A DNA stretch of 50,566 bases. It comes from Eubacteriales bacterium. GTDB taxonomy: Bacteria; Bacillota; Clostridia; Oscillospirales; CAG-272. Of the stretch, positions 1 through 50,566 are shown piece by piece. The DNA is taken from contig JAZTYY010000011.1 of the NCBI GenBank assembly GCA_045637205.1, positions 1 through 50,566 on the forward strand. Direction: 5' to 3'. A model generated the notes under the pieces. That model was not told where the DNA came from, did no database searches, and saw only the letters and a list, made by a program, of their open reading frames with translations. The position numbers were made by a program, and so were the translations under genes. Positions within the stretch are counted from its first letter, which is position 1. Each line of letters opens with the position of its first letter.

Positions 1-448
1 CCTCATAATCTACTACAAAATCTTGTGGTTTATCATATATAGAACCCGGAGAATTTCTTCTGTGAATAACATGATAACAATCACCTTCTGATATTTTATC
101 GTATGCTTCTGGAACAATATCATCGCTTAAATAAGTATCAAAATACGATAAAAGCATATCAATTCCAACATATCCACAAGAACCAATAGTATTGTCTCCA
201 TGATTTGTAGTTAAATTATCAAAATACGACTCCATAAAATTATCATAATAAAAAATGTTAGAACTATAAGTGTTGTCTGGTTCTGATGATATTTCATGGA
301 TAACCTTCATTTTTTCCGTACTCAATCCAATCAATATATCATCCACATCATCTGTGTTTTCTATTGCATAGACTGAATTCTTAGGAATAAATATACTTGC
401 ACATAATAAAGATATTATCAATACAAATATGTATACTCTATTTTTCAT
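1..448 (-). CDS. Secreted protein, putative papain-like cysteine peptidase (3' end runs off the window)
   Basis: Not in the ORF track. ATG at 448 with GGAGG RBS, open to position 1: MKNRVYIFVLIISLLCASIFIP (signal peptide)...NTIGSCGYVGIDMLLSYFDTYLSDDIVP. The N-x-x-G-S-C-G-Y motif followed by a helix suggests a catalytic Cys. Confidence 0.65.
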   Translation of the reverse strand, partial: MKNRVYIFVLIISLLCASIFIPKNSVYAIENTDDVDDILIGLSTEKMKVIHEISSEPDNTYSSNIFYYDNFMESYFDNLTTNHGDNTIGSCGYVGIDMLLSYFDTYLSDDIVPEAYDKISEGDCYHVIHRRNSPGSIYDKPQDFVVDYE

Positions 449-462
449 TTAACCATCCTCCA

Positions 463-1530
463 TTATTTGTTAATGTTAATAACAACCAAATTTTCATCCA
501 AAAAATCACTCAAGCAGTTTTGTGAAATTTCACTATCGGATGAATAGAATATCTTACCAACCAAATAAGAGTTAGTATATAACTCTACACACTCACCTTT
601 TTCTCGATTGCCAACAAATATATATTCTATTTTCCCCATTGGTGCTCTATATTCATAAAATTCTGCTTCGATTTTGATATTGGCTTCTAAAGATTTATTT
701 ATAAATGCCATGTCCACTTCATTCGTTATTTCCGTATAATACTCGATTCTTTTATCGACGTAATAATAACCTCCAACAAAACTAGATGTATATTCAGTTA
801 AATTAATTTCTGAACTATAATTTCTAACATCTCTTATAGTTAGATAGGATAATTGCATAGTATTAAGATTTGGTTCTTTAGACGTCATATTATGATTTGG
901 CATTTGGGTGCTATATTCAATTTCAGAATATTTGTCAACCGTTATCACAAATAATGTTTTATCAAACAGGTCTCTATAAAAATCTTCTGACAATTGAAGT
1001 TTTGTGATGACCTTTATCTCGGCAATCAATTCATTATTGTTATAAATGCTTATTTGTTTGCCTTTTAATTTATATTCGTCAAATTCGTATCGAAATTCAC
1101 CCAATTCGCCTTGAAAAGCGTAAAAATCACCACTGATTATTATAGAATACTCATGTGATCCATCCATACTTACATATTTTTTGATGTATTTTTCATAAAA
1201 AGTTCTGCCATCCCCCAATTCCGAACTAACCAAGGTGAAAGAACACGATATGCGCGGACGATTATAAGTTTCATTACCATCAACAATATATAGCTTATCA
1301 TTAATATATCCATCACTCCAGATACGTTTGGTTATACTATATTCAGGGAAAACAGCTGAAATTGATCTCATACATAAAAATTTAATTTGCCCGTCATCAA
1401 TATTAAACCGTTTATCAAGATCAATATTAGTTTTTTCCCCACACCCCGTAAAGCTAAATGCACTCGTCACCAAAAGCACCAAAACAAGCACCCTTGCGAT
1501 AAGTTTGGTTGCGTTAGTTTTGAAATTCAT
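463..1530 (-). CDS. Lipoprotein of unknown function (355 aa)
   Basis: AAAGGAGA RBS, basic N-terminus, hydrophobic stretch, lipobox-like FTGC. Confidence 0.75.
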   Translation of the reverse strand: MNFKTNATKLIARVLVLVLLVTSAFSFTGCGEKTNIDLDKRFNIDDGQIKFLCMRSISAVFPEYSITKRIWSDGYINDKLYIVDGNETYNRPRISCSFTLVSSELGDGRTFYEKYIKKYVSMDGSHEYSIIISGDFYAFQGELGEFRYEFDEYKLKGKQISIYNNNELIAEIKVITKLQLSEDFYRDLFDKTLFVITVDKYSEIEYSTQMPNHNMTSKEPNLNTMQLSYLTIRDVRNYSSEINLTEYTSSFVGGYYYVDKRIEYYTEITNEVDMAFINKSLEANIKIEAEFYEYRAPMGKIEYIFVGNREKGECVELYTNSYLVGKIFYSSDSEISQNCLSDFLDENLVVININK

Positions 1531-1605
1531 AATAAATTTCTCCTTTAGTAATATACATTAATATTTGGTCTTCATAAGTAGATATAATTATTTATGGCAA
1601 TTAAA

Positions 1606-2142
1606 TCAATTGTATCCTATCTCACCAAAAATAATTGTATTCATTATGCTAATTTTCCAATAATGAATCTCCAATCTCTCTCCATAAACAAGTCTAACTT
1701 TATATTGTCCAAACTCTCCCTGACAAAGCTGTTCGTTATTTGCAACCGAAAAACCTAATTCAGTTAAAATTTTTTCTGCTTCTTCTTTTGTGGAGTTTAC
1801 TGTCAATCCCCATACACACACATTAGGGTCAGTAATTACAATGCCATCAATTTTTTTAAACCCTATTTCAGAAATTGGATAATGATCTATATAGTAGATA
1901 ACTGCATGTTCAGGTGCACACAATTCACCATTTTCATCAAGCACCGCCTCATAACCTGCAGCTAGGTACAAATCCGAAGAAATATAAGTCCAATTATCTA
2001 TATCGGGGTCATCTAAAAGCCAATATTCAAGATTAGTGTCTTCGGGCTTGTCAATTTTTTCTCCTGCGCAAGAAGAAAACATCAGCACAGCCGTGCAAAG
2101 TAAAAGCATTAATGCGATAAGTTTTGTTCGTTTGAAATTCAT
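1606..2142 (-). CDS. Lipoprotein of unknown function (178 aa)
   Basis: Same RBS/leader as 463..1530; lipobox-like FSSC. Confidence 0.75.
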   Translation of the reverse strand: MNFKRTKLIALMLLLCTAVLMFSSCAGEKIDKPEDTNLEYWLLDDPDIDNWTYISSDLYLAAGYEAVLDENGELCAPEHAVIYYIDHYPISEIGFKKIDGIVITDPNVCVWGLTVNSTKEEAEKILTELGFSVANNEQLCQGEFGQYKVRLVYGERLEIHYWKISIMNTIIFGEIGYN

Positions 2143-2202
2143 AATAAATTTCTCCTTTCAAAATAAGTAATTTGGAATTAGTAATGCCAAAATATCAATT
2201 TG

Positions 2203-2231
2203 ATTTTACCACACATAAAAATATATGTCAA
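2203..2231 (-). promoter_or_regulatory. sigmaA-type promoter for the lipoprotein/peptidase genes
   Basis: Minus strand TTGACA-17-TAAAAT with extended TG. Confidence 0.65.
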
Positions 2232-2322
2232 CATTGATAACTGATTAAATAGCAAAAATCGTTGATAGGGGATTTTATTTTAATTTATTTTGTTATATTT
2301 GATTTTTGCTTTTAATTTTGCA

Positions 2323-2397
2323 TCACTTAATTAAATTAGAAAATATAAAACTGATAGACATTAACAATGCAAAAATTTTTATTATTATTCTTTTCAT
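2323..2397 (-). pseudogene. Signal-peptide-only ORF (24 aa), possible remnant of a secreted-protein gene
   Basis: MKRIIIKIFALLMSISFIFSNLIK* with a GAGG RBS. Confidence 0.35.
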
Positions 2398-2519
2398 AAA
2401 AACCCTCATTCCCCCCTATCACTCTATATAACGTTTGATAAAGGAAATTCTCCCCCCCTTTTTTTAATTTTTACTAAAAATATTCACAATTTACAATTTG
2501 TTCATAATTAATAAAATAC

Positions 2520-2548
2520 TTGATATTATCAGGTTTATGTGCTATAAT
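2520..2548 (+). promoter_or_regulatory. sigmaA-type promoter of the ECF sigma operon
   Basis: TTGATA-17-TATAAT with extended TG. Confidence 0.6.
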
Positions 2549-2579
2549 TGTTATATAAAATATTACCCTGGGAGAATTT

Positions 2580-3131
2580 ATGATATTAACTTATATTCAA
2601 TCAATTGAGGATATTAGCAAACGAGAGATAGTTGAAAAAATATATAACATATATTATCATAAAATGTTTGCATGTGCCAATAAAATTCTAAATAACGAAA
2701 ACGACACATTAGATGCGGTGCAAAATGCTTTTTATAATATAACCAAAACTTATGATTTGTTTACAGAACCTAATTCAGATGACTGTGCAACTCTTGTTTA
2801 CATCTATACGAGAAATGCTGCTTTAGATATATATAGAAAAAATAAAAAACGCAGTGAATTAATTACATTAGAAATAGATATTGATGATCTTCCTGATTCT
2901 GAAGTTGATTTGCAAAATTCCTTAGTTGAAGAAGAAGCCTTTAAAACCGTTAGTAAAGCTATAGATGCCTTGCCAACTCAATATAAAGACATAATATTAT
3001 TGAAGTATTATTACAAAATGACTAGCAAGGATATTTCATTAGTTTTACATATAAAACCCCAAGTTGTTGACAAAAAAGCACACAAAGCTAAAGTAATGAT
3101 CAATAAAATGCTTGGAGGTAAAGAAATATGA
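2580..3131 (+). CDS. ECF-type sigma-70 family RNA polymerase sigma factor
   Basis: Region 2 (DTLDAVQNAF...YTRNAALDIYRK) and region 4 (IDALPTQYKDIILLKYY...SKDIS). Confidence 0.88.
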   Translation: MILTYIQSIEDISKREIVEKIYNIYYHKMFACANKILNNENDTLDAVQNAFYNITKTYDLFTEPNSDDCATLVYIYTRNAALDIYRKNKKRSELITLEIDIDDLPDSEVDLQNSLVEEEAFKTVSKAIDALPTQYKDIILLKYYYKMTSKDISLVLHIKPQVVDKKAHKAKVMINKMLGGKEI

Positions 3132-3850
3132 CAAAATCAAGATTAAGTAATTTAGATGTTCTTATTTCTTCAAGTGTCGAGTATAACATCAAAAAAGAAA
3201 GTGCAGAATTTTTAGCAATTGATTCTTCATCCGTGCAGGAAAATCAAGAATTCAAAGAAAAAATAATGAAAAGCATCAACAAAACACATCCCGGTGTTGT
3301 TAAAATGCGCCTTAAAACTGTTTTGGTGGCTTCTATTATACTTATTTCAATTCTTCTCACTGCTTGCGTATGTATTCCAACTATCAGAGAAAAGATTTTT
3401 GGTCCAGTGGTTAGATGGTATGAAGAATATTTTGTGGTCGATTATACTGCAACCACTCCCGAAACTCCCGAAGAAATTACACCTCCTACAACGATTGAAA
3501 ATAGAGCAGTTTTAAATTATATTCCAACAGGATGCCATGCGGAATATGTTGAAGATGATTTTGATACATCTAAAATGGTTATCATATTTGATGATAACGG
3601 CAATATTTTGTTTGTTTTTTATCAATATACTATTTATGAAGAAGTTATGACAAACAATACCGATAGTTGTGTTGTCACTAATCTGTATATTAACGGATAC
3701 GAAGCAATGTTGATTGAATATCCTATAGAAGTAACTGATTATATGCTCATTTGGAGCGATGGCATATATAAATATTATTTATACGGTTATGCAGCAAATA
3801 GTGAAGATATAATCAAAATCGGTCAAGGTGTAGAATTACCAACTGAATAA
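3128..3850 (+). CDS. Putative membrane-anchored anti-sigma factor (DUF4367-like C-terminal domain)
   Basis: ATGA overlap with the sigma gene; one TM segment; YIPTG...INGYEA...LIWSDG...EDIIKI pattern. Confidence 0.72.
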   Translation: MTKSRLSNLDVLISSSVEYNIKKESAEFLAIDSSSVQENQEFKEKIMKSINKTHPGVVKMRLKTVLVASIILISILLTACVCIPTIREKIFGPVVRWYEEYFVVDYTATTPETPEEITPPTTIENRAVLNYIPTGCHAEYVEDDFDTSKMVIIFDDNGNILFVFYQYTIYEEVMTNNTDSCVVTNLYINGYEAMLIEYPIEVTDYMLIWSDGIYKYYLYGYAANSEDIIKIGQGVELPTE

Positions 3851-3851
3851 C

Positions 3852-3878
3852 AAAAAGGGACTATTAGGTCCCTTTTTT
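3852..3878 (+). terminator. Intrinsic terminator
   Basis: AAAAAGGGAC-tattag-GTCCCTTTTT(T). Confidence 0.8.
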
Positions 3879-3895
3879 ATTTGAAAAATTAGGTC

Positions 3896-3924
3896 TTGAC
3901 AAGTGGTTTTATTTGTAGTATAAT
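3896..3924 (+). promoter_or_regulatory. Consensus sigmaA promoter
   Basis: TTGACA-17-TATAAT. Confidence 0.85.
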
Positions 3925-3934
3925 GATGTGGAAT

Positions 3935-4004
3935 AAAATCGTAGTTAACCAACTGCCCGCGTATTGAACTGATTTTAGTCCGTCCAAAAACGCGGCATTT
4001 TTTT
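3935..4004 (+). promoter_or_regulatory. Structured 5' leader, candidate attenuator
   Basis: Two overlapping pairings followed by a T7 tract, between the promoter and the RBS. Confidence 0.45.
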
Positions 4005-4047
4005 GCGCAAATATACCCCTATTTTTGATATAAAAAGGAGAATTAAA

Positions 4048-5418
4048 ATGAGATACGACATTATAATCGTTGGTGCAGGCCCCGGTGGAATTTTTTCTGC
4101 TTATGAGCTTTCAAAGCATAATACTGACCTCAAAATTGCAGTTTTCGAAGCAGGATATCCTCTTAATAAAAGACATTGCCCCATCGATGGCAAGAAGGTA
4201 AAATCTTGCATTAATTGCAAAACTTGCTCAATTATGAGTGGTTTTGGTGGTGCAGGCGCTTTCTCTGACGGTAAATATAATATTACAAACAACTTCGGTG
4301 GCACACTTCATGAATACATCGGCAAGGCTCGTGCAACTGAGCTTATGCACTATGTTGACGATATCAATATGGCTCACGGCGGTGAGGGTACAAAGCTATA
4401 TTCAACAGCTAATTCTAAGTTTAAAAAGCTTTGCCTTCAAAACAAGCTCAATCTTCTTGATGCTTCCGTTCGTCACCTCGGAACTGATAAGAACTATGTA
4501 GTTCTTGACAACATCTATAATGCGCTTAAGAATAAGGTTGACTTCTTCTTTAGCACTCCCGTTCAAAAGCTTGAGACTATTGAAGGCGGATACAAGGTAA
4601 TCACAAAGAAGGGCGACTTTGAATGTGATAAGTGCATTGTTTCCGTTGGACGTATCGGTTCAAAGTGGATGGAAACTGTTTGTAAGGATCTTGGACTTGA
4701 AAAGAAGTCAAATAGAGTTGATATCGGTGTTCGCGTTGAGCTTCCCGCATCAGTTTTCTCACACCTTACTGACGAGCTTTATGAAAGTAAAATCGTTTAT
4801 AGAACTGAAAAGTTCGAGGATAACGTTCGTACATTCTGTATGAATCCCAAGGGCAGCGTTGTTAACGAAAACACAAACGGCATCGTTACAGTTAACGGCC
4901 ATTCTTATGATGATGAATCCCTTCAAACTGAAAATACAAACTTTGCGCTTCTCGTTTCAAAGCATTTTACATCTCCCTTTGAGGATTCAAACGGCTACGG
5001 TGAAAACATCGCGCGCCTTTCAAATATGCTTGGCGGTGGCGTTATCGTTCAGCGCTTTGGCGACCTTGTAAGAGGTAGAAGAAGTAACGTTAAGAGAATT
5101 GAAGAATGCACAGTTACTCCCACATTGGCAGCAACCCCCGGTGACCTTTCACTCGTTCTTCCTAAGAGAATTCTTGACGGTATTATCGAGATGATTTATG
5201 CTCTTGATAAGATTGCTCCCGGTACAGCAAATGACGATACACTTCTTTACGGTGTTGAGGTTAAGTTCTATAATATGGAAGTTTCAGTTGATGAAAATCT
5301 TGAAAGCCAGCATGAAGGACTTTATATTATTGGTGACGGTAGTGGTATTACACACTCGCTTTCACACGCATCAGCAAGTGGTGTTCACGTGGCGCGCCAC
5401 ATTCTTGGAATTGAATAA
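4048..5418 (+). CDS. NAD(P)/FAD-dependent oxidoreductase (COG2509-like) with Cys cluster
   Basis: Start moved to ATG 4048 behind AAGGAG; GAGPGG Rossmann motif, CxxCxxC, GGAGAFSDGK, IGDGSG. Confidence 0.85.
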   Translation: MRYDIIIVGAGPGGIFSAYELSKHNTDLKIAVFEAGYPLNKRHCPIDGKKVKSCINCKTCSIMSGFGGAGAFSDGKYNITNNFGGTLHEYIGKARATELMHYVDDINMAHGGEGTKLYSTANSKFKKLCLQNKLNLLDASVRHLGTDKNYVVLDNIYNALKNKVDFFFSTPVQKLETIEGGYKVITKKGDFECDKCIVSVGRIGSKWMETVCKDLGLEKKSNRVDIGVRVELPASVFSHLTDELYESKIVYRTEKFEDNVRTFCMNPKGSVVNENTNGIVTVNGHSYDDESLQTENTNFALLVSKHFTSPFEDSNGYGENIARLSNMLGGGVIVQRFGDLVRGRRSNVKRIEECTVTPTLAATPGDLSLVLPKRILDGIIEMIYALDKIAPGTANDDTLLYGVEVKFYNMEVSVDENLESQHEGLYIIGDGSGITHSLSHASASGVHVARHILGIE

Positions 5419-5424
5419 TCAAAC

Positions 5425-5456
5425 AAAAAAGCACCTCGTTTTTGAGGTGCTTTTTT
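5425..5456. terminator. Bidirectional intrinsic terminator
   Basis: A6-GCACCTC-loop-GAGGTGC-T6 between convergent genes. Confidence 0.85.
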
Positions 5457-6135
5457 ATATAAAAAGTATTCCGCCAACGTCGATTAATGGTGTATCGGAA
5501 AGGCTTATTGCATCTTTTCCATGCTTAATACAAAATTCACGAATTTCGTTGCCGTTTGGATGGGTATCAAGTGAGCCGCAAAAGTAGATTTTGTTCGCAT
5601 ACGAGCCACAGGTACCACCTATAAATCCGTGATTGTATGGGGGAAGGGAAATGTGCCCCTCATCTATTTTAAGGGTGTCTATGCCTACATTTTTTGCCGC
5701 ATTTATAATGCCGATGTCGGCACTGATGATGGCGTTTTCATCAACAATACAGGTTGAACAATGGGCATATCCCTGCGAAACGTGATGAATTGCAAAGCCG
5801 TTATCCTCGAGATATTTCAAGATTGTTTTTGAGGCATTTTTTATGTTGGCAAACACGTTTTTACCCACAATTGCTATATTCAAAAGAACGTCATTTGGAT
5901 ATTTATTTCCCAAGGGCTCGTCGATATGAATTACGTTTTCAAAAGCCGAAAGGTCAATTTCATAGTTCTTATGCACAAAAACAACGTTACCTACACTCAA
6001 AAGCAGCATATCTGCGTGCGTGTCAACGGGATGCGAGAGCGCGCCAAAGGGAGCAAGCGGAATAGCTTCAAAGCCCTCTTGCTGTAATGCCTCGAATATT
6101 CTCTTGTCTGCGTTTTGCGATAAATATGCGAGCAT
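5455..6135 (-). CDS. DUF6873-like GME/pentein-fold protein
   Basis: HADM, DVLLN, VSQGYAHCS, GFIGG and DVGG motifs. Confidence 0.65.
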   Translation of the reverse strand: MLAYLSQNADKRIFEALQQEGFEAIPLAPFGALSHPVDTHADMLLLSVGNVVFVHKNYEIDLSAFENVIHIDEPLGNKYPNDVLLNIAIVGKNVFANIKNASKTILKYLEDNGFAIHHVSQGYAHCSTCIVDENAIISADIGIINAAKNVGIDTLKIDEGHISLPPYNHGFIGGTCGSYANKIYFCGSLDTHPNGNEIREFCIKHGKDAISLSDTPLIDVGGILFI

Positions 6136-6220
6136 GGGTTATATCCTTTCATTATCGTTGTGTAAGAAAATAAAAAGGGCAGACTCGAACAATTTCGGTC
6201 TGCCAAGCTTTTTACGCTAA

Positions 6221-6406
6221 TTAAGCACGATTAACTTTGCCTGAACGAAGGCAACGAGAGCAAACTGCAACAGTAACGGGAGTGCCGTTAACGATTGCCT
6301 TTACCTTTCTGATGTTGGGCTTCCAAGTTCTGTTTGTCTTGCGGTTAGAGTGAGAAACGTTCTGACCGAAAACAACGCCTTTTCCACAAACACTGCATTT
6401 TGCCAT
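6221..6406 (-). CDS. rpmB: 50S ribosomal protein L28 (Zn-binding form)
   Basis: MAKCSVCGK...NVSHSNRKTNRTWKPNI...CSRCLRSGK; GGAGGTG RBS. Confidence 0.97.
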   Translation of the reverse strand: MAKCSVCGKGVVFGQNVSHSNRKTNRTWKPNIRKVKAIVNGTPVTVAVCSRCLRSGKVNRA

Positions 6407-6543
6407 AATGACACCTCCTGATAAAGCGTTATAAAAACGCACAATTTACATAAATAGTTTACGAACAGTAGATATTATAGCATAGAAAAGTTCAAAATGC
6501 AAGTGTTTTTTGAAAATAATTTAATATAAATATAAAAAAATCG

Positions 6544-7848
6544 TCAAAAAGAGTGATTTTTGCTTTCAAAATATATCTCACCACCATATTCGGTGTTCCC
6601 ACAAAGGGATGATTCTATTCTAAGCAGTCGATTATATTTGGCAATTCGTTCCCCTCGGCAGGGTGCTCCTGCTTTAATGAAGGGCGCATTTGTCGCAACT
6701 GCGATGTCGCAAAGTGTCGTGTCCTCAGTTTCACCTGAACGGTGAGAAAGAATAAATCGGTAGCCATTCTCCTTGGCAATACGAATTGTTTGCAGGGTTT
6801 CAGTCAGTGTGCCGATTTGATTGGGTTTAACCAAAATTGAGTTGGCAATCCCCATTTCAATGCCATCGGCAAAACGCGTGGGGCTTGTGACAAAAAGATC
6901 ATCACCTACAAGCATCATTTTGTTACCAAGGCGCAAGGTCATTCTTTGCCATCCCTCATAGTCCTCCTCGGCAAGTCCGTCTTCTATAGAGATAATTGGA
7001 TATTTTTCATGGAGATGCTCATAGTAGGATATAAGCTCATCTGCGGTATATTCAATTTTACGTTTAAGGGTAATATAAATACCGGTGTCCTTATCAATCC
7101 AAGCACTTGAAGCAACGTCAAGCGCAATTTTTACGTCGTCGGTGGTATAGGTGCTTCTTTCGATTGCTTCAACAAGCAAATCGAGTGCCTCCTCGTCATC
7201 GTGTAAATCGGGGGCATATCCACCCTCGTCGCCAACTGAACTTGACAAACCGCGCTCCTTTAATATATTGCCAAGATTGTGATAAATTTCACTTCCCATT
7301 TGAAGAGCGTGGGTGAAGCTGCTTGCACCGACGGGTAAAATCATAAACTCTTGAATTTCAATATTATTGTTTGAGTGTGCACCACCGTTTATTACGTTGA
7401 ACATTGGAACGGGCATTCTGTAAGCTCCAAGACCACTTAGATATTTATAAATTGGAACGTGATAATAGTTGGCGCTTGCTCGCGCACAGGCAAGGGAAAC
7501 GGCAAGAATTGCGTTTGCACCAATTTTACCTTTGTTTTGAGTGCCGTCGAGCTCAATTAAAGCCTTATCAATTGCAATTTGGTCGGTTGAATACATGCCG
7601 TAAAGCGCAGGTGCAATTTTTTTATTTACGTGTGTAACTGCCTCTAAAACACCCTTTCCGTGATAGCGCTTTTTTTCACCGTCACGAAGCTCAACTGCTT
7701 CATGGCGTCCGGTTGATGCACCCGACGGAGCACTTGCAACTCCCACGGTACCATCATTTAAAACAATGGTTGCTTCAACGGTTGGATTTCCACGCGAATC
7801 AAGTATTTCTCGCGCACAGCATCGGTATATTTGTGGTTTGTTTGTCAT
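6544..7848 (-). CDS. eno: Enolase (phosphopyruvate hydratase)
   Basis: REILDSRGNPTVE, PSGASTG, GDEGG, GDDLFVT, KPNQIGT, SHRSGETED; start moved to ATG 7848 behind AGGAG. Confidence 0.95.
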   Translation of the reverse strand: MTNKPQIYRCCAREILDSRGNPTVEATIVLNDGTVGVASAPSGASTGRHEAVELRDGEKKRYHGKGVLEAVTHVNKKIAPALYGMYSTDQIAIDKALIELDGTQNKGKIGANAILAVSLACARASANYYHVPIYKYLSGLGAYRMPVPMFNVINGGAHSNNNIEIQEFMILPVGASSFTHALQMGSEIYHNLGNILKERGLSSSVGDEGGYAPDLHDDEEALDLLVEAIERSTYTTDDVKIALDVASSAWIDKDTGIYITLKRKIEYTADELISYYEHLHEKYPIISIEDGLAEEDYEGWQRMTLRLGNKMMLVGDDLFVTSPTRFADGIEMGIANSILVKPNQIGTLTETLQTIRIAKENGYRFILSHRSGETEDTTLCDIAVATNAPFIKAGAPCRGERIAKYNRLLRIESSLCGNTEYGGEIYFESKNHSF

Positions 7849-7886
7849 ATTTTTTCTCCTTTTTATAAGTATGTAGACGAAACCAA

Positions 7887-7917
7887 AGCGCATAACAGTA
7901 CAAGACTATTATGCGCT
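7887..7917 (-). terminator. Hairpin terminator downstream of the membrane-protein gene
   Basis: AGCGCATAA...TTATGCGCT with a short T run on the minus strand. Confidence 0.55.
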
Positions 7918-7938
7918 ATATAGGAATAAAAAATTCCA

Positions 7939-8628
7939 TCATTTTGTTTTTGAATAAAGTATTTCGTAAAGTTTTGGAATAGCCGGCTCAAAGGACAAAT
8001 GCTTATCTATCAATTTTCCAAACCAAGCTATTAAAATAGAATTCAAAAATGCCGAAACAATTGTGAGAATGCCTATAAAATCAAATCTATATTCACCGAG
8101 AAGTGCAAACATTAAAATAATGGAAAGTGCAAGCATTGATGCGTCAAAAACAAGCTTTGTTTTAACAAGCTTAAAGCCCTTAGCCACGGCAACCTCTTTA
8201 ACGAAAATCTCATAAATTGAGGGTGGAATGTATGTTCTAAGCATAAGTGCTACGGCGAATGAAGTAATAAGCGTGCCTATAATTGCAAGTAAAATTCGTG
8301 ACGGAATATCCGTTGGCTGAAGGAATCCTAAAAGCGCATTTATGATATCAAAAACCGCACTGTAGAAGATAATGTTGCAAATTGTTGCAATAAATTGCAT
8401 TTTAAATTTTCCGATTATAATGCAACAAAGTGTAAGCAAAATACCCTGAATGATGTATTCGCAAAAGCCGATGGACAAAAATCCAATCTTTTCATGAAGA
8501 ATGAATGCCGGAGCTATAATTGCCGAAAGACCAAATGCACTTTTTGAAACAATGCAGTTTCCCAAAGCGCACAAAATGTTTCCAATAATCCAAGATGCTT
8601 CACCAAGTTTAAGTGTCTTTTTATTCAT
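7939..8628 (-). CDS. YitT/YczE-like (DUF6198) integral membrane protein
   Basis: About six hydrophobic segments, internal two-fold repeat, K-x-x-FD motif (KLVFD). Confidence 0.65.
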   Translation of the reverse strand: MNKKTLKLGEASWIIGNILCALGNCIVSKSAFGLSAIIAPAFILHEKIGFLSIGFCEYIIQGILLTLCCIIIGKFKMQFIATICNIIFYSAVFDIINALLGFLQPTDIPSRILLAIIGTLITSFAVALMLRTYIPPSIYEIFVKEVAVAKGFKLVKTKLVFDASMLALSIILMFALLGEYRFDFIGILTIVSAFLNSILIAWFGKLIDKHLSFEPAIPKLYEILYSKTK

Positions 8629-8665
8629 TTGTATTTCTTCCGTTTTTAGTAATTAGTTTATGTAT

Positions 8666-8692
8666 GAAAGCACTCCCAATGCGGGTGCTTTC
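8666..8692 (-). terminator. Hairpin terminator after the nucleoside kinase gene
   Basis: GAAAGCAC...GTGCTTTC. Confidence 0.55.
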
Positions 8693-8700
8693 TTAATTTT

Positions 8701-10401
8701 TTATCTGTAGAAGCTGTTTCCACCAATGAATTCTCTTACGATGCTTGTGGGTGGAATTTCATCCTCAACGTCGGATTCACGAACGTAGTTGAGAAGTCCA
8801 ATCATTGCACGCACCTGCTCATAGCATTCATCACTTGGGCTAACTTCTTTAAGCAATGGGTAGATGTATTTTTTGATAACCGACAATTCATAAAGAGTTG
8901 AGCTGTTGAAAATGACGTCAGCATTTTCTTGATATGGGAAAATCCATCTTTCCTCACCGCGTCTTACGGAATCCCACATGTCAAGTGTTCTTTGCACACT
9001 TGAGCCGCGTGATTCAAAGTCACGAACTGTTCTTCTAAGAAGACGAAGTGTGCTTGTGGGAATTCTATTGTGATTATCAAAGTTGAGTGGGAGAAGGGGA
9101 CTTACGAAAAGTCTGAATACAAGCTTGGGATCAAGGTCATCGGGTACAAGGGAGGGATTAAGACCGTGAATACCTTCAACTATAATAACGGAATTATCCT
9201 TAAGCTGCATCTTGTGTCCTGTCCAAACTCTCTTGCCGAGCTTGAAGCTGAACGTGGGAATTTCAACCTCTTTTCCTTCGAAAAGATCCTTAAGATTTTT
9301 GCCGAAAAGCTCGGTGTCGATAGTATTGATATGCTCAAGGTCGAGTTTACCGTCGGGGCCGGGAGCAATCTTGTCTCTATCAATATAATAATCATCAAGG
9401 CTCATCAAAATGGGGGATTTACCGTGAACACGAAGCTGTGTTGCAAGACGGTTTGCACTTGTTGTTTTACCTGATGAGCTTGGGCCTGCAAGCATAACTG
9501 CCTTGGCGCCGCGCTCACAAACCATATCGGCAATTTGTGAAAATCTCTTTTCGTGAAGGGCCTCGTTTACGCGAATAAGCTCTCTAATTTTGCCGTTTTC
9601 AGTAAGCTCGTTAAGGTCGGCAACGGTTTCGCAGCCCATAAGCTCTGACCAACGCTCACCTTCAGAATAAACGTTAAAGAAGTTCGGCATTTCGCGATAA
9701 ACCGAAACTCTATCGGGATTTTTGGGATCGGGAAGCACAAAGATAAAGCCATTTTTAGCTTCAACTATGCTCCAAGAACGAAGGAATGATGTTGAGGGTG
9801 CCATTTCACCATAGAAATAGTCGGCAAAGCCCTCATGCTCATAAACTGTAAAATATGTTTTTCCACGATATTTTAAAAGACGTGTTTTGTCAATTTGATT
9901 TGTTGATTTGTAGTGCTCAATAGCATCATCAATTGGAATTCGACGGCGAAGAAGAGGAATATCCTCGTCAACTATTCTTTGCACCTCGTTAGCAAGGTCA
10001 TCGGCAGAAAAGCCCTCAGTTCCGCTAACTGTAAAATAGATTGAATTTCCAAGTGTGCAGCTCATCTTCGCAATTGCTTCGGGGTAAAGTCGATTAATGG
10101 CAAGGAAGATAATGAACTGTGCGGTTTTAACGTAAGCCTCTCGTCCAAGGGGATCGTCATATCCAAAAAGACGGATGTGACCTCCTGAAGCCTCCATTGC
10201 CGTTCTTATTGATTGTCTATCAGGGGTAACGTCCTTTGAACGAAGAGGGACATAGTTGAGAGTGAAAACTCTACCTGCGATTTTAGCAACGATGGGGTCG
10301 GTTGAGAGCTTGCCCTTAACGTATCCAAGCTCCTTTATTATGTCAAAAAGTGATTGATCAACCTTTGGTTCAACCACATGATTTTCAATGTATAACTTCA
10401 T
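8701..10401 (-). CDS. Nucleoside (uridine-kinase-family) kinase with ThrRS-like N-terminal domain
   Basis: Start MKLYIENH at 10401 behind AGGAGG; P-loop AGPSSSGKTT, SLDDYY, IVEGIHGLNP, EFIGGN. Confidence 0.85.
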   Translation of the reverse strand: MKLYIENHVVEPKVDQSLFDIIKELGYVKGKLSTDPIVAKIAGRVFTLNYVPLRSKDVTPDRQSIRTAMEASGGHIRLFGYDDPLGREAYVKTAQFIIFLAINRLYPEAIAKMSCTLGNSIYFTVSGTEGFSADDLANEVQRIVDEDIPLLRRRIPIDDAIEHYKSTNQIDKTRLLKYRGKTYFTVYEHEGFADYFYGEMAPSTSFLRSWSIVEAKNGFIFVLPDPKNPDRVSVYREMPNFFNVYSEGERWSELMGCETVADLNELTENGKIRELIRVNEALHEKRFSQIADMVCERGAKAVMLAGPSSSGKTTSANRLATQLRVHGKSPILMSLDDYYIDRDKIAPGPDGKLDLEHINTIDTELFGKNLKDLFEGKEVEIPTFSFKLGKRVWTGHKMQLKDNSVIIVEGIHGLNPSLVPDDLDPKLVFRLFVSPLLPLNFDNHNRIPTSTLRLLRRTVRDFESRGSSVQRTLDMWDSVRRGEERWIFPYQENADVIFNSSTLYELSVIKKYIYPLLKEVSPSDECYEQVRAMIGLLNYVRESDVEDEIPPTSIVREFIGGNSFYR

Positions 10402-10510
10402 AATTATACCTCCTTTTACGTATAATTTTATCGTGAAATAACGTCTTTTATTCTTTAAAATTTTGATAGATTTTTGGGGCTTGTTTTTTATTAACAAATC
10501 TCCGTAAAAT

Positions 10511-10590
10511 AAAAAAAGCCGACTACCAAGTGGGTAGTCAACCATTCTCGGCGGTCGTAGAAACACTTGCCCATATCGCAAGCTTATACC
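10511..10590 (-). ncRNA. Purine (guanine-type, C74) riboswitch with overlapping intrinsic terminator
   Basis: Minus strand GGUA-UAA-GCUUGC-GAUAUGG-GCAAGU-GUUUCUAC-GACCG-CCGAGAA-UGGUU-GAC-UACC, then a GACUACC/GGUAGUC hairpin and U7; starts just after a TTGACT-17-TATAAT promoter (10598-10626). Confidence 0.85.
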
Positions 10591-10713
10591 ATTAATAATT
10601 ATATCTAATTTTACATAAAAAGTCAATAATTTTTTATAAAAAATTGTAGAATTTACACATAAAACAAAAAAGTGAGCAGGGAGCACCAAAAACCCCCTGC
10701 TTTTTGTATATTT

Positions 10714-11325
10714 TTAACAATTTTTAAAGATTCCGTTTGATAAAACAGGCATAATGGTGTCATCAATTATGCGGTCAATATCTTCGTCAGACATCTGTTC
10801 AAAAATGGCGCGAAGACCAACGAAATTTGAGATGCCCATCAGCATATATGCAACCGTTGTTGCATCGGGAGCATCCACCTCATCGTTGCTTGAACGAAGC
10901 GCATTTGTGTAGCTTTCAGCAAACGAGCTATAGTAGTCGATAAAGAGCTTTTTATCAATAGATAAAGATCCCCAAATTATATCGTAAACGTTGGGTGTTC
11001 TAATGGCAAATTTGATAAAACATTTAATGCCCTCACGCTCACATTCATAACGGTTTTTACAGTCCCTTATGCTCTCTGCAAGAAGGGATTTTATTTGCTT
11101 TTGATACTTCCACATAAGGTATCTATAGACGTCTGTTTTTGTTTCAAAATATATGTAAAACGTACCGATTGCTGTGCCTGCATTTTTGCATATATCTGAG
11201 ATCGAAGTTTCATGAAATCCATTTTTGGTGAATAATTCCTCGGCGGTATCAAGCAATTTGTTCATTTTAGCCAAGCCGAGCTTTGTTTTTGGCAAATTAA
11301 TGCCTTTTGCACTATAATTGTCCAT
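10714..11325 (-). CDS. TetR/AcrR family transcriptional regulator
   Basis: LLDTAEELFTKNGFHETSISDICKNAGTAIGTFYIYFETK HTH; start MDNY behind AAGGAG; own TTGCAA-17-TATAAT promoter at 11357-11385. Confidence 0.92.
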   Translation of the reverse strand: MDNYSAKGINLPKTKLGLAKMNKLLDTAEELFTKNGFHETSISDICKNAGTAIGTFYIYFETKTDVYRYLMWKYQKQIKSLLAESIRDCKNRYECEREGIKCFIKFAIRTPNVYDIIWGSLSIDKKLFIDYYSSFAESYTNALRSSNDEVDAPDATTVAYMLMGISNFVGLRAIFEQMSDEDIDRIIDDTIMPVLSNGIFKNC

Positions 11326-11457
11326 TAATTTGTCTCCTTTTGGGATTTGTAGGAATATTATAACATTTTTCATCGTTATTTGCAATAGTTATTGATGCAT
11401 TTTTTTGTTCAATTTTCACTAAAAATTTTAACTAATTGAAAATTATTTGTTATCTTA

Positions 11458-11486
11458 TTGACAAATTAATTGAAATTATATATAAT
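11458..11486 (+). promoter_or_regulatory. Consensus sigmaA promoter of the maoC-bcd-etf operon
   Basis: TTGACA-17-TATAAT. Confidence 0.85.
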
Positions 11487-11496
11487 ATAAGTGAAT

Positions 11497-11519
11497 AAAT
11501 ATGAACATTATTCATATTT
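11497..11519. promoter_or_regulatory. Candidate TetR operator
   Basis: Perfect palindrome AAATATGAA-N5-TTCATATTT just downstream of the -10, opposite a divergent tetR. Confidence 0.65.
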
Positions 11520-11541
11520 TTGATATTTGGAGGAAAAAAAC

Positions 11542-11949
11542 ATGACATTCAATGAACTCTATGTAGGACAAAAAGCGTCCGTACAGAAAACCTTTGCTGA
11601 TGCAGATCTTAGAGCATTTGCTGAAGTGAGCCTTGACACAAACCCAATTCATCTTGATGAGGAATATGCTAAGACAACTATCTTTGGTAAGAGAATTGTT
11701 CACGGTATTCTTACATCAGGACTTATTTCCGCAGTGCTTGCAAACAAGCTCCCCGGTCCCGGCACAATCTATCTTGGACAGGAACTTAAATTTACAGCAC
11801 CCGTATTCCTTGGCGACACAATTACAGCTGAATGTGAAATCGCTGAAATTCGCGAGGATAAGCACATTGTTAAGCTTAACACAACTTGCTATAATCAGGA
11901 CGGTAAGGTAGTTATCGCCGGCATGGCAACCGTTAAGTTCAACGGTTAA
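11542..11949 (+). CDS. MaoC-family (R)-specific enoyl-CoA hydratase (PhaJ-like)
   Basis: FAEVSLDTNPIHLD...FGKRIVHGIL...LPGPGTIYLGQELKF; ATG 11542 behind GGAGG. Confidence 0.9.
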   Translation: MTFNELYVGQKASVQKTFADADLRAFAEVSLDTNPIHLDEEYAKTTIFGKRIVHGILTSGLISAVLANKLPGPGTIYLGQELKFTAPVFLGDTITAECEIAEIREDKHIVKLNTTCYNQDGKVVIAGMATVKFNG

Positions 11950-11976
11950 TTTTATTCGGTTTAAAAACCGCTGCTT

Positions 11977-12042
11977 GTAGGGGCGGCCATTGGCCGTTCG
12001 CACAAAAATAAAAGTTTACGGACGTCCACTGGGCGCCCCTAC
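11977..12042. repeat. REP/REPIN-like inverted repeat
   Basis: GTAGGGGCG-GCCATTGGCCG...CGGACGTCCACTGGG-CGCCCCTAC; GTAG ends and internal palindromes. Confidence 0.7.
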
Positions 12043-12122
12043 GGCGACCACTCAAATTTGTTTTACAAAATTTTTATCATAAAGGGGCAGAGCATTAATT
12101 CTTGCCCAAGGAGGACAATAAA

Positions 12123-13259
12123 ATGGCAAATTACAAATCAATTCTGTTTGAACAGATGATCAAGGATTTCGCTGAAACTGAAGTTAAGCCTCTTGCTAGT
12201 GAGGTTGACGAACAGGAGCGTTTCCCTGCAGAAACTGTTGAAAAGATGGCGAAGATGGGCCTTATGGGTATCATCGTTCCCAAGGAATACGAAGGTGCAG
12301 GCGGTGACTACTACATGTATATCTCCGCAGTTGAAGAGCTTTCAAAGCACTGTGCAACAACCGGTGTTATTCTTTCAGCTCACACATCTCTTTGTGTAGC
12401 ACCTATTCTTGAATACGGTACAGAGGATCAGAGAAAGAAATATCTTCCTGACCTTGCAACAGGTAGAAAGATTGGCGCATTCGGTCTTACAGAGCCCAAT
12501 GCAGGTACTGATGCTGCTAACCAGCAGACAGTGGCAGTTGAGATGGAAGATCACTATCTTCTCAACGGAAGCAAAATCTTCATCACAAATGCAGGCTATG
12601 CTTCAACATATATCATCATTGCCATTACAGGCAAGACACCTAAGGGCCCTGAAATGAGTGCATTCATCGTTGAAAAGGCATTCGAGGGCTTCTCAGTTGG
12701 TAAGAAGGAAAAGAAGATGGGTATTCGTGGATCTGCAACTTGCGAGCTTATTTTCGAAAACGTTAAGGTTCCCAAGGAAAATCTTCTTGGTAAACGTGGC
12801 GACGGCTTTAAGATCGCTATGAAAACACTTGACGGTGGCCGTATCGGTATCGCTGCTCAGGCTCTTGGTATTGCTGAGGGCGCACTTGATGCAACTATCG
12901 GTTACGTTAAGTCAAGAAAGCAGTTTGGCAGAAGCATTTCTCAGTTCCAGAATACACAGTTCCAGCTTGCAGATATGGCAACTAAGGTTGCAGCTGCTAA
13001 GGGTCTTGTATATGCTGCAGTTAATGCAAAGGCAAACAAGCTCCCCACACTTTCAGTAAATGCAGCACAGGCAAAGCTCTTCGCTGCTGAAACAGCTATG
13101 GAAGTTACAACAAAGGCAGTTCAGCTCCACGGTGGTTACGGTTATACTCGTGAATATCCCGTTGAGAGAATGATGCGTGACGCAAAGATTACTGAAATCT
13201 ATGAAGGTACAAGTGAAGTTCAGAGAATGGTAATCTCCGGCGCACTCCTTAGAAAGTGA
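12123..13259 (+). CDS. bcd: Butyryl-CoA (short-chain acyl-CoA) dehydrogenase
   Basis: AFGLTEPNAGTDA, KMGIRGSAT, TLDGGRIGIAAQALG, KITEIYEGTSEVQR; followed by etfBA. Confidence 0.88.
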   Translation: MANYKSILFEQMIKDFAETEVKPLASEVDEQERFPAETVEKMAKMGLMGIIVPKEYEGAGGDYYMYISAVEELSKHCATTGVILSAHTSLCVAPILEYGTEDQRKKYLPDLATGRKIGAFGLTEPNAGTDAANQQTVAVEMEDHYLLNGSKIFITNAGYASTYIIIAITGKTPKGPEMSAFIVEKAFEGFSVGKKEKKMGIRGSATCELIFENVKVPKENLLGKRGDGFKIAMKTLDGGRIGIAAQALGIAEGALDATIGYVKSRKQFGRSISQFQNTQFQLADMATKVAAAKGLVYAAVNAKANKLPTLSVNAAQAKLFAAETAMEVTTKAVQLHGGYGYTREYPVERMMRDAKITEIYEGTSEVQRMVISGALLRK

Positions 13260-13271
13260 GGTTGAACTAAC

Positions 13272-14057
13272 ATGAAAATTATAGTATGTATTAAACAGGT
13301 TCCTAACACAACCGAAATTAAAATTGACCCCGTAACAAATACACTTAAGCGTGACGGTGTTCCCAGTATCATCAACCCTGATGATAAGACAGCTATTGAG
13401 GCTGCGCTTCAGCTTAAGGAAAAGTGCGGTGCAACAGTAACAGTTATCACAATGGGTCCTATGCAGGCAGAAAAAGCACTTCGCGAAGCACTTGCTATGG
13501 GTGCTGACGAAGCATTCCTTATTTCAGGCCGCGAATTTGCAGGCTCAGATACACTTGCAACATCTACAATTATCGCAGCGGCTATCAGAAAGCTCGGTGC
13601 GGACGTAGTATTCTGCGGACGTCAGGCTATTGACGGTGACACAGCACAGGTTGGTCCTCAGATTGCTGAACATCTTGATATTCCTCAAATTACATACGCA
13701 GCAGCGGTTGACTATTGCGAAGAATGTGGTGCACTCATCGTTAAGCGTGAATTTGAAGATAGATACCAGACACTTAAGGTTAGTGGTATGTGCCTTGTAA
13801 CAATTCTTTCTTCTTTTGCAAAGCCCAGATATATGAACGTTTGGGATATCGTAGGACAGGACGAAAAGGAAATCGGACTTATCACATTTGCTGACCTTGA
13901 CCTCAACAAAGAGGACATCGGTCTTGGTGGCTCACCTACAAAGGTTAAATCTACAGCAACAAAACAGTTTAATAAGACAATTGAAACTCTTGAGCTTGAT
14001 CCCGAAGCAGCAGCTAAGGCTATCGTTGACGCGCTCAAGGAACGTCATTTGATTTAA
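13272..14057 (+). CDS. etfB: Electron transfer flavoprotein beta subunit
   Basis: MKIIVCIKQVP, GRQAIDGDTAQVGP, GSPTKV. Confidence 0.95.
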   Translation: MKIIVCIKQVPNTTEIKIDPVTNTLKRDGVPSIINPDDKTAIEAALQLKEKCGATVTVITMGPMQAEKALREALAMGADEAFLISGREFAGSDTLATSTIIAAAIRKLGADVVFCGRQAIDGDTAQVGPQIAEHLDIPQITYAAAVDYCEECGALIVKREFEDRYQTLKVSGMCLVTILSSFAKPRYMNVWDIVGQDEKEIGLITFADLDLNKEDIGLGGSPTKVKSTATKQFNKTIETLELDPEAAAKAIVDALKERHLI

Positions 14058-14071
14058 GGAGGTATAGGATT

Positions 14072-15037
14072 ATGGCAAAGAATATTTGGGTATTCTGCGA
14101 ACAACGTGACGGTGAAGTTCAAAACGTTGCACTTGAGCTTATCGGTGTTGCTCGTGAGCTTGCAGAAAAGACAGGCGAAAAGGTAAATGCTATCCTTCTT
14201 GGACACGGCGTTACAGATAAGGCACAGAGCCTCATTGCTCACGGTGCTGACGGTGTTTACGTTGTAGACGACGTAAATCTTGAAAAATTCGTAACTGAGC
14301 CTTACGCTCAGGCGGTAACACATATTGCTAAAAAGTATGAGCCAAATGTAATTCTCTTTGGTGCTACAAGCATAGGTCGTGACCTTGCTCCCAGACTTTC
14401 AGCAAGACTTAAGACAGGTCTTACTGCCGACTGTACAAAGCTTGAAATGGATGAAGAGGGAAACCTTTTCATGACAAGACCTGCATTTGGTGGCAACTTG
14501 TTTGCAACAATTATTTGCCCTGATCATCGTCCTCAGATGAGTACAGTTCGTCCCGGTGTTATGAAGAAGCTTGATGCTGACGAAACAAGACAGGGTGAAA
14601 TCGTTGTTGAAAATATCGAATGGAACACAGCTAAATTTGCTGTTGAAGTGCTTGAAGAAGTAAAGGCTGAAAAGGCTGAAGCTAATATCGAGGATGCAAA
14701 GATTCTTGTATCTTGCGGACGTGGTGTTAAGAACTTGGCTTCTGCTCACGAGCTTGCAGGTAAGATTAAGGGTACAGTTTCTTCTTCAAGAACTCTTGTT
14801 GACTTGGGACTTATGGATCATGCTCGTCAGGTTGGTCAGACAGGTAAGACAGTTCGTCCTGAAGCATATCTTGCATTTGGTATTTCCGGAGCTATTCAGC
14901 ACCTTGCCGGTATGGAAGAATCCGAATTCATAGTTGCAGTTAATACTGACAAGAATGCACCTATCTTTAAAGTTGCTAACCTTGGTATCGTAGCAGACGC
15001 TGAGGCAGTATTTAAGAATCTTAATAAGATGCTTTAA
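14072..15037 (+). CDS. etfA: Electron transfer flavoprotein alpha subunit
   Basis: GLTADCT, RPAFGGN, QVGQTGKTVRP, GISGAIQHLAGM. Confidence 0.95.
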   Translation: MAKNIWVFCEQRDGEVQNVALELIGVARELAEKTGEKVNAILLGHGVTDKAQSLIAHGADGVYVVDDVNLEKFVTEPYAQAVTHIAKKYEPNVILFGATSIGRDLAPRLSARLKTGLTADCTKLEMDEEGNLFMTRPAFGGNLFATIICPDHRPQMSTVRPGVMKKLDADETRQGEIVVENIEWNTAKFAVEVLEEVKAEKAEANIEDAKILVSCGRGVKNLASAHELAGKIKGTVSSSRTLVDLGLMDHARQVGQTGKTVRPEAYLAFGISGAIQHLAGMEESEFIVAVNTDKNAPIFKVANLGIVADAEAVFKNLNKML

Positions 15038-15040
15038 TAG

Positions 15041-15372
15041 ATTGACGTTGTTCGCACTCGCTTTTTGCGATTGTTTTGCTCCGCTTTTTCAAAAGCGGAC
15101 GCCCGCGCGGCGTTAGCGCAAAAAACGGCCGTTTCTTTTGTTAGCTTTTCTTTGGGCCTCTTTTTCCAAAGAAAAGCGGCTAAACGGTTTTGCTAGCAAA
15201 ATGTCTATAACGCTTTTTTCTTTGTAGGTATAGCCCCAAAGAAAAAAGCTTTGCAAAAAAGAAATGGCGTTATACAGGGCTACGCGCCCCGTACCCGCGC
15301 CACTGTGCGTGGAGCACCACCTTTAAAAAGGTGGACGAAACAAACCATTTGGTTTGTGCTAACAACGTGAAT
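15041..15372. mobile_element. ~330-bp MITE-like, imperfectly palindromic non-coding element
   Basis: Terminal IRs ATTGACGTTGTTCGCAC / GTGCTAACAACGTGAAT (15/17) and several nested hairpins mirrored in both arms. Confidence 0.6.
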
Positions 15373-15399
15373 AATTTTTATACGAAAGGAAGAAGCTCA

Positions 15400-16605
15400 A
15401 TGAATAAAGTTTATTTGATTAGTGCAAAAAGAAGTGCAATCGGCTCAATGCTTGGCACTCTTAAAGACCTTTCCCCCACAAAGCTTGGCGCTGATGTGCT
15501 TAAAGCTACTCTTGAGGCAGGAAATGTAAATCCCGCATGGCTTGATGAAGTTATTGTTGGTAACGTTCTTCCTGCAGGAGTAAAGCAGGGACCTGCCCGT
15601 CAGGTTGCTATTGGCGCAGGTGTTCCCGTTGAAATTCCCGCATACTCACTCAATATGGTTTGCGGAAGTGGTATGAAATCAGTTATGAATGCATATACCG
15701 CAATCAAAGCAGGCATGGCAGACCTCATTGCCGCAGGTGGAACTGAGGTTATGAGCGGTGCTCCTTATCTTGTTCCCGGAAAAGTTAGAAGCGGAAATAA
15801 GATGGGTGAGATGAAGCTTGTTGACCACATGCTTGTTGACTCTCTTACTGATGCCTTTGGCAATATGCATATGGGTATCACAGCTGAAAATGTAGCTGAA
15901 AGATATGGCATTACAAGAGAGATGCAAGATGAATTTGCAATCAATTCACAGGCAAAGGCAATTGCCGCTCAGGATGCGGGCAAATTCGTTGATGAAATAG
16001 TTCCCCTTACAGTTAAGGTTGGAAGAAAAGAAATTATTTTCGATGCGGATGAATATATCAATCGCACAACAACACTTGAAAAGCTCTCAACACTTCGTCC
16101 TGCGTTTAAGCCCGACGGTACAGTTACAGCGGGCAATGCATCAGGCATAAATGATGGTGCTTCCTTCTGTGTGCTTGCAAGTGAAGAAGCGGTTGCAAAA
16201 TACGGTCTTGAACCTATGGCTGAAATAGTAGCTGTTGGACAGGGTGGTGTTGAACCCGACGTAATGGGACTTGGTCCTGTGCCCGCAGTTACAAATGCGC
16301 TTAAGAATGCAGGAATGAAGATTGATGAAATCGAACTTTTTGAACTTAATGAAGCATTTGCAGCACAGTCACTCGGTGTGGTTAAGCTCCTTTCCGAAGG
16401 ACATGGAGTTGACCCCGAATACATCGTTTCCCGTTGCAATGTTAACGGTGGTGCGATAGCACTTGGTCACCCTGTAGGTGCATCAGGTAATAGAATTATT
16501 GTTACACTCGCACACGAGCTTAAGAGAAGCGGCAAGACATATGGTGTTGCATCTCTTTGTATCGGTGGCGGTATGGGTACAGCAGTTGTACTTAAAAATA
16601 TTTAA
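15400..16605 (+). CDS. thlA: Acetyl-CoA C-acetyltransferase (thiolase)
   Basis: NMVCGSGMK, GNASGINDGA, NEAFAAQ, GHPVGASG, LCIGGGMG; start moved to ATG 15400. Confidence 0.92.
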   Translation: MNKVYLISAKRSAIGSMLGTLKDLSPTKLGADVLKATLEAGNVNPAWLDEVIVGNVLPAGVKQGPARQVAIGAGVPVEIPAYSLNMVCGSGMKSVMNAYTAIKAGMADLIAAGGTEVMSGAPYLVPGKVRSGNKMGEMKLVDHMLVDSLTDAFGNMHMGITAENVAERYGITREMQDEFAINSQAKAIAAQDAGKFVDEIVPLTVKVGRKEIIFDADEYINRTTTLEKLSTLRPAFKPDGTVTAGNASGINDGASFCVLASEEAVAKYGLEPMAEIVAVGQGGVEPDVMGLGPVPAVTNALKNAGMKIDEIELFELNEAFAAQSLGVVKLLSEGHGVDPEYIVSRCNVNGGAIALGHPVGASGNRIIVTLAHELKRSGKTYGVASLCIGGGMGTAVVLKNI

Positions 16606-16623
16606 CAGAAAGGATTTAACACT

Positions 16624-17343
16624 ATGAGATTAGAAAACAAAGTTGCAATAGTTACAGGCGGAGCAAAAGGTCTTGGTGGCGAAATGGCTCTCACTTTCGC
16701 AAGAGAGGGCGCAAAGGTAATTGCTGTTGATATGATGCCTCTTACCTATGAAAACGAGAGCGTTGAATATTATCAGATTAACGTTACTGATGGTGAAGCG
16801 TGCAAGAATTTCTTTGAATACGTTAAAGAAAAATACGGTAAAATAGATATTCTTGTAAACAACGCAGGTATCACACGCGATGCAATGACAAGAAAGATGA
16901 CTGATGATCAGTGGGATCTTGTTATTGACATCAACCTTAAGGGTGTGTTTAATCTCACTCGTTACGTTGGTCCTTTTATGGAAGAAATGGGTGGCGGTTC
17001 AATCATCAACATTTCATCAGTTGTTGGTGAATACGGTAACATCGGTCAGGCAAACTACGCGGCATCTAAGGCAGGCGTAATTGGTCTTACAAAGACATGG
17101 GCAAAGGAATTTGCTCGTAAGGGTGTTCCCGTAAGATGCAATGCAATCGCTCCCGGATATATTATGACGGATATGATGAAAACAGTTCCTGAAGAGCTTC
17201 TTCAGAAATTTGCAGGTCTTACAATGCTTGGCAGACTTGGTCAGCCTGAAGAAATTGCAAAGGCAGCACTCTTCCTTGCAAGTGACGATTCATCATACGT
17301 TACAGGACACGTTCTCTCCGTTAATGGCGGTATGAGACTTTAA
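16624..17343 (+). CDS. SDR, FabG/PhaB-like 3-hydroxyacyl-CoA dehydrogenase / acetoacetyl-CoA reductase
   Basis: TGGAKGLG, NNAGITRD, GQANYAASK; Asp at end of beta2 (VIAVD) points to NAD(H) preference. Confidence 0.85.
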   Translation: MRLENKVAIVTGGAKGLGGEMALTFAREGAKVIAVDMMPLTYENESVEYYQINVTDGEACKNFFEYVKEKYGKIDILVNNAGITRDAMTRKMTDDQWDLVIDINLKGVFNLTRYVGPFMEEMGGGSIINISSVVGEYGNIGQANYAASKAGVIGLTKTWAKEFARKGVPVRCNAIAPGYIMTDMMKTVPEELLQKFAGLTMLGRLGQPEEIAKAALFLASDDSSYVTGHVLSVNGGMRL

Positions 17344-17369
17344 TCCATAAAATTTTGGAGGAAAACAAT

Positions 17370-18386
17370 ATGGTAAACGTAGGAATTGTGGGCGTAGGTA
17401 CATACTTGCCCAAAAACATAATGACTGCAAAAGAAATTTCCGATGCTACAGGCGGCGTTTGGAGTGAGGACGCAGTTAGAGATAAGCTTGGTATCAACCA
17501 AAAGTACATGCCCTCAAATGAAGCTTGCGACGGCACACAGGAAATGGGTGCTTTGGCAGCTCTTAAATGCCTTGAAAATTGTGGAGTTGATCCACTTGAA
17601 ATCGATGCTATCCTTTGTATTACTGAGGAGTGGAAGGAATATCCTCTCACAACAAGTGCTTGCTATGTTCAGGATAGAATCGGAGCAAAGAACGCATGGG
17701 GTATCGACGTTCAAAATCGTTGCTGCACAGCGGTTTCTGCTATGAAGCTTGCAAAGGATATGCTCATTGCTGATGACGAAATCAATACAGTTCTTGTTTG
17801 CGGTGGTTACCGTAACTGTGATTTCATCGACTATAAGGACAGTGGTGTTTCCTTTATGTTTAACCTTGGCGCAGGTGGTGGCGCAATCCTTCTTAAGAAG
17901 AATTACGGCAAGAACTTGCTTCTTGGTACACACCTTATGAGTGACGGTAGCGTTGTTCATACATGCGGCTCTAAGGTGGGCGGTATCAATGAGCCTGTAA
18001 CTGCGGAAAATTATAAGGAATACGGTATGCTTCGTCTTATGGACTCTCCCAAGATGAAGGGACTTCTTAATACCGTTTCAATGCCCAACTGGTATCATTG
18101 CATTGATGAGGCGCTTCGCAAGTCAGGAAAGACTCGTGAGGATATTGATTACCTTTCAATTCTTCACATTAAGAGAAGTGGACACAAGGCAATGCTTGCT
18201 GATCTTGGACTTAGAGAAGACCAGACAATTTATCTTGAAGATTACGGTCACATTGGACAGATTGACCAGATTCTCTCTCTTGAACTTGCGCTTAAAGAGG
18301 GCAAGGTTAAGGCTGGCGATACAGTATGTATGATTGCAGCAGGTATTGGTTATACTTGGGCAGCAAATATCATTCAGTGGGGATAA
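17370..18386 (+). CDS. Atypical 3-oxoacyl-ACP synthase III (FabH-fold) protein
   Basis: VGIVGVGTYLP, DVQNRCC, ILHIKRSGH, YGHIGQIDQ, AGIGYTW; His where FabH has Asn. Confidence 0.82.
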   Translation: MVNVGIVGVGTYLPKNIMTAKEISDATGGVWSEDAVRDKLGINQKYMPSNEACDGTQEMGALAALKCLENCGVDPLEIDAILCITEEWKEYPLTTSACYVQDRIGAKNAWGIDVQNRCCTAVSAMKLAKDMLIADDEINTVLVCGGYRNCDFIDYKDSGVSFMFNLGAGGGAILLKKNYGKNLLLGTHLMSDGSVVHTCGSKVGGINEPVTAENYKEYGMLRLMDSPKMKGLLNTVSMPNWYHCIDEALRKSGKTREDIDYLSILHIKRSGHKAMLADLGLREDQTIYLEDYGHIGQIDQILSLELALKEGKVKAGDTVCMIAAGIGYTWAANIIQWG

Positions 18387-18389
18387 AAT

Positions 18390-19304
18390 ATGGTTCAATT
18401 AATTAACACATTATTGATAGCTTTAATACCAATGTGTGTTACAGCCATTGTAACAATGGCAATTACCCTTATATTTAGAACATCATTTACAACAAACTTT
18501 TCACAGGGCGTTATTTCGGCATTCGGTTCATATGTTGCTTCATGGGCAATAATTAAGGCTGATTTGCCCGTAATTGTTGCGTTGCCCCTTTCAATGCTTG
18601 CGGCAATGGCAATTGCTATCTTCGTTGACGTTGGTCTTTTCAGAACGGGTAGATACGTTAACGCTCTTTCAAAGCAAATTATCACAATGGGACTTATATC
18701 AATTATTACAGGTATTATCCCCGTAATTTTTGGTACTATTGAAAAGTATAATATCGACTCTTTGGTAAAGGGTAACCTTTCTATTGAGGTTAAGGGAGAT
18801 GCAGCAATATCCGTTACCTACAATGCCTTGGTATGGGTTGCAGTTACCGCGGCTGTAATCGGTGTTATATTTGTATTGCTTCGTTACAGTAAATGGGGAC
18901 TTTCAGTTCGTGCAACTGCTTCTAACGAATACGTTGCCGGAATGATGGGTATCAATACACACGTTGTTACAGCTCTTTCATGGGGTATTGCCGGTGCACT
19001 CGGTGCTTTGGCAGCTTACATGAAGGCATCAAGCACAAACGTAGTAAATAGTTACTTTATGACAGAATATCAGGTAAGTGCCTTCTTGGCAGGTATCCTT
19101 GGCGGTTTCTCAACCTTCCACGGTCCTGTAATTTGTGCATTCCTTATTCCTCTTGCAGAAAGTCTTATTTACGCTATATTTAATATGGTGGGACTTTCTG
19201 AATACACAAGCTGGTCAAAGGTAATTGTTTACGCAATCGCATTGGTTATTATTTTCATCAATCCACAGGGAATCTTTGGCAAAAAGATAGCAAAGAAGGT
19301 GTAA
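18390..19304 (+). CDS. Liv-type (HAAT) ABC transporter permease, LivH-like
   Basis: TNFSQG, SKWGLSVRATASN...AGMMGIN, GILGG. Confidence 0.88.
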   Translation: MVQLINTLLIALIPMCVTAIVTMAITLIFRTSFTTNFSQGVISAFGSYVASWAIIKADLPVIVALPLSMLAAMAIAIFVDVGLFRTGRYVNALSKQIITMGLISIITGIIPVIFGTIEKYNIDSLVKGNLSIEVKGDAAISVTYNALVWVAVTAAVIGVIFVLLRYSKWGLSVRATASNEYVAGMMGINTHVVTALSWGIAGALGALAAYMKASSTNVVNSYFMTEYQVSAFLAGILGGFSTFHGPVICAFLIPLAESLIYAIFNMVGLSEYTSWSKVIVYAIALVIIFINPQGIFGKKIAKKV

Positions 19305-19307
19305 TGT

Positions 19308-20432
19308 ATGAATAAGTATTTAAGAAAAAATTATGCCTTGCTTGGTAGAGAAGTAAAATCCGATGACAGATTTACAAAAGCATTAAGAAGTATTATTAAA
19401 ACACCCTCGCTTCACTTTATCCTCTTTGGAGTGGTAATGTGCATCGTTGGTTATCTTATGGCAAACAAGATTTTGCCTTATTCATGGCAGTCATCATTTG
19501 CAACAACGTTTGCATTTGCTATTGCATCAATCGGCTTTTGTCTTTTGATGGGATACTCAGGACTTGCATCCTTGGGTACGGGTGGCTTTATCGGTATCGG
19601 TACTTATGCCGTGCACTACGTAATGGTAGAGTCAAAGCTTCCTTTTGGCGTTGCAGTTTTGGTTGCACTTGTAATCGCAGTTGTAATTGGTTTAATTGTC
19701 GGCTTTATATCTTTGAGAATTGAAGGTATCTACCTTGTAATTCTTACACTTGCATTGTCTGAGATTTTGAGATCTCTCTATGCAGCTGTTGAGCCCACAA
19801 TTATTCTTAGCATGAAGAATACGGTTCTTTTCGGAAGAAGATTCCCAAGAACACAATCCTTGATGTTAGTGTCGATAGTGCTGGTCATTATCATGATAAT
19901 CACAAGTAACCTTATTAATAGCCCCACGGGACGTGCAATGCTTGCTATGAAGAATAGTACAGCAGCTGCACAGGCAATGGGAATAAGTCTTATTAAGTAT
20001 AGACTTATGGCATTCGTTATTTGTACAGCATATGCCGCTATTACAGGTACACTTTTGATGATGGTAGTTGGCTCAGCTGACGCTATCGACTCAACCAGCC
20101 CCTATGCTCTTATTACCTCACTTAATATTTTGGCTGCGGTAATTGTTGGTGGATATAAATCCATTTGGGGTGCGATTTTTGGAACGTTCATCATGTGTGG
20201 TGGCTTCCAGCTTGTAGTATTGCAAAATGATACTGTTAAAAACTTCTTTGAAAGAATTTTGCCCGGTATAGACTCTGACACAATTATCACTCTTCTTTCA
20301 GGTGTTTTGGTAATTGTTGTTGTAATGTTCTTCCCAGGCGGTCTTGCACAGCTTCTTGTTGAGCTTAAGGCAAAAATAAAAGCACTTATAAAGAAGATTA
20401 GGGAGGGTATTTATGGCAAAGATCTCGGATAA
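19308..20432 (+). CDS. Liv-type ABC transporter permease, LivM-like
   Basis: GYSGLASLG, YLVILTLA, SPTGRAMLAMK, FFPGGL. Confidence 0.88.
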   Translation: MNKYLRKNYALLGREVKSDDRFTKALRSIIKTPSLHFILFGVVMCIVGYLMANKILPYSWQSSFATTFAFAIASIGFCLLMGYSGLASLGTGGFIGIGTYAVHYVMVESKLPFGVAVLVALVIAVVIGLIVGFISLRIEGIYLVILTLALSEILRSLYAAVEPTIILSMKNTVLFGRRFPRTQSLMLVSIVLVIIMIITSNLINSPTGRAMLAMKNSTAAAQAMGISLIKYRLMAFVICTAYAAITGTLLMMVVGSADAIDSTSPYALITSLNILAAVIVGGYKSIWGAIFGTFIMCGGFQLVVLQNDTVKNFFERILPGIDSDTIITLLSGVLVIVVVMFFPGGLAQLLVELKAKIKALIKKIREGIYGKDLG

Positions 20433-21837
20433 AATCAACTCCCTTAATCAGCAAAAATTAATAAAAATTTATCGCAATATTGAATTCTACCGTGCAGAAA
20501 TGAACGGTCTTGAAGAAAAATATCAAGCGATAGTTGATCGCAAGCTCAATGCCTTTTTAAGAAAGGGAAATAAGCAGCTTTCAAAGCCTGCATTTAAGGC
20601 TTGTGATAAAAACGAATACGCGGAGACCGTTATCGCGTATAAGCTTCAAAAATATGACGTAAAAGCATATATGAAGCATAGAAAAATCAAGCACGGTGCT
20701 GCAAAGAAAATCTTTGCAAAAATGAGAAAAAATGAGGATTATTCTGAGGTTTTGTATGAAGCATATAGAAAGCTTGTTACATTAAGAGCCAACAGAAATG
20801 AATTCATTTGGGATCTTGAGTGCGATAAACAGGAATTTGTTGAAAAGAATCGTATAGGCAGTGCTGAAATATACTTAGCTAAAAAAGAAAAGCTTGAGCA
20901 AGAGTACTATTCTTATAAAATTCGTGTTGAACAAAAATACAATCAAAAGCTTATTTCCGATACAAAGCGCTTGCAAAATAAGATTGATGCTGCTGAAATC
21001 AAGTCTGCAGAAATCAAGGCAAAGCTTCCAAAGGCGCATCAGTTGCCCGACGACGTTCTTCTTGAGGTTAAGGGACTTAAAATGTACTTTGGCGGTCTTA
21101 AGGCGGTTGATGACCTCACCTTTAACGTAAAGAAGGGTGAAATTTTCGGACTTATCGGCCCTAACGGTGCAGGTAAGACAACAGTATTTAACTGTATTAC
21201 CCGTTTCTATGATGCAACGGGTGGTGACATGCACTTTGAAAATAAATATGGCGAGGTTGTTGACCTTCGCAATTTCAAGGTACATGATATTATTCTTCAG
21301 GGTATTGGAAGAACATTCCAAAACATTGAGCTTGTAAAGGAAATTTCAGTTCTTGAAAACCTTCTTGTTGCAAGTACAAGAAGCTATAGAACGGGTTTCT
21401 TTGGCCATATGATTGGTCTCCCCTCACTTAAGAAGGAGGACAAGATGCTTCGTGCTAAGGCAATGAAGATTCTTGAATTTATGGACCTTGACCGTTATGC
21501 TGCTTGGTATGCGATGGGACTTCCTTACGGTATTTTGAAGAAGGTTGAAATAGCGCGTGCACTTATGGCAGACGCAAAGCTTATTATTATGGATGAGCCT
21601 GCTGCAGGTCTTAACGATACTGAAACAGCTGAGCTTACTGAAACAATTCGCAAGATTAGAGACGAATTTGGCGTAACTATTTTGCTTGTTGAACACGATA
21701 TGAGCCTTGTAATGAACGTTTGTGACACAGTTTGTGCTATTAGCTTTGGTCAAATGCTTGGAATTGGTACAACTGAAGAAATTCAGCAAAACGTAGCGGT
21801 TCAAGAGGCATATCTTGGTGTTGCGGAGGAGGAGTAA
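20413..21837 (+). CDS. Liv-type ABC ATPase (LivG-like) with ~210-aa N-terminal extension
   Basis: [35 protein letters not shown], all in the C-terminal half. Confidence 0.88.
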
Positions 21838-21838
21838 T

Positions 21839-22555
21839 ATGGGTGAACTTTTAAAGATTTCCAATCTCAAACTCAATTATGGTCCTATCGCGGCTATCAA
21901 GGGCATCGACCTCACGGTAGGAGAGGGAAAAATTGTTGCTATTCTTGGTGCAAACGGTGCGGGAAAAACCTCAACTCTTAAGGTTATTTCAGGTCTTTTC
22001 AAGCCCACCGAAGGAGAAATTTACTTTGACGGCAAAAAGATAAGTGGAAAGCCTGCGCACAAGGTTGCAAAAATGGGTATTATGCAATCCCCTGAAGGAC
22101 GTCACGTTCTTATCGGTCTTACTGTTGAAGAAAACCTTCGTGTTGGTGCATATAATATAAGAAATAAGGAAGAACTTAGAAGAAACTTTGAGCGTGTTTA
22201 CACTCTTTTCCCAAGACTTAAGGAAAGAGCAAAGCAGCAATCCTCAACACTTTCTGGTGGTGAACAGCAGATGCTTGCAATTGGACGCGCGCTTATGGGC
22301 TCACCCAAGCTCCTTATTCTTGACGAGCCATCACTTGGACTTGCCCCCTTGCTTATTAAGGATATTTTTAATACCCTTGTTAAGATTAAAGAGGAGGGAA
22401 CAACTATCCTTATCGTTGAGCAAAATGCTCTTGCAACCTTAAAGATAGCTGACTATGCATACGTGCTTGAGCTTGGTAAAATAAGCATGCACGGTAAATC
22501 AGAGGATCTCATCAAGGATGAGCGCCTCATTGCCGCATACCTTGGCGGTAAATAA
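21839..22555 (+). CDS. Liv-type ABC ATPase (LivF-like)
   Basis: GANGAGKTS, PEGR, LSGGEQQMLAIGRALM, LDEPSLGLAP; ATG 21839 behind GGAGGAG. Confidence 0.92.
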   Translation: MGELLKISNLKLNYGPIAAIKGIDLTVGEGKIVAILGANGAGKTSTLKVISGLFKPTEGEIYFDGKKISGKPAHKVAKMGIMQSPEGRHVLIGLTVEENLRVGAYNIRNKEELRRNFERVYTLFPRLKERAKQQSSTLSGGEQQMLAIGRALMGSPKLLILDEPSLGLAPLLIKDIFNTLVKIKEEGTTILIVEQNALATLKIADYAYVLELGKISMHGKSEDLIKDERLIAAYLGGK

Positions 22556-22622
22556 GGTAAAAAACATAAGCATTACACCTATAAAACGGTGATGTTATAA
22601 AATCAAATCAAGGAGAAAATTT

Positions 22623-24092
22623 ATGAAAAACACATTCACAAAACTTCTTTCATTGGCACTTGTGCTTATAATTTCTCTTGGCGCATTGACAGCTTGTCCT
22701 GTTGATGAAACAAGTGAGGGTGCAAAGATTAGCACTGATGTTTATGAAGGCGACGTAATTTGGGTTGGTAACACAGCTGGTACAACAGGCCCTATGGCTA
22801 GCATTGGTGTACCTTTTAATCTTGGTATTAACGCTGCATTTGCTGAATACAATGCAAATGGTGGTTTCAATGGCAAGACAGTAGCTCTTAAGCACTATGA
22901 CGATAAGGGTGTAGCAACAAACTCTGTATCCCTTATGGAAAAGCTCATCTATGATGATGAAGTATTTGCAATCGTTGGTAACTACGGTGGTTATGCTCTT
23001 AACGTAAACCTTGACATTCTTAAAGAAGAATGCGTTCCCATGATTTATGCAGCAGCAGGTATTGATGCACTTTACAATGATAATGCTATAAGCGACGGTG
23101 ACAGATGTATCTTCCCCGTACAGCCTCTTAATAAGACAGAAGGCCGTTCACTCATCGTTCGTGCATTTGCAAGCGCATTGACAGCTGATGGCACTCTTAC
23201 AGGTGGTCTTGGAGCAACTAAGGTAGGCGTTCTTGCAAACCAGACAGAAGCTTCTCAGGGTATCCTTCGTGGTGTTAAGCTTGAAGCTGAAACACTTCCC
23301 GCATCTAAGAGAGATAACATCGTATACCAGGAAGTTCCTGGCTCCGACTTTGGTGCAGCAGCAACCTCCATCGTTTCTCAGAACTGTGACACAGTTATCG
23401 TAACCGTAACAGGTGACGATTTCGTAGCAGCTCTTACGGCATTGCAGCAGGCAAACTTCAAGGGTAACGTTCTTACATCCTACAACAACGCATCCGCTGA
23501 CGTTCTCAACGGTGGCGACGGTAAGATGACAGCAGCAGGTAAGGAAATCATGGATAGCATGACAATTTACGCTCAGGGGTGGCTTGACGTTACATCCACA
23601 ACATACGTTTACAATAAGGATACAGCACTCTTTAGAACATACAAGATGCAGGATTCTAAGCTTTACGGTGAGGGCGTTGTAGGCTTCACAGAAAGCTATT
23701 GGAACGTTGCTGAAGCAATCTTCAGCTATGGTTATACAGTAGATAAGGGCTCCGCTTGGGCAATGAGCTACAACTCATATGCACTTGCAGGCTATATCGC
23801 AGGTAACCTTTTCTGCCAGGCACTCGAAGAGCTTGAAAAATCCGGCAAGGAACTCACAAGAGCTAACCTTGTTGAAATCATGGAAATAACAGAACTTCAG
23901 GTAGCAATGGCTGAAACAATTTCTTATGCTGACGGCGCAAGAACAGGCGTTGAAAAGTTCTCAGTAGCAGTATTCGTTGACACAGCTGATGAAGCATTTG
24001 GTGAAAACGCAACTTCCGACCACGTAGCAGCAAGTGCTGCATTCTCAGGTCTTCAGACAATTGACGCACTTAGAGATTACATTACAGACTAA
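22623..24092 (+). CDS. Liv-type ABC substrate-binding lipoprotein
   Basis: Lipobox LTAC; TGPMASIG, NANGGFNGK, YDD, DEVFAIVG periplasmic binding protein type 1 motifs. Confidence 0.85.
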   Translation: MKNTFTKLLSLALVLIISLGALTACPVDETSEGAKISTDVYEGDVIWVGNTAGTTGPMASIGVPFNLGINAAFAEYNANGGFNGKTVALKHYDDKGVATNSVSLMEKLIYDDEVFAIVGNYGGYALNVNLDILKEECVPMIYAAAGIDALYNDNAISDGDRCIFPVQPLNKTEGRSLIVRAFASALTADGTLTGGLGATKVGVLANQTEASQGILRGVKLEAETLPASKRDNIVYQEVPGSDFGAAATSIVSQNCDTVIVTVTGDDFVAALTALQQANFKGNVLTSYNNASADVLNGGDGKMTAAGKEIMDSMTIYAQGWLDVTSTTYVYNKDTALFRTYKMQDSKLYGEGVVGFTESYWNVAEAIFSYGYTVDKGSAWAMSYNSYALAGYIAGNLFCQALEELEKSGKELTRANLVEIMEITELQVAMAETISYADGARTGVEKFSVAVFVDTADEAFGENATSDHVAASAAFSGLQTIDALRDYITD

Positions 24093-24107
24093 TTAATTAA
24101 CATTATA

Positions 24108-24130
24108 TCCCCGCCCGTAATGGGCGGGGA
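24108..24130 (+). terminator. GC-rich stem-loop after the binding-protein gene (mRNA stabiliser or weak terminator)
   Basis: TCCCCGCCC-gtaat-GGGCGGGGA with no T-tract. Confidence 0.5.
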
Positions 24131-24245
24131 ATACCCCTAAAACTTACTAAAGCAAATTTACATATAAAACACTAACTTTGAAAATAATACGCCACAGCGT
24201 TTAAAATAGATAATAAAATTAACTATAAAAAAGGAGAATACAACA

Positions 24246-25550
24246 ATGGCAAAATACGTATCAATTCAAGAAGCTCTTGCTCTCGTAAAATCAGGTGACT
24301 ACATCGTAACGGGTCTTGGCGCTGCTGAGGGTAGAGAATTTATGACAAATCTTCACACTATTGCAGGTAACGTTAAGGGAGTTATGGTTAGCAACTGTCT
24401 TCCCATGGGCGCTTATGAGTTTATGGTAAATCCTGAATATAAGGAATCATTTAGAACTGAGGGATGGTTCTATACTCCTGTACTTAGAAAGGCACATGCA
24501 AACGGAAATATTAGCTTTATTTATAATCACTTGCACTTGGCTTCATTCAAGCGTCTTTGCTATCGCAAGCCCGACATCTACGTTGGTATTGCTTCAATGC
24601 CCGACAAGCACGGCTACGTATCCCTCTCCACTTCAAATACATATGAAATGGCAATGATTAAAGAGGCTAAGACAGTTATTCTTGAAATCAACCCCAATGC
24701 ACCCAGAACATTTGGTGACGTTCAGCTTCACCTTAACGATATTGATTACGTTGTTGAATGTGACTATGCATTGCCCGAAATTGCTGATGCTGAGCCCAAT
24801 GAAAAGGATCTTATCATCGGTAAGACAATTGCAGGCATGATTAATGACGGTGACTGCATCCAGCTCGGTATTGGTGGTATCCCCAATGCTGTTGCAGCTT
24901 CTCTTATGGATAAAAAGGACCTTGGTGTTCACACTGAAATGCTTACAAGTGGTATGGTTAAGCTTGCAAAGGCAGGCGTTATCACAGGCAAGTGCAAGCA
25001 GACACACAAGGGTAAGATGGTTGCTGCATTTGCTATGGGTACAAAGGAGCTTTACGACTTCATTGACGATAATCCCGCAGTTTGTATTATGGATGGCGCA
25101 TACGTAAATGATCCTCATACAATTTCACAAAACGAAAATCAGGTTTCTATTAACTCCACAATCGAAATCGACCTCTTTGGTCAGTGCTGCTCTGAATCCA
25201 TCGGTCATGTTCAGTTCTCCGGCACAGGCGGACAGGCTGATACAGCAATTGGTGCACAGAAGTCCAAGAACGGTAAGTCAATTATTGCTCTTTACTCAAC
25301 AGCAATGGTTAAGGATAAGGCAACAGGCGAAAGAAAAGAAACATCTAAGATTGTTCCTCTTCTTAAGCAGGGCGCAGCGGTTTCTCTTTCAAGAAACGAT
25401 ATCGACTGGCTCGTAACTGAATTTGGTGCAGTAAACCTTCGTGGTACAGCTATGGAAGAAAGAGCAAAGCTCATTATTTCCGTTGCACATCCCGACTTTA
25501 GAGAGCAGCTCACAAAAGAAGCAATTGCTCTTGGAATTATTGCAGGCTAA
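24246..25550 (+). CDS. Acetyl-CoA hydrolase/transferase family CoA transferase (4-hydroxybutyrate/butyrate CoA-transferase-like)
   Basis: QLGIGGIPNAV, GVHTEM, SGTGGQAD, VTEFG, AHPDFRE. Confidence 0.9.
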   Translation: MAKYVSIQEALALVKSGDYIVTGLGAAEGREFMTNLHTIAGNVKGVMVSNCLPMGAYEFMVNPEYKESFRTEGWFYTPVLRKAHANGNISFIYNHLHLASFKRLCYRKPDIYVGIASMPDKHGYVSLSTSNTYEMAMIKEAKTVILEINPNAPRTFGDVQLHLNDIDYVVECDYALPEIADAEPNEKDLIIGKTIAGMINDGDCIQLGIGGIPNAVAASLMDKKDLGVHTEMLTSGMVKLAKAGVITGKCKQTHKGKMVAAFAMGTKELYDFIDDNPAVCIMDGAYVNDPHTISQNENQVSINSTIEIDLFGQCCSESIGHVQFSGTGGQADTAIGAQKSKNGKSIIALYSTAMVKDKATGERKETSKIVPLLKQGAAVSLSRNDIDWLVTEFGAVNLRGTAMEERAKLIISVAHPDFREQLTKEAIALGIIAG

Positions 25551-25563
25551 TTGAGGAAATATT

Positions 25564-26385
25564 ATGGCATTCTTTGATTTTGAAGGCAAAAAGGTTTATT
25601 ATGAGATTCACGGTGAGAGTGGTGAGCCCCTTCTTATTCTAAACGGAATAATGATGTCCACTAATTCTTGGCGTCCAATGCTCAAAAACCTTTCAAAAAA
25701 TAACGTAGCAATTCTTGTTGACTTCCTTGACCAGGGTCAGTCCTCAAGAATGACTGAAGGCTATACACATGCAATTCAAGTTAGACTTCTTGATGCGCTT
25801 TTAGATATTCTTCCTTATGAAAAGGTAAGCATTATGGGAATTTCCTATGGCGGTGAGGTTGCAATTCAGTATGCAGTTGAGCATCCTGAAAGAGTGCGCC
25901 GACTTGTGCTTGCCAATACTTGTGGAAGAACAAGTGATTGGCTTCGTAAAATTGGTGACGGTTGGAATGCCGTTGCAAGAACAGGTGACGGACTTGCATA
26001 TTATCTTACAACCATTCCCGTGATTTATTCCACACAGTTTTATGAGAAGCAGGCTGAATGGATGGAAAGAAGAGAGGGAACACTTATTCCTTATTTCTCA
26101 AATCCCGCAGTGCTTGAGGCACTTATTCGATTGACGGATAGTTCAAGAGATTATGACTATATGGATAGACTTTGCGAAATCAGTTGCCCAACACTTATAA
26201 TTTCAAGCTCAGAGGATGGGCTTGTTCCTCCCACAGAGCAAATTTTGCTTCACGAAAGAATTAAAGGTAGCAATTACGTTACGATAAACGGCTCAGGACA
26301 TGCAAGTATGTATGAGGATGCCAATTCGTTCTTGGCACTCACACTCGGATTTGTTAACCTTGATGACGAGCCTGTACAAATCTAA
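25564..26385 (+). CDS. Alpha/beta hydrolase
   Basis: LNGIMM oxyanion region, GISYGG nucleophile elbow, D(GLVP) and SGH triad residues. Confidence 0.88.
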   Translation: MAFFDFEGKKVYYEIHGESGEPLLILNGIMMSTNSWRPMLKNLSKNNVAILVDFLDQGQSSRMTEGYTHAIQVRLLDALLDILPYEKVSIMGISYGGEVAIQYAVEHPERVRRLVLANTCGRTSDWLRKIGDGWNAVARTGDGLAYYLTTIPVIYSTQFYEKQAEWMERREGTLIPYFSNPAVLEALIRLTDSSRDYDYMDRLCEISCPTLIISSSEDGLVPPTEQILLHERIKGSNYVTINGSGHASMYEDANSFLALTLGFVNLDDEPVQI

Positions 26386-26402
26386 ATTAAAGGAGATTAA
26401 CT

Positions 26403-27278
26403 ATGGAAAAGAAATTTATATCCATTGGTAGAGAAGAAATAGCATATCTTGACGAAGGCAAGGGCGACGTTGTACTTATGGTACATGGAAATATGTCCTC
26501 CTCCGTTCACTATGAGCCCCTTATTACAAGAATTAAGGATAAATATAGATGCATAGCACTCGACCTCCGTGGATTTGGTGACAGTAGCTACAATAACCGT
26601 TTTGATACACTTGAGGAGCTTGCTGATGACGTTGCACTCTTCATTGGTGCATTGGGACTTGGTAGTGTTTACCTTGTAGGTTGGTCAAACGGTGGTGGCG
26701 TTTCCCTTAAGCTTTGCGCAAAATATCCCGAAAAGGTTAAAAAGTTCTTTGACATTGAGGGCGCAGGTCATAAAGGCTATCCCGTTTATCAAAAAGAAAA
26801 CTATAAATCAACAGGCAAGCCCTATGCTTGTAAAGAGGATATGGCAAAGGACCCCATTCAGGTGCTTCCTGCTCTTGCTTGTTTTGAAAAGGGTGACTTT
26901 GCAACTATGACAGCTATTTGGGATGCAACTATTTACACAGTAAATAAGCCCACAACTGAGCAAAACGAGATTTGGATGAATGAAACGCTTAAGCAGAGAA
27001 ACCTTGTTGACCTTGACTGGGCACTTGCAAATCTTAATATGTCCAACGAATATACACCTTACGGCCCAGGTGACGGTTCAATCAATGATATTCAGTGTCC
27101 CGTTGCACTTACAATGGCTGAAAAGGATATCGTAGTACCGGATTATATGGTTATGGATAATTTCTTCGCACTTGGTGCAAAGGCAACACTTCTTCCTTAT
27201 GAAAACTGTGGACACTCTCCTATGGTTGACTGTCCCGATAAGCTTGCATTTGACGTTGTAGAATTTTTCTCAAAATAA
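26403..27278 (+). CDS. Alpha/beta hydrolase resembling Bacillus-type PHB depolymerase PhaZ
   Basis: HGNMSSS, ALDLRGFGDSSYN, GWSNGGG, KGYP, CGHSP; by recall these match the B. thuringiensis intracellular PhaZ pattern. Confidence 0.7.
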   Translation: MEKKFISIGREEIAYLDEGKGDVVLMVHGNMSSSVHYEPLITRIKDKYRCIALDLRGFGDSSYNNRFDTLEELADDVALFIGALGLGSVYLVGWSNGGGVSLKLCAKYPEKVKKFFDIEGAGHKGYPVYQKENYKSTGKPYACKEDMAKDPIQVLPALACFEKGDFATMTAIWDATIYTVNKPTTEQNEIWMNETLKQRNLVDLDWALANLNMSNEYTPYGPGDGSINDIQCPVALTMAEKDIVVPDYMVMDNFFALGAKATLLPYENCGHSPMVDCPDKLAFDVVEFFSK

Positions 27279-27290
27279 GTTAAAACAAAT

Positions 27291-27323
27291 AAAATCGCCA
27301 CCGATTATAAGGTGGCGATTTTT
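27291..27323 (+). terminator. Intrinsic terminator ending the catabolic locus
   Basis: AAAATCGCCACC...GGTGGCGATTTTT. Confidence 0.85.
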
Positions 27324-27394
27324 AATAAAATGTGCATAAATAGTTCACAATTTTGTTGTATAATAAAGGAAAGTAACGATCAAGGAGGAACTGA

Positions 27395-28126
27395 ATGTCA
27401 AGGATAAGAAAGATATATTTTATTAGACTTATATTAAGAATTATTGTGCTTTTGGCAAGTATAGTTGTGTTTTTCGTTGCTCCTGAGCAATTTGATATAG
27501 TAAATGGTTGGAACTTTTTTGAAAAATTTTATATATTCCATCTTTTGTGGATTGCTTGGATTTTTGATATGGTTACTCAATTAATTCCGGTCAAAAACAT
27601 AGCTCTTGGCTCACAAAAAATCTTTAAGGAAAAATTCCGCCCTGCCTTACATAAGCTTCTTGATTGGGATAAGCTTAAGGATTATATTATAAAAACTAAC
27701 AAGGCAGCAGGGAAGGTTTTGATACTTTGGGCTTCATTTATCGCAATTCTTAGTGTTTTGAAGCTTTGTGGAGTCCTTAAAAATGAGCATTTGTTCCTCA
27801 TAAGCATAACATTTTACGTTTGTGATTTGATTTGCGTGCTTGTTTGGTGTCCGTTTAGACTTATGCTTGGAAACAAGTGCTGTACAACGTGTAGAATATT
27901 CAACTGGGATCATCTTATGATGTTTACACCAATGCTTTTTGTTGGTAGCTTTTTCTCAATTTCACTAATCATTTGGTCGGTAGTGGACTTTTTGATATGG
28001 GAAATTTGGATATATTTGCACCCTGAAAGATTTTGGGAGCATTCAAATATGGCACTCAAATGCTCTGAATGTACCGATAAATTATGCACTCAATATTGTA
28101 GAAAATTAAGAAAAAAAGCCGACTGA
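27395..28126 (+). CDS. Cys-rich integral membrane protein of unknown function
   Basis: AAGGAGG RBS; about five TM segments; WCPF, CCTTC and CxxCxxxxCxxxC motifs. Confidence 0.75.
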   Translation: MSRIRKIYFIRLILRIIVLLASIVVFFVAPEQFDIVNGWNFFEKFYIFHLLWIAWIFDMVTQLIPVKNIALGSQKIFKEKFRPALHKLLDWDKLKDYIIKTNKAAGKVLILWASFIAILSVLKLCGVLKNEHLFLISITFYVCDLICVLVWCPFRLMLGNKCCTTCRIFNWDHLMMFTPMLFVGSFFSISLIIWSVVDFLIWEIWIYLHPERFWEHSNMALKCSECTDKLCTQYCRKLRKKAD

Positions 28127-28138
28127 GTCGGCTTTTTT
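28111..28138. terminator. Bidirectional terminator
   Basis: A7-GCCGAC-tga-GTCGGC-T6 between convergent genes. Confidence 0.8.
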
Positions 28139-28141
28139 CTT

Positions 28142-29677
28142 TTAAATAACTAAGAATCTATGTTTAACAATTTCCTCGTTTTCGGGGATGGAATTTTTTA
28201 ATTTGATGGCTTTTTGGGGTGTTCCATATTCCTTTGCGACACTCCAAATTGTTGCATTTTTATCGGGGTAGCAAAGCACAATTTCACTGTTTGATTTATT
28301 TAAAAATTCACTAAAAATCATCTCATCCAAAAGGTCAATTTTATCCTCGCAAACCAAATTTACGTTGAAATTTAATTCGGAGTCAACGTATAATTTTTCA
28401 CCGTCGTGACGCGCCTTTACTGATGAAATTTCACCGTTGGCAAACCACTTAATTGGCTTTTCAAAATCGATTTTTGCCCTGTTTTCAAGCTCATATTTTA
28501 CAGGAGAATTGAGTGAAAGTGAGGCATATTCACCATCCAAAAAATAGATTAATTGATACTCGTTATTCCCCTTAAAAATGCATTTTCCTCCCTCAGTTTC
28601 AAGCTCGAAAATATTGCAATTTCCAACTATATCAATGATTTTTGAATCTTGAGAAAGCTTAATATTTTCAAGGGAAAACACGTCGTTTTGAGTGAGATTT
28701 CCGTGTGCTGATCGCACGGCATTTAACACCGTAATTTCAGTAGTAGAGCACTCACAAAGCTTTTCGGTTGAGTATGCATCTGCTATATATTTTACAGCTT
28801 CATTTTTTTGAGCCTGAGCACAAAGTGAGAGGGTTAGTTCAAGCCCGATTGCATTATCATTAAAATCGAATTTTTCGTCATAGCAAATTCCATTTACAAA
28901 GCATTCAAAAAGGGAGTTAACACCCACGCATGAAAGCTCGCATGAGAAAGGAATTTTTCTTGTTATAATTTGAGGATGTGTGCTTTCGGTATCATTGCAA
29001 TAAAGAATTTTTGTCACCGCGTCACCGCGAACTTGTATTTTATCAATGCTTGGTACACACTCAATAACAGCAACATTTGAAGAGCAATCAATTATTCGAA
29101 TACTGTCATTTGAAGAGTCAAAGGTAACAGTGTCATTCAAAACTAAGGTTTTGTTTTCACTTCGTTTTGTGTTGATGGTGTTTTTTTCAAAAATGCGATT
29201 TTCTATAGTTGCCTTGCTGTGAGCGCCGACAAGATTTGGAGCATAGAGTGATGGTGAAAACGCCGCAATTTTGCAATTTAACTTTGCGCGAACGTTGAGC
29301 TTTCTCGGGCCTAAAACCCTTGTGTTAACACTTTCAGTTTTTATTGAGGGGAGCAGGGTGATATCGTCGTTATTGACGCTGTGAGAATTAAAATTTAATG
29401 AGGATGAGCAGCTGTATTTGTCTGAAAGAAGGGTGCAATAAAGTCCACCATCAGAGCCAAGATAGGTGATTTTATAGTTTATTTCACCACTTATTTCCGC
29501 ATTGCCGTTTGATATGTATTCATGCTGTGGTAAAACGATTGCACGGCTTGAGAGTAGTCTGCGAATTTCGGGTTGGTAATCGGGAAGGGAAAAATCCGAG
29601 TTAAGCTCCACTACTGATGCCTTGTCGCAAATAGGCATTTGTGGAAAATATCCAATGTTGTTTTGTGAGATTTCCAT
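28142..29677 (-). CDS. SPOCS/DUF3794-repeat plus LysM spore coat assembly protein (SipL-like)
   Basis: LPDYQPEIRRLL N-terminal motif, three repeated beta domains, C-terminal LysM-like TIWSVAKEY...N. Confidence 0.75.
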   Translation of the reverse strand: MEISQNNIGYFPQMPICDKASVVELNSDFSLPDYQPEIRRLLSSRAIVLPQHEYISNGNAEISGEINYKITYLGSDGGLYCTLLSDKYSCSSSLNFNSHSVNNDDITLLPSIKTESVNTRVLGPRKLNVRAKLNCKIAAFSPSLYAPNLVGAHSKATIENRIFEKNTINTKRSENKTLVLNDTVTFDSSNDSIRIIDCSSNVAVIECVPSIDKIQVRGDAVTKILYCNDTESTHPQIITRKIPFSCELSCVGVNSLFECFVNGICYDEKFDFNDNAIGLELTLSLCAQAQKNEAVKYIADAYSTEKLCECSTTEITVLNAVRSAHGNLTQNDVFSLENIKLSQDSKIIDIVGNCNIFELETEGGKCIFKGNNEYQLIYFLDGEYASLSLNSPVKYELENRAKIDFEKPIKWFANGEISSVKARHDGEKLYVDSELNFNVNLVCEDKIDLLDEMIFSEFLNKSNSEIVLCYPDKNATIWSVAKEYGTPQKAIKLKNSIPENEEIVKHRFLVI

Positions 29678-29703
29678 GTATTTTACTCCTTTGTTTTTTT
29701 ACA

Positions 29704-29732
29704 AATATATGCGAAAAATACCGACAATATGA
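29704..29732 (-). promoter_or_regulatory. sigmaE-type mother-cell promoter
   Basis: Minus strand TCATATT-14-CATATATT just upstream of the coat gene. Confidence 0.6.
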
Positions 29733-29846
29733 AGATATTTTGTATCCAATAATTTCCATATTCCACATATATGGAATTTATTGCCAATATTTTGGTATAA
29801 ATGTTAGGTTTTTAACAACCAAAGGGACGAAATTTTGCAAAAACCC

Positions 29847-29875
29847 TTGCAAAAAAAGGGTATATGTGATATTAT
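29847..29875 (+). promoter_or_regulatory. sigmaA-type promoter of the acyl-lipid operon
   Basis: TTGCAA-17-TATTAT with extended TG. Confidence 0.6.
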
Positions 29876-29932
29876 ATTTAATAATATAGTATTGTGACAA
29901 ATTTTTGCAATTTTCGACAGAAGGGAGATTGT

Positions 29933-31861
29933 ATGAAGCTAAACAACGTTCACGGCTTTAAAACGATTGAAGAATACATCGACTATAAGCTGAATGAATA
30001 TTCAAAAGACAAAAAAGATTTTGAAACTCTATTTAAATATATGTTTGACGAAACGGAGAACGTGATGGTTGAAACCTCTGACGGATACCGTGTCAAGAAG
30101 GTTACTTATGGTGAGTTCAAAAAAAGAATTTTTGAAATTACACCAACTGTTTGTGATTTTCTTGCTGACGTTCCTCAAGGGGAAATGGTTGGACTTTATA
30201 TGTCCAATTCTCCGGAGTGGATTCAAATCTTTTGGGCAATTCTTGCGTCAGGCTATTCACCACTCTTGATGAATACAAGACTTTCGGACGAAGTGCTTGA
30301 GGGGGTAATTAAAGATTACTCAATCAAATGCGTTATTTCGGATAGCAAGCGCTTCTCGGTAAAAACCGTTATGAAAGAGGAAGCAATCATACCATCCGAA
30401 AAGGAATACGTTGTGCGTCCATTTGGCAAAGAGGTAATCTTTATGTCATCGGGCACAACCAATAATGTTAAGCTCTGTGCTTATAATGGTGAGAACTTCT
30501 ATTATCAGGTTTGTGACAGCGTTCAAATTGTTAAGCAGTGCCCCAAAATTGCAGCTCATTATGAAGGTGAGTTAAAGCACTTGATGCTTTTGCCACTTTG
30601 CCACGTGTTTGCTTTTATGGCCGTGTACCTTTGGTTTGGATTTTTTGCAAGAACCTTTGTGTTCCCACGTGATTTGAATCCTGAGACTATTCAAAAAACG
30701 GTTAAGAAGCACAAAGTTACACATATTTTTGCAGTTCCTATGGTTTGGGAGGCAGTGCATAAAGCAACTGTGAGAAAAATCAAAGAGAAGGGCGAAAAAA
30801 CATATAATAACTTTTGCCGCGTTAGTGACAGGGTTAACAAAATGGGTTCACTTGGTGACGTGCTTGCTAAAAAAGCATTGTCCGAGGTTAGAGAGGGCTT
30901 GTTTGGTGAGAGCATTTGCTTCTTCATCACGGGTGGCAGCCATATCAAGACTGAAACCTTGAAATTCTTTAACGGAATCGGTTACCACTTGGTTAACGGC
31001 TTCGGCATGACCGAAATTGGTATCACCTCGGTCGAAAAAACAAATAAGAGAAAAATTGCAAACAAGGCTTCCATTGGTGCGCCGTTTGGATATACTGAAT
31101 ATTCAATTGACGCTGAGGGAAGATTGCTTGTAAGAGGAAAAACAAGAGCGTGTCGCATAATGCAAAACGGTGAAGCAATCGTTACAAATTATGACGAATG
31201 GTTCAATACCGGTGACATTATGAGATGCGAGGACGGAAGATATTACTTTGACGGCAGATCAGATGATCTTATCGTTGCTGAAGACGGTGAAAATCTTAAC
31301 CCCATCATTGCTGAAAGAGAGCTTCAGGTGGCTGGTGCCGATAGAGTTTGTATCGTTCGTTCTAACGAGGGAGTTACGGTTATTGCATCCGTGCCCGGCG
31401 TTTTCTCAAACGATAAATTGAAATTCATCTATGAGGAGTTGGATGGAAAAATTGTTGCCGCTAAGCTTAGTGGAACAATCAAAAAGGTCGTGTTCACTCA
31501 CGAATCCTTGTTGCCACCGGGTGAATTTAAATTAAGTCGTCGCAAAATTGCGAATAGACTTTCAAACGGAGATATTCGAATTTTTGACCCAAGACGTATT
31601 GAAGAGCACGTGGCGGAAATTTCAAGCGGAATTGAAGCCGAAATTGCTGAGTGCTTTGCAATAGCACTTGATAAGGATTCTTCAAGCATTGCGCTTGAAA
31701 GTGATTTCTTCCGTGATTTAGAGGGTACGAGTCTTGATTACTTCACACTTTTGGGATTAATCAAATCTCGTTTTGGAATTGATGTAATTGCAAATGACGG
31801 TGCAAGGATTGCAACTGTTAAGGCATTTGCGGAATACATAAAAAGCCAGTTGACAAAATAA
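29933..31861 (+). CDS. Adenylate-forming (fatty acyl ligase-like) enzyme fused to a C-terminal carrier domain
   Basis: SSGTT, GFGMTE, FNTGD, GRSDD; C-terminal DFFRDLEGTSLDYF phosphopantetheine site; start ATG 29933. Confidence 0.85.
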   Translation: MKLNNVHGFKTIEEYIDYKLNEYSKDKKDFETLFKYMFDETENVMVETSDGYRVKKVTYGEFKKRIFEITPTVCDFLADVPQGEMVGLYMSNSPEWIQIFWAILASGYSPLLMNTRLSDEVLEGVIKDYSIKCVISDSKRFSVKTVMKEEAIIPSEKEYVVRPFGKEVIFMSSGTTNNVKLCAYNGENFYYQVCDSVQIVKQCPKIAAHYEGELKHLMLLPLCHVFAFMAVYLWFGFFARTFVFPRDLNPETIQKTVKKHKVTHIFAVPMVWEAVHKATVRKIKEKGEKTYNNFCRVSDRVNKMGSLGDVLAKKALSEVREGLFGESICFFITGGSHIKTETLKFFNGIGYHLVNGFGMTEIGITSVEKTNKRKIANKASIGAPFGYTEYSIDAEGRLLVRGKTRACRIMQNGEAIVTNYDEWFNTGDIMRCEDGRYYFDGRSDDLIVAEDGENLNPIIAERELQVAGADRVCIVRSNEGVTVIASVPGVFSNDKLKFIYEELDGKIVAAKLSGTIKKVVFTHESLLPPGEFKLSRRKIANRLSNGDIRIFDPRRIEEHVAEISSGIEAEIAECFAIALDKDSSSIALESDFFRDLEGTSLDYFTLLGLIKSRFGIDVIANDGARIATVKAFAEYIKSQLTK

Positions 31862-31890
31862 ATCAACGGCTGAACAAAAGAGAGGATATT

Positions 31891-33798
31891 ATGGTTAAAT
31901 CTTTAGACAAAAAATGGAAAGAGTTATTGTTTGCGTTTTCTGGCTTTGGTCCCAACTTCCTTATGATTTTGATGGGCTCATATTATTCAGACGCGCTAAA
32001 CCCTGCTGCACTTGAGTCAGGTGAACAGTTCCAGGCTATTATGCCCGGAATATGCCTTATAACTCCTGCACTTTTCCCAATTCTTTTCGCGCTTGGCAAG
32101 ATATTTGACGGTATTATTGACATTCCCTTTGCGCACATTACTGATACACTTTCAACAAAATGGGGACGTCGTCGTCCTGCAATCGCAGTTTGCACAGTTC
32201 CCATGATTATAAGCTACCTTTTGTGTTGGATTCCAATTGCAGGAATTCCCGTTGAAGGAGCTGCAGGTGATCAAGCCAGATTGATTAATACAATTTGGGT
32301 TAGTATTTTCAGCATAATTTTCTTTGCAACCTACACAATGTGTCTTATCGCATACTACGGTTCATTCTCAAGCGCTTGTTCTGATGAGCCCCAAAGACTT
32401 CGTGTTTCAGGTTACAAATCATTCTTTGACACAATTACATATTGTGTAGTATATGCACTTGTTCCCGTAATTCTTAGTGGTGCAAAAATTCAAATTAATA
32501 CACTTGTATTCATTTGCTTGCCTATAATGCTTACAATGATTATTCCGCTCTTCCTTATCAAAGAGGGTGAAAAATACGGTTACCCTGAAAATGAGGGTAT
32601 GAGCTCTGAAAAGATAAGCATGAAGGAAAGTATTCGTCTTACATTCCAAAACAAGATTTTCAGACGTTGGCTCTACGTTAACTGCTGTACATTCTTTGGA
32701 TTGCAGATGTTCTTGTCATCAATGAATGGCTTGATTATCGGTGGTATGGGTCTTGATGGCTTGCAAATGGCAATTCTTAATACTTGTGCATTCGGCCCCG
32801 TACCCGTTATGCTTTATTTCTTCAATAAGGCAAAGGCGCGTTATGGTGTTCGCAAGACTTACCAAAGCTGCTTGATTATGTTTGCAGTTGCTATTATGTC
32901 ATTCTTCTTGGGTTCAAGATTCGTTCTTGGTGAAGGAAACGTAATGGCTAAGATGATAATTGGTATTATTGGCGGTGTTTGCGGAAGCTGGTCAATCGGA
33001 GTATTCTTTATGATGCCATATCTTGCACCTGCACAAATTTCAAGTGTTGAAGAAAAGCTTACAGGTAGAAATCACTCAGCAATGTACTTTGCAGGTAATG
33101 CACTTGCAACATCAATCGTTGGTGCAATTTCAGGTAACCTTGTTTACGAATATATCAAAAACGTATTCTTCTCAAAGGAGCATGGCTTTGTTTGGGCTAC
33201 ATCCTCTACAGAAGCATATGAGCTTTTGTACGGTGCTTCTGCTACTGATGAGGCAGTTGCTACATCAATATTCAATTTTGGAAACCTTTTGGTTCCTTTC
33301 ATTGTTTCAATCACTTGTCTTTTGGGTGTTGCTCTTGCGTTTAAGCTTCCCAAGGATTTCACACCATCCATTTTGGCTGAGGAATATAAGAAGCTTGATC
33401 CCAACGTTGACGTAAGCGTTCTTGAAAAAGAAGAACCCCCCAAGGATCGCACCGAAGTTATCTTCGTTCAAGTTGGACTTTCAGTGCTTTCAGGCTTTAT
33501 TTTTGCATTTATTTGGACAGGAATGCTCATCAAAGCACTCAAGGAATTTAAATCAAAATTCAAGACATTTGTACCATTCTTACTTTCATGCTTCGTTCCA
33601 TTTGCTGCTATTTACTTCAACTTGAAGTTTAGACAAATCATTATTGATGAGGCAGAGAAGTGTGGAGCAAATGTTAAAATTAATAAGATCGTATTGATTA
33701 TTACATCCATCGTGTTCCCAATTCTTCCTTTGAACCTTGTTTCTTTGGCATTGTTGCAGAACGGAATTAATAAGCTTTACATTGCCAAGGATAACTAA
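31891..33798 (+). CDS. MFS transporter, glycoside-pentoside-hexuronide (MelB/MFSD2-like) type, with extra C-terminal membrane domain
   Basis: KIFDGIIDIPFAHITD...KWGRRRP GPH signature; 635 aa with about three additional TMs. Confidence 0.8.
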   Translation: MVKSLDKKWKELLFAFSGFGPNFLMILMGSYYSDALNPAALESGEQFQAIMPGICLITPALFPILFALGKIFDGIIDIPFAHITDTLSTKWGRRRPAIAVCTVPMIISYLLCWIPIAGIPVEGAAGDQARLINTIWVSIFSIIFFATYTMCLIAYYGSFSSACSDEPQRLRVSGYKSFFDTITYCVVYALVPVILSGAKIQINTLVFICLPIMLTMIIPLFLIKEGEKYGYPENEGMSSEKISMKESIRLTFQNKIFRRWLYVNCCTFFGLQMFLSSMNGLIIGGMGLDGLQMAILNTCAFGPVPVMLYFFNKAKARYGVRKTYQSCLIMFAVAIMSFFLGSRFVLGEGNVMAKMIIGIIGGVCGSWSIGVFFMMPYLAPAQISSVEEKLTGRNHSAMYFAGNALATSIVGAISGNLVYEYIKNVFFSKEHGFVWATSSTEAYELLYGASATDEAVATSIFNFGNLLVPFIVSITCLLGVALAFKLPKDFTPSILAEEYKKLDPNVDVSVLEKEEPPKDRTEVIFVQVGLSVLSGFIFAFIWTGMLIKALKEFKSKFKTFVPFLLSCFVPFAAIYFNLKFRQIIIDEAEKCGANVKINKIVLIITSIVFPILPLNLVSLALLQNGINKLYIAKDN

Positions 33799-33800
33799 TT

Positions 33801-34439
33801 ATGTTAGCGTTTTTAGGAAACTGGTTCGTTAAAATTACGGGATATCCCTTTCATCTTCTTCTTTTTCGAACCAAGGTATATTATGAAGATAAATCAGTTC
33901 AAGATAGACGCATAAAGGGCAAGGCAATAGTTGTTTGTAATCACAATAACTTGTTTGATGTGGCAATTTTGCTTTTCGTGTTTTGGAGACGCACCTTGCG
34001 TTGTGCCGTTGCTGAATTGATGTATAATAAGAACGTGTTTATGACATTCGTTCTTAAGATGCTTGGCTCGGTTAAGGTTGATAGAGATAGTCATGATTTC
34101 TCATTCTTGACAAAGCTCAAGAAGATACTTGATAAGGGTGGGGTTGTTGAAATTTATCCCGAATCACGTTTACCGCAGCCCGGGGATGTGCTCCCGTTAG
34201 AATTTAAGCCAAGTTACGTATATTTGGCACTTGAAAGCGGTGCACCAATCATTCCCATTTACAGTAATGCAAAGATTTTTTCTAAAGAGAGAGAAAGAGT
34301 CATCATCGGCAAGCCAATTTACGTTGACGATTTGTATGATTCAAATCTTTCAGAAAAGGAAAACATAAACAAAATAAATACATACGTTAGGAGTAAGGTA
34401 ATTGAACTTGGCAAAGAACTCGAAAAACAGCAAGGCTAA
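33801..34439 (+). CDS. PlsC-family lysophospholipid acyltransferase
   Basis: NHNNLFD (HxxxxD), VDR, IYPESR, FKP. Confidence 0.85.
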   Translation: MLAFLGNWFVKITGYPFHLLLFRTKVYYEDKSVQDRRIKGKAIVVCNHNNLFDVAILLFVFWRRTLRCAVAELMYNKNVFMTFVLKMLGSVKVDRDSHDFSFLTKLKKILDKGGVVEIYPESRLPQPGDVLPLEFKPSYVYLALESGAPIIPIYSNAKIFSKERERVIIGKPIYVDDLYDSNLSEKENINKINTYVRSKVIELGKELEKQQG

Positions 34440-35085
34440 AAAAGGCTTGTTTTACAACTTCTGGTATGATTTTGTTAAGGTAACGGGATGTATTCCTGCA
34501 CTCCTTTGGTGGAGACCTAAGGTTTACCGTCCCTACGGAACAAAAACTCCAAAGGGAAGGGTGCTTGTATCCGCTAACCACAGAAGCTTTTTTGATCCAA
34601 TAATTCTTCTTATTACGTTTCCGTTCAGAAGATTACATTCCCTTGCTACAAAGGATCTATATAAAACAAAATTTATGGCTGCATTTCTAACTCAAATGCA
34701 TTGTATCATGGTTGATAAGCAGAACTTCACTCTTTCTGCATTCCATGACGTTGTAACAAGACTTCAAGAGGAGAAAATGGTTGTTATTTTCCCTGAGGGT
34801 GGTCTTAATGAGGACTCAGAGGATACTATCAAAACCTTCAAGTCAGGCGCAGTGCTTATGGCACATAAGGCAAACGCGCCACTTCTTCCCGTTTATATTG
34901 TTAAGCGCAAAAAATGGTACCATAGACAAAGAGTTGTTATTGGTGAGGTTTTTGACGTAAGAAAAGAGCTTGGCGATAGACCTTCAATTGAACAATTGAA
35001 TAATGCAAGTGACACTTTGAGAAAAATGGAGCTTGACCTTCAAGAATATTTTGATTCGCTCCCAATTAGTAAAAAAGTAAAATAA
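34402..35085 (+). CDS. Second PlsC-family acyltransferase (start uncertain)
   Basis: NHRSFFD, IFPEGG, FKSGAVLMA. Confidence 0.85.
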   Translation: MNLAKNSKNSKAKKGLFYNFWYDFVKVTGCIPALLWWRPKVYRPYGTKTPKGRVLVSANHRSFFDPIILLITFPFRRLHSLATKDLYKTKFMAAFLTQMHCIMVDKQNFTLSAFHDVVTRLQEEKMVVIFPEGGLNEDSEDTIKTFKSGAVLMAHKANAPLLPVYIVKRKKWYHRQRVVIGEVFDVRKELGDRPSIEQLNNASDTLRKMELDLQEYFDSLPISKKVK

Positions 35086-35113
35086 TTAATTTTTCAAAGG
35101 AGAATTGAAAATT

Positions 35114-36625
35114 ATGAATAGAAGATTTGAAAAGTATACAGATGCTGAAACATTTTCAAAAATTGTTGATTACGCTAACGTAACAGAAATGTGGAGTCAC
35201 AGCGTAGCTACTTACCCCAACAACATTGCTATCGTTGATGGTGCTGAGTACACATACACAGCACTTGATTCATCAGTTGCAGGATTTAGAACAATCTACC
35301 GTAACAACGGTGCAACTCCCGGCTCTTTGATTGCCATTCTTTGCCCCAACTCCGTTGGTTTTGTTAAGGCATTTTTGGCAGCATCAACATATGGACTTCC
35401 CGCAGTGCTTTTGCCTGCACACCTCGATTCTAACACAGTTTTCGGAATCGCGTATAAATTTGGACTTAAGGCAATTGTTTATGATGAATCCCTTGCTGAA
35501 AAGGTATCCGTAGTTAAAGAAAGACTTCCTCAGGTTGCTTTGATTAGCTCCGCTGAAGAATGTGAAGAAAAGACACCCGCTATTCCCGTTCCCACAGAAG
35601 CTCCTTGTGTATTCATCTTTACAGGTGGTACAACAGGTAAGAGCAAGGGCGCTCGCCTTAGTCAGAGAGCTGTAATGGCAGGTACAAAGAACGGTTGCTA
35701 TGGTATCAAGAAGATTTTCGAAGAAAGATATTTGCTTGTTCTTCCTCTTACACACGTATTCGGTCTTATCCGTAACCTTATGACATGTCTTTACACAGGT
35801 AGTGCAATGTACATTTGCCGTAACAATAAGGATATGTTCCGTGATATTGCAATGTTCAAGCCCACAATACTTGTTTTGGTTCCTGCACTTGCTGAAATGG
35901 CACTTAACCTTTCACGTCAGTTCGGCAGAAACATGCTTGGTGAGGATATGAAAACAATCATTTGCGGTGCTGCTCCTGTTCCTCCTTATCTTGTAAAGGA
36001 ATATGATAAGCTCGGCATTGCGCTTCTTCCCGGCTACGGACTTACAGAATCAGCAAACCTTGTTTCAGGTAACCCCGAAGCACTTGCAAAGCCCGGCTCT
36101 GTTGGTCTTATTTACGGTGGCATGGATTACAAGATTGTTGACGGTGAGCTTTGGCTCAAGGGCATTAATATGATGGATGGCTATGCTACTCCCGAAGATA
36201 ACGCAACAGCTTATGAGGACGGATATTTCAAGACAGGCGACCTTGTAAGAATTGACGAAGAGGGCTACCTTTATATCACAGGTAGAATTAAAGAAATCAT
36301 CGTTCTTTCCAACGGTGAAAACGTTTCTCCTGCAGAGCTTGAGGTTAAATTTTATGACCTTGACGTTGTTCAGGATTGCTTGGTTTACGACGTCAACGAA
36401 AATGGTAAGGAAATGCTTGTTCTTGAGGTTCTTCCCAGAATGAGCTCAGTAAAGGCACTTGGTATTGAAGATCTTCACGCATACCTTAAGGAAGAGGTTG
36501 CAAAGATTAACGAAACATTGCCTTCATTTGAAAGAATAAATAAAATTGTCATCAGAGATACGGACTTTGTTCGTACACCTGCGATGAAGATTGCGAGAAA
36601 TTTAAATGGTAATGTCAAGAACTGA
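35114..36625 (+). CDS. Long-chain acyl-CoA/acyl-ACP synthetase (AMP-binding)
   Basis: FTGGTTGKSKG, GYGLTE, FKTGD, GRIKEII...NGENVSP. Confidence 0.88.
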   Translation: MNRRFEKYTDAETFSKIVDYANVTEMWSHSVATYPNNIAIVDGAEYTYTALDSSVAGFRTIYRNNGATPGSLIAILCPNSVGFVKAFLAASTYGLPAVLLPAHLDSNTVFGIAYKFGLKAIVYDESLAEKVSVVKERLPQVALISSAEECEEKTPAIPVPTEAPCVFIFTGGTTGKSKGARLSQRAVMAGTKNGCYGIKKIFEERYLLVLPLTHVFGLIRNLMTCLYTGSAMYICRNNKDMFRDIAMFKPTILVLVPALAEMALNLSRQFGRNMLGEDMKTIICGAAPVPPYLVKEYDKLGIALLPGYGLTESANLVSGNPEALAKPGSVGLIYGGMDYKIVDGELWLKGINMMDGYATPEDNATAYEDGYFKTGDLVRIDEEGYLYITGRIKEIIVLSNGENVSPAELEVKFYDLDVVQDCLVYDVNENGKEMLVLEVLPRMSSVKALGIEDLHAYLKEEVAKINETLPSFERINKIVIRDTDFVRTPAMKIARNLNGNVKN

Positions 36626-36863
36626 AATTAAGGAAAAATTAAAGGATGTCATGAATATGGCAGCGCCTGCGGGCGATGTTGACCTTGAAAACATTGATGA
36701 AAGCTCAAAGTTGGTCGATGACCTTGGTCTTACATCCGTAGGAATACTTTACATAGTAATTGCGATTGAGGAGTTTTTTGATATAAGATTTGACGATGTA
36801 GGTTTTGCTGATTTCAAAACATTTGGAGACGTTATTGATTATATTGAAAGAAAAGTACAGTAA
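36606..36863 (+). CDS. Acyl carrier protein (start 36606 or 36612)
   Basis: Small and acidic; DLGLTSVG...IEEFFDI...TFGDVIDYI. Confidence 0.88.
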   Translation: MVMSRTEIKEKLKDVMNMAAPAGDVDLENIDESSKLVDDLGLTSVGILYIVIAIEEFFDIRFDDVGFADFKTFGDVIDYIERKVQ

Positions 36864-37873
36864 TGAAATGGTCATATATAGAGCCGTCATATGGTGACAT
36901 GATTCGCGTATCGGCGGGGACTATCTATCATTTTGGAATTTATGTTTCAGATGACGAAGTAATTCAATTCGGGTTACCCCCCTCTCGAAGAGGGGGACAG
37001 CCCGACTCTGAAATAGAGGTCATGAGCGCAACCATTGATGATTTTCTTGCAGGCGGATTTCTTGAAGTGTGTGTCTTTGATAAAAAAGAGAAGAAAAATA
37101 ATCGCACTCCCGATGAAATAGTTAAATATGCAAGAAGTAAGATCGGTACACGCGGATATCATATCCTCTATAATAACTGCGAGCATTTTGCAAACGAATG
37201 CGTAACGGGTGTCCACATTTGCCGTCAGGCTGAGGATGTACGTGAGCTTTTTAAAAAAATGCCCGTTGTACACGTCTATATAGCTTCATTGCCTCAAGAT
37301 GAGCCCATTGGCAAACTTGAATGCAGGGAGAGAATGGACGAAATAGCTTCAATCTCAAATGAGAAGGTTAAAAGAGAAAAATACTTTGTGTGGAAGCTCT
37401 TGTGCTATGCCTTGGAGCGTAGCTTTGGAAAGAGAGGCAATAAGCTTTCTTTCAAGAAGGAGTCAAATGGCGCTTGGTCAGTAAATGACGTTGAAATATC
37501 AATTTCACACAGTGGAAATGCTTTGGCAGTTGCGGTTTCACGCGGAGCCGTAGGCATTGATATTGAACGCGTTCACACACCAAGGGCTGAAAGAATGGCT
37601 GAATTTGTTATGAGTGAAGCCGAGCTTGAAGAGTTTTCTCTTATACCCGATGAGAAAAAAGAGGAACGCCTTATCGAGATATGGACACTTAAGGAGGCAA
37701 TCTTTAAGTCCCAAAAGCTTGATAGATTTATTCCTAGGGAGCACGATATAGCAAGTGCAACCTATAAAACGAATAGCGTTATTATTGACGGTGAAAAATA
37801 TGTTTGGTCGGTAGCGACAAAAACCCCCGAAATTGTTCGCGTTTTTACCGATATCGACTTAACAAAAAAATAA
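36863..37873 (+). CDS. LRAT/PLAAT-like (permuted NlpC/P60) domain fused to an Sfp-type 4'-phosphopantetheinyl transferase
   Basis: N-terminal GDMI...YHFGIYV...NNCEHFANEC; C-terminal ISISHSG, VGIDIE, WTLKEAIFK. Confidence 0.82.
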   Translation: MKWSYIEPSYGDMIRVSAGTIYHFGIYVSDDEVIQFGLPPSRRGGQPDSEIEVMSATIDDFLAGGFLEVCVFDKKEKKNNRTPDEIVKYARSKIGTRGYHILYNNCEHFANECVTGVHICRQAEDVRELFKKMPVVHVYIASLPQDEPIGKLECRERMDEIASISNEKVKREKYFVWKLLCYALERSFGKRGNKLSFKKESNGAWSVNDVEISISHSGNALAVAVSRGAVGIDIERVHTPRAERMAEFVMSEAELEEFSLIPDEKKEERLIEIWTLKEAIFKSQKLDRFIPREHDIASATYKTNSVIIDGEKYVWSVATKTPEIVRVFTDIDLTKK

Positions 37874-38989
37874 ATGAAAAAGGGGTTCTTTATGAACCAA
37901 GAAAATTTTAATCAAAAAAACTTTAAGCCTTCTGCAAAAGCGAAGCGAGTGGCATTTATTATTGCGGGCACACTTGTTGGAATAAGCGTTGCTTCAGTTA
38001 TAACCACTGTATGCATGTACGATTCGTTTTTTGTAAGGTATGAACGTCCCAATTATGATCTCACTCCGGGACTTTACTGCTATGAGAGAATTCAAGACGA
38101 TTTGAAAAGGGAAGAGATAAAAATTCCGTCGGGAGATAATAAGCTTCAGGGCTATTATTATCCAGCCGAAAATGCCCGTGGACTTGCGGTTTTAGCGCAT
38201 GGCTTCCATGCAGGCGCTGATGATTATCTTCCATTGATCGAGGCCATTGTTAACAGAGGATATTCTGTTTTGACATATGACGTAACAGGAACATACTCCT
38301 CAGGCGGTGATGACGGAATCGGAATGTGTCAACCGTTGGTTGATATTGACAACGTTTTGAATTTTGCCAATAGGGAAGAGCCATTCAAAAATATGCCCAA
38401 GGTAGTTATTGGACATAGCTTGGGTGGATATGCGGCATCATCCGTGCTTGCACTCCATCCCGAAATCAAGGCTGCAGCTCTTATTGCGCCAATGAATAAT
38501 GCCGCAACGATTATGCTTGAAAAGGCTGAGCAATACGTTGGCGAGGTTGCAAACACAGCAAAGCCGATTTTTGATGCTTATCAAGAGATTCTATTTGGTA
38601 ATTACGTTAATTATAACGGTGTAATTGGAATTAACTCAACCGATGCCCCTGTACTCATTGCACAGGGCGTTGACGATACCGATATTACACCTGAAGGGCA
38701 GTCTATAACTGCTTTTATGAGTCAAATTACTAATCCAAACGTTCAAGTTTATTGGAAGGGTGGGCTTCAAGGCACTCACACAGGCATTTGGCACTCTGTT
38801 GAAGCTGAAGCATATAAGCGCTCTATAGAAAATCGAATCAAGGAAATGGAAAAGGAACTTGATAGAAAGCTTACTGACAGTGAGCTTGCTTGCATATATG
38901 ATTCAATTGACCATAGACTTTACAGTGACGTAAATATTGAATTGGTTGATTTGATGATTCAAACCTTTGATAAGGGTATTGCAAAATAA
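37874..38989 (+). CDS. Membrane-anchored alpha/beta hydrolase (lipase/esterase; start may be 37892)
   Basis: N-terminal TM segment, AHGF, GHSLGG, later Asp and His (GTH) triad candidates. Confidence 0.82.
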   Translation: MKKGFFMNQENFNQKNFKPSAKAKRVAFIIAGTLVGISVASVITTVCMYDSFFVRYERPNYDLTPGLYCYERIQDDLKREEIKIPSGDNKLQGYYYPAENARGLAVLAHGFHAGADDYLPLIEAIVNRGYSVLTYDVTGTYSSGGDDGIGMCQPLVDIDNVLNFANREEPFKNMPKVVIGHSLGGYAASSVLALHPEIKAAALIAPMNNAATIMLEKAEQYVGEVANTAKPIFDAYQEILFGNYVNYNGVIGINSTDAPVLIAQGVDDTDITPEGQSITAFMSQITNPNVQVYWKGGLQGTHTGIWHSVEAEAYKRSIENRIKEMEKELDRKLTDSELACIYDSIDHRLYSDVNIELVDLMIQTFDKGIAK

Positions 38990-39009
38990 AATGATAACGG
39001 AGGTATGCC

Positions 39010-39477
39010 ATGTATTGCAACAAATGTGGAAAACAAATTGAATCGGGCATTGTTTGTCCCGAATGCGCTATTGCTGAGTATGAAGAAACACATTTTGGTA
39101 AAAAAAGCACTGAGGAGCTTAATCCCACGTATGACGCTTCAACTGCATATTACGTTGAGCCACATAATAGAATGTATGGCTTTAAATTGGCACTTGCAGG
39201 TCAAATTTTAGCGGTTGTTGGTATTTTTGTGAGTTATTTTGCTATAATTGCAAATTTAATTAGCTCTGGAACAGGCTTTGTATTTGCACTTGTTTCAGTT
39301 GTATTTGTTGTTTTGCCCATGATTATGGGTATATATTCAATACAAACCTTTAAAGAGAGAAAGCACCTGCGTAAGAAACCGATAGCAACGTTGGTTCTTG
39401 GTATATCAACGCTCACAACACTTCCAATCTCTGCAATTTATACTTTAATTGCATTTGTATTAGTCGGTGCATTATAA
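39010..39477 (+). CDS. Zinc-ribbon plus 3-TM membrane protein, array copy 1
   Basis: CNKC...CPEC, NRMYGF, KPIATLVLGI; GGAGGT RBS. Confidence 0.85.
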   Translation: MYCNKCGKQIESGIVCPECAIAEYEETHFGKKSTEELNPTYDASTAYYVEPHNRMYGFKLALAGQILAVVGIFVSYFAIIANLISSGTGFVFALVSVVFVVLPMIMGIYSIQTFKERKHLRKKPIATLVLGISTLTTLPISAIYTLIAFVLVGAL

Positions 39478-39500
39478 AAACACATTAAGGAGGATTTACT

Positions 39501-40037
39501 ATGTATTTTTGCAACAAATGTGGAAAACAAATCGAATCGGGTATTATTTGTCCCGAATGTGCTATTGCTGAATATGAAAAGGCACAATTAAATAAGATAT
39601 CAAACGTGCCCATGCCCGAAGCTCCCGTGTGTGAGCCTCAAGCTCCTGTATGTGAGCCTCAAACACCTGTGTATGAGCCCGTAGTAACTCATGTACCTCA
39701 GCCTGAAATTCCTGCTCCCGTGCAGCATAGTGATCTTCGTGATCCCAACAATAAAAAGTTTGGCTTCACAAGAGCATTATTGTCAACAATTTTTGGTGGA
39801 GTGGCATTTATTATTTCGTTTATTTCTCCCTTTATTGAAGATGCAATTGGCTTTATATTAATTCTCCCATTGTTGGTAATTTCAATAATCTTTGGTATAA
39901 AATCTATTGTAGTTTTCAAGAAGAGAAAGAACCTTCCCGCAAAGCCTATTGCCACATTGATTCTTGGCATAGTTGGTCTTGCAATTTCAGGAACCTTGAT
40001 TCTTGAATTTTTATCTGAATTTCTTTACTTATTTTAA
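39501..40037 (+). CDS. Zinc-ribbon plus 3-TM membrane protein, array copy 2
   Basis: CNKC...CPEC, Pro-rich linker, NKKFGF, KPIATLILGI. Confidence 0.85.
   Translation: MYFCNKCGKQIESGIICPECAIAEYEKAQLNKISNVPMPEAPVCEPQAPVCEPQTPVYEPVVTHVPQPEIPAPVQHSDLRDPNNKKFGFTRALLSTIFGGVAFIISFISPFIEDAIGFILILPLLVISIIFGIKSIVVFKKRKNLPAKPIATLILGIVGLAISGTLILEFLSEFLYLF
39621..39680 (+). repeat. 21-bp coding tandem repeat (about 3 copies)
   Basis: APVCEPQ-APVCEPQ-TPVYEP. Confidence 0.8.
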
Positions 40038-40100
40038 TATTGTATTTTAAAATTATATTTACAAATTGTTTTTAATTGTGGTATAATATAGGAGAGTTCT

Positions 40101-40583
40101 ATGTACTGTAGTAATTGTGGTAAACCGATTGAATCGGGAACAAAATGTTATGATTGCTTAAAGGCCACATATCAACCTGCACAAAAGAAATATATTCGTC
40201 CAAAATATAATTTTGAACCTGACCCCGATAATGCAATGTATGGCTTTTTTAAGGCATTGGTTTCTACCATTTTGGCGGTTATGGCAGGAGTTTGGACATA
40301 CATTGTTGCTGATCATATCAGCAGTTCAACGGTTGAGCAATACGGAAAAGTGTACGTTATGTTAGATCCCAATTCAACTTTCATTTCTTTATTAGTTCCG
40401 ATACCGTTTATAATTGTTTCTATTATCTTTGGTATAATTTCAATCAGAACGTTTGCAAGAAGAAGAGTAACATGTGAAAAGCCCATTGTTACGTTGGTGC
40501 TTGGCATTGTTGGTATTTGCATTTCCGCCTTGTCGTTGTGCTTTGTGATTCCCGTAATAAACCAAGTTGTTCAATTTGTTTAA
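40101..40583 (+). CDS. Zinc-ribbon plus 3-TM membrane protein, array copy 3
   Basis: CSNC...CYDC, NAMYGF, KPIVTLVLGI; possible own promoter TTTACA-18-TATAAT at 40058-40087. Confidence 0.85.
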   Translation: MYCSNCGKPIESGTKCYDCLKATYQPAQKKYIRPKYNFEPDPDNAMYGFFKALVSTILAVMAGVWTYIVADHISSSTVEQYGKVYVMLDPNSTFISLLVPIPFIIVSIIFGIISIRTFARRRVTCEKPIVTLVLGIVGICISALSLCFVIPVINQVVQFV

Positions 40584-40609
40584 AAATAAACACAGTTAAA
40601 AATATCATT

Positions 40610-41358
40610 AAAAGGAGACATATTATGTATTGCAACAAATGTGGAAAGTACATTTCTCAAGGAACAAAATGTGACGACTGTGCAAGAGCTGAATACTATG
40701 CTTCTCAAGCACAGCAGGCTCAGCAGTCCTCATATAATTATGCTAATGGCAACCCCTACGCTCGTCCTAATTATAACTGTGAGCCCGAGCCTAAAAATAG
40801 AATGTATGGCTTCGGTAAGGCTCTTACTTCAACCATTTTAGGATTTGTTGGTTACATTTGGACATATGTTTCATTTGTTTTGTCAGTTGATTTGTATTAT
40901 GGAATTGAAGAATCAGCAATTGTGCTTTCACTTATGGCGCTTCCATTTATAATCATTCCTATCATATTTGGTATTTCATCTATCAAAGTATTTATGAGAA
41001 GAAAAGCTACTTGTGCCAAACCAATACCTACCTTGATTCTTGGTATTGCAGGTCTTTCACTTGGTGGTATAGCTGCTTTGTTCGAAATGCTTTTGTTTTT
41101 TGCTATGACAACCATGTAAAAAATAAAAAGGAGACATATTATGTATTGCAACAAATGTGGAAAGTACATTTCCCAAGGAACAAAATGTGACGACTGTGCA
41201 AGAGCTGAATACTATGCTTCTCAGACGCAGCAGGCTCAGCAGCCCTCATATAATTATGCTAATGGCAACCCCTACGCTCGTCCCAATTACAACTGTGAGC
41301 CCGAACCTAAAAACAGAATGTATGGCTTTGGTAAAGCTCTAACATCAACAATTTTAGG
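40610..41358 (+). repeat. ~230-bp near-identical direct repeat (40610-40842 and 41126-41358)
   Basis: RBS, zinc ribbon and linker of copies 4 and 5 are almost identical (offset 516 bp), then diverge. Confidence 0.9.
40625..41119 (+). CDS. Zinc-ribbon plus 3-TM membrane protein, array copy 4
   Basis: Start moved to ATG 40625 behind AAGGAG; CNKC...CDDC, NRMYGFGKAL, KPIPTLILGI. Confidence 0.85.
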   Translation: MYCNKCGKYISQGTKCDDCARAEYYASQAQQAQQSSYNYANGNPYARPNYNCEPEPKNRMYGFGKALTSTILGFVGYIWTYVSFVLSVDLYYGIEESAIVLSLMALPFIIIPIIFGISSIKVFMRRKATCAKPIPTLILGIAGLSLGGIAALFEMLLFFAMTTM

Positions 41359-41638
41359 CTTTATTGGATTTATCTGGTCCTATATAGCATTTGGTGAAGC
41401 CACAAACTATTGGGGAGATGAAGAATTGGCACTCGTGCTCATCTTGATGGGACTTCCTTTAATCATCATTCCTTTGATTTTCGGAATTCAGTCAATCAAG
41501 GTATTTACAAGAAGAAAGAATTTATCTGCAAAGCCTATTGCAACTCTGATTCTTGGAATTTCTGGTCTTGTAATGTCAGGATTTGGTGCTTTGATTTCTC
41601 TCAGTTCGATGATGTCAATTTTTCCTTATCTTTATTAA
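41141..41638 (+). CDS. Zinc-ribbon plus 3-TM membrane protein, array copy 5
   Basis: N-terminal half nearly identical to copy 4; different TM/loop region. Confidence 0.85.
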   Translation: MYCNKCGKYISQGTKCDDCARAEYYASQTQQAQQPSYNYANGNPYARPNYNCEPEPKNRMYGFGKALTSTILGFIGFIWSYIAFGEATNYWGDEELALVLILMGLPLIIIPLIFGIQSIKVFTRRKNLSAKPIATLILGISGLVMSGFGALISLSSMMSIFPYLY

Positions 41639-41742
41639 GATAGGGAGCAAGACCTGACGGTTTTGCAAATTTAATAAGATAATAAGCCCTTTGAGTAAGG
41701 ACTATATTATAAAAAATAATATGAAAAAAAGGAGAATTTGTT

Positions 41743-42300
41743 ATGTTCTGTAGAAAATGCGGAAAACAAATCGCAGAGGGAACAATGTGTGATGATTGCG
41801 CAAGAGCTGAATTCTATGCACAGCAGCCCCAGCAGCCCCCTCAGCAACCCAACTATTCACAACCCAACTATTCACAGCCTTATGCTCAGCCCAATTACGC
41901 TCAGCCCCAGGCACAGCCCAAGCCTCAGTATACACGTGAGCCCGATCCTCAAAATAAGATGTACGGCTTCGGCAAGGCATTGACAGGTACAATCTTGGCA
42001 TTTGTCAGCATTATTATTCCTTATCTTTCATTGGGAGTCATGTTTGATTCACCTGAACTTGGTATCGTTTTAATGCTTATGGCACTTCCTTGTGCAATTA
42101 TCGGTCTTGTCTTCGGTATTGGCTCTATTAAGACATTTATGAGAAGAAAGAACGGCTGCGCTAAGCCTATTGCTACATTGATTCTCGGTATTGCGGCTCT
42201 TTCATTGGCAGCATGCATACTTCTTGGCTATGTTATTGGTATTTTCATGGGATTAGGTCTCTTGGGAAGCGGTTTTGAAGATATTTTATATTATCTTTAA
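41743..42300 (+). CDS. Zinc-ribbon plus 3-TM membrane protein, array copy 6
   Basis: CRKC...CDDC, QPNYS-type Q/P repeats, NKMYGFGKAL, KPIATLILGI. Confidence 0.85.
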   Translation: MFCRKCGKQIAEGTMCDDCARAEFYAQQPQQPPQQPNYSQPNYSQPYAQPNYAQPQAQPKPQYTREPDPQNKMYGFGKALTGTILAFVSIIIPYLSLGVMFDSPELGIVLMLMALPCAIIGLVFGIGSIKTFMRRKNGCAKPIATLILGIAALSLAACILLGYVIGIFMGLGLLGSGFEDILYYL

Positions 42301-42337
42301 TAAATAATACATAGAGGAAGATAATTTTGATTTCAAT

Positions 42338-42370
42338 ACAAAAAGCCATCCAATTGGGTGGCTTTTTTGT
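42338..42370 (+). terminator. Intrinsic terminator after the array
   Basis: ACAAAAAGCCATCC-aatt-GGGTGGCTTTTTTGT. Confidence 0.85.
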
Positions 42371-42451
42371 ATAAAAAAGAATGACCGTTTAAATATATAT
42401 AAAAAACATGAAAGTAATTTGTAAAAATAGAATATTTTTCTTTAAAAGCTA

Positions 42452-42480
42452 TTGACAAACGGGTAAAAATATTATATAAT
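42452..42480 (+). promoter_or_regulatory. Consensus sigmaA promoter of tRNA-Ser
   Basis: TTGACA-17-TATAAT. Confidence 0.85.
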
Positions 42481-42525
42481 GATTGGGCGTGAACGGAATG
42501 GAAGCGGCAGTTCACGAGGGTATTT

Positions 42526-42618
42526 GGAGAAGTACTCAAGAGGCCGAAGAGGCGCCCCTGCTAAGGGTGTAGGCCGGATATACCCGGCGCGAGAGTTCAA
42601 ATCTCTCCTTCTCCGCCA
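42526..42618 (+). tRNA. tRNA-Ser (anticodon GCT)
   Basis: GGAGAAG/CTTCTCC acceptor stem, CGCCC-CT-GCT-AA-GGGTG anticodon arm, long variable arm, GTTCAAATC T-loop, encoded CCA. Confidence 0.97.
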
Positions 42619-42656
42619 AAAATAAAAAGCAGACCTTGTGTCTGCTTTTTATTTTT
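42619..42656 (+). terminator. tRNA terminator
   Basis: AAAATAAAAAGCAGAC...GTCTGCTTTTTATTTT. Confidence 0.85.
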
Positions 42657-42831
42657 GTTTGAAATGTGACATTTGAAGTCGTAAGAGCGACAGGACCGGC
42701 AAGGGTGAGCTAGTCAAAACATCACAGTGTGATGTTTTGACTAAGCGAAGGAGCTAAAGCAAGGAGTATTGCGAGTGAATTGTTCACGAAGCAAGACGAC
42801 TATGCGACGCGAGTGGGTGGCGTAGCCACGA

Positions 42832-42851
42832 AAATCTCTCCTTCTCCGCCA
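42832..42851 (+). repeat. Direct repeat of the tRNA-Ser 3' end (att-like)
   Basis: AAATCTCTCCTTCTCCGCCA is identical to 42599-42618. Confidence 0.9.
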
Positions 42852-42857
42852 AATTAA

Positions 42858-43328
42858 AACCGCAATTCTGATACAAAGGGGTTGCGGTTTTTGTTATTTT
42901 GTGGTATAATGATAAAAAGGTGGTGATTGTATGGAAAAAACAATTTTTGGTCGAGAACCGGATGTTGAAGTTATGTTTGAATTTGTCGGGACAAGAAAGA
43001 ATCCTGTCGCAGATGGCTATCGCCCTATGCATTTGATAACAGGCGATTGTTTGACAACTGGTGTCCATTACTATTATAATGTTCAAACCGTGGCTCCTAA
43101 TGACACGGTAAAAGGTACAATCACCTTTATTGCTCCAGAAGCTTACCCACATTGTCTATGGGTGGGCAAGAAAATCAATATCCAAGAAGGTTCAAAAATT
43201 GTGGGATATGCTACTATACTTAAAGTCTTAAATCCAGATTTATTGGGCGAATGTGATGCATAACGCCCTCTAAAATCACTTTACCACATAAACTCTAAGA
43301 AGAGGGCATTTGTATCAAAATTACAGTT
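42858..43328. mobile_element. Candidate single-gene cassette bounded by 20-bp inverted repeats
   Basis: AACCGCAATTCTGATACAAA (42858-42877) vs reverse complement of 43309-43328, AACTGTAATTTTGATACAAA: 17/20 identical. Confidence 0.55.
42931..43263 (+). CDS. Small stand-alone EF-Tu domain-III-like beta-barrel protein
   Basis: RKNPVADGYRP...TTG...IQEGSKIVGYATI resembles EF-Tu C-terminal motifs (GYRPQ...REGGRTVG). Confidence 0.6.
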   Translation: MEKTIFGREPDVEVMFEFVGTRKNPVADGYRPMHLITGDCLTTGVHYYYNVQTVAPNDTVKGTITFIAPEAYPHCLWVGKKINIQEGSKIVGYATILKVLNPDLLGECDA

Positions 43329-43544
43329 ATTAGCCAACGAAAAGGACACCATATGGTGTCCTTTTTTTGTTTGGGAGAGAGATTTGAGTTCGTAAGAGTG
43401 CCGTGGTTGGCAAAGCCGATTCAAATTTTTTCTCGGTAAAAAATAAAACCACCCGATTGGTGGTTTTATTTTTGTATAAATAGTTGCTTTTTGAGGCAAA
43501 ATATGGTATTATGATTAAAGAATATATTTTATGGGAGATAAATC

Positions 43545-44252
43545 ATGAAATTTGCAAGAATTGCTTTATTATTTGTCTTATTTTCACTTGCTTTGACTCT
43601 TATGTGTGGTTGCACTCTTTCACCCCATAAGGAAACATGGTATTTTCACAGCTATAAAGATGATATGGTCTTTATGAATGGAGTTACAATTAATATGGGA
43701 TTTTCTGATGCTTCTCAGGCATATCCCTTTGCTGGTGTTGAGCATCAAAACATCGGAATTTCATTTTCAAAGGATGGTAAGGTGGAGTTTACGGCCAAGG
43801 ATGGTATTACTCGTTATGGAACTTACACATCTGACAATGAGGGTGTGCAATATACCACGTTTATTATTACTCTTGATAATGGAGAGGTGATAGAGGGAAG
43901 TGCTCAAAGCACAGTTGACGGCAAAAAGCTTGCCTTGACATATCAGGGAATTATTTATAACTTTACACCTGACAATAATAGAAGCTGCATAACTATGGAT
44001 GATGTTATCTTTAAGATTTTGGATGGACATTATGATGGCTTGAGTGAGGCTAACGTTATTAAAGAAGCCGATCAATATCAGGTTTGGTTTAGCGAAGTAA
44101 TGTATTATCCCATCAAGGACACTACAGCAGTTATGGCTATTCAAATTAATAAGAATGGAACTTATGAGATTTTGGACGAGGTGCAAGAGGGCAAGGTGCT
44201 TTCAACTTATAATAATAAGGCAGATTATATAGTTCTTTATTATGTTGACTAA
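43545..44252 (+). CDS. Lipoprotein of unknown function
   Basis: GGGAG RBS; signal peptide ending LMCGC; terminator hairpin near 44260-44283. Confidence 0.75.
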   Translation: MKFARIALLFVLFSLALTLMCGCTLSPHKETWYFHSYKDDMVFMNGVTINMGFSDASQAYPFAGVEHQNIGISFSKDGKVEFTAKDGITRYGTYTSDNEGVQYTTFIITLDNGEVIEGSAQSTVDGKKLALTYQGIIYNFTPDNNRSCITMDDVIFKILDGHYDGLSEANVIKEADQYQVWFSEVMYYPIKDTTAVMAIQINKNGTYEILDEVQEGKVLSTYNNKADYIVLYYVD

Positions 44253-44393
44253 ACTTAATAGGCGGGGAGAAATCCTCGCCTTATCTTTTTTATCTAAATG
44301 AACGCGTTCACAAATAAGTGTTGAATTTTTATGCAATCTGTGATATAATTATAAAAAATATCTGGATATATATTCAAGTTGAAAGGAATTAAT

Positions 44394-44807
44394 ATGGCTA
44401 AAAACACAAAAGAATTATGGCGCGCTTTAAAATTTACTTTGATATCAATTAGCGCAGGAATTATTCAAATTGGCTCATTCACGCTTTTAAACGAGGTTTT
44501 TAAACTTGCAAATCCGGAGATTTCACATCTTATTGCGCTTGTTTTGTCGGTGATATGGAATTTCACAATCAACAGAAAAGTTACCTTTAAGTCATCAAAC
44601 AATATTGTTAAATCAATGATTTTGGTTGCGCTGTTCTACGTGGTATTCACTCCCGCATCAACGCTCTTTATGAAATGGGCAACGAATATCGGTTGGAACG
44701 AATATCTCGTTGAAGGAATTAATATGTTTGCCAATTTTGTGCTTGAATTTTTGTTTACGCGTTTTGTGGTTTATAGAAATTCTTGCGACACGGCAGAGAA
44801 GAAATAA
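44394..44807 (+). CDS. GtrA family membrane protein
   Basis: LKF...VIWNFTINRKVTFKS...FTRFVVY, about four TMs; ATG 44394. Confidence 0.82.
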   Translation: MAKNTKELWRALKFTLISISAGIIQIGSFTLLNEVFKLANPEISHLIALVLSVIWNFTINRKVTFKSSNNIVKSMILVALFYVVFTPASTLFMKWATNIGWNEYLVEGINMFANFVLEFLFTRFVVYRNSCDTAEKK

Positions 44808-44836
44808 AAAAATCGGGCAATGCCCGATTTTTTTTG

Positions 44837-44865
44837 TTGACACGAGATATAATGTATGGTATAAT
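44837..44865 (+). promoter_or_regulatory. Consensus sigmaA promoter of mntP
   Basis: TTGACA-17-TATAAT with extended TG, directly after a terminator hairpin at 44806-44835. Confidence 0.75.
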
Positions 44866-44902
44866 CTCCCTTGTCCGATTAAAATTTTATGGGAGATAGA
44901 TA

Positions 44903-45484
44903 ATGAATTTTGAATTTTTTGCAGTTAGCATAATGTTCGGCTTGGGACTTGCAATGGATGCCTTTTCGGTATCATTGGCAAACGGTATGAACGAAAAGAG
45001 AATGAAGTTTGGAAGAATGTGCACTATTGCAGGAATATTCGCACTTTTCCAAGGTGTTATGCCCTTGCTCGGTTGGGTTGGTGTTCAAACCATCTCCACT
45101 ATTTTTAAAGGGTTTACTGCATTCATTCCGTATATAGCTCTTGTTCTTCTTGCTTTTATTGGAGGCAAGATGATTTATGAAGGAATTAAAAAGGATTGTG
45201 ATTGTGAGGACTGTGCAGTTGGCTTTGGAGCTCTTATTGTACAGGGAATTGGAACGTCAATTGACGCGCTCTCCGTTGGCTTTGAAATCGGTCACTATGG
45301 TATTGTAGAAGCGCTTGTTTCATCACTTGTTATTGCAATTTTGACCTTTATTATTTGTATGTTTGGTGTTTGGGCAGGAAAGAAATTTGGCAATATGCTT
45401 TCAAACAAGGCAACCATCTTTGGTGGCATCATACTCGTTGGTATAGGTATTTACATATTCATTAAAGGAATACTTGTAATATAA
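44903..45484 (+). CDS. mntP: Manganese efflux pump MntP
   Basis: GLAMDAFSVS, FQGVMPLLGW, TSIDALSVG, GGIILVGIG. Confidence 0.9.
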   Translation: MNFEFFAVSIMFGLGLAMDAFSVSLANGMNEKRMKFGRMCTIAGIFALFQGVMPLLGWVGVQTISTIFKGFTAFIPYIALVLLAFIGGKMIYEGIKKDCDCEDCAVGFGALIVQGIGTSIDALSVGFEIGHYGIVEALVSSLVIAILTFIICMFGVWAGKKFGNMLSNKATIFGGIILVGIGIYIFIKGILVI

Positions 45485-45485
45485 T

Positions 45486-45514
45486 AAAAATCCACCCGTT
45501 TGGGTGGATTTTTT
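45486..45514. terminator. Bidirectional terminator
   Basis: AAAAATCCACCC-gttt-GGGTGGATTTTT. Confidence 0.85.
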
Positions 45515-45519
45515 ATTTA

Positions 45520-47457
45520 TTATCTTGTTTTATCAGCAATTTCTTTTGCAATCTTCAAGATGAATTCATCGGCTGTCATAGTACCGATGTCACCGTCCTT
45601 ACGAGAACGAACTGCAACTGTGCCTGCTTCAAGCTCCTTACCGCCCACAACGAGCATATAGGGAACCTTTTCCTGCTGAGCATTTCTAATCTTATAGCCG
45701 ATAGTTTCATTTCTTCTATCAACTTCGTTTCTTATGCCAAGAGCAGTAAGCTTTCTTGAGAGCTCGTCGCAATAAGCAACCTGAGCATCACCCATGGGGA
45801 GCATCTTAACCTGAACGGGAGCCATCCAAGTGGGAAGAGCACCTGCATACTTTTCAAGAAGGAGTGCGAGTGTTCTTTCATAGCAACCCATAGAAGTTCT
45901 ATGAATGATATAAGGTGTCTTAAGTGTATTGTCGGAGTCAACGTATTCCATACCGAACTTTTTACCAAGAAGCATATCAACCTGAATTGTAACGATTGTA
46001 TCTTCCTTGCCGAATACGTTCTTACACTGAATGTCGAGCTTAGGGCCATAGAATGCCGCCTCATCGATACCTACAACGTAGTTTTCACGACCGATGTTTG
46101 CATCAAGAAGCTTTTCCATAATGGACTGAGCTTCATCCCACTGTTCAGGAGTGCCCTCGTATTTATCCGTACGCTTGGGATCCCACTGTGAGAAACGGAA
46201 TGTGCAGTCTTCAAGAAGACCGAGAGTTTCAAGACAGTAGAGAGCAAGGTCAAGACAGCCCTTGAATTCTTCTTCAAGCTGTTCGGGACGGAGAACAAGG
46301 TGCCCTTCTGAAATTGTGAACTGACGAACACGAATAAGACCGTGCATTTCACCGCTATCTTCATTTCTGAAGAGTGTGGATGTTTCACCAAGACGCATAG
46401 GAAGGTCACGATATGATCTCTTCTTGTTAAGGAATACCTGGTACTGGAAGGGACATGTCATGGGACGGAGTGCGAAGCATTCCTTTGTTTCATCATCGGG
46501 GTCACCGAGAATGAACATGCCGTCACGGTAGTGATCCCAGTGACCGGAAATTCTATAGAGGTCGCGCTTTGCCATAAGAGGTGTCTTTGTAAGAAGGTAG
46601 CCACGTCTTTGTTCTTCATCTTCAATCCATCTTTGAAGTGTCTGAATTACCTTAGAGCCCTTAGGAAGAATGATGGGCAAGCCCTGACCGATGGAGTCAA
46701 CAGTTGTGAAATATTCAAGCTCACGGCCAATCTTGTTGTGGTCGCGTTTTCTTGCTTCTTCAAGCATTGTGATGTATGCGTTGAGCTCGTCTTTTGATGG
46801 GAATGCAACGCCATAAACTCTTTGGAGCATCTTATTCTTTTGGTCACCCTTCCAATAAGCACCTGTACACTGTGTGAGCTTAACGGCCTTTACAGCGCCT
46901 GTGGAGAAGAGATGAGGTCCGGCACAAAGGTCTGTGAATTCACCCTGTGTATAGAAGCTGATTACAGCATCCTCAGGGAGCTCTTCGATAAGCTGAACCT
47001 TATAGGGCTCGTTCTTTTCGTTCATAAGAGCGATTGCTTCAGCACGGGGAAGCTCACTTCTTGTAATAAGAAGATTTTCTTTAACAATTTTCTTCATTTC
47101 CGCTTCAAGCTTTGAAAGAATTTCGGGAGTGAAGGAAACCTCAGAGTCAAAGTCATAATAGAAGCCGTTTTCTATTGCGGGGCCAATAGTAAGCTTTGTT
47201 TCGGGATAAAGGCGCTTAACAGCCTGTGCAAGAATGTGGCTTGCTGTGTGGTTGAAAACGTGCTTACCGTCAGTATCCTTAAATGTAAGAAGCTCAACAT
47301 CAGCATCATTTTCGATAAGGTGGTTAAGAGCAACAACGTTGCCGTCAACCTTTGCAGCGATTACGCTACGGTCGATTTTCTCTGCAGAACGAGCCGCATC
47401 ATAAACTGTGATGGGGGCATCGAATTCAAGGCAGAGATCTGAAAGTTTGATTTTCAT
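45520..47457 (-). CDS. thrS: Threonine--tRNA ligase
   Basis: HTASHILAQA, DLCAGPH, RDHNKIG, LRPMTCP, AFYGPKLD; start MKIKL at 47457 behind GGAG. Confidence 0.97.
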   Translation of the reverse strand: MKIKLSDLCLEFDAPITVYDAARSAEKIDRSVIAAKVDGNVVALNHLIENDADVELLTFKDTDGKHVFNHTASHILAQAVKRLYPETKLTIGPAIENGFYYDFDSEVSFTPEILSKLEAEMKKIVKENLLITRSELPRAEAIALMNEKNEPYKVQLIEELPEDAVISFYTQGEFTDLCAGPHLFSTGAVKAVKLTQCTGAYWKGDQKNKMLQRVYGVAFPSKDELNAYITMLEEARKRDHNKIGRELEYFTTVDSIGQGLPIILPKGSKVIQTLQRWIEDEEQRRGYLLTKTPLMAKRDLYRISGHWDHYRDGMFILGDPDDETKECFALRPMTCPFQYQVFLNKKRSYRDLPMRLGETSTLFRNEDSGEMHGLIRVRQFTISEGHLVLRPEQLEEEFKGCLDLALYCLETLGLLEDCTFRFSQWDPKRTDKYEGTPEQWDEAQSIMEKLLDANIGRENYVVGIDEAAFYGPKLDIQCKNVFGKEDTIVTIQVDMLLGKKFGMEYVDSDNTLKTPYIIHRTSMGCYERTLALLLEKYAGALPTWMAPVQVKMLPMGDAQVAYCDELSRKLTALGIRNEVDRRNETIGYKIRNAQQEKVPYMLVVGGKELEAGTVAVRSRKDGDIGTMTADEFILKIAKEIADKTR

Positions 47458-47490
47458 AGTTATATCTCCTAATAAATTATTAATAAAAAT

Positions 47491-47685
47491 AAAAACACCC
47501 CAAACGGCAAATGCCGTTCGGGGTGCGATAAACAAAATTTATGCACGGTTCCACCCGAAGTTTTAGCTTCAAAATGTATTCATCGTGACGCACGGGTGGT
47601 ATTACGACTGCTATCTTGAAGGATGTCACAGCAAATCATCCTCTCTCTGAACAAGATGGGGCAGAGGAACGTGTCCCTTGCATTT
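47491..47685 (-). promoter_or_regulatory. T-box riboswitch (Thr, ACC specifier)
   Basis: Minus strand AGAGA and GCTG stem-I motifs, ACC codon, T-box GGGTGGAACCGTG, terminator CACCCCGAACGGC...GCCGTTTGGGGTG-T5. Confidence 0.9.
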
Positions 47686-47694
47686 TTATTTAAA

Positions 47695-48129
47695 TTAGAT
47701 AAGCCCGTTTCTTCTTCTATTATATTCAGAACGGGGATTGTAAACCTCACGCCAGTTAAGGTCACCACGGTCAAGCGCCTGAACAAGAATTTCAGCAGTT
47801 GCAATGTTTGTGGCAACGGGGATATTATGAAGATCGCACATTCTCATCATTTCAGCTTCTTCTTCATTATAAGATGAAGATGAACGAGTATCTCTAAAGT
47901 TGAGAAGAAGGTCGATTTCGTTATATGCAAGACGAGAAGTTATTTGCTGTTCACCGCCATGTTCACCTGTAAGAAGCTTTTCAATCTTCAAGCCGGTAGC
48001 ATCAGAAATATACTTAGCAGTGATACTGGTTGCACAAAGATTGTGCTTACTGAGAATTCCGCAGTAAGCGATACAGAATTGTGTCATAAGTTCTTTTTTC
48101 ATGTCGTGAGCTATAATTGCAATTTCCAT
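47695..48129 (-). CDS. mgsA: Methylglyoxal synthase-like protein (active site divergent)
   Basis: IAIIAHDMKK, GGEQQI, RMCDLHNIPVATNIATA; TTGACA-17-TATAAT promoter at 48208-48236. Confidence 0.75.
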   Translation of the reverse strand: MEIAIIAHDMKKELMTQFCIAYCGILSKHNLCATSITAKYISDATGLKIEKLLTGEHGGEQQITSRLAYNEIDLLLNFRDTRSSSSYNEEEAEMMRMCDLHNIPVATNIATAEILVQALDRGDLNWREVYNPRSEYNRRRNGLI

Positions 48130-48251
48130 CTTTAATCCTTTCTGTATATATACGACTAAAACAACAAAATAAACGAACGAATAAAAATTTACATAACTTA
48201 CGGAAGTATTATATCACAACGGACAAAAGTTGTCAATATTTTTTGCATTAT

Positions 48252-48542
48252 CTAATTCAAAAAATATCCATTTTTTGTGATATTTTTTATAAGTGCGCGC
48301 GAATAAATGCATTTTGCCTTTTTATTTATGCTTGAAATGTGAAAAGCAATGTTTTCTTTAGTTAATTCAAGGTTAGCAATTGCTGATATTTGTTCAGCAG
48401 AAAGAGGAGAAGGTGTGTTTTGTATTAACGTTTTCAATATTATATATTCCGTTTTAGTAAGGCATAATTCATAACCGAGAAGAACAACTTGGTTTTCATT
48501 TTGGGCTACGTATAAGCTGTTATGTTTTATATAGTTTTGCAT
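48252..48542 (-). CDS. Stand-alone OmpR/PhoB-type winged-helix DNA-binding domain protein
   Basis: LTKTEYIILKTL...LSAEQI...IAFHISSINKK...LIKNITKNGY; no receiver domain. Confidence 0.65.
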   Translation of the reverse strand: MQNYIKHNSLYVAQNENQVVLLGYELCLTKTEYIILKTLIQNTPSPLSAEQISAIANLELTKENIAFHISSINKKAKCIYSRALIKNITKNGYFLN

Positions 48543-48563
48543 AATTCAATTCATATTAAAGCA

Positions 48564-48589
48564 AATCCAAGCCCCGCGGGGCTTGGATT
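48564..48589 (-). terminator. valS terminator
   Basis: AATCCAAGCCC...GGGCTTGGATT. Confidence 0.7.
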
Positions 48590-48597
48590 AATGTTTT

Positions 48598-50566
48598 TTA
48601 GTTAAGCTTTGCAAGTGCCGCAAGAACACCGTCAAGGTTTTCTTGATACTTAGCCATCTTTGCCTTTTCACCTTCAACTACAGCTGCAGGCGCTTTAGCA
48701 ACGAAGCCTTCATTTGAGAGCTTCTTAACTATTCTGTCAATTTCACCTTCAAGGCGTTTCTTTTCACTCTCGAGTCTTGCCTTTTCCTTTTCAAAGTCGA
48801 TAATATCGGACAAGGGAAGGTAGATGGTTGCAGAGTCTGTGATGATTTGAACAGAGTTGTCAGCGCTTACCTCATCACCGAACTTTTCAGCAACGAGGAG
48901 TTCACTTGCAGATGCAAGACGAACGAAGAATGCTTCACTTGATGCACCGAAAATATCAAGATACTTTGTTTCGATAAATACCTTTGCCTTCTTTGAAGGA
49001 GGAACGTTCATCTCACTTCTTCTTGTACGAATTGCTGTAATGGCATCAATAATTTTTGTCATCTTTTCAGCATCGTTTGAGAAGCAAAGAGCATCATTGT
49101 ATTCAGGATACTTGTCAATCATAATGCTTTCTACACTATGGGGAAGTGACTGATAGATTTCTTCAGTAATGAAGGGCATGAAGGGGTGAAGGAGCTTGAG
49201 TGTTCCGTTAAGAACGTAAGCAATTACGTTTTGGCAAACGAGATTTGCTTCAGTTTCCTTTTCATTGAATCTTGCCTTTGCAAGCTCGATGTACCAGTCA
49301 CAGAAGATATCCCATGTGAATGAGTAGATTTCAGCAAGAGCAACACCAACCTCAAATCTGTCAAGGTTAGTAACAACGCTCTTTGTGAGCTCGTTGAACT
49401 TTGTAAGAATCCACTTGTCTTCAAGGGCGAGCTTTGATTCTTCGGGAAGATTGATTTCGTCGATTGTAAGGTTCATTCTTACGAAACGAGAAGCGTTCCA
49501 AAGCTTGTTAGCAAAGTTTCTTGCTGCTTCAATCTTTTCATCAGAGAATCTCATATCATTTCCTGGTGAGTTACCAGTTGCCAATGCAAAACGAAGCGCG
49601 TCAGCACCGTATTTATCAATAATTTCAAGGGGATCGATACCGTTGCCCAAGGACTTGGACATCTTTCTACCCTGAGCATCTCTAACAAGACCGTGAATGA
49701 ATACGGTAGAGAAGGGCTTTTGACCCATATGCTCAAGACCTGAGAAAATCATACGAGAAACCCAGAACGTGATAATATCGTAACCTGTTACAAGTACGCT
49801 TGTGGGATAGTATTTTGCAAGATCCTCTGTACTTTCGGGCCAACCGAGTGTTGAGAAAGGCCAAAGAGCAGATGAGAACCAAGTGTCAAGCACATCCTCG
49901 TCCTGATGAACAGGCTTTCCACACTTTGGACATACTGTGATATCTTCTTTAGAAACTGTCATTTCACCACAATCGTCACAGTAGAACGCAGGGATTCTGT
50001 GTCCCCACCAAAGCTGACGAGAGATGCACCAGTCAAGGATATTATTCATCCAGTTAAAATAGTTCTTTGAGAATCTTTCGGGAATAAAGTTGATGTCACC
50101 GTTTTCAACTGCTTCAATAGCAGGCTGTGCAAGGGGTTTCATCTTAACGAACCACTGGTCACTTGTCATAGGCTCAACAACTGTACCACAACGGTAGCAA
50201 GCACCAACGTTATGATCGTGAGCAACTGTCTTTACAAGGAATCCCTCAGCTTCAAGGTCAGCAACAAGTGCTTTACGGCAGGTGTATCTATCCATACCCT
50301 CATACTTACCTGCATATGCGTTCATTGTTGCATCGTCGTTCATAACCTTGATTTGCTCAAGGTCGTGACGCTGACCAACAAGGAAGTCGTTGGGGTCATG
50401 TGCAGGAGTAATCTTAACGCAACCTGTACCAAAGCCGATTTCAACGTAATCGTCTGCGATAACGGGAATTTCACGGTTTACGATGGGTAAAATAAGAGTT
50501 TTTCCGATGAGATGCTTTGTGTTTTCGTCCTCGGGGTTAACTGCCACCGCTGTGTCACCGAACATT
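48598..50566 (-). CDS. valS: Valine--tRNA ligase (5' part outside the window)
   Basis: GTGCVKITPAHDPND, DWCISRQLWWGHRIP, DTWFSSALWPF, KMSKS, C-terminal coiled coil. Confidence 0.97.
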   Translation of the reverse strand, partial: MFGDTAVAVNPEDENTKHLIGKTLILPIVNREIPVIADDYVEIGFGTGCVKITPAHDPNDFLVGQRHDLEQIKVMNDDATMNAYAGKYEGMDRYTCRKALVADLEAEGFLVKTVAHDHNVGACYRCGTVVEPMTSDQWFVKMKPLAQPAIEAVENGDINFIPERFSKNYFNWMNNILDWCISRQLWWGHRIPAFYCDDCGEMTVSKEDITVCPKCGKPVHQDEDVLDTWFSSALWPFSTLGWPESTEDLAKYYPTSVLVTGYDIITFWVSRMIFSGLEHMGQKPFSTVFIHGLVRDAQGRKMSKSLGNGIDPLEIIDKYGADALRFALATGNSPGNDMRFSDEKIEAARNFANKLWNASRFVRMNLTIDEINLPEESKLALEDKWILTKFNELTKSVVTNLDRFEVGVALAEIYSFTWDIFCDWYIELAKARFNEKETEANLVCQNVIAYVLNGTLKLLHPFMPFITEEIYQSLPHSVESIMIDKYPEYNDALCFSNDAEKMTKIIDAITAIRTRRSEMNVPPSKKAKVFIETKYLDIFGASSEAFFVRLASASELLVAEKFGDEVSADNSVQIITDSATIYLPLSDIIDFEKEKARLESEKKRLEGEIDRIVKKLSNEGFVAKAPAAVVEGEKAKMAKYQENLDGVLAALAKLN

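Follow-up and report, generated by a model that had tools for sequence, protein, structure and literature searches.

A putative accessory acyl-lipid salvage operon, built on ligase, carrier and acyltransferase genes, in gut and rumen Clostridia

What might a bacterium do with two acyl-AMP ligases, two carriers and three acyl-transfer domains encoded in one operon that has no ketosynthase? The eight genes in question lie at positions 29933-38989 of the window, the whole 50,566-nt stretch of DNA that was analysed. All are on the + strand and tightly packed, with spacings between neighbouring genes of -38 to +29 nt, so that the first-pass annotation was correct in its description of eight closely spaced, co-oriented genes and in the domains that it named. 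It had also stated that the operon lacks a ketosynthase, and this holds not only for the operon but for the entire 99.97% complete host genome (G000), where a profile search gave no match to PF00109. All domains needed to pass acyl groups from ligase to carrier to acyltransferase are present with conserved catalytic residues, and an enzyme to build the chains is absent. With moderate confidence, and on comparative sequence evidence, we propose that the operon encodes an accessory, self-contained system resembling Aas/LplT that salvages exogenous fatty acids or lysolipids.

The eight genes and their neighbours

By sequence inspection, the catalytic motifs are intact across the operon's enzymes. 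The first gene, g1 (29933..31861, +), encodes a 642-aa fusion of an acyl-AMP ligase with a carrier domain (PF00501, 121 bits; PF00550, 27 bits), and starts at an ATG at 29933 that is preceded by the ribosome-binding site GAAGGGAG. Upstream is the candidate for the single promoter named in the first-pass annotation, a promoter-like site (29847..29875, +; TTGCAA, 17 nt, TATTAT, with TG) found by consensus scan only and of a kind that is not above shuffles in the region (53 found, 45.8 expected). The g1 protein is far from every characterised ligase: the solved ligases Cfl (7a9j) and FadD13 are only weakly similar to it, and in a protein atlas it falls among unnamed AMP-binding plus PP-binding proteins of Bacillota. 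In about two dozen loci, an orthologue with 29-66% identity sits at the corresponding place. The second acyl-AMP ligase, g5 (35105..36625, +; 506 aa, PF00501 188 bits, alternative ATG at 35114), has as its nearest solved chains 8wev/8weu, an oxalate-CoA ligase, FadD13 and MenE, the closest of which is deposited under two names, feruloyl-CoA synthetase and fatty-acyl-CoA synthase. It overlaps by 20 nt with g6 (36606..36863, +), a free acyl carrier protein (ACP) of 85 aa (PF00550) whose Ser44, in the motif LGLxS, is invariant in 13/13 orthologues; the host genome has just three PP-binding domains, of which g6 is one.

Between the two ligases lie a transporter and two acyltransferases. The 635-aa GPH/MFS_2 transporter g2 (31891..33798, +; PF13347, 126.6 bits) carries a C-terminal extension of about 150 aa with three TM-like segments, and its D73 and D77 are invariant in 11/11 orthologues. 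Known transporters of the GPH family are cation-coupled importers, mostly of glycosides. Searches with g2 against PDB chains, profile search included, gave zero sequence matches; a structure model best matches MelB (TM-score by target 0.76) and MFSD2A (0.70-0.75), two folds that the search did not separate. Both g3 (33801..34439, +; 212 aa, PF01553 65 bits, HNNLFD) and g4 (34402..35085, +; PF01553 76 bits, HRSFFD) are PlsC-type acyltransferases with an invariant NHxxxxD motif, and they are fused in variants C and E of the cassette. The start of g4 is uncertain: it is 227 aa long from the TTG at 34402, and further TTG codons stand at 34408 and 34447. The VDR and YPE[SGA]R motifs of g3 are kept in its orthologues, and in g4 the residue after FPEG is G, S, K or T in place of the Arg found in g3 and in the genome's canonical PlsC.

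The last two genes encode a second two-domain protein and a hydrolase. In g7 (36863..37873, +), an LRAT/PLAAT-like Cys-His domain (residues ~1-130; PF04970, 73 bits) is joined to an Sfp-type phosphopantetheinyl transferase (PPTase; residues ~135-336; PF01648, 46 bits), with matches to PDB sequences of the human phospholipase/acyltransferase PLAAT3/HRASLS (4dot, 7e-7) and of Sfp. H23 and N105-C106-E107-H108-F109 are invariant across 24 aligned fusion homologues; in 11 LRAT domains spanning all variants, H23, N105, C106, E107 and F109 are invariant and H108 is nearly so (locus L030 has NCEDF). The PPTase residues D233, W274, K277, E278 and K282 are invariant. PF01648 matches g7 alone in the host genome, and the operon's PPTase is the sole PPTase in 3/5 other operon genomes; in genome G010, which has FASII, the LRAT domain forms a protein of its own with no PPTase attached. 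The membrane-anchored alpha/beta hydrolase g8 (37874..38989, +; 371 aa, Hydrolase_4 and Abhydrolase_1) has GHSLG at 180-184 and a single N-terminal TM-like segment (24-49) behind a Lys/Arg-rich N-terminus, and the solved chains closest to it are those of cinnamoyl esterases and cutinases. Its orthologues follow g7 in L001, L004, L006 and L040; it is missing from many variants, and the hydrolases that adjoin Fak-linked variants are not g8 orthologues.

The unit had been taken to end at 38989. It probably extends further, since co-oriented genes for zinc-ribbon proteins follow and a scan found no terminator-like site before them. These are six tandem paralogues, d1-d6 (39010..42300, +; 155-185 aa), each preceded by an SD; every product has a CxxC...CxxC zinc ribbon at the N-terminus, together with a linker rich in Q and P and three TM-like segments. 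In an alignment 32 columns are invariant and the other copies are 36-41% identical to d1. For d4, 40625 is the most likely start. In the atlas, d5 groups with small membrane proteins of the Zn_Ribbon_1 and DUF4190 types, whose function is unknown. Genes of this kind also lie downstream of the cassette in at least 11 other loci, including d-type homologues in L001, L002, L004, L006, L031, L034 (three copies), L040, L052 and L101, and two Zn_Ribbon_1 genes in L056.

Distribution of the cassette and loss of fatty-acid synthesis

Synteny is kept in other genomes: some two dozen independent loci of gut and rumen Clostridia have these genes in the same order, which shows that the grouping is not due to chance; the flanking genes differ between loci. 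The shared core comprises the ligase-carrier fusion, one or more PlsC-type acyltransferases, the ACP and the LRAT domain, and the order g1-(g2)-g3-g4-(g5)-g6-LRAT is found in L001, L002, L005, L006, L029, L030, L031, L040, L046, L050, L052, L054, L056-L060, L063, L064, L070, L099, L101 and L104. The ligase-carrier fusion and one PlsC are also found alone, the second PlsC, ACP and LRAT being an add-on, and L100, L102 and L103 have a minimal form, MFS_2-g1-g3. The two parallel ligase-carrier-acyltransferase channels proposed in the first-pass annotation fit this modularity, to which a variant entirely without the second ligase also belongs. Genes for DegV/FakB and FakA directly adjoin the cassette in 10 loci (L057, L058, L060, L064, L099-L104), and the MFS_2 gene of variants F and G is found beside or between fakA and fakB.

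What does the host do for lipid synthesis? Besides the ketosynthase, PlsX (PF02504), PlsY (PF02660) and DegV/FakB (PF02645) were looked for in the host genome and not found, nor did tblastn detect FakA; CdsA is present. None of the 5 other operon genomes has a ketosynthase. In an order-wide sample of 201 genomes, a ketosynthase is found in 3/21 of those with a g1-type gene compared with 99/180 of those without, a count over related, non-independent genomes in which 8 of the 21 come from one family. If only the 17 whose matches are full-length and at >=33% identity are counted, G010 alone has one, a genome in which a cassette variant exists alongside FASII. PlsX is present in 196/201 and PlsY in 191/201 genomes of the sample, and most cassette-bearing genomes outside the genus of the host retain both. 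Across 22 species of that genus, PlsX is absent in 21, PlsY in 21 and DegV in 20, and a convincing ketosynthase was found in 0/22. The full LRAT-PPTase gene is present in only 2/22, and a 99% complete sister species (G228), the sole sister searched with g5, has no g5 or g7 orthologue. That so few species have the cassette in a genus lacking ketosynthase, PlsX, PlsY and DegV indicates, at the level of sequence, that it is accessory and dispensable for bulk lipid synthesis; it sits in a variable genome region. A role as substitute for the missing PlsX/PlsY route is not supported, because 2/22 species carry the operon and its bearers elsewhere keep PlsX and PlsY.

Known systems and competing explanations

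A literature search found no published description of the cassette, in agreement with the earlier view that it is not a described cluster. Its nearest counterpart is Aas/LplT, the lysophospholipid re-acylation system of Gram-negative bacteria, in which an MFS transporter, an AMP-forming acyl-ACP synthetase and a PlsC-type acyltransferase are likewise encoded together, and of which the minimal MFS_2-ligase-carrier-PlsC variant is a one-to-one functional analogue. The NCBIfam models PRK08633 and PRK06814 (MFS-PlsC-ligase fusions; acyl-[ACP]-phospholipid O-acyltransferase) receive sub-threshold matches from g3, g4 and g5, at 45-101 bits against equivalog cut-offs of 1221-1349. However, the cassette's transporter is of the MFS_2/GPH and not the LplT type, its carriers are dedicated (fused or free) rather than the housekeeping ACP, its ligases and acyltransferases are separate proteins, two of each, and it adds an LRAT domain, a PPTase, an esterase and zinc-ribbon membrane proteins. 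In the excerpts of PMC11416262, the authors limit the known occurrence of LplT-Aas to Gram-negative bacteria. The general Gram-positive route for exogenous fatty acids is given in part of PMC10146087 as FakAB with PlsX. This FakA/FakB-PlsX-PlsY-PlsC route has the same presumed purpose as the cassette, beside which its fakA and fakB genes lie in 10 loci, but the cassette would activate by adenylation onto a carrier thiol rather than by phosphorylation, and its host lacks DegV, PlsX, PlsY and FakA. The soluble acyl-ACP synthetase AasS of the Vibrio harveyi type, described in excerpts of PMC12086093 and PMC11271967 as an AMP-forming ligase that places exogenous fatty acids on ACP, is alike in working with a carrier protein. 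It loads the housekeeping ACP that feeds FASII, whereas the cassette has carriers of its own and its host lacks FASII. The 18 PDB chains that a search with g5 listed at E <= 1e-20 do not include AasS.

The eukaryotic Lands cycle offers counterparts for the PLAAT/HRASLS/LRAT domain, the ligases (acyl-CoA synthetase), the PlsC-type enzymes (AGPAT-type acyltransferases) and the transporter, with the g2 model superposing on MFSD2A and the LRAT domain, which matches PLAAT3, carrying the NCEHF cysteine. The acyl donors of the cassette would, however, be carrier-protein thioesters and not CoA esters. Unlike PLAATs, the LRAT domain is free of TM-like segments and shares its chain with a PPTase, and the third catalytic His of PLAATs is not conserved in it, position 35 being Q, H or A. 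The resemblance is one of parts, not of pathway descent. Gut Clostridia also have a fatty-acid-amide pathway that, in the part of PMC13310621 available, is NRPS-like and also acts on ready-made fatty acids with a ligase and a carrier protein. The stand-alone condensation domain OaaC is essential there, whereas the cassette uses PlsC-type and LRAT-type transferases, and its genes and those of its variants showed no condensation domain.

Could the product instead be a specialised, multiply acylated lipid or lipo-conjugate, such as a phospholipid or glycolipid with three acyl chains, an N-acyl lipid akin to N-acyl-PE, or an amine or amino acid that bears an acyl group? The first-pass annotation had offered this and salvage side by side; the comparative evidence favours salvage, and a dedicated route is possible if rather doubtful. 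Each of the two carriers would supply a different acyl group, the LRAT domain would add a third or N-acylate, and the MFS protein would export or flip the product, although known GPH members import. Three acyl-transfer domains and two carriers exceed the needs of simple re-acylation, the FPEG/YPExR motif is not the same in g3 as in g4, and the cassette is accessory and in a variable region. Its own PPTase and carriers recall secondary-metabolite clusters, the accessory genes vary by variant (a glycyl-radical enzyme and activase in G010), and papain-like Cys enzymes that accept acyl groups from ACP have a precedent in BtrH, from the excerpted PMC10318531. Yet no head-group-forming enzyme is conserved, the cassette having no glycosyltransferase, aminotransferase or condensation domain, and FakA/FakB adjacency together with the bias to FASII-less genomes favours acyl-chain uptake, with which a special end product is still compatible.

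It is unlikely that the operon is the host's main route to phosphatidic acid, with g1 and g5 supplying acyl-carrier thioesters and g3 and g4 acylating glycerol-3-phosphate at sn-1 and sn-2. The host has CdsA and so needs phosphatidic acid, it lacks PF00109, PF02504, PF02660 and PF02645, g7 is its only PPTase, and g3 shares two Arg-bearing motifs with its canonical PlsC. But the cassette coexists with PlsX and PlsY elsewhere, and since only 2 of the 22 species in a genus mostly without PlsX, PlsY and DegV carry the full LRAT-PPTase gene, another route must serve the genus. Candidates in the host are the canonical plsC (in a cmk-plsC operon), three 400-463-aa PF01553 proteins and three FadD-type ligases. 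Very improbable is a role in handling plant hydroxycinnamates or other non-fatty acids, in which feruloylated glycosides would enter through the GPH transporter, the esterase would release their ferulate or coumarate, the ligases would activate the acid, and the acyltransferases would esterify it to glycerol-type acceptors. The best solved relatives of g8 do include cinnamoyl and chlorogenic-acid esterases, that of g5 is deposited as a feruloyl-CoA synthetase (8wev), glycosides are the typical GPH cargo, related loci come from herbivore gut (judged by record titles), and sequencing runs sharing part of the window are labelled gut and bovine gut metagenomes. However, the same g5 relative has a second deposited name, fatty-acyl-CoA synthase (8weu), g5 E-values are modest with FadD13 and MenE scoring alike, g8 is absent in many variants, and FakA/FakB adjacency, the PLAAT-like domain and PlsC-type enzymes are lipid-specific.

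A possible salvage scheme

Salvage of fatty acids or lysolipids is favoured by the co-conservation of the cassette, its linkage to fakA/fakB, the rarity of ketosynthase in genomes that carry it, and a host without FASII, PlsX, PlsY and FakB. From domains and motifs, the PPTase half of g7 would prime both carriers, the C-terminal domain of g1 and g6. The g1 ligase would then adenylate a fatty acid and load its own carrier, g5 would do likewise for g6, and g3 and g4 would transfer the acyl groups from carrier to hydroxyls of glycerolipid acceptors. The two acyltransferases probably serve different acceptors or positions, as g3 keeps the YPE[SGA]R Arg and g4 does not. The acceptor imported or flipped by g2 may be a lysolipid, as with MFSD2A, or a glycosyl or glycerol head-group precursor, and g8, as an outward-facing esterase, could release fatty acids or lysolipids from external esters. 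The LRAT domain would form an acyl-thioester through Cys106/His23 and may act as a third acyltransferase or a phospholipase A at the membrane, or clean mis-acylated carriers. If this scheme is true, the cassette would serve membrane-lipid scavenging or repair in Clostridia that have lost fatty-acid synthesis.

Organisation and recurrence of the cassette

The eight plus-strand genes at 29933-38989 form a real, conserved and so far undescribed cassette. It would represent a new form of acyl-ACP-dependent lipid acylation, and its gene context links it to the use of exogenous fatty acids by Clostridia that have lost fatty-acid synthesis. Intergenic distances are -38 to +29 nt, and Pfam and NCBIfam searches confirmed every domain assignment that the first-pass annotation had made for the eight genes. 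The first gene, g1 (29933-31861, +), encodes an AMP-binding domain with a carrier domain, and g2 (31891-33798, +) a 635-aa MFS_2/GPH transporter with an additional C-terminal three-helix stretch. Two PlsC-type acyltransferases follow, g3 (33801-34439, +; HNNLFD) and g4 (34402-35085, +; HRSFFD), then a second AMP-binding ligase, g5 (35105-36625, +), an 85-aa ACP, g6 (36606-36863, +), an LRAT domain fused to an Sfp-type PPTase, g7 (36863-37873, +), and an alpha/beta hydrolase with a GHSLG motif and a single N-terminal TM-like segment, g8 (37874-38989, +). A promoter-like site lies at 29847-29875, and as such sites are no more frequent in the region than in shuffled sequence, a single transcript for the operon is an assumption only. 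The transcription unit probably extends past g8 into six tandem paralogues, d1-d6 (39010-42300), each with a zinc ribbon, a Q/P-rich linker, three TM-like segments and its own ribosome-binding site. By language-model features these are similar to Zn_Ribbon_1 and DUF4190-type small membrane proteins without assigned function, and Zn-ribbon genes of this type, in single or multiple copies, trail the cassette in 11 or more other loci. Directly upstream (24246-27278) are genes for an acetyl-CoA hydrolase/transferase and two more alpha/beta hydrolases, one of which reaches the NCBIfam cut-off for an intracellular short-chain-length PHA depolymerase (303.6 versus 300).

How widely is this arrangement conserved? 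With one genome scanned per species, eight loci came to light in Clostridia or Eubacteriales from sheep colon, water-buffalo caecum and other samples; four keep the order of g1-g7, at 42-83% identity, while contig ends break two and the other two have the PPTase alone. A metagenome scan gave 68 loci, and among the 26 of at least 5 kb that were examined, 16 have more cassette genes beside LRAT, nine have a weak LRAT-like match alone and one is without a hit. Fetched neighbourhoods from an order-wide genome sample added six further cassette loci. Flanking genes vary between loci, and the cassette order itself recurs across the genome-scan, metagenome and order-sample loci, so that co-conservation, judged by gene neighbourhood, holds.

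The invariant core is the ligase-carrier fusion and the g3-type acyltransferase; a second acyltransferase with ACP and LRAT forms a frequent add-on module, and the second ligase, MFS, PPTase, hydrolases and Zn-ribbon proteins are optional. Variant A, g1-MFS-g3-g4-g5-ACP-LRAT(-PPTase), is found in the window and in related loci L001, L002, L005, L006, L029, L040, L052, L059 and L063, and variant B (L046, L056) is the same without MFS, the PPTase being a separate gene in L056. Variant C (L057, L058, L060, L064) has g1, a fused g3-g4, ACP and LRAT without g5 or MFS, followed by hydrolase-DegV-FakA-hydrolase, and variant D (L070) has MFS, an additional ligase-like gene and a PlsC-type gene beyond the usual two. 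Variant F (L099, L101, L104) reads g1-g3-g4-g5-ACP-LRAT/PPTase-hydrolase-DegV-MFS_2-FakA-hydrolase, with a terminal Zn-ribbon protein in L101 and L104 only, and variant G (L100, L102, L103) reads DegV-FakA-MFS_2-g1-g3, optionally with a hydrolase.

Variant E, represented by L030 of genome G010, has a fused g3-g4 and an LRAT without PPTase, and between its second ligase and its ACP (L030:13668-16678) it carries genes for a radical-SAM activase and a short glycyl-radical enzyme of 728 aa. The glycyl-radical enzyme scores far under all NCBIfam equivalog cut-offs; its closest solved relative is 1r8w (E 2e-50), a B12-independent glycerol dehydratase. Its relationship to glycerol dehydratase hints at radical chemistry that might act on a diol-bearing lipid or head group.

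Acyltransferases, transporter and the LRAT-PPTase fusion

Both carrier domains pass the Pfam PF00550 cut-off of 20.8 (g6 29.6 bits, g1 C-terminus 27.1 bits), and the ACP attachment serine of g6, Ser44, is invariant in 13 of 13 sequences. The g1 ligase is distant from every solved ligase. The PF01553 cut-off is passed by g3 (65 bits, HNNLFD) and g4 (76 bits, HRSFFD), and the NHxxxxD motif is invariant across 17 acyltransferase sequences. Neither protein reaches the TIGR00530 cut-off of 102.95 for 1-acylglycerol-3-phosphate acyltransferase (g3 53.9, g4 87.2 bits), and the canonical PlsC of the host genome, G000, also falls slightly below it at 96.1 bits. Orthologues of g3 retain VDR and YPE[SGA]R, and those of g4 have VD[KR] and FPEG without the arginine after FPEG. 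The arginines of these motifs contact the acceptor phosphate in PlsC-type enzymes, so g3 and g4 may use different acceptors.

The g2 transporter passes Pfam MFS_2 PF13347 (126.6 bits versus a cut-off of 27), is borderline for MFS_1 (33.6 against 33.4) and lies below the cut-off of NCBIfam TIGR00792 (gph; 50.3 versus 231.35 bits). PDB sequence searches with g2 alone and with a profile of 11 orthologues were both empty. A structural model of g2 (mean pLDDT 72) gave top 10 Foldseek PDB matches that are all MelB or MFSD2A, a fold search that does not separate the sugar-type MelB from the lysolipid-type MFSD2A. All 11 orthologues of g2 keep D73 and D77 (FDGIIDIP). MelB and MFSD2A have paired acidic residues in helix 2 (DxxxD) that are used for cation coupling, and the g2 pair may correspond to them. 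If it does, this would suggest that g2 works as an importer.

The LRAT domain of g7 passes PF04970 (73.4 bits versus 24.3), and the N-terminal domain matches human PLAAT2, 3 and 4, which are phospholipase A/acyltransferases, directly by PDB sequence search. Animal PLAATs have a C-terminal membrane anchor that is missing from g7: a hydropathy scan of g7 found no TM-like segment, and the C-terminus is the PPTase instead. This half passes PF01648 (46.4 bits versus 25) and has a PDB sequence match to Sfp. In 24 aligned g7 homologues, H23 and N105-C106-E107-H108-F109 of the LRAT domain and D233, W274, K277, E278 and K282 of the PPTase are invariant, with E235 near-invariant; among 11 LRAT domains spanning all variants, H23, N105, C106, E107 and F109 are invariant and H108 is near-invariant, L030 having NCEDF. 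A query with the fusion retrieved 816 database proteins at E <= 0.001, and all of the best 120 of these have both domains, only two carrying a source name, neither of which indicates function; in metagenomes the fusion forms more than 100 sequence clusters. When g7 residues 1-132, the LRAT domain, were modelled in complex with the ACP g6 in a run without controls, the score was 0.20 against a mark of 0.32, which speaks neither for nor against their association. Excerpts of a survey of papain-like enzymes (PMC10318531) list LRAT among the lipid-metabolising families and place BtrH, an ACP-dependent acyltransferase, in the same superfamily, which gives a precedent for a cysteine enzyme supplied by an ACP.

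Fatty-acid synthesis and the acyl-phosphate route in cassette genomes

Searches that were positive in control genomes found no ketoacyl synthase, PlsX, PlsY or DegV in the host genome G000 (1.59 Mb, 99.97% complete), and FakA was not found by tblastn; the absence of FASII and plsXY raised as a check by the first-pass annotation is thus borne out. G000 retains CdsA and has a cmk-plsC operon whose plsC is canonical, together with three FadD-type ligases, three PF01553 proteins of 400-463 aa and one additional stand-alone ACP, and g7 is its sole PPTase match. The three long PF01553 proteins (C65:6924-8315, C26:14356-15708 and C57:18665-19867, all on the minus strand) have a weak acyltransferase domain and no nearer family match, and one adjoins an MFS_1 transporter; the glycerol-3-phosphate acyltransferase that the genus is missing may be among them.

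Ketosynthase is also absent from all five other operon-bearing genomes, for which completeness is unreported. Among the 201 genomes of the order sample, 102 have a ketosynthase and 99 have none, and 21 carry a g1-type gene at E <= 1e-40. A ketosynthase is present in 3 of these 21 carriers (G010, G122, G183) versus 99 of the 180 non-carriers, a contrast that is an association and not a statistical test, since the sampled genomes share ancestry and a single family accounts for eight of the carriers. The g1-type matches of G122 and G183 are weak and differ in architecture. G010 does have FASII, and its LRAT lacks an attached PPTase; this fits the idea that the fused PPTase gives the cassette self-sufficiency where carrier-protein machinery is scant or absent. 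Genes for DegV/FakB and FakA adjoin the cassette in 10 loci, with Pfam confirming both in L057, L101, L102 and L103, and FakA alone in L099. The hydrolases of these Fak-linked variants are not orthologous to g8.

Three broader roles were considered and rejected. The cassette is not a universal answer to FASII loss, as 81 of the 99 genomes without ketosynthase are also without a g1-type gene. It does not replace PlsY, which is present in 191 of the 201 order genomes, including nearly all carriers, and the PlsY-less genus is mostly without the cassette. Nor, as a general rule, do the ligase-carrier and g3 replace PlsX and ACP for sn-2 acylation, PlsX being found in 196 of 201 genomes, carriers included. 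FASII loss with the acyl-phosphate route kept seems to be common in this gut and rumen order.

The genus of the window comprises 22 species, only seven of them with completeness of 90% or more and contamination of 5% or less, and among the 22 PlsX and PlsY each occur in one species and DegV in two. The single PlsX match and the single PlsY match share one genome, which has 6% contamination. Ketosynthase searches gave 19-21-bit partial matches in three genomes, none convincing, and all canonical bacterial entries to fatty-acid and phosphatidic-acid synthesis appear to be missing from the genus. A complete LRAT-PPTase gene is present in only 2 of the 22 species, and the sister species G228, whose genome is 99% complete, has no orthologue of g5 or g7; even in its own genus, therefore, the cassette is accessory. 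In the window it lies after the gene for a 243-aa membrane protein and a SipL-domain gene (28142-29677), with no GC anomaly and no integrase in the 13 flanking ORFs scanned. In another sister species, G254, the same chromosomal site (L105, G254:C1; a contig shared with L007) holds different cargo and a phage-type integrase: a 694-aa ORF whose L007 counterpart has a Cthe_2159 domain, a 2638-aa protein without Pfam match and, ahead of the integrase, a stand-alone PPTase that shares 57% identity with the C-terminal half of g7. The 243-aa protein (27395-28126) is multi-pass with CTTC and CSEC motifs and no family match, and is kept at 69% identity beside the SipL-domain gene in a sister species.

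Proposed mechanism and relation to known systems

LplT-Aas is the closest known system. An AMP-forming ligase and a putative HX4D acyltransferase are encoded with a transporter in the cassette, as in that pair, and variant G combines the three activities, here predicted, of the Gram-negative pair. The logic is the same, but membership fails on transporter family and curated models: g2 is not LplT-type, with no NCBIfam LplT or Aas-fusion match, and the cassette scores 19-101 bits against the Aas models PRK08633, PRK06814 and PRK08043, which have cut-offs of 886-1349. According to excerpts of PMC11416262, LplT-Aas has so far been identified in Gram-negative bacteria only, Gram-positive bacteria take up and acylate lysolipids without assigned genes, and streptococci have both activities without an assigned transporter. 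The FakAB/PlsX/PlsY route, described for exogenous fatty acids in Gram-positive bacteria in the abstract of PMC10146087, has its Fak genes beside the cassette in some genomes and is absent from G000. The gut-Clostridia fatty-acid-amide (Oaa) pathway requires a condensation domain, as stated in the abstract of PMC13310621, and this stand-alone domain was unmatched in any cassette gene or variant scanned. The first-pass view that this is not a described cluster agrees with the open-access literature searched, and a survey of gut lipid genes from 2026 (PMC13761379) does not describe it in the excerpts covered. We found no studied bacterial precedent for an LRAT/PLAAT domain tied to an ACP and fused to a PPTase, nor for the divergent MFSD2A/MelB-fold transporter g2.

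What might the cassette do? The PPTase would prime both carriers, after which g1 would load itself with a fatty acid and g5 would load g6. The acyltransferases g3 and g4 would pass the acyl groups to glycerolipid acceptors, g2 would import or flip a lysolipid or head-group precursor, and g8, predicted to face outward, would free fatty acids or lysolipids. The Cys-His domain of LRAT may accept an acyl group as a thioester and then act as a phospholipase A or a third acyltransferase, or clean mis-acylated carriers. Domain content and motif conservation are observed, and activities, substrates and directions are inferred from family knowledge and gene context. We consider this mechanism of fatty-acid and lysolipid acylation, taken as a whole, the most likely reading, with about an even chance of being correct.

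Beside salvage, the first-pass annotation had set a pathway dedicated to one multiply acylated lipid. The paired ligases, carriers and acyltransferases would suit the latter, and the Fak genes beside the cassette point to exogenous fatty acids; we think a dedicated route of this kind, to a specialised lipid, unlikely. A main phosphatidic-acid route of G000 alone would suit a genome without PlsX and PlsY, and has against it the recurrence of the cassette in genomes that have both, so that we regard it as very unlikely. A hydroxycinnamate-handling system would draw on g8, which resembles cinnamoyl esterases, and on g5, whose closest solved relatives are 8wev/8weu, oxalate-CoA ligase, FadD13 and MenE. 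Cutinases are equally among the relatives of g8, and 8wev/8weu is one protein under two deposits, feruloyl-CoA synthetase and fatty-acyl-CoA synthase; such a system seems most improbable.

The acylation mechanism could be extended to make the cassette the missing Gram-positive counterpart of LplT-Aas, a bacterial Lands cycle. A symporter of the MFSD2A family would import host or dietary lysolipids, and two private ligase-carrier pairs would re-acylate them by position via two specialised PlsC-type enzymes. The LRAT-PPTase would be a new bifunctional enzyme that primes the carriers and, with no need of ATP, also passes acyl chains back and forth between the carrier thiol and phospholipid esters. 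That all these parts hold jointly is unlikely. If they do, gut Clostridia that have lost fatty-acid synthesis could build and remodel their membranes wholly from foreign lipid. The cassette provides a concrete set of eight to fourteen genes for the question of Gram-positive lysolipid acylation. With no ketosynthase, the 99 genomes that make up roughly half of the order sample must rely on foreign fatty acids, and how such bacteria acquire and place acyl chains bears on their growth requirements, cultivation and competition for dietary lipid, as well as on the fate of host lipids such as lysophosphatidylcholine.

Follow-up and report, generated by a model that had tools for sequence, protein, structure and literature searches.

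A single open reading frame in the window (the whole stretch of 50,566 nucleotides that was analysed) encodes an LRAT/PLAAT-type domain fused to a complete Sfp-type 4′-phosphopantetheinyl transferase (PPTase). The fusion is genuine, and this two-part enzyme is conserved widely among uncultured Clostridia of the gut. Each half has a recognizable fold and intact catalytic residues, and the gene is the last of a tight conserved operon whose order is A-PCP, MFS, AT1, AT2, LIG, ACP and fusion (Table 1). The protein is proposed to be bifunctional and soluble: its PPTase half would prime the carriers of the operon, whereas its LRAT half would be a Cys106 acyl enzyme that has a carrier thioester as one substrate. 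The chances of this reading are considered to be about even.

Both halves belong to well-known families, and their combination was found to be new to the literature as searched. No paper joining LRAT or PLAAT with phosphopantetheinyl was retrieved from the full text of the literature, and PF04970 appeared only in a classification paper. This agrees with the first-pass annotation, made from the DNA letters, which knew of no characterised protein of this architecture. We know of no bacterial member of the LRAT family to which a function has been assigned.

Table 1. Features of the fusion gene and of the operon that contains it (positions in the window)
Feature	Position	Strand	Remarks
A-PCP, adenylate-forming acyl ligase with a fused carrier domain	29894..31861	+	655 aa; first operon gene; AMP-binding E 5.2e-35; PP-binding at residues 583-649
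MFS_2 (GPH-like) transporter	31891..33798	+	635 aa; Pfam MFS_2 E 1.2e-36
AT1, PlsC-type acyltransferase	33801..34439	+	212 aa; PF01553 E 6.8e-18
AT2, PlsC-type acyltransferase	34402..35085	+	227 aa; PF01553 E 3.6e-21; 38 nt overlap with AT1
LIG, acyl-CoA/ACP-type ligase	35105..36625	+	506 aa; AMP-binding E 3e-55 and AMP-binding_C_3; 20 nt overlap with the ACP gene
ACP	36606..36863	+	85 aa; PP-binding E 8.1e-7; attachment Ser44 at 36735-36737
LRAT-PPTase fusion gene	36863..37873	+	336 aa; single open frame
LRAT/PLAAT-type permuted NlpC/P60 domain	36863..37246	+	residues 1-128; PF04970, Foldseek, PLAAT3 alignment
H23; Q35; C106	36929-36931; 36965-36967; 37178-37180	+	triad codons of the LRAT half
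Linker helix and loop between the domains	37223..37264	+	about residues 121-134; helix 121-132 in the model
Two-lobed complete Sfp-type PPTase	37265..37873	+	residues 135-336; PF01648, Foldseek, phmmer
H216; D233; E235	37508-37510; 37559-37561; 37565-37567	+	residues of the PPTase half
E278; K282	37694-37696; 37706-37708	+	residues of the PPTase half
Alpha/beta hydrolase with an N-terminal membrane anchor	37874..38989	+	371 aa; Hydrolase_4 E 6.4e-17; starts one base after the fusion stop

The fusion protein and its two domains

The first-pass annotation had described one frame that carries both LRAT and Sfp motifs, and the open reading frame, the motifs and the Pfam scores bear it out. The LRAT model PF04970 scores 73.4 bits on residues 8-118 (gathering cut-off 24.3, E 2.4e-20), a match that spans positions 3-119 of the 120 in the profile, and the ACPS model PF01648 scores 46.4 bits on residues 229-288 (gathering cut-off 25, E 4.5e-12). 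The motifs of the LRAT half are Y-H-F-G-I-Y, which contains H23, V-I-Q-F-G with Q35, and N-C-E-H-F with C106. Those of the PPTase half are S-H-S (H216), G-I-D-I-E (D233 and E235) and W-T-L-K-E-A (E278). In the protein atlas, the LRAT domain (residues 1-130) falls in LRAT-family clusters only.

In a phmmer alignment with human PLAAT3 (4dot, E 1.2e-7), H23 pairs with H23, Q35 with H35 and C106 with C113. The Gln at the place of the usual second His, already noticed in the first-pass annotation (VIQF), is thus the counterpart of PLAAT3 H35. In the LRAT family the triad is C-H-H, according to the available text of a classification of these folds (PMC10318531). A Gln is nevertheless plausible at the third position, since the part of PMC4624172 at hand describes the residue there as a polar one that orients the first His.

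The ISHSG, GIDIE and WxxKE..K motifs of Sfp are likewise paired with the PPTase half by phmmer. Counting along this alignment matches H216, D233, E235, E278 and K282 with Sfp H90, D107, E109, E151 and K155, which we take to be the Mg2+/CoA-binding residues. Every score against the NCBIfam PPTase equivalogs AcpT, AusB, HetI and EntD is below cut-off, which places the PPTase half outside any named subfamily.

The AF2 model of the fusion (pLDDT 91.6) consists of a PLAAT3-like domain and a full Sfp-type PPTase. Foldseek relates the LRAT half to AdPLA/PLAAT3 with probability 1.00 (4fa0, TMt 0.79; 4dot, 0.78; 7zom, 0.77). The modelled N-terminal domain thus has the permuted NlpC/P60 fold that the first-pass annotation had expected, in its PLAAT-type form. 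The PPTase half matches Sfp over 222-224 columns at TMt 0.62-0.66 (1qr0, E 5.7e-13; 4mrt, TMt 0.66) and human AASDHPPT over 249 columns, whereas AcpS chains give weak matches only (E about 1e-2, about 115 columns). The lowest 10-residue block of pLDDT is 66, at residues 121-130, and the pTM is 0.65. The relative orientation of the domains is therefore not fixed, and the model is no evidence for channelling between the two active sites. A complex prediction of the LRAT domain (residues 1-130) with the ACP gave a score of 0.18 (mark 0.32), which counts on neither side of the question whether the two bind. A 19-residue Kyte-Doolittle scan of the fusion protein reaches a maximum mean of 1.34 and reveals neither a hydrophobic membrane anchor nor a signal peptide-like segment.

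Conservation and distribution

Both domains are present in all of the best 120 of 816 protein matches, and relatives are encoded on 159 stretches of species genomes. The record names of their sources include Oscillospiraceae, Acutalibacteraceae, Christensenellaceae, Faecousia and Scatosoma. Recurrence across so many assemblies and sources removes the concern, raised in the first-pass annotation, that the fusion might be an artefact of a single assembly. Among proteins of 589-2000 aa no larger fusion was found at E <= 1e-10, a negative that carries little weight.

Conservation was measured on a set of 90 fusions with 38-84% identity. In the LRAT half, H23, C106 and H108 occur in all 90 and the NCEHF motif is invariant; position 35 is Gln in 89 and Ala in the remaining one. 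H216, D233, E278 and K282 of the PPTase half are equally universal (90/90), and E235 is kept in 83, with Gln in the other 7. The LRAT half is more constrained than the PPTase half, as seen both in the median identity among the 90 fusions (67% versus 43%) and in the columns that are at least 90% conserved (41 of 128 versus 30 of 202).

The LRAT domain also exists on its own. Stand-alone LRAT proteins of 134-153 aa (about 135) are encoded directly after the ACP gene of the same operon type; the order AT1-AT2-ACP-LRAT was seen in all 8 loci examined, and A-PCP lies upstream in all 3 that were extended. The NCEHF motif is kept in 110 of 112 short homologues (125-160 aa), and the median maximum 19-residue Kyte-Doolittle mean of 110 free-standing homologues is 0.89. 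In a quick tree of LRAT domains the fused and free forms interleave, with 14 state changes by parsimony count, whereas shuffling gives a mean of 65.6. Two further residues, R15 and E68, do not vary in this clade, and R15 stands opposite a Glu in the PLAAT3 alignment.

The operon and its neighbours

As the first-pass annotation had remarked, an ACP gene adjoins the fusion. It lies directly upstream, its TAA stop and the fusion ATG having one base in common, and it holds this place in 73 of 79 loci. The ACP matches NCBIfam ACP models below cut-off, and all 57 homologues that were aligned share its Ser44. LIG, which precedes it and is present in 64 of 75 loci, has long-chain fatty-acid ligases as its best NCBIfam models, also below cut-off. 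AT2 is the most constant neighbour: where 2.5 kb or more of upstream sequence is available, it is present in 70 of 72 loci. AT1 gives partial NCBIfam matches, below cut-off, to AGPAT and to the acyltransferase region of Aas.

Sixty-one loci hold at least 7.3 kb upstream of the fusion. A-PCP, whose nearest NCBIfam models are acyl/aryl-CoA ligases with all scores below cut-offs, is upstream in 51 of these, the MFS transporter is syntenic in 52, and the full order A-PCP/MFS/AT1/AT2/LIG/ACP is kept in 41. The free-standing ACP is without a ligase of its own in 5 of the 61, and the same is true of free-LRAT operons of the type A-PCP/AT1/AT2/ACP/LRAT. The transporter gives weak GPH/MelB matches only in NCBIfam and has no sequence match in the PDB; its identification as LplT or as MFSD2A-like is unsupported by these searches.

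Downstream, the alpha/beta hydrolase has its hydropathy maximum (19-residue mean 2.26) at residue 26, and it follows the fusion in 30 of the 64 loci whose downstream sequence extends to 2.2 kb or more. A scan of positions 29600-39600 for promoters and terminators yielded no more sites than shuffled sequences did, so that the limits of the operon are drawn from synteny and the spacing of the genes.

Fatty-acid metabolism of the carrier genomes

A candidate-based first look at gene presence was taken in MAGs, 50 carrier genomes besides that of the window being searched. The FASII ketosynthase model PF00109 has no match in 47 of the 50 and a weak partial one in 3, so that a convincing FASII ketosynthase was found in none of them. 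In the order-level comparison sample, PF00109 is matched at E <= 1e-10 in 99 of 201 genomes. Given this pattern, the operon bears on how these bacteria build membranes from host and dietary lipids. It is kept together across many uncultured Clostridia of gut and rumen, in a context of fatty-acid scavenging.

The genome of the window has one PF01648 match and none to the AcpS model, together with 3 PP-binding and 5 AMP-binding matches. Exactly one PF01648 match was likewise obtained in 37 of the 50 other carrier genomes; the remaining 13 have a second or a third, and the status of sole PPTase is thus not universal. Outside the operon, the genome of the window contains four other PF01553 genes and three other AMP-binding genes, and no match to PlsX, PlsY or Fak. 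A replacement of PlsX/PlsY/Fak by the operon was rejected as a general rule, since most of the other carrier genomes keep them (FakB in 48 of 50, PlsX in 46, PlsY in 49). The operon is rather an addition to the usual route for exogenous fatty acids.

Proposed function and alternative readings

In the proposed mechanism, the PPTase half would turn the apo-carriers, namely the 85-aa ACP and the carrier domain of A-PCP, into the holo form, and we infer this activity on the operon carriers. As the only PPTase found in most carrier genomes, the fusion presumably primes the orphan housekeeping ACP too. The LRAT half would be a working step of a carrier-dependent lipid-acylation pathway, with the triad Cys106-His23-Gln35. 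Cys106 would accept an acyl chain as a thioester and then pass it on, and the acyl-phosphopantetheine thioester of a carrier would be one of its two substrates. Three versions of the hypothetical substrates and direction of transfer can be drawn: the acyl-carrier might be off-loaded or edited (thioesterase), a lipid or an amine might receive the acyl group of the carrier, or the ester acyl of a (lyso)phospholipid might move to a holo-carrier.

The occurrence of the LRAT domain alone after the ACP gene of the same operon leads us to read it as a pathway enzyme rather than as an accessory of the PPTase. Judged from hydropathy, the lack of a membrane anchor fits a soluble partner such as an acyl-ACP; PLAAT/LRAT enzymes differ in this respect, which makes a phospholipid donor uncertain. 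On the other side, no characterised PF04970 member is known to us that uses a thioester or a carrier protein as substrate. Moreover, ligase, carrier, acyltransferase and PPTase are formally complete without LRAT, and the LRAT step is thus not dictated by the pathway.

It is possible, though on balance unlikely, that the LRAT half acts as an ordinary phospholipase A1/2 of the PLAAT kind and never touches a carrier. It would make lysolipid from membrane or imported phospholipid for Aas-like re-acylation, in a bacterial Lands cycle, and the PPTase fusion would be a convenience of co-expression. PLAAT3/AdPLA proteins are indeed the best fold and sequence matches, and characterised members of the family all take glycerophospholipid donors through a Cys thioester, as stated in the accessible part of PMC4624172. 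The acyltransferases and the ligase partially match Aas models, and the operon includes an MFS transporter and a membrane-anchored hydrolase, which recalls the LplT/Aas lysolipid remodelling outlined in PMC11416262, as far as its available text goes. However, the LRAT half is without the hydrophobic anchor that the same portion of PMC4624172 reports for HRASLS1-4. Both the fused and the free forms are tied to the ACP gene, and they interleave on the tree, a pattern that suggests a functional link to the carrier and not chance. A cytoplasmic phospholipase A acting on its own membrane would also need control, and none is evident.

We think it distinctly unlikely that the LRAT half is a proofreading thioesterase only. 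As an analogue of type II thioesterases it would clear wrong acyl or acetyl groups from the carriers of a fatty-acid auxotroph, including those that arise when the PPTase mis-primes with acyl-CoA. Acyl-CoA can serve as a substrate for Sfp-type PPTases, and carriers mis-loaded in this way are restored by type II thioesterases. Such a role would suit a soluble domain that is fused to, or encoded beside, an enzyme that binds and primes carriers, in genomes with few carriers and promiscuous-looking ligases, as the PP-binding and AMP-binding counts of the window's genome illustrate. However, conservation is much stronger in the LRAT half than in the PPTase half, and an accessory enzyme for editing would not usually show this. 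About half of the loci, moreover, already have an alpha/beta hydrolase gene of their own beside the fusion. We know of no LRAT-family thioesterase.

A narrower form of the third version is equally improbable: the LRAT domain would be an ATP-independent phospholipid/lysophospholipid:holo-carrier transacylase, in which Cys106 removes an acyl chain from a glycerolipid, either imported or of the membrane, and loads it onto the phosphopantetheine thiol of the ACP primed by the other half. It would explain the operons whose free-standing ACP has no ligase of its own. Two ATP-dependent ligases are encoded in the operon, however, so that ATP-free loading is unneeded in most variants. ATP-free acyl transfer between phospholipid and holo-ACP or an amine, put forward in the first-pass annotation, and N-acyl-PE synthesis, which it mentions for NCEHF enzymes, are conjectural activities of this protein.

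Finally, an NlpC/P60-type amidase or peptidase unrelated to lipids, or an inactive structural or regulatory PPTase module, is a very improbable identity for the N-terminal domain. The NlpC/P60 superfamily does hold many amidases and peptidases (PMC10318531, in the portion available), and the His of the LRAT family is replaced at the third triad position. The best Pfam, sequence and fold matches, however, lie in the LRAT/PLAAT branch and not in the amidase branches. An inactive module would hardly keep the Cys, the His and NCEHF in every one of 90 fusions. The context consists exclusively of acyl-carrier and acyltransferase genes, and the protein has no hydrophobic or signal peptide-like segment by which it could reach the cell wall.

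If the LRAT half acts on acyl-carrier thioesters, as in the preferred reading, LRAT/PLAAT chemistry extends beyond phospholipid donors. If it loads the ACP from phospholipid, a new route to acyl-ACP is obtained, which would serve as salvage for fatty-acid auxotrophs. The fusion is a small soluble protein with a known likely partner ACP, and the question therefore lends itself to direct tests in vitro.

Relation to known systems

PLAAT3/HRASLS3/AdPLA (4dot, 4fa0, 7zom) has the permuted NlpC/P60 fold in common with the LRAT half at 27-28% identity, as well as the nucleophilic Cys of NCEHF and a first His at position 23. It differs in the third triad residue, which is His in PLAAT3 and the LRAT family and Gln in the fusion. 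The LRAT half is also distinguished by its bacterial host and by its setting, either as part of a PPTase fusion or as the product of a gene that follows an ACP gene. In the text available for PMC4624172, LRAT/PLAAT chemistry proceeds via a Cys acyl thioester, and the same would be expected of the LRAT half; the C-terminal hydrophobic membrane anchor described there for HRASLS1-4 is absent from the fusion and from the free homologues.

Sfp of Bacillus subtilis (1qr0, 4mrt) and the other group II PPTases are two-lobed proteins of about 200 residues, like the C-terminal half of the fusion, which is similarly encoded beside its likely carrier substrates. Identity between Sfp and this half is about 17%, and the N-terminal LRAT domain is the fusion's own addition.

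A Cys enzyme of the papain superfamily with an acyl-carrier thioester donor has a precedent in BtrH, the papain-like acyl carrier protein:aminoglycoside acyltransferase of butirosin synthesis (PMC10318531), and chemistry of this kind is what is proposed here for the LRAT half. In the accessible part of that source, BtrH belongs to another family and topology (BtrH_N, grouped with C39/C70 and not with LRAT) and to another pathway. In the fatty acid amide pathway of gut Clostridia (OaaA/OaaACP/OaaC; PMC13310621), a free-standing adenylase and a dedicated ACP load fatty acids of diet or host. Its transferase is an NRPS condensation domain, and an LRAT or PlsC-type enzyme is not among the parts described in the available text. 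No condensation domain was found in the operon, and its identification as an Oaa pathway was rejected on this ground.

To our knowledge, Aas has no LRAT component. The E. coli LplT/Aas system resembles the operon in its MFS transporter, PlsC-type acyltransferases and acyl-ACP-synthetase-like ligase, as presented in the part of PMC11416262 at hand. The matches of AT1, AT2 and LIG to Aas models (PRK08633, PRK06814 and PRK08043; E 1e-9 to 1e-29) are partial, their 20-100 bits being far under the cut-offs of 886-1349, and the MFS_2/GPH-like transporter has no match to an LplT model. Compared with LplT/Aas, the parts of the operon are split and duplicated, with two ligases, two carriers and two acyltransferases, and an ACP, a PPTase and an LRAT enzyme of its own are added.

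Architecture and predicted fold

One uninterrupted reading frame of 336 codons encodes the protein under study, and all the motifs proposed for it in the first-pass annotation are present: Y-H23-F-G-I-Y, V-I-Q35-F-G and N-C106-E-H-F in the LRAT half, and S-H216-S, G-I-D233-I-E235 and W-T-L-K-E278-A in the PPTase half. In Pfam, residues 8-118 match LRAT (PF04970, 73.4 bits against a cut-off of 24.3) and residues 229-288 match ACPS (PF01648, 46.4 bits against a cut-off of 25). Among solved structures searched with phmmer, human PLAAT3/AdPLA is matched by residues 1-131 (E 1.2e-7), its H23 and C113 being paired with H23 and C106 of the query and its H35 with Q35, so that the second His is indeed replaced by Gln, as had been claimed. 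PMC4624172 gives the HRASLS3 triad as Cys113-His23-His35 and reports a hydrophobic membrane anchor for HRASLS1-4; in contrast, a 19-residue hydropathy scan found no such anchor in the fusion (maximum 1.34). The N-terminal half shares the HMM, fold, Cys and first His of the LRAT family and departs from it in the second His and in the HRASLS1-4 anchor; a divergent bacterial branch of the family describes it best. Sfp is matched by residues 131-336 (E 9e-4, phmmer), with ISHSG, GIDIE and WxxKE paired, and matches to the named PPTases AcpT, AusB, HetI and EntD are all sub-threshold in NCBIfam. We class the C-terminal half with the Sfp-type PPTases, outside every named subfamily.

The AlphaFold2 model, built on an alignment of 90 fusions, has a mean pLDDT of 91.6 and a pTM of 0.65. 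The relative orientation of the two domains is not fixed in the model, because the lowest 10-residue pLDDT block (66) falls in the linker, residues 121-130. In a Foldseek search of the PDB, the C-terminal part aligns with Sfp over 222-224 columns (1qr0, E 5.7e-13; 4mrt, TMt 0.66) and also with further group II PPTases. The N-terminal part matches AdPLA/PLAAT3 (4fa0, TMt 0.79, 27% identity; 7zom, 0.77), as well as PLAAT4, HRASLS2 and H-REV107; given these matches, the domain models with the permuted NlpC/P60 fold whose absence would have counted against the first-pass annotation.

Occurrence and conservation

In a collection of 5.8 billion proteins, 816 match the fusion at E <= 1e-3. Among the 120 matches listed, all carry both Pfam domains, with lengths of 322-341 aa and 51-100% identity, and their origins span several sources and many contigs. 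Scanning the prokaryotes with one genome for each species gave 159 stretches encoding relatives, of which 80 loci were kept, all in MAGs of uncultured gut or rumen Clostridia. The suspicion of a single-assembly artefact is refuted by this recurrence across sources, contigs and species genomes.

Among the 90 aligned fusions (38-84% identity), H23, C106 and H108 are invariant, and Q35 is kept in 89, with one Ala. H216, D233, K277, E278 and K282 are likewise invariant, and E235 is kept in 83 (Gln in seven). Conservation is higher in the LRAT half: its median identity to the query is 67%, that of the PPTase half 43%, and 41 of its 128 columns reach at least 90% conservation, compared with 30 of 202 in the PPTase half. 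One MAG (L023 and L034, of a single record series) contains two ACP/LRAT-PPTase pairs on separate contigs, 56% and 53% identical to the query.

The operon and its conservation

The fusion is gene seven of eight in a tightly packed operon.

Features of the operon and its flanks in the window
Feature	Position	Strand	Description
SPOCS protein	28142-29677	-	511 aa, upstream of the operon
A-PCP	29894-31861	+	AMP-binding ligase fused to carrier domain
MFS	31891-33798	+	MFS_2 transporter
AT1	33801-34439	+	PlsC-type acyltransferase
AT2	34402-35085	+	PlsC-type acyltransferase
LIG	35105-36625	+	acyl ligase
ACP	36606-36863	+	acyl carrier protein
Fusion	36863-37873	+	LRAT domain plus PPTase
ABH	37874-38989	+	alpha/beta hydrolase, N-terminal membrane anchor
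Tandem array	39010-42300	+	at least six small paralogous genes

AT1, AT2 and LIG give partial matches to the Aas models of NCBIfam, and the operon looks like a split version of LplT/Aas, described in PMC11416262 as a lysolipid re-acylation system. As these matches are far sub-threshold, the operon resembles that system but is no member of it. Its transporter differs in being GPH-like, and it gave no match to LplT in Pfam, NCBIfam or PDB sequence searches.

When the window's proteins were compared by tblastn with the 80 loci, ACP was directly upstream of the fusion in 73 of the 79 with enough sequence, AT2 was present in 70 of 72, LIG in 64 of 75, and the hydrolase lay downstream in 30 of 64. 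ACP Ser44 is kept in 57/57 aligned. Upstream sequence of 7.3 kb or more is available for 61 loci: the A-PCP/MFS/AT1/AT2/LIG/ACP arrangement occurs in 41 of them, nine have only AT2/LIG/ACP, five lack LIG alone, five lack both LIG and ACP, and one lacks A-PCP. What stays constant is a core of one adenylase and one carrier together with AT2 and the LRAT-PPTase.

Free-standing LRAT genes

In a sample of 201 genomes of the window's order, four encode the full fusion (the window's own counted), and nine further genomes have ORFs of 135-153 aa that match only residues 1 to about 130 (39-51% identity). The order AT1-AT2-ACP-LRAT was found in all eight free-LRAT loci examined. In both loci read, the LRAT gene begins within the end of ACP, its start overlapping the stop codon, and in three with extended sequence A-PCP lies upstream and the second ligase is absent. 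Among the 5.8 billion proteins there are 172 short homologues with E <= 1e-8, some on contigs above 100 kb and up to 66% identical to the query's LRAT domain. NCEHF is kept in 110 of the 112 with 125-160 aa; of the others (P0154 and P0192), one has NCEQF and one is a chimera with an HNH-type motif in its C-terminal half (precomputed Pfam PF01844).

The best free form (68%) is closer to the query's LRAT domain than 46 of 89 fused forms. When 200 domains were placed on a quick maximum-likelihood tree, at least 14 changes between fused and free states were needed, whereas shuffling gave a mean of 65.6; on this short tree of 135 columns, it is likely that fusion or fission took place several times. 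From the free-standing genes we conclude that the LRAT enzyme is a member of the carrier/acyltransferase pathway independently of the PPTase.

At one free-LRAT locus (L011/L098, G027:C5), AT1 and AT2 are fused into a 418-aa two-domain acyltransferase upstream of ACP and the LRAT gene. At another (L101, G010:C11:50000-66000, ~8168-15021), found in a relative with FASII, two genes split the operon between LIG and ACP; from the translations we take them to encode a radical-SAM activase of 275 aa and a pyruvate-formate-lyase-like enzyme of 728 aa. Further downstream are, presumably, an alpha-oxoamine synthase (395 aa) and a short-chain dehydrogenase. The LRAT-like ORF there has His at the third triad position (VVHF) and NCEDF in place of NCEHF.

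Fatty-acid and PPTase genes of the carrier genomes

Candidate-based searches of the window's genome (1.59 Mb; completeness 99.97% from marker genes) gave one PF01648 match, the fusion, and no match to the AcpS model or to PF00109 ketosynthase. In candidate-based searches of the MAGs of 50 other carrier genomes, partly related and not independent, PF00109 is absent from 47, with weak partial matches in three (E >= 3e-7); PlsY is present in 49, PlsX in 46 and DegV/FakB in 48, and 37 have exactly one PF01648 match. In the order sample, ketosynthase (E <= 1e-10) occurs in 99 of 201 genomes and PlsY in 191. Judged from these MAG searches, the host is typically auxotrophic for fatty acids and has the common Fak/PlsX/PlsY route; the fusion, as a rule its single PF01648 match, is predicted to be usually the only enzyme able to make holo-ACP. 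Several carriers have two to three PF01648 matches, in ORFs of about 335-355 aa.

The window's genome is atypical among carriers: PlsX, PlsY and DegV/FakB gave no match. Beyond the operon it has four more PF01553 genes and three more AMP-binding genes; three of the six PF01553 genes encode proteins of 412-468 aa, and three FadD-like ligases have about 580 aa. Its PP-binding matches are two in the operon and an orphan 73-aa ACP (L002, G000:C3:28584-28805). This orphan lies between what we assume, from translations, to be a ComEC-type membrane protein and a tRNA-adenosine deaminase, with no lipid-synthesis genes nearby. It probably serves as the housekeeping ACP, and its priming would likewise rely on the PPTase of the fusion.

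Proposed roles of the two halves

The PPTase half would very probably prime both operon carriers, ACP and that of A-PCP, and by default the orphan as well, since its fold and catalytic residues are complete, its substrates are adjacent and it is usually the sole PPTase. For the LRAT half, we give about even credence to an enzyme that would form an acyl thioester on Cys106 and take a carrier-bound acyl thioester as one substrate; it may then hydrolyse the acyl group, pass it onward, or load the carrier from a lipid ester. This proposal is favoured because the LRAT domain, fused or free, is consistently paired with an ACP gene, is repeatedly fused to an ACP-binding PPTase and belongs to a soluble protein, and by analogy with BtrH, a papain-like, ACP-dependent acyltransferase according to PMC10318531. 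The main alternative, a plain PLAAT-like phospholipase A making lysolipid acceptor for AT1/AT2, would agree with the known chemistry of the family, but it leaves both the missing membrane anchor and the carrier link unexplained and seems rather unlikely. A pure editing thioesterase is less probable still, and a non-lipid or inactive domain highly improbable.

In open-access full text, no paper was found that joins LRAT or PLAAT with phosphopantetheinyl, and PF04970 returned one classification paper only. The domain combination is widespread and uncharacterised, and it may carry out a new acyl-transfer chemistry that lends itself to direct testing.

Genes flanking the operon

In the tandem array, the genes encode proteins of 155-200 aa, and five of six start with a near-identical zinc-ribbon-like M-Y-C-N-K-C-G-K-x-I-E-S-G ... 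C-P-E-C, after which come hydrophobic segments. No convincing Pfam family was found for the three that were scanned (starts 39010, 39501 and 40101). On the other flank, the SPOCS protein carries a SipL/SPOCS domain (PF12673, E 3.5e-15). SipL is a Clostridial sporulation protein, and the organism may accordingly be a spore former.
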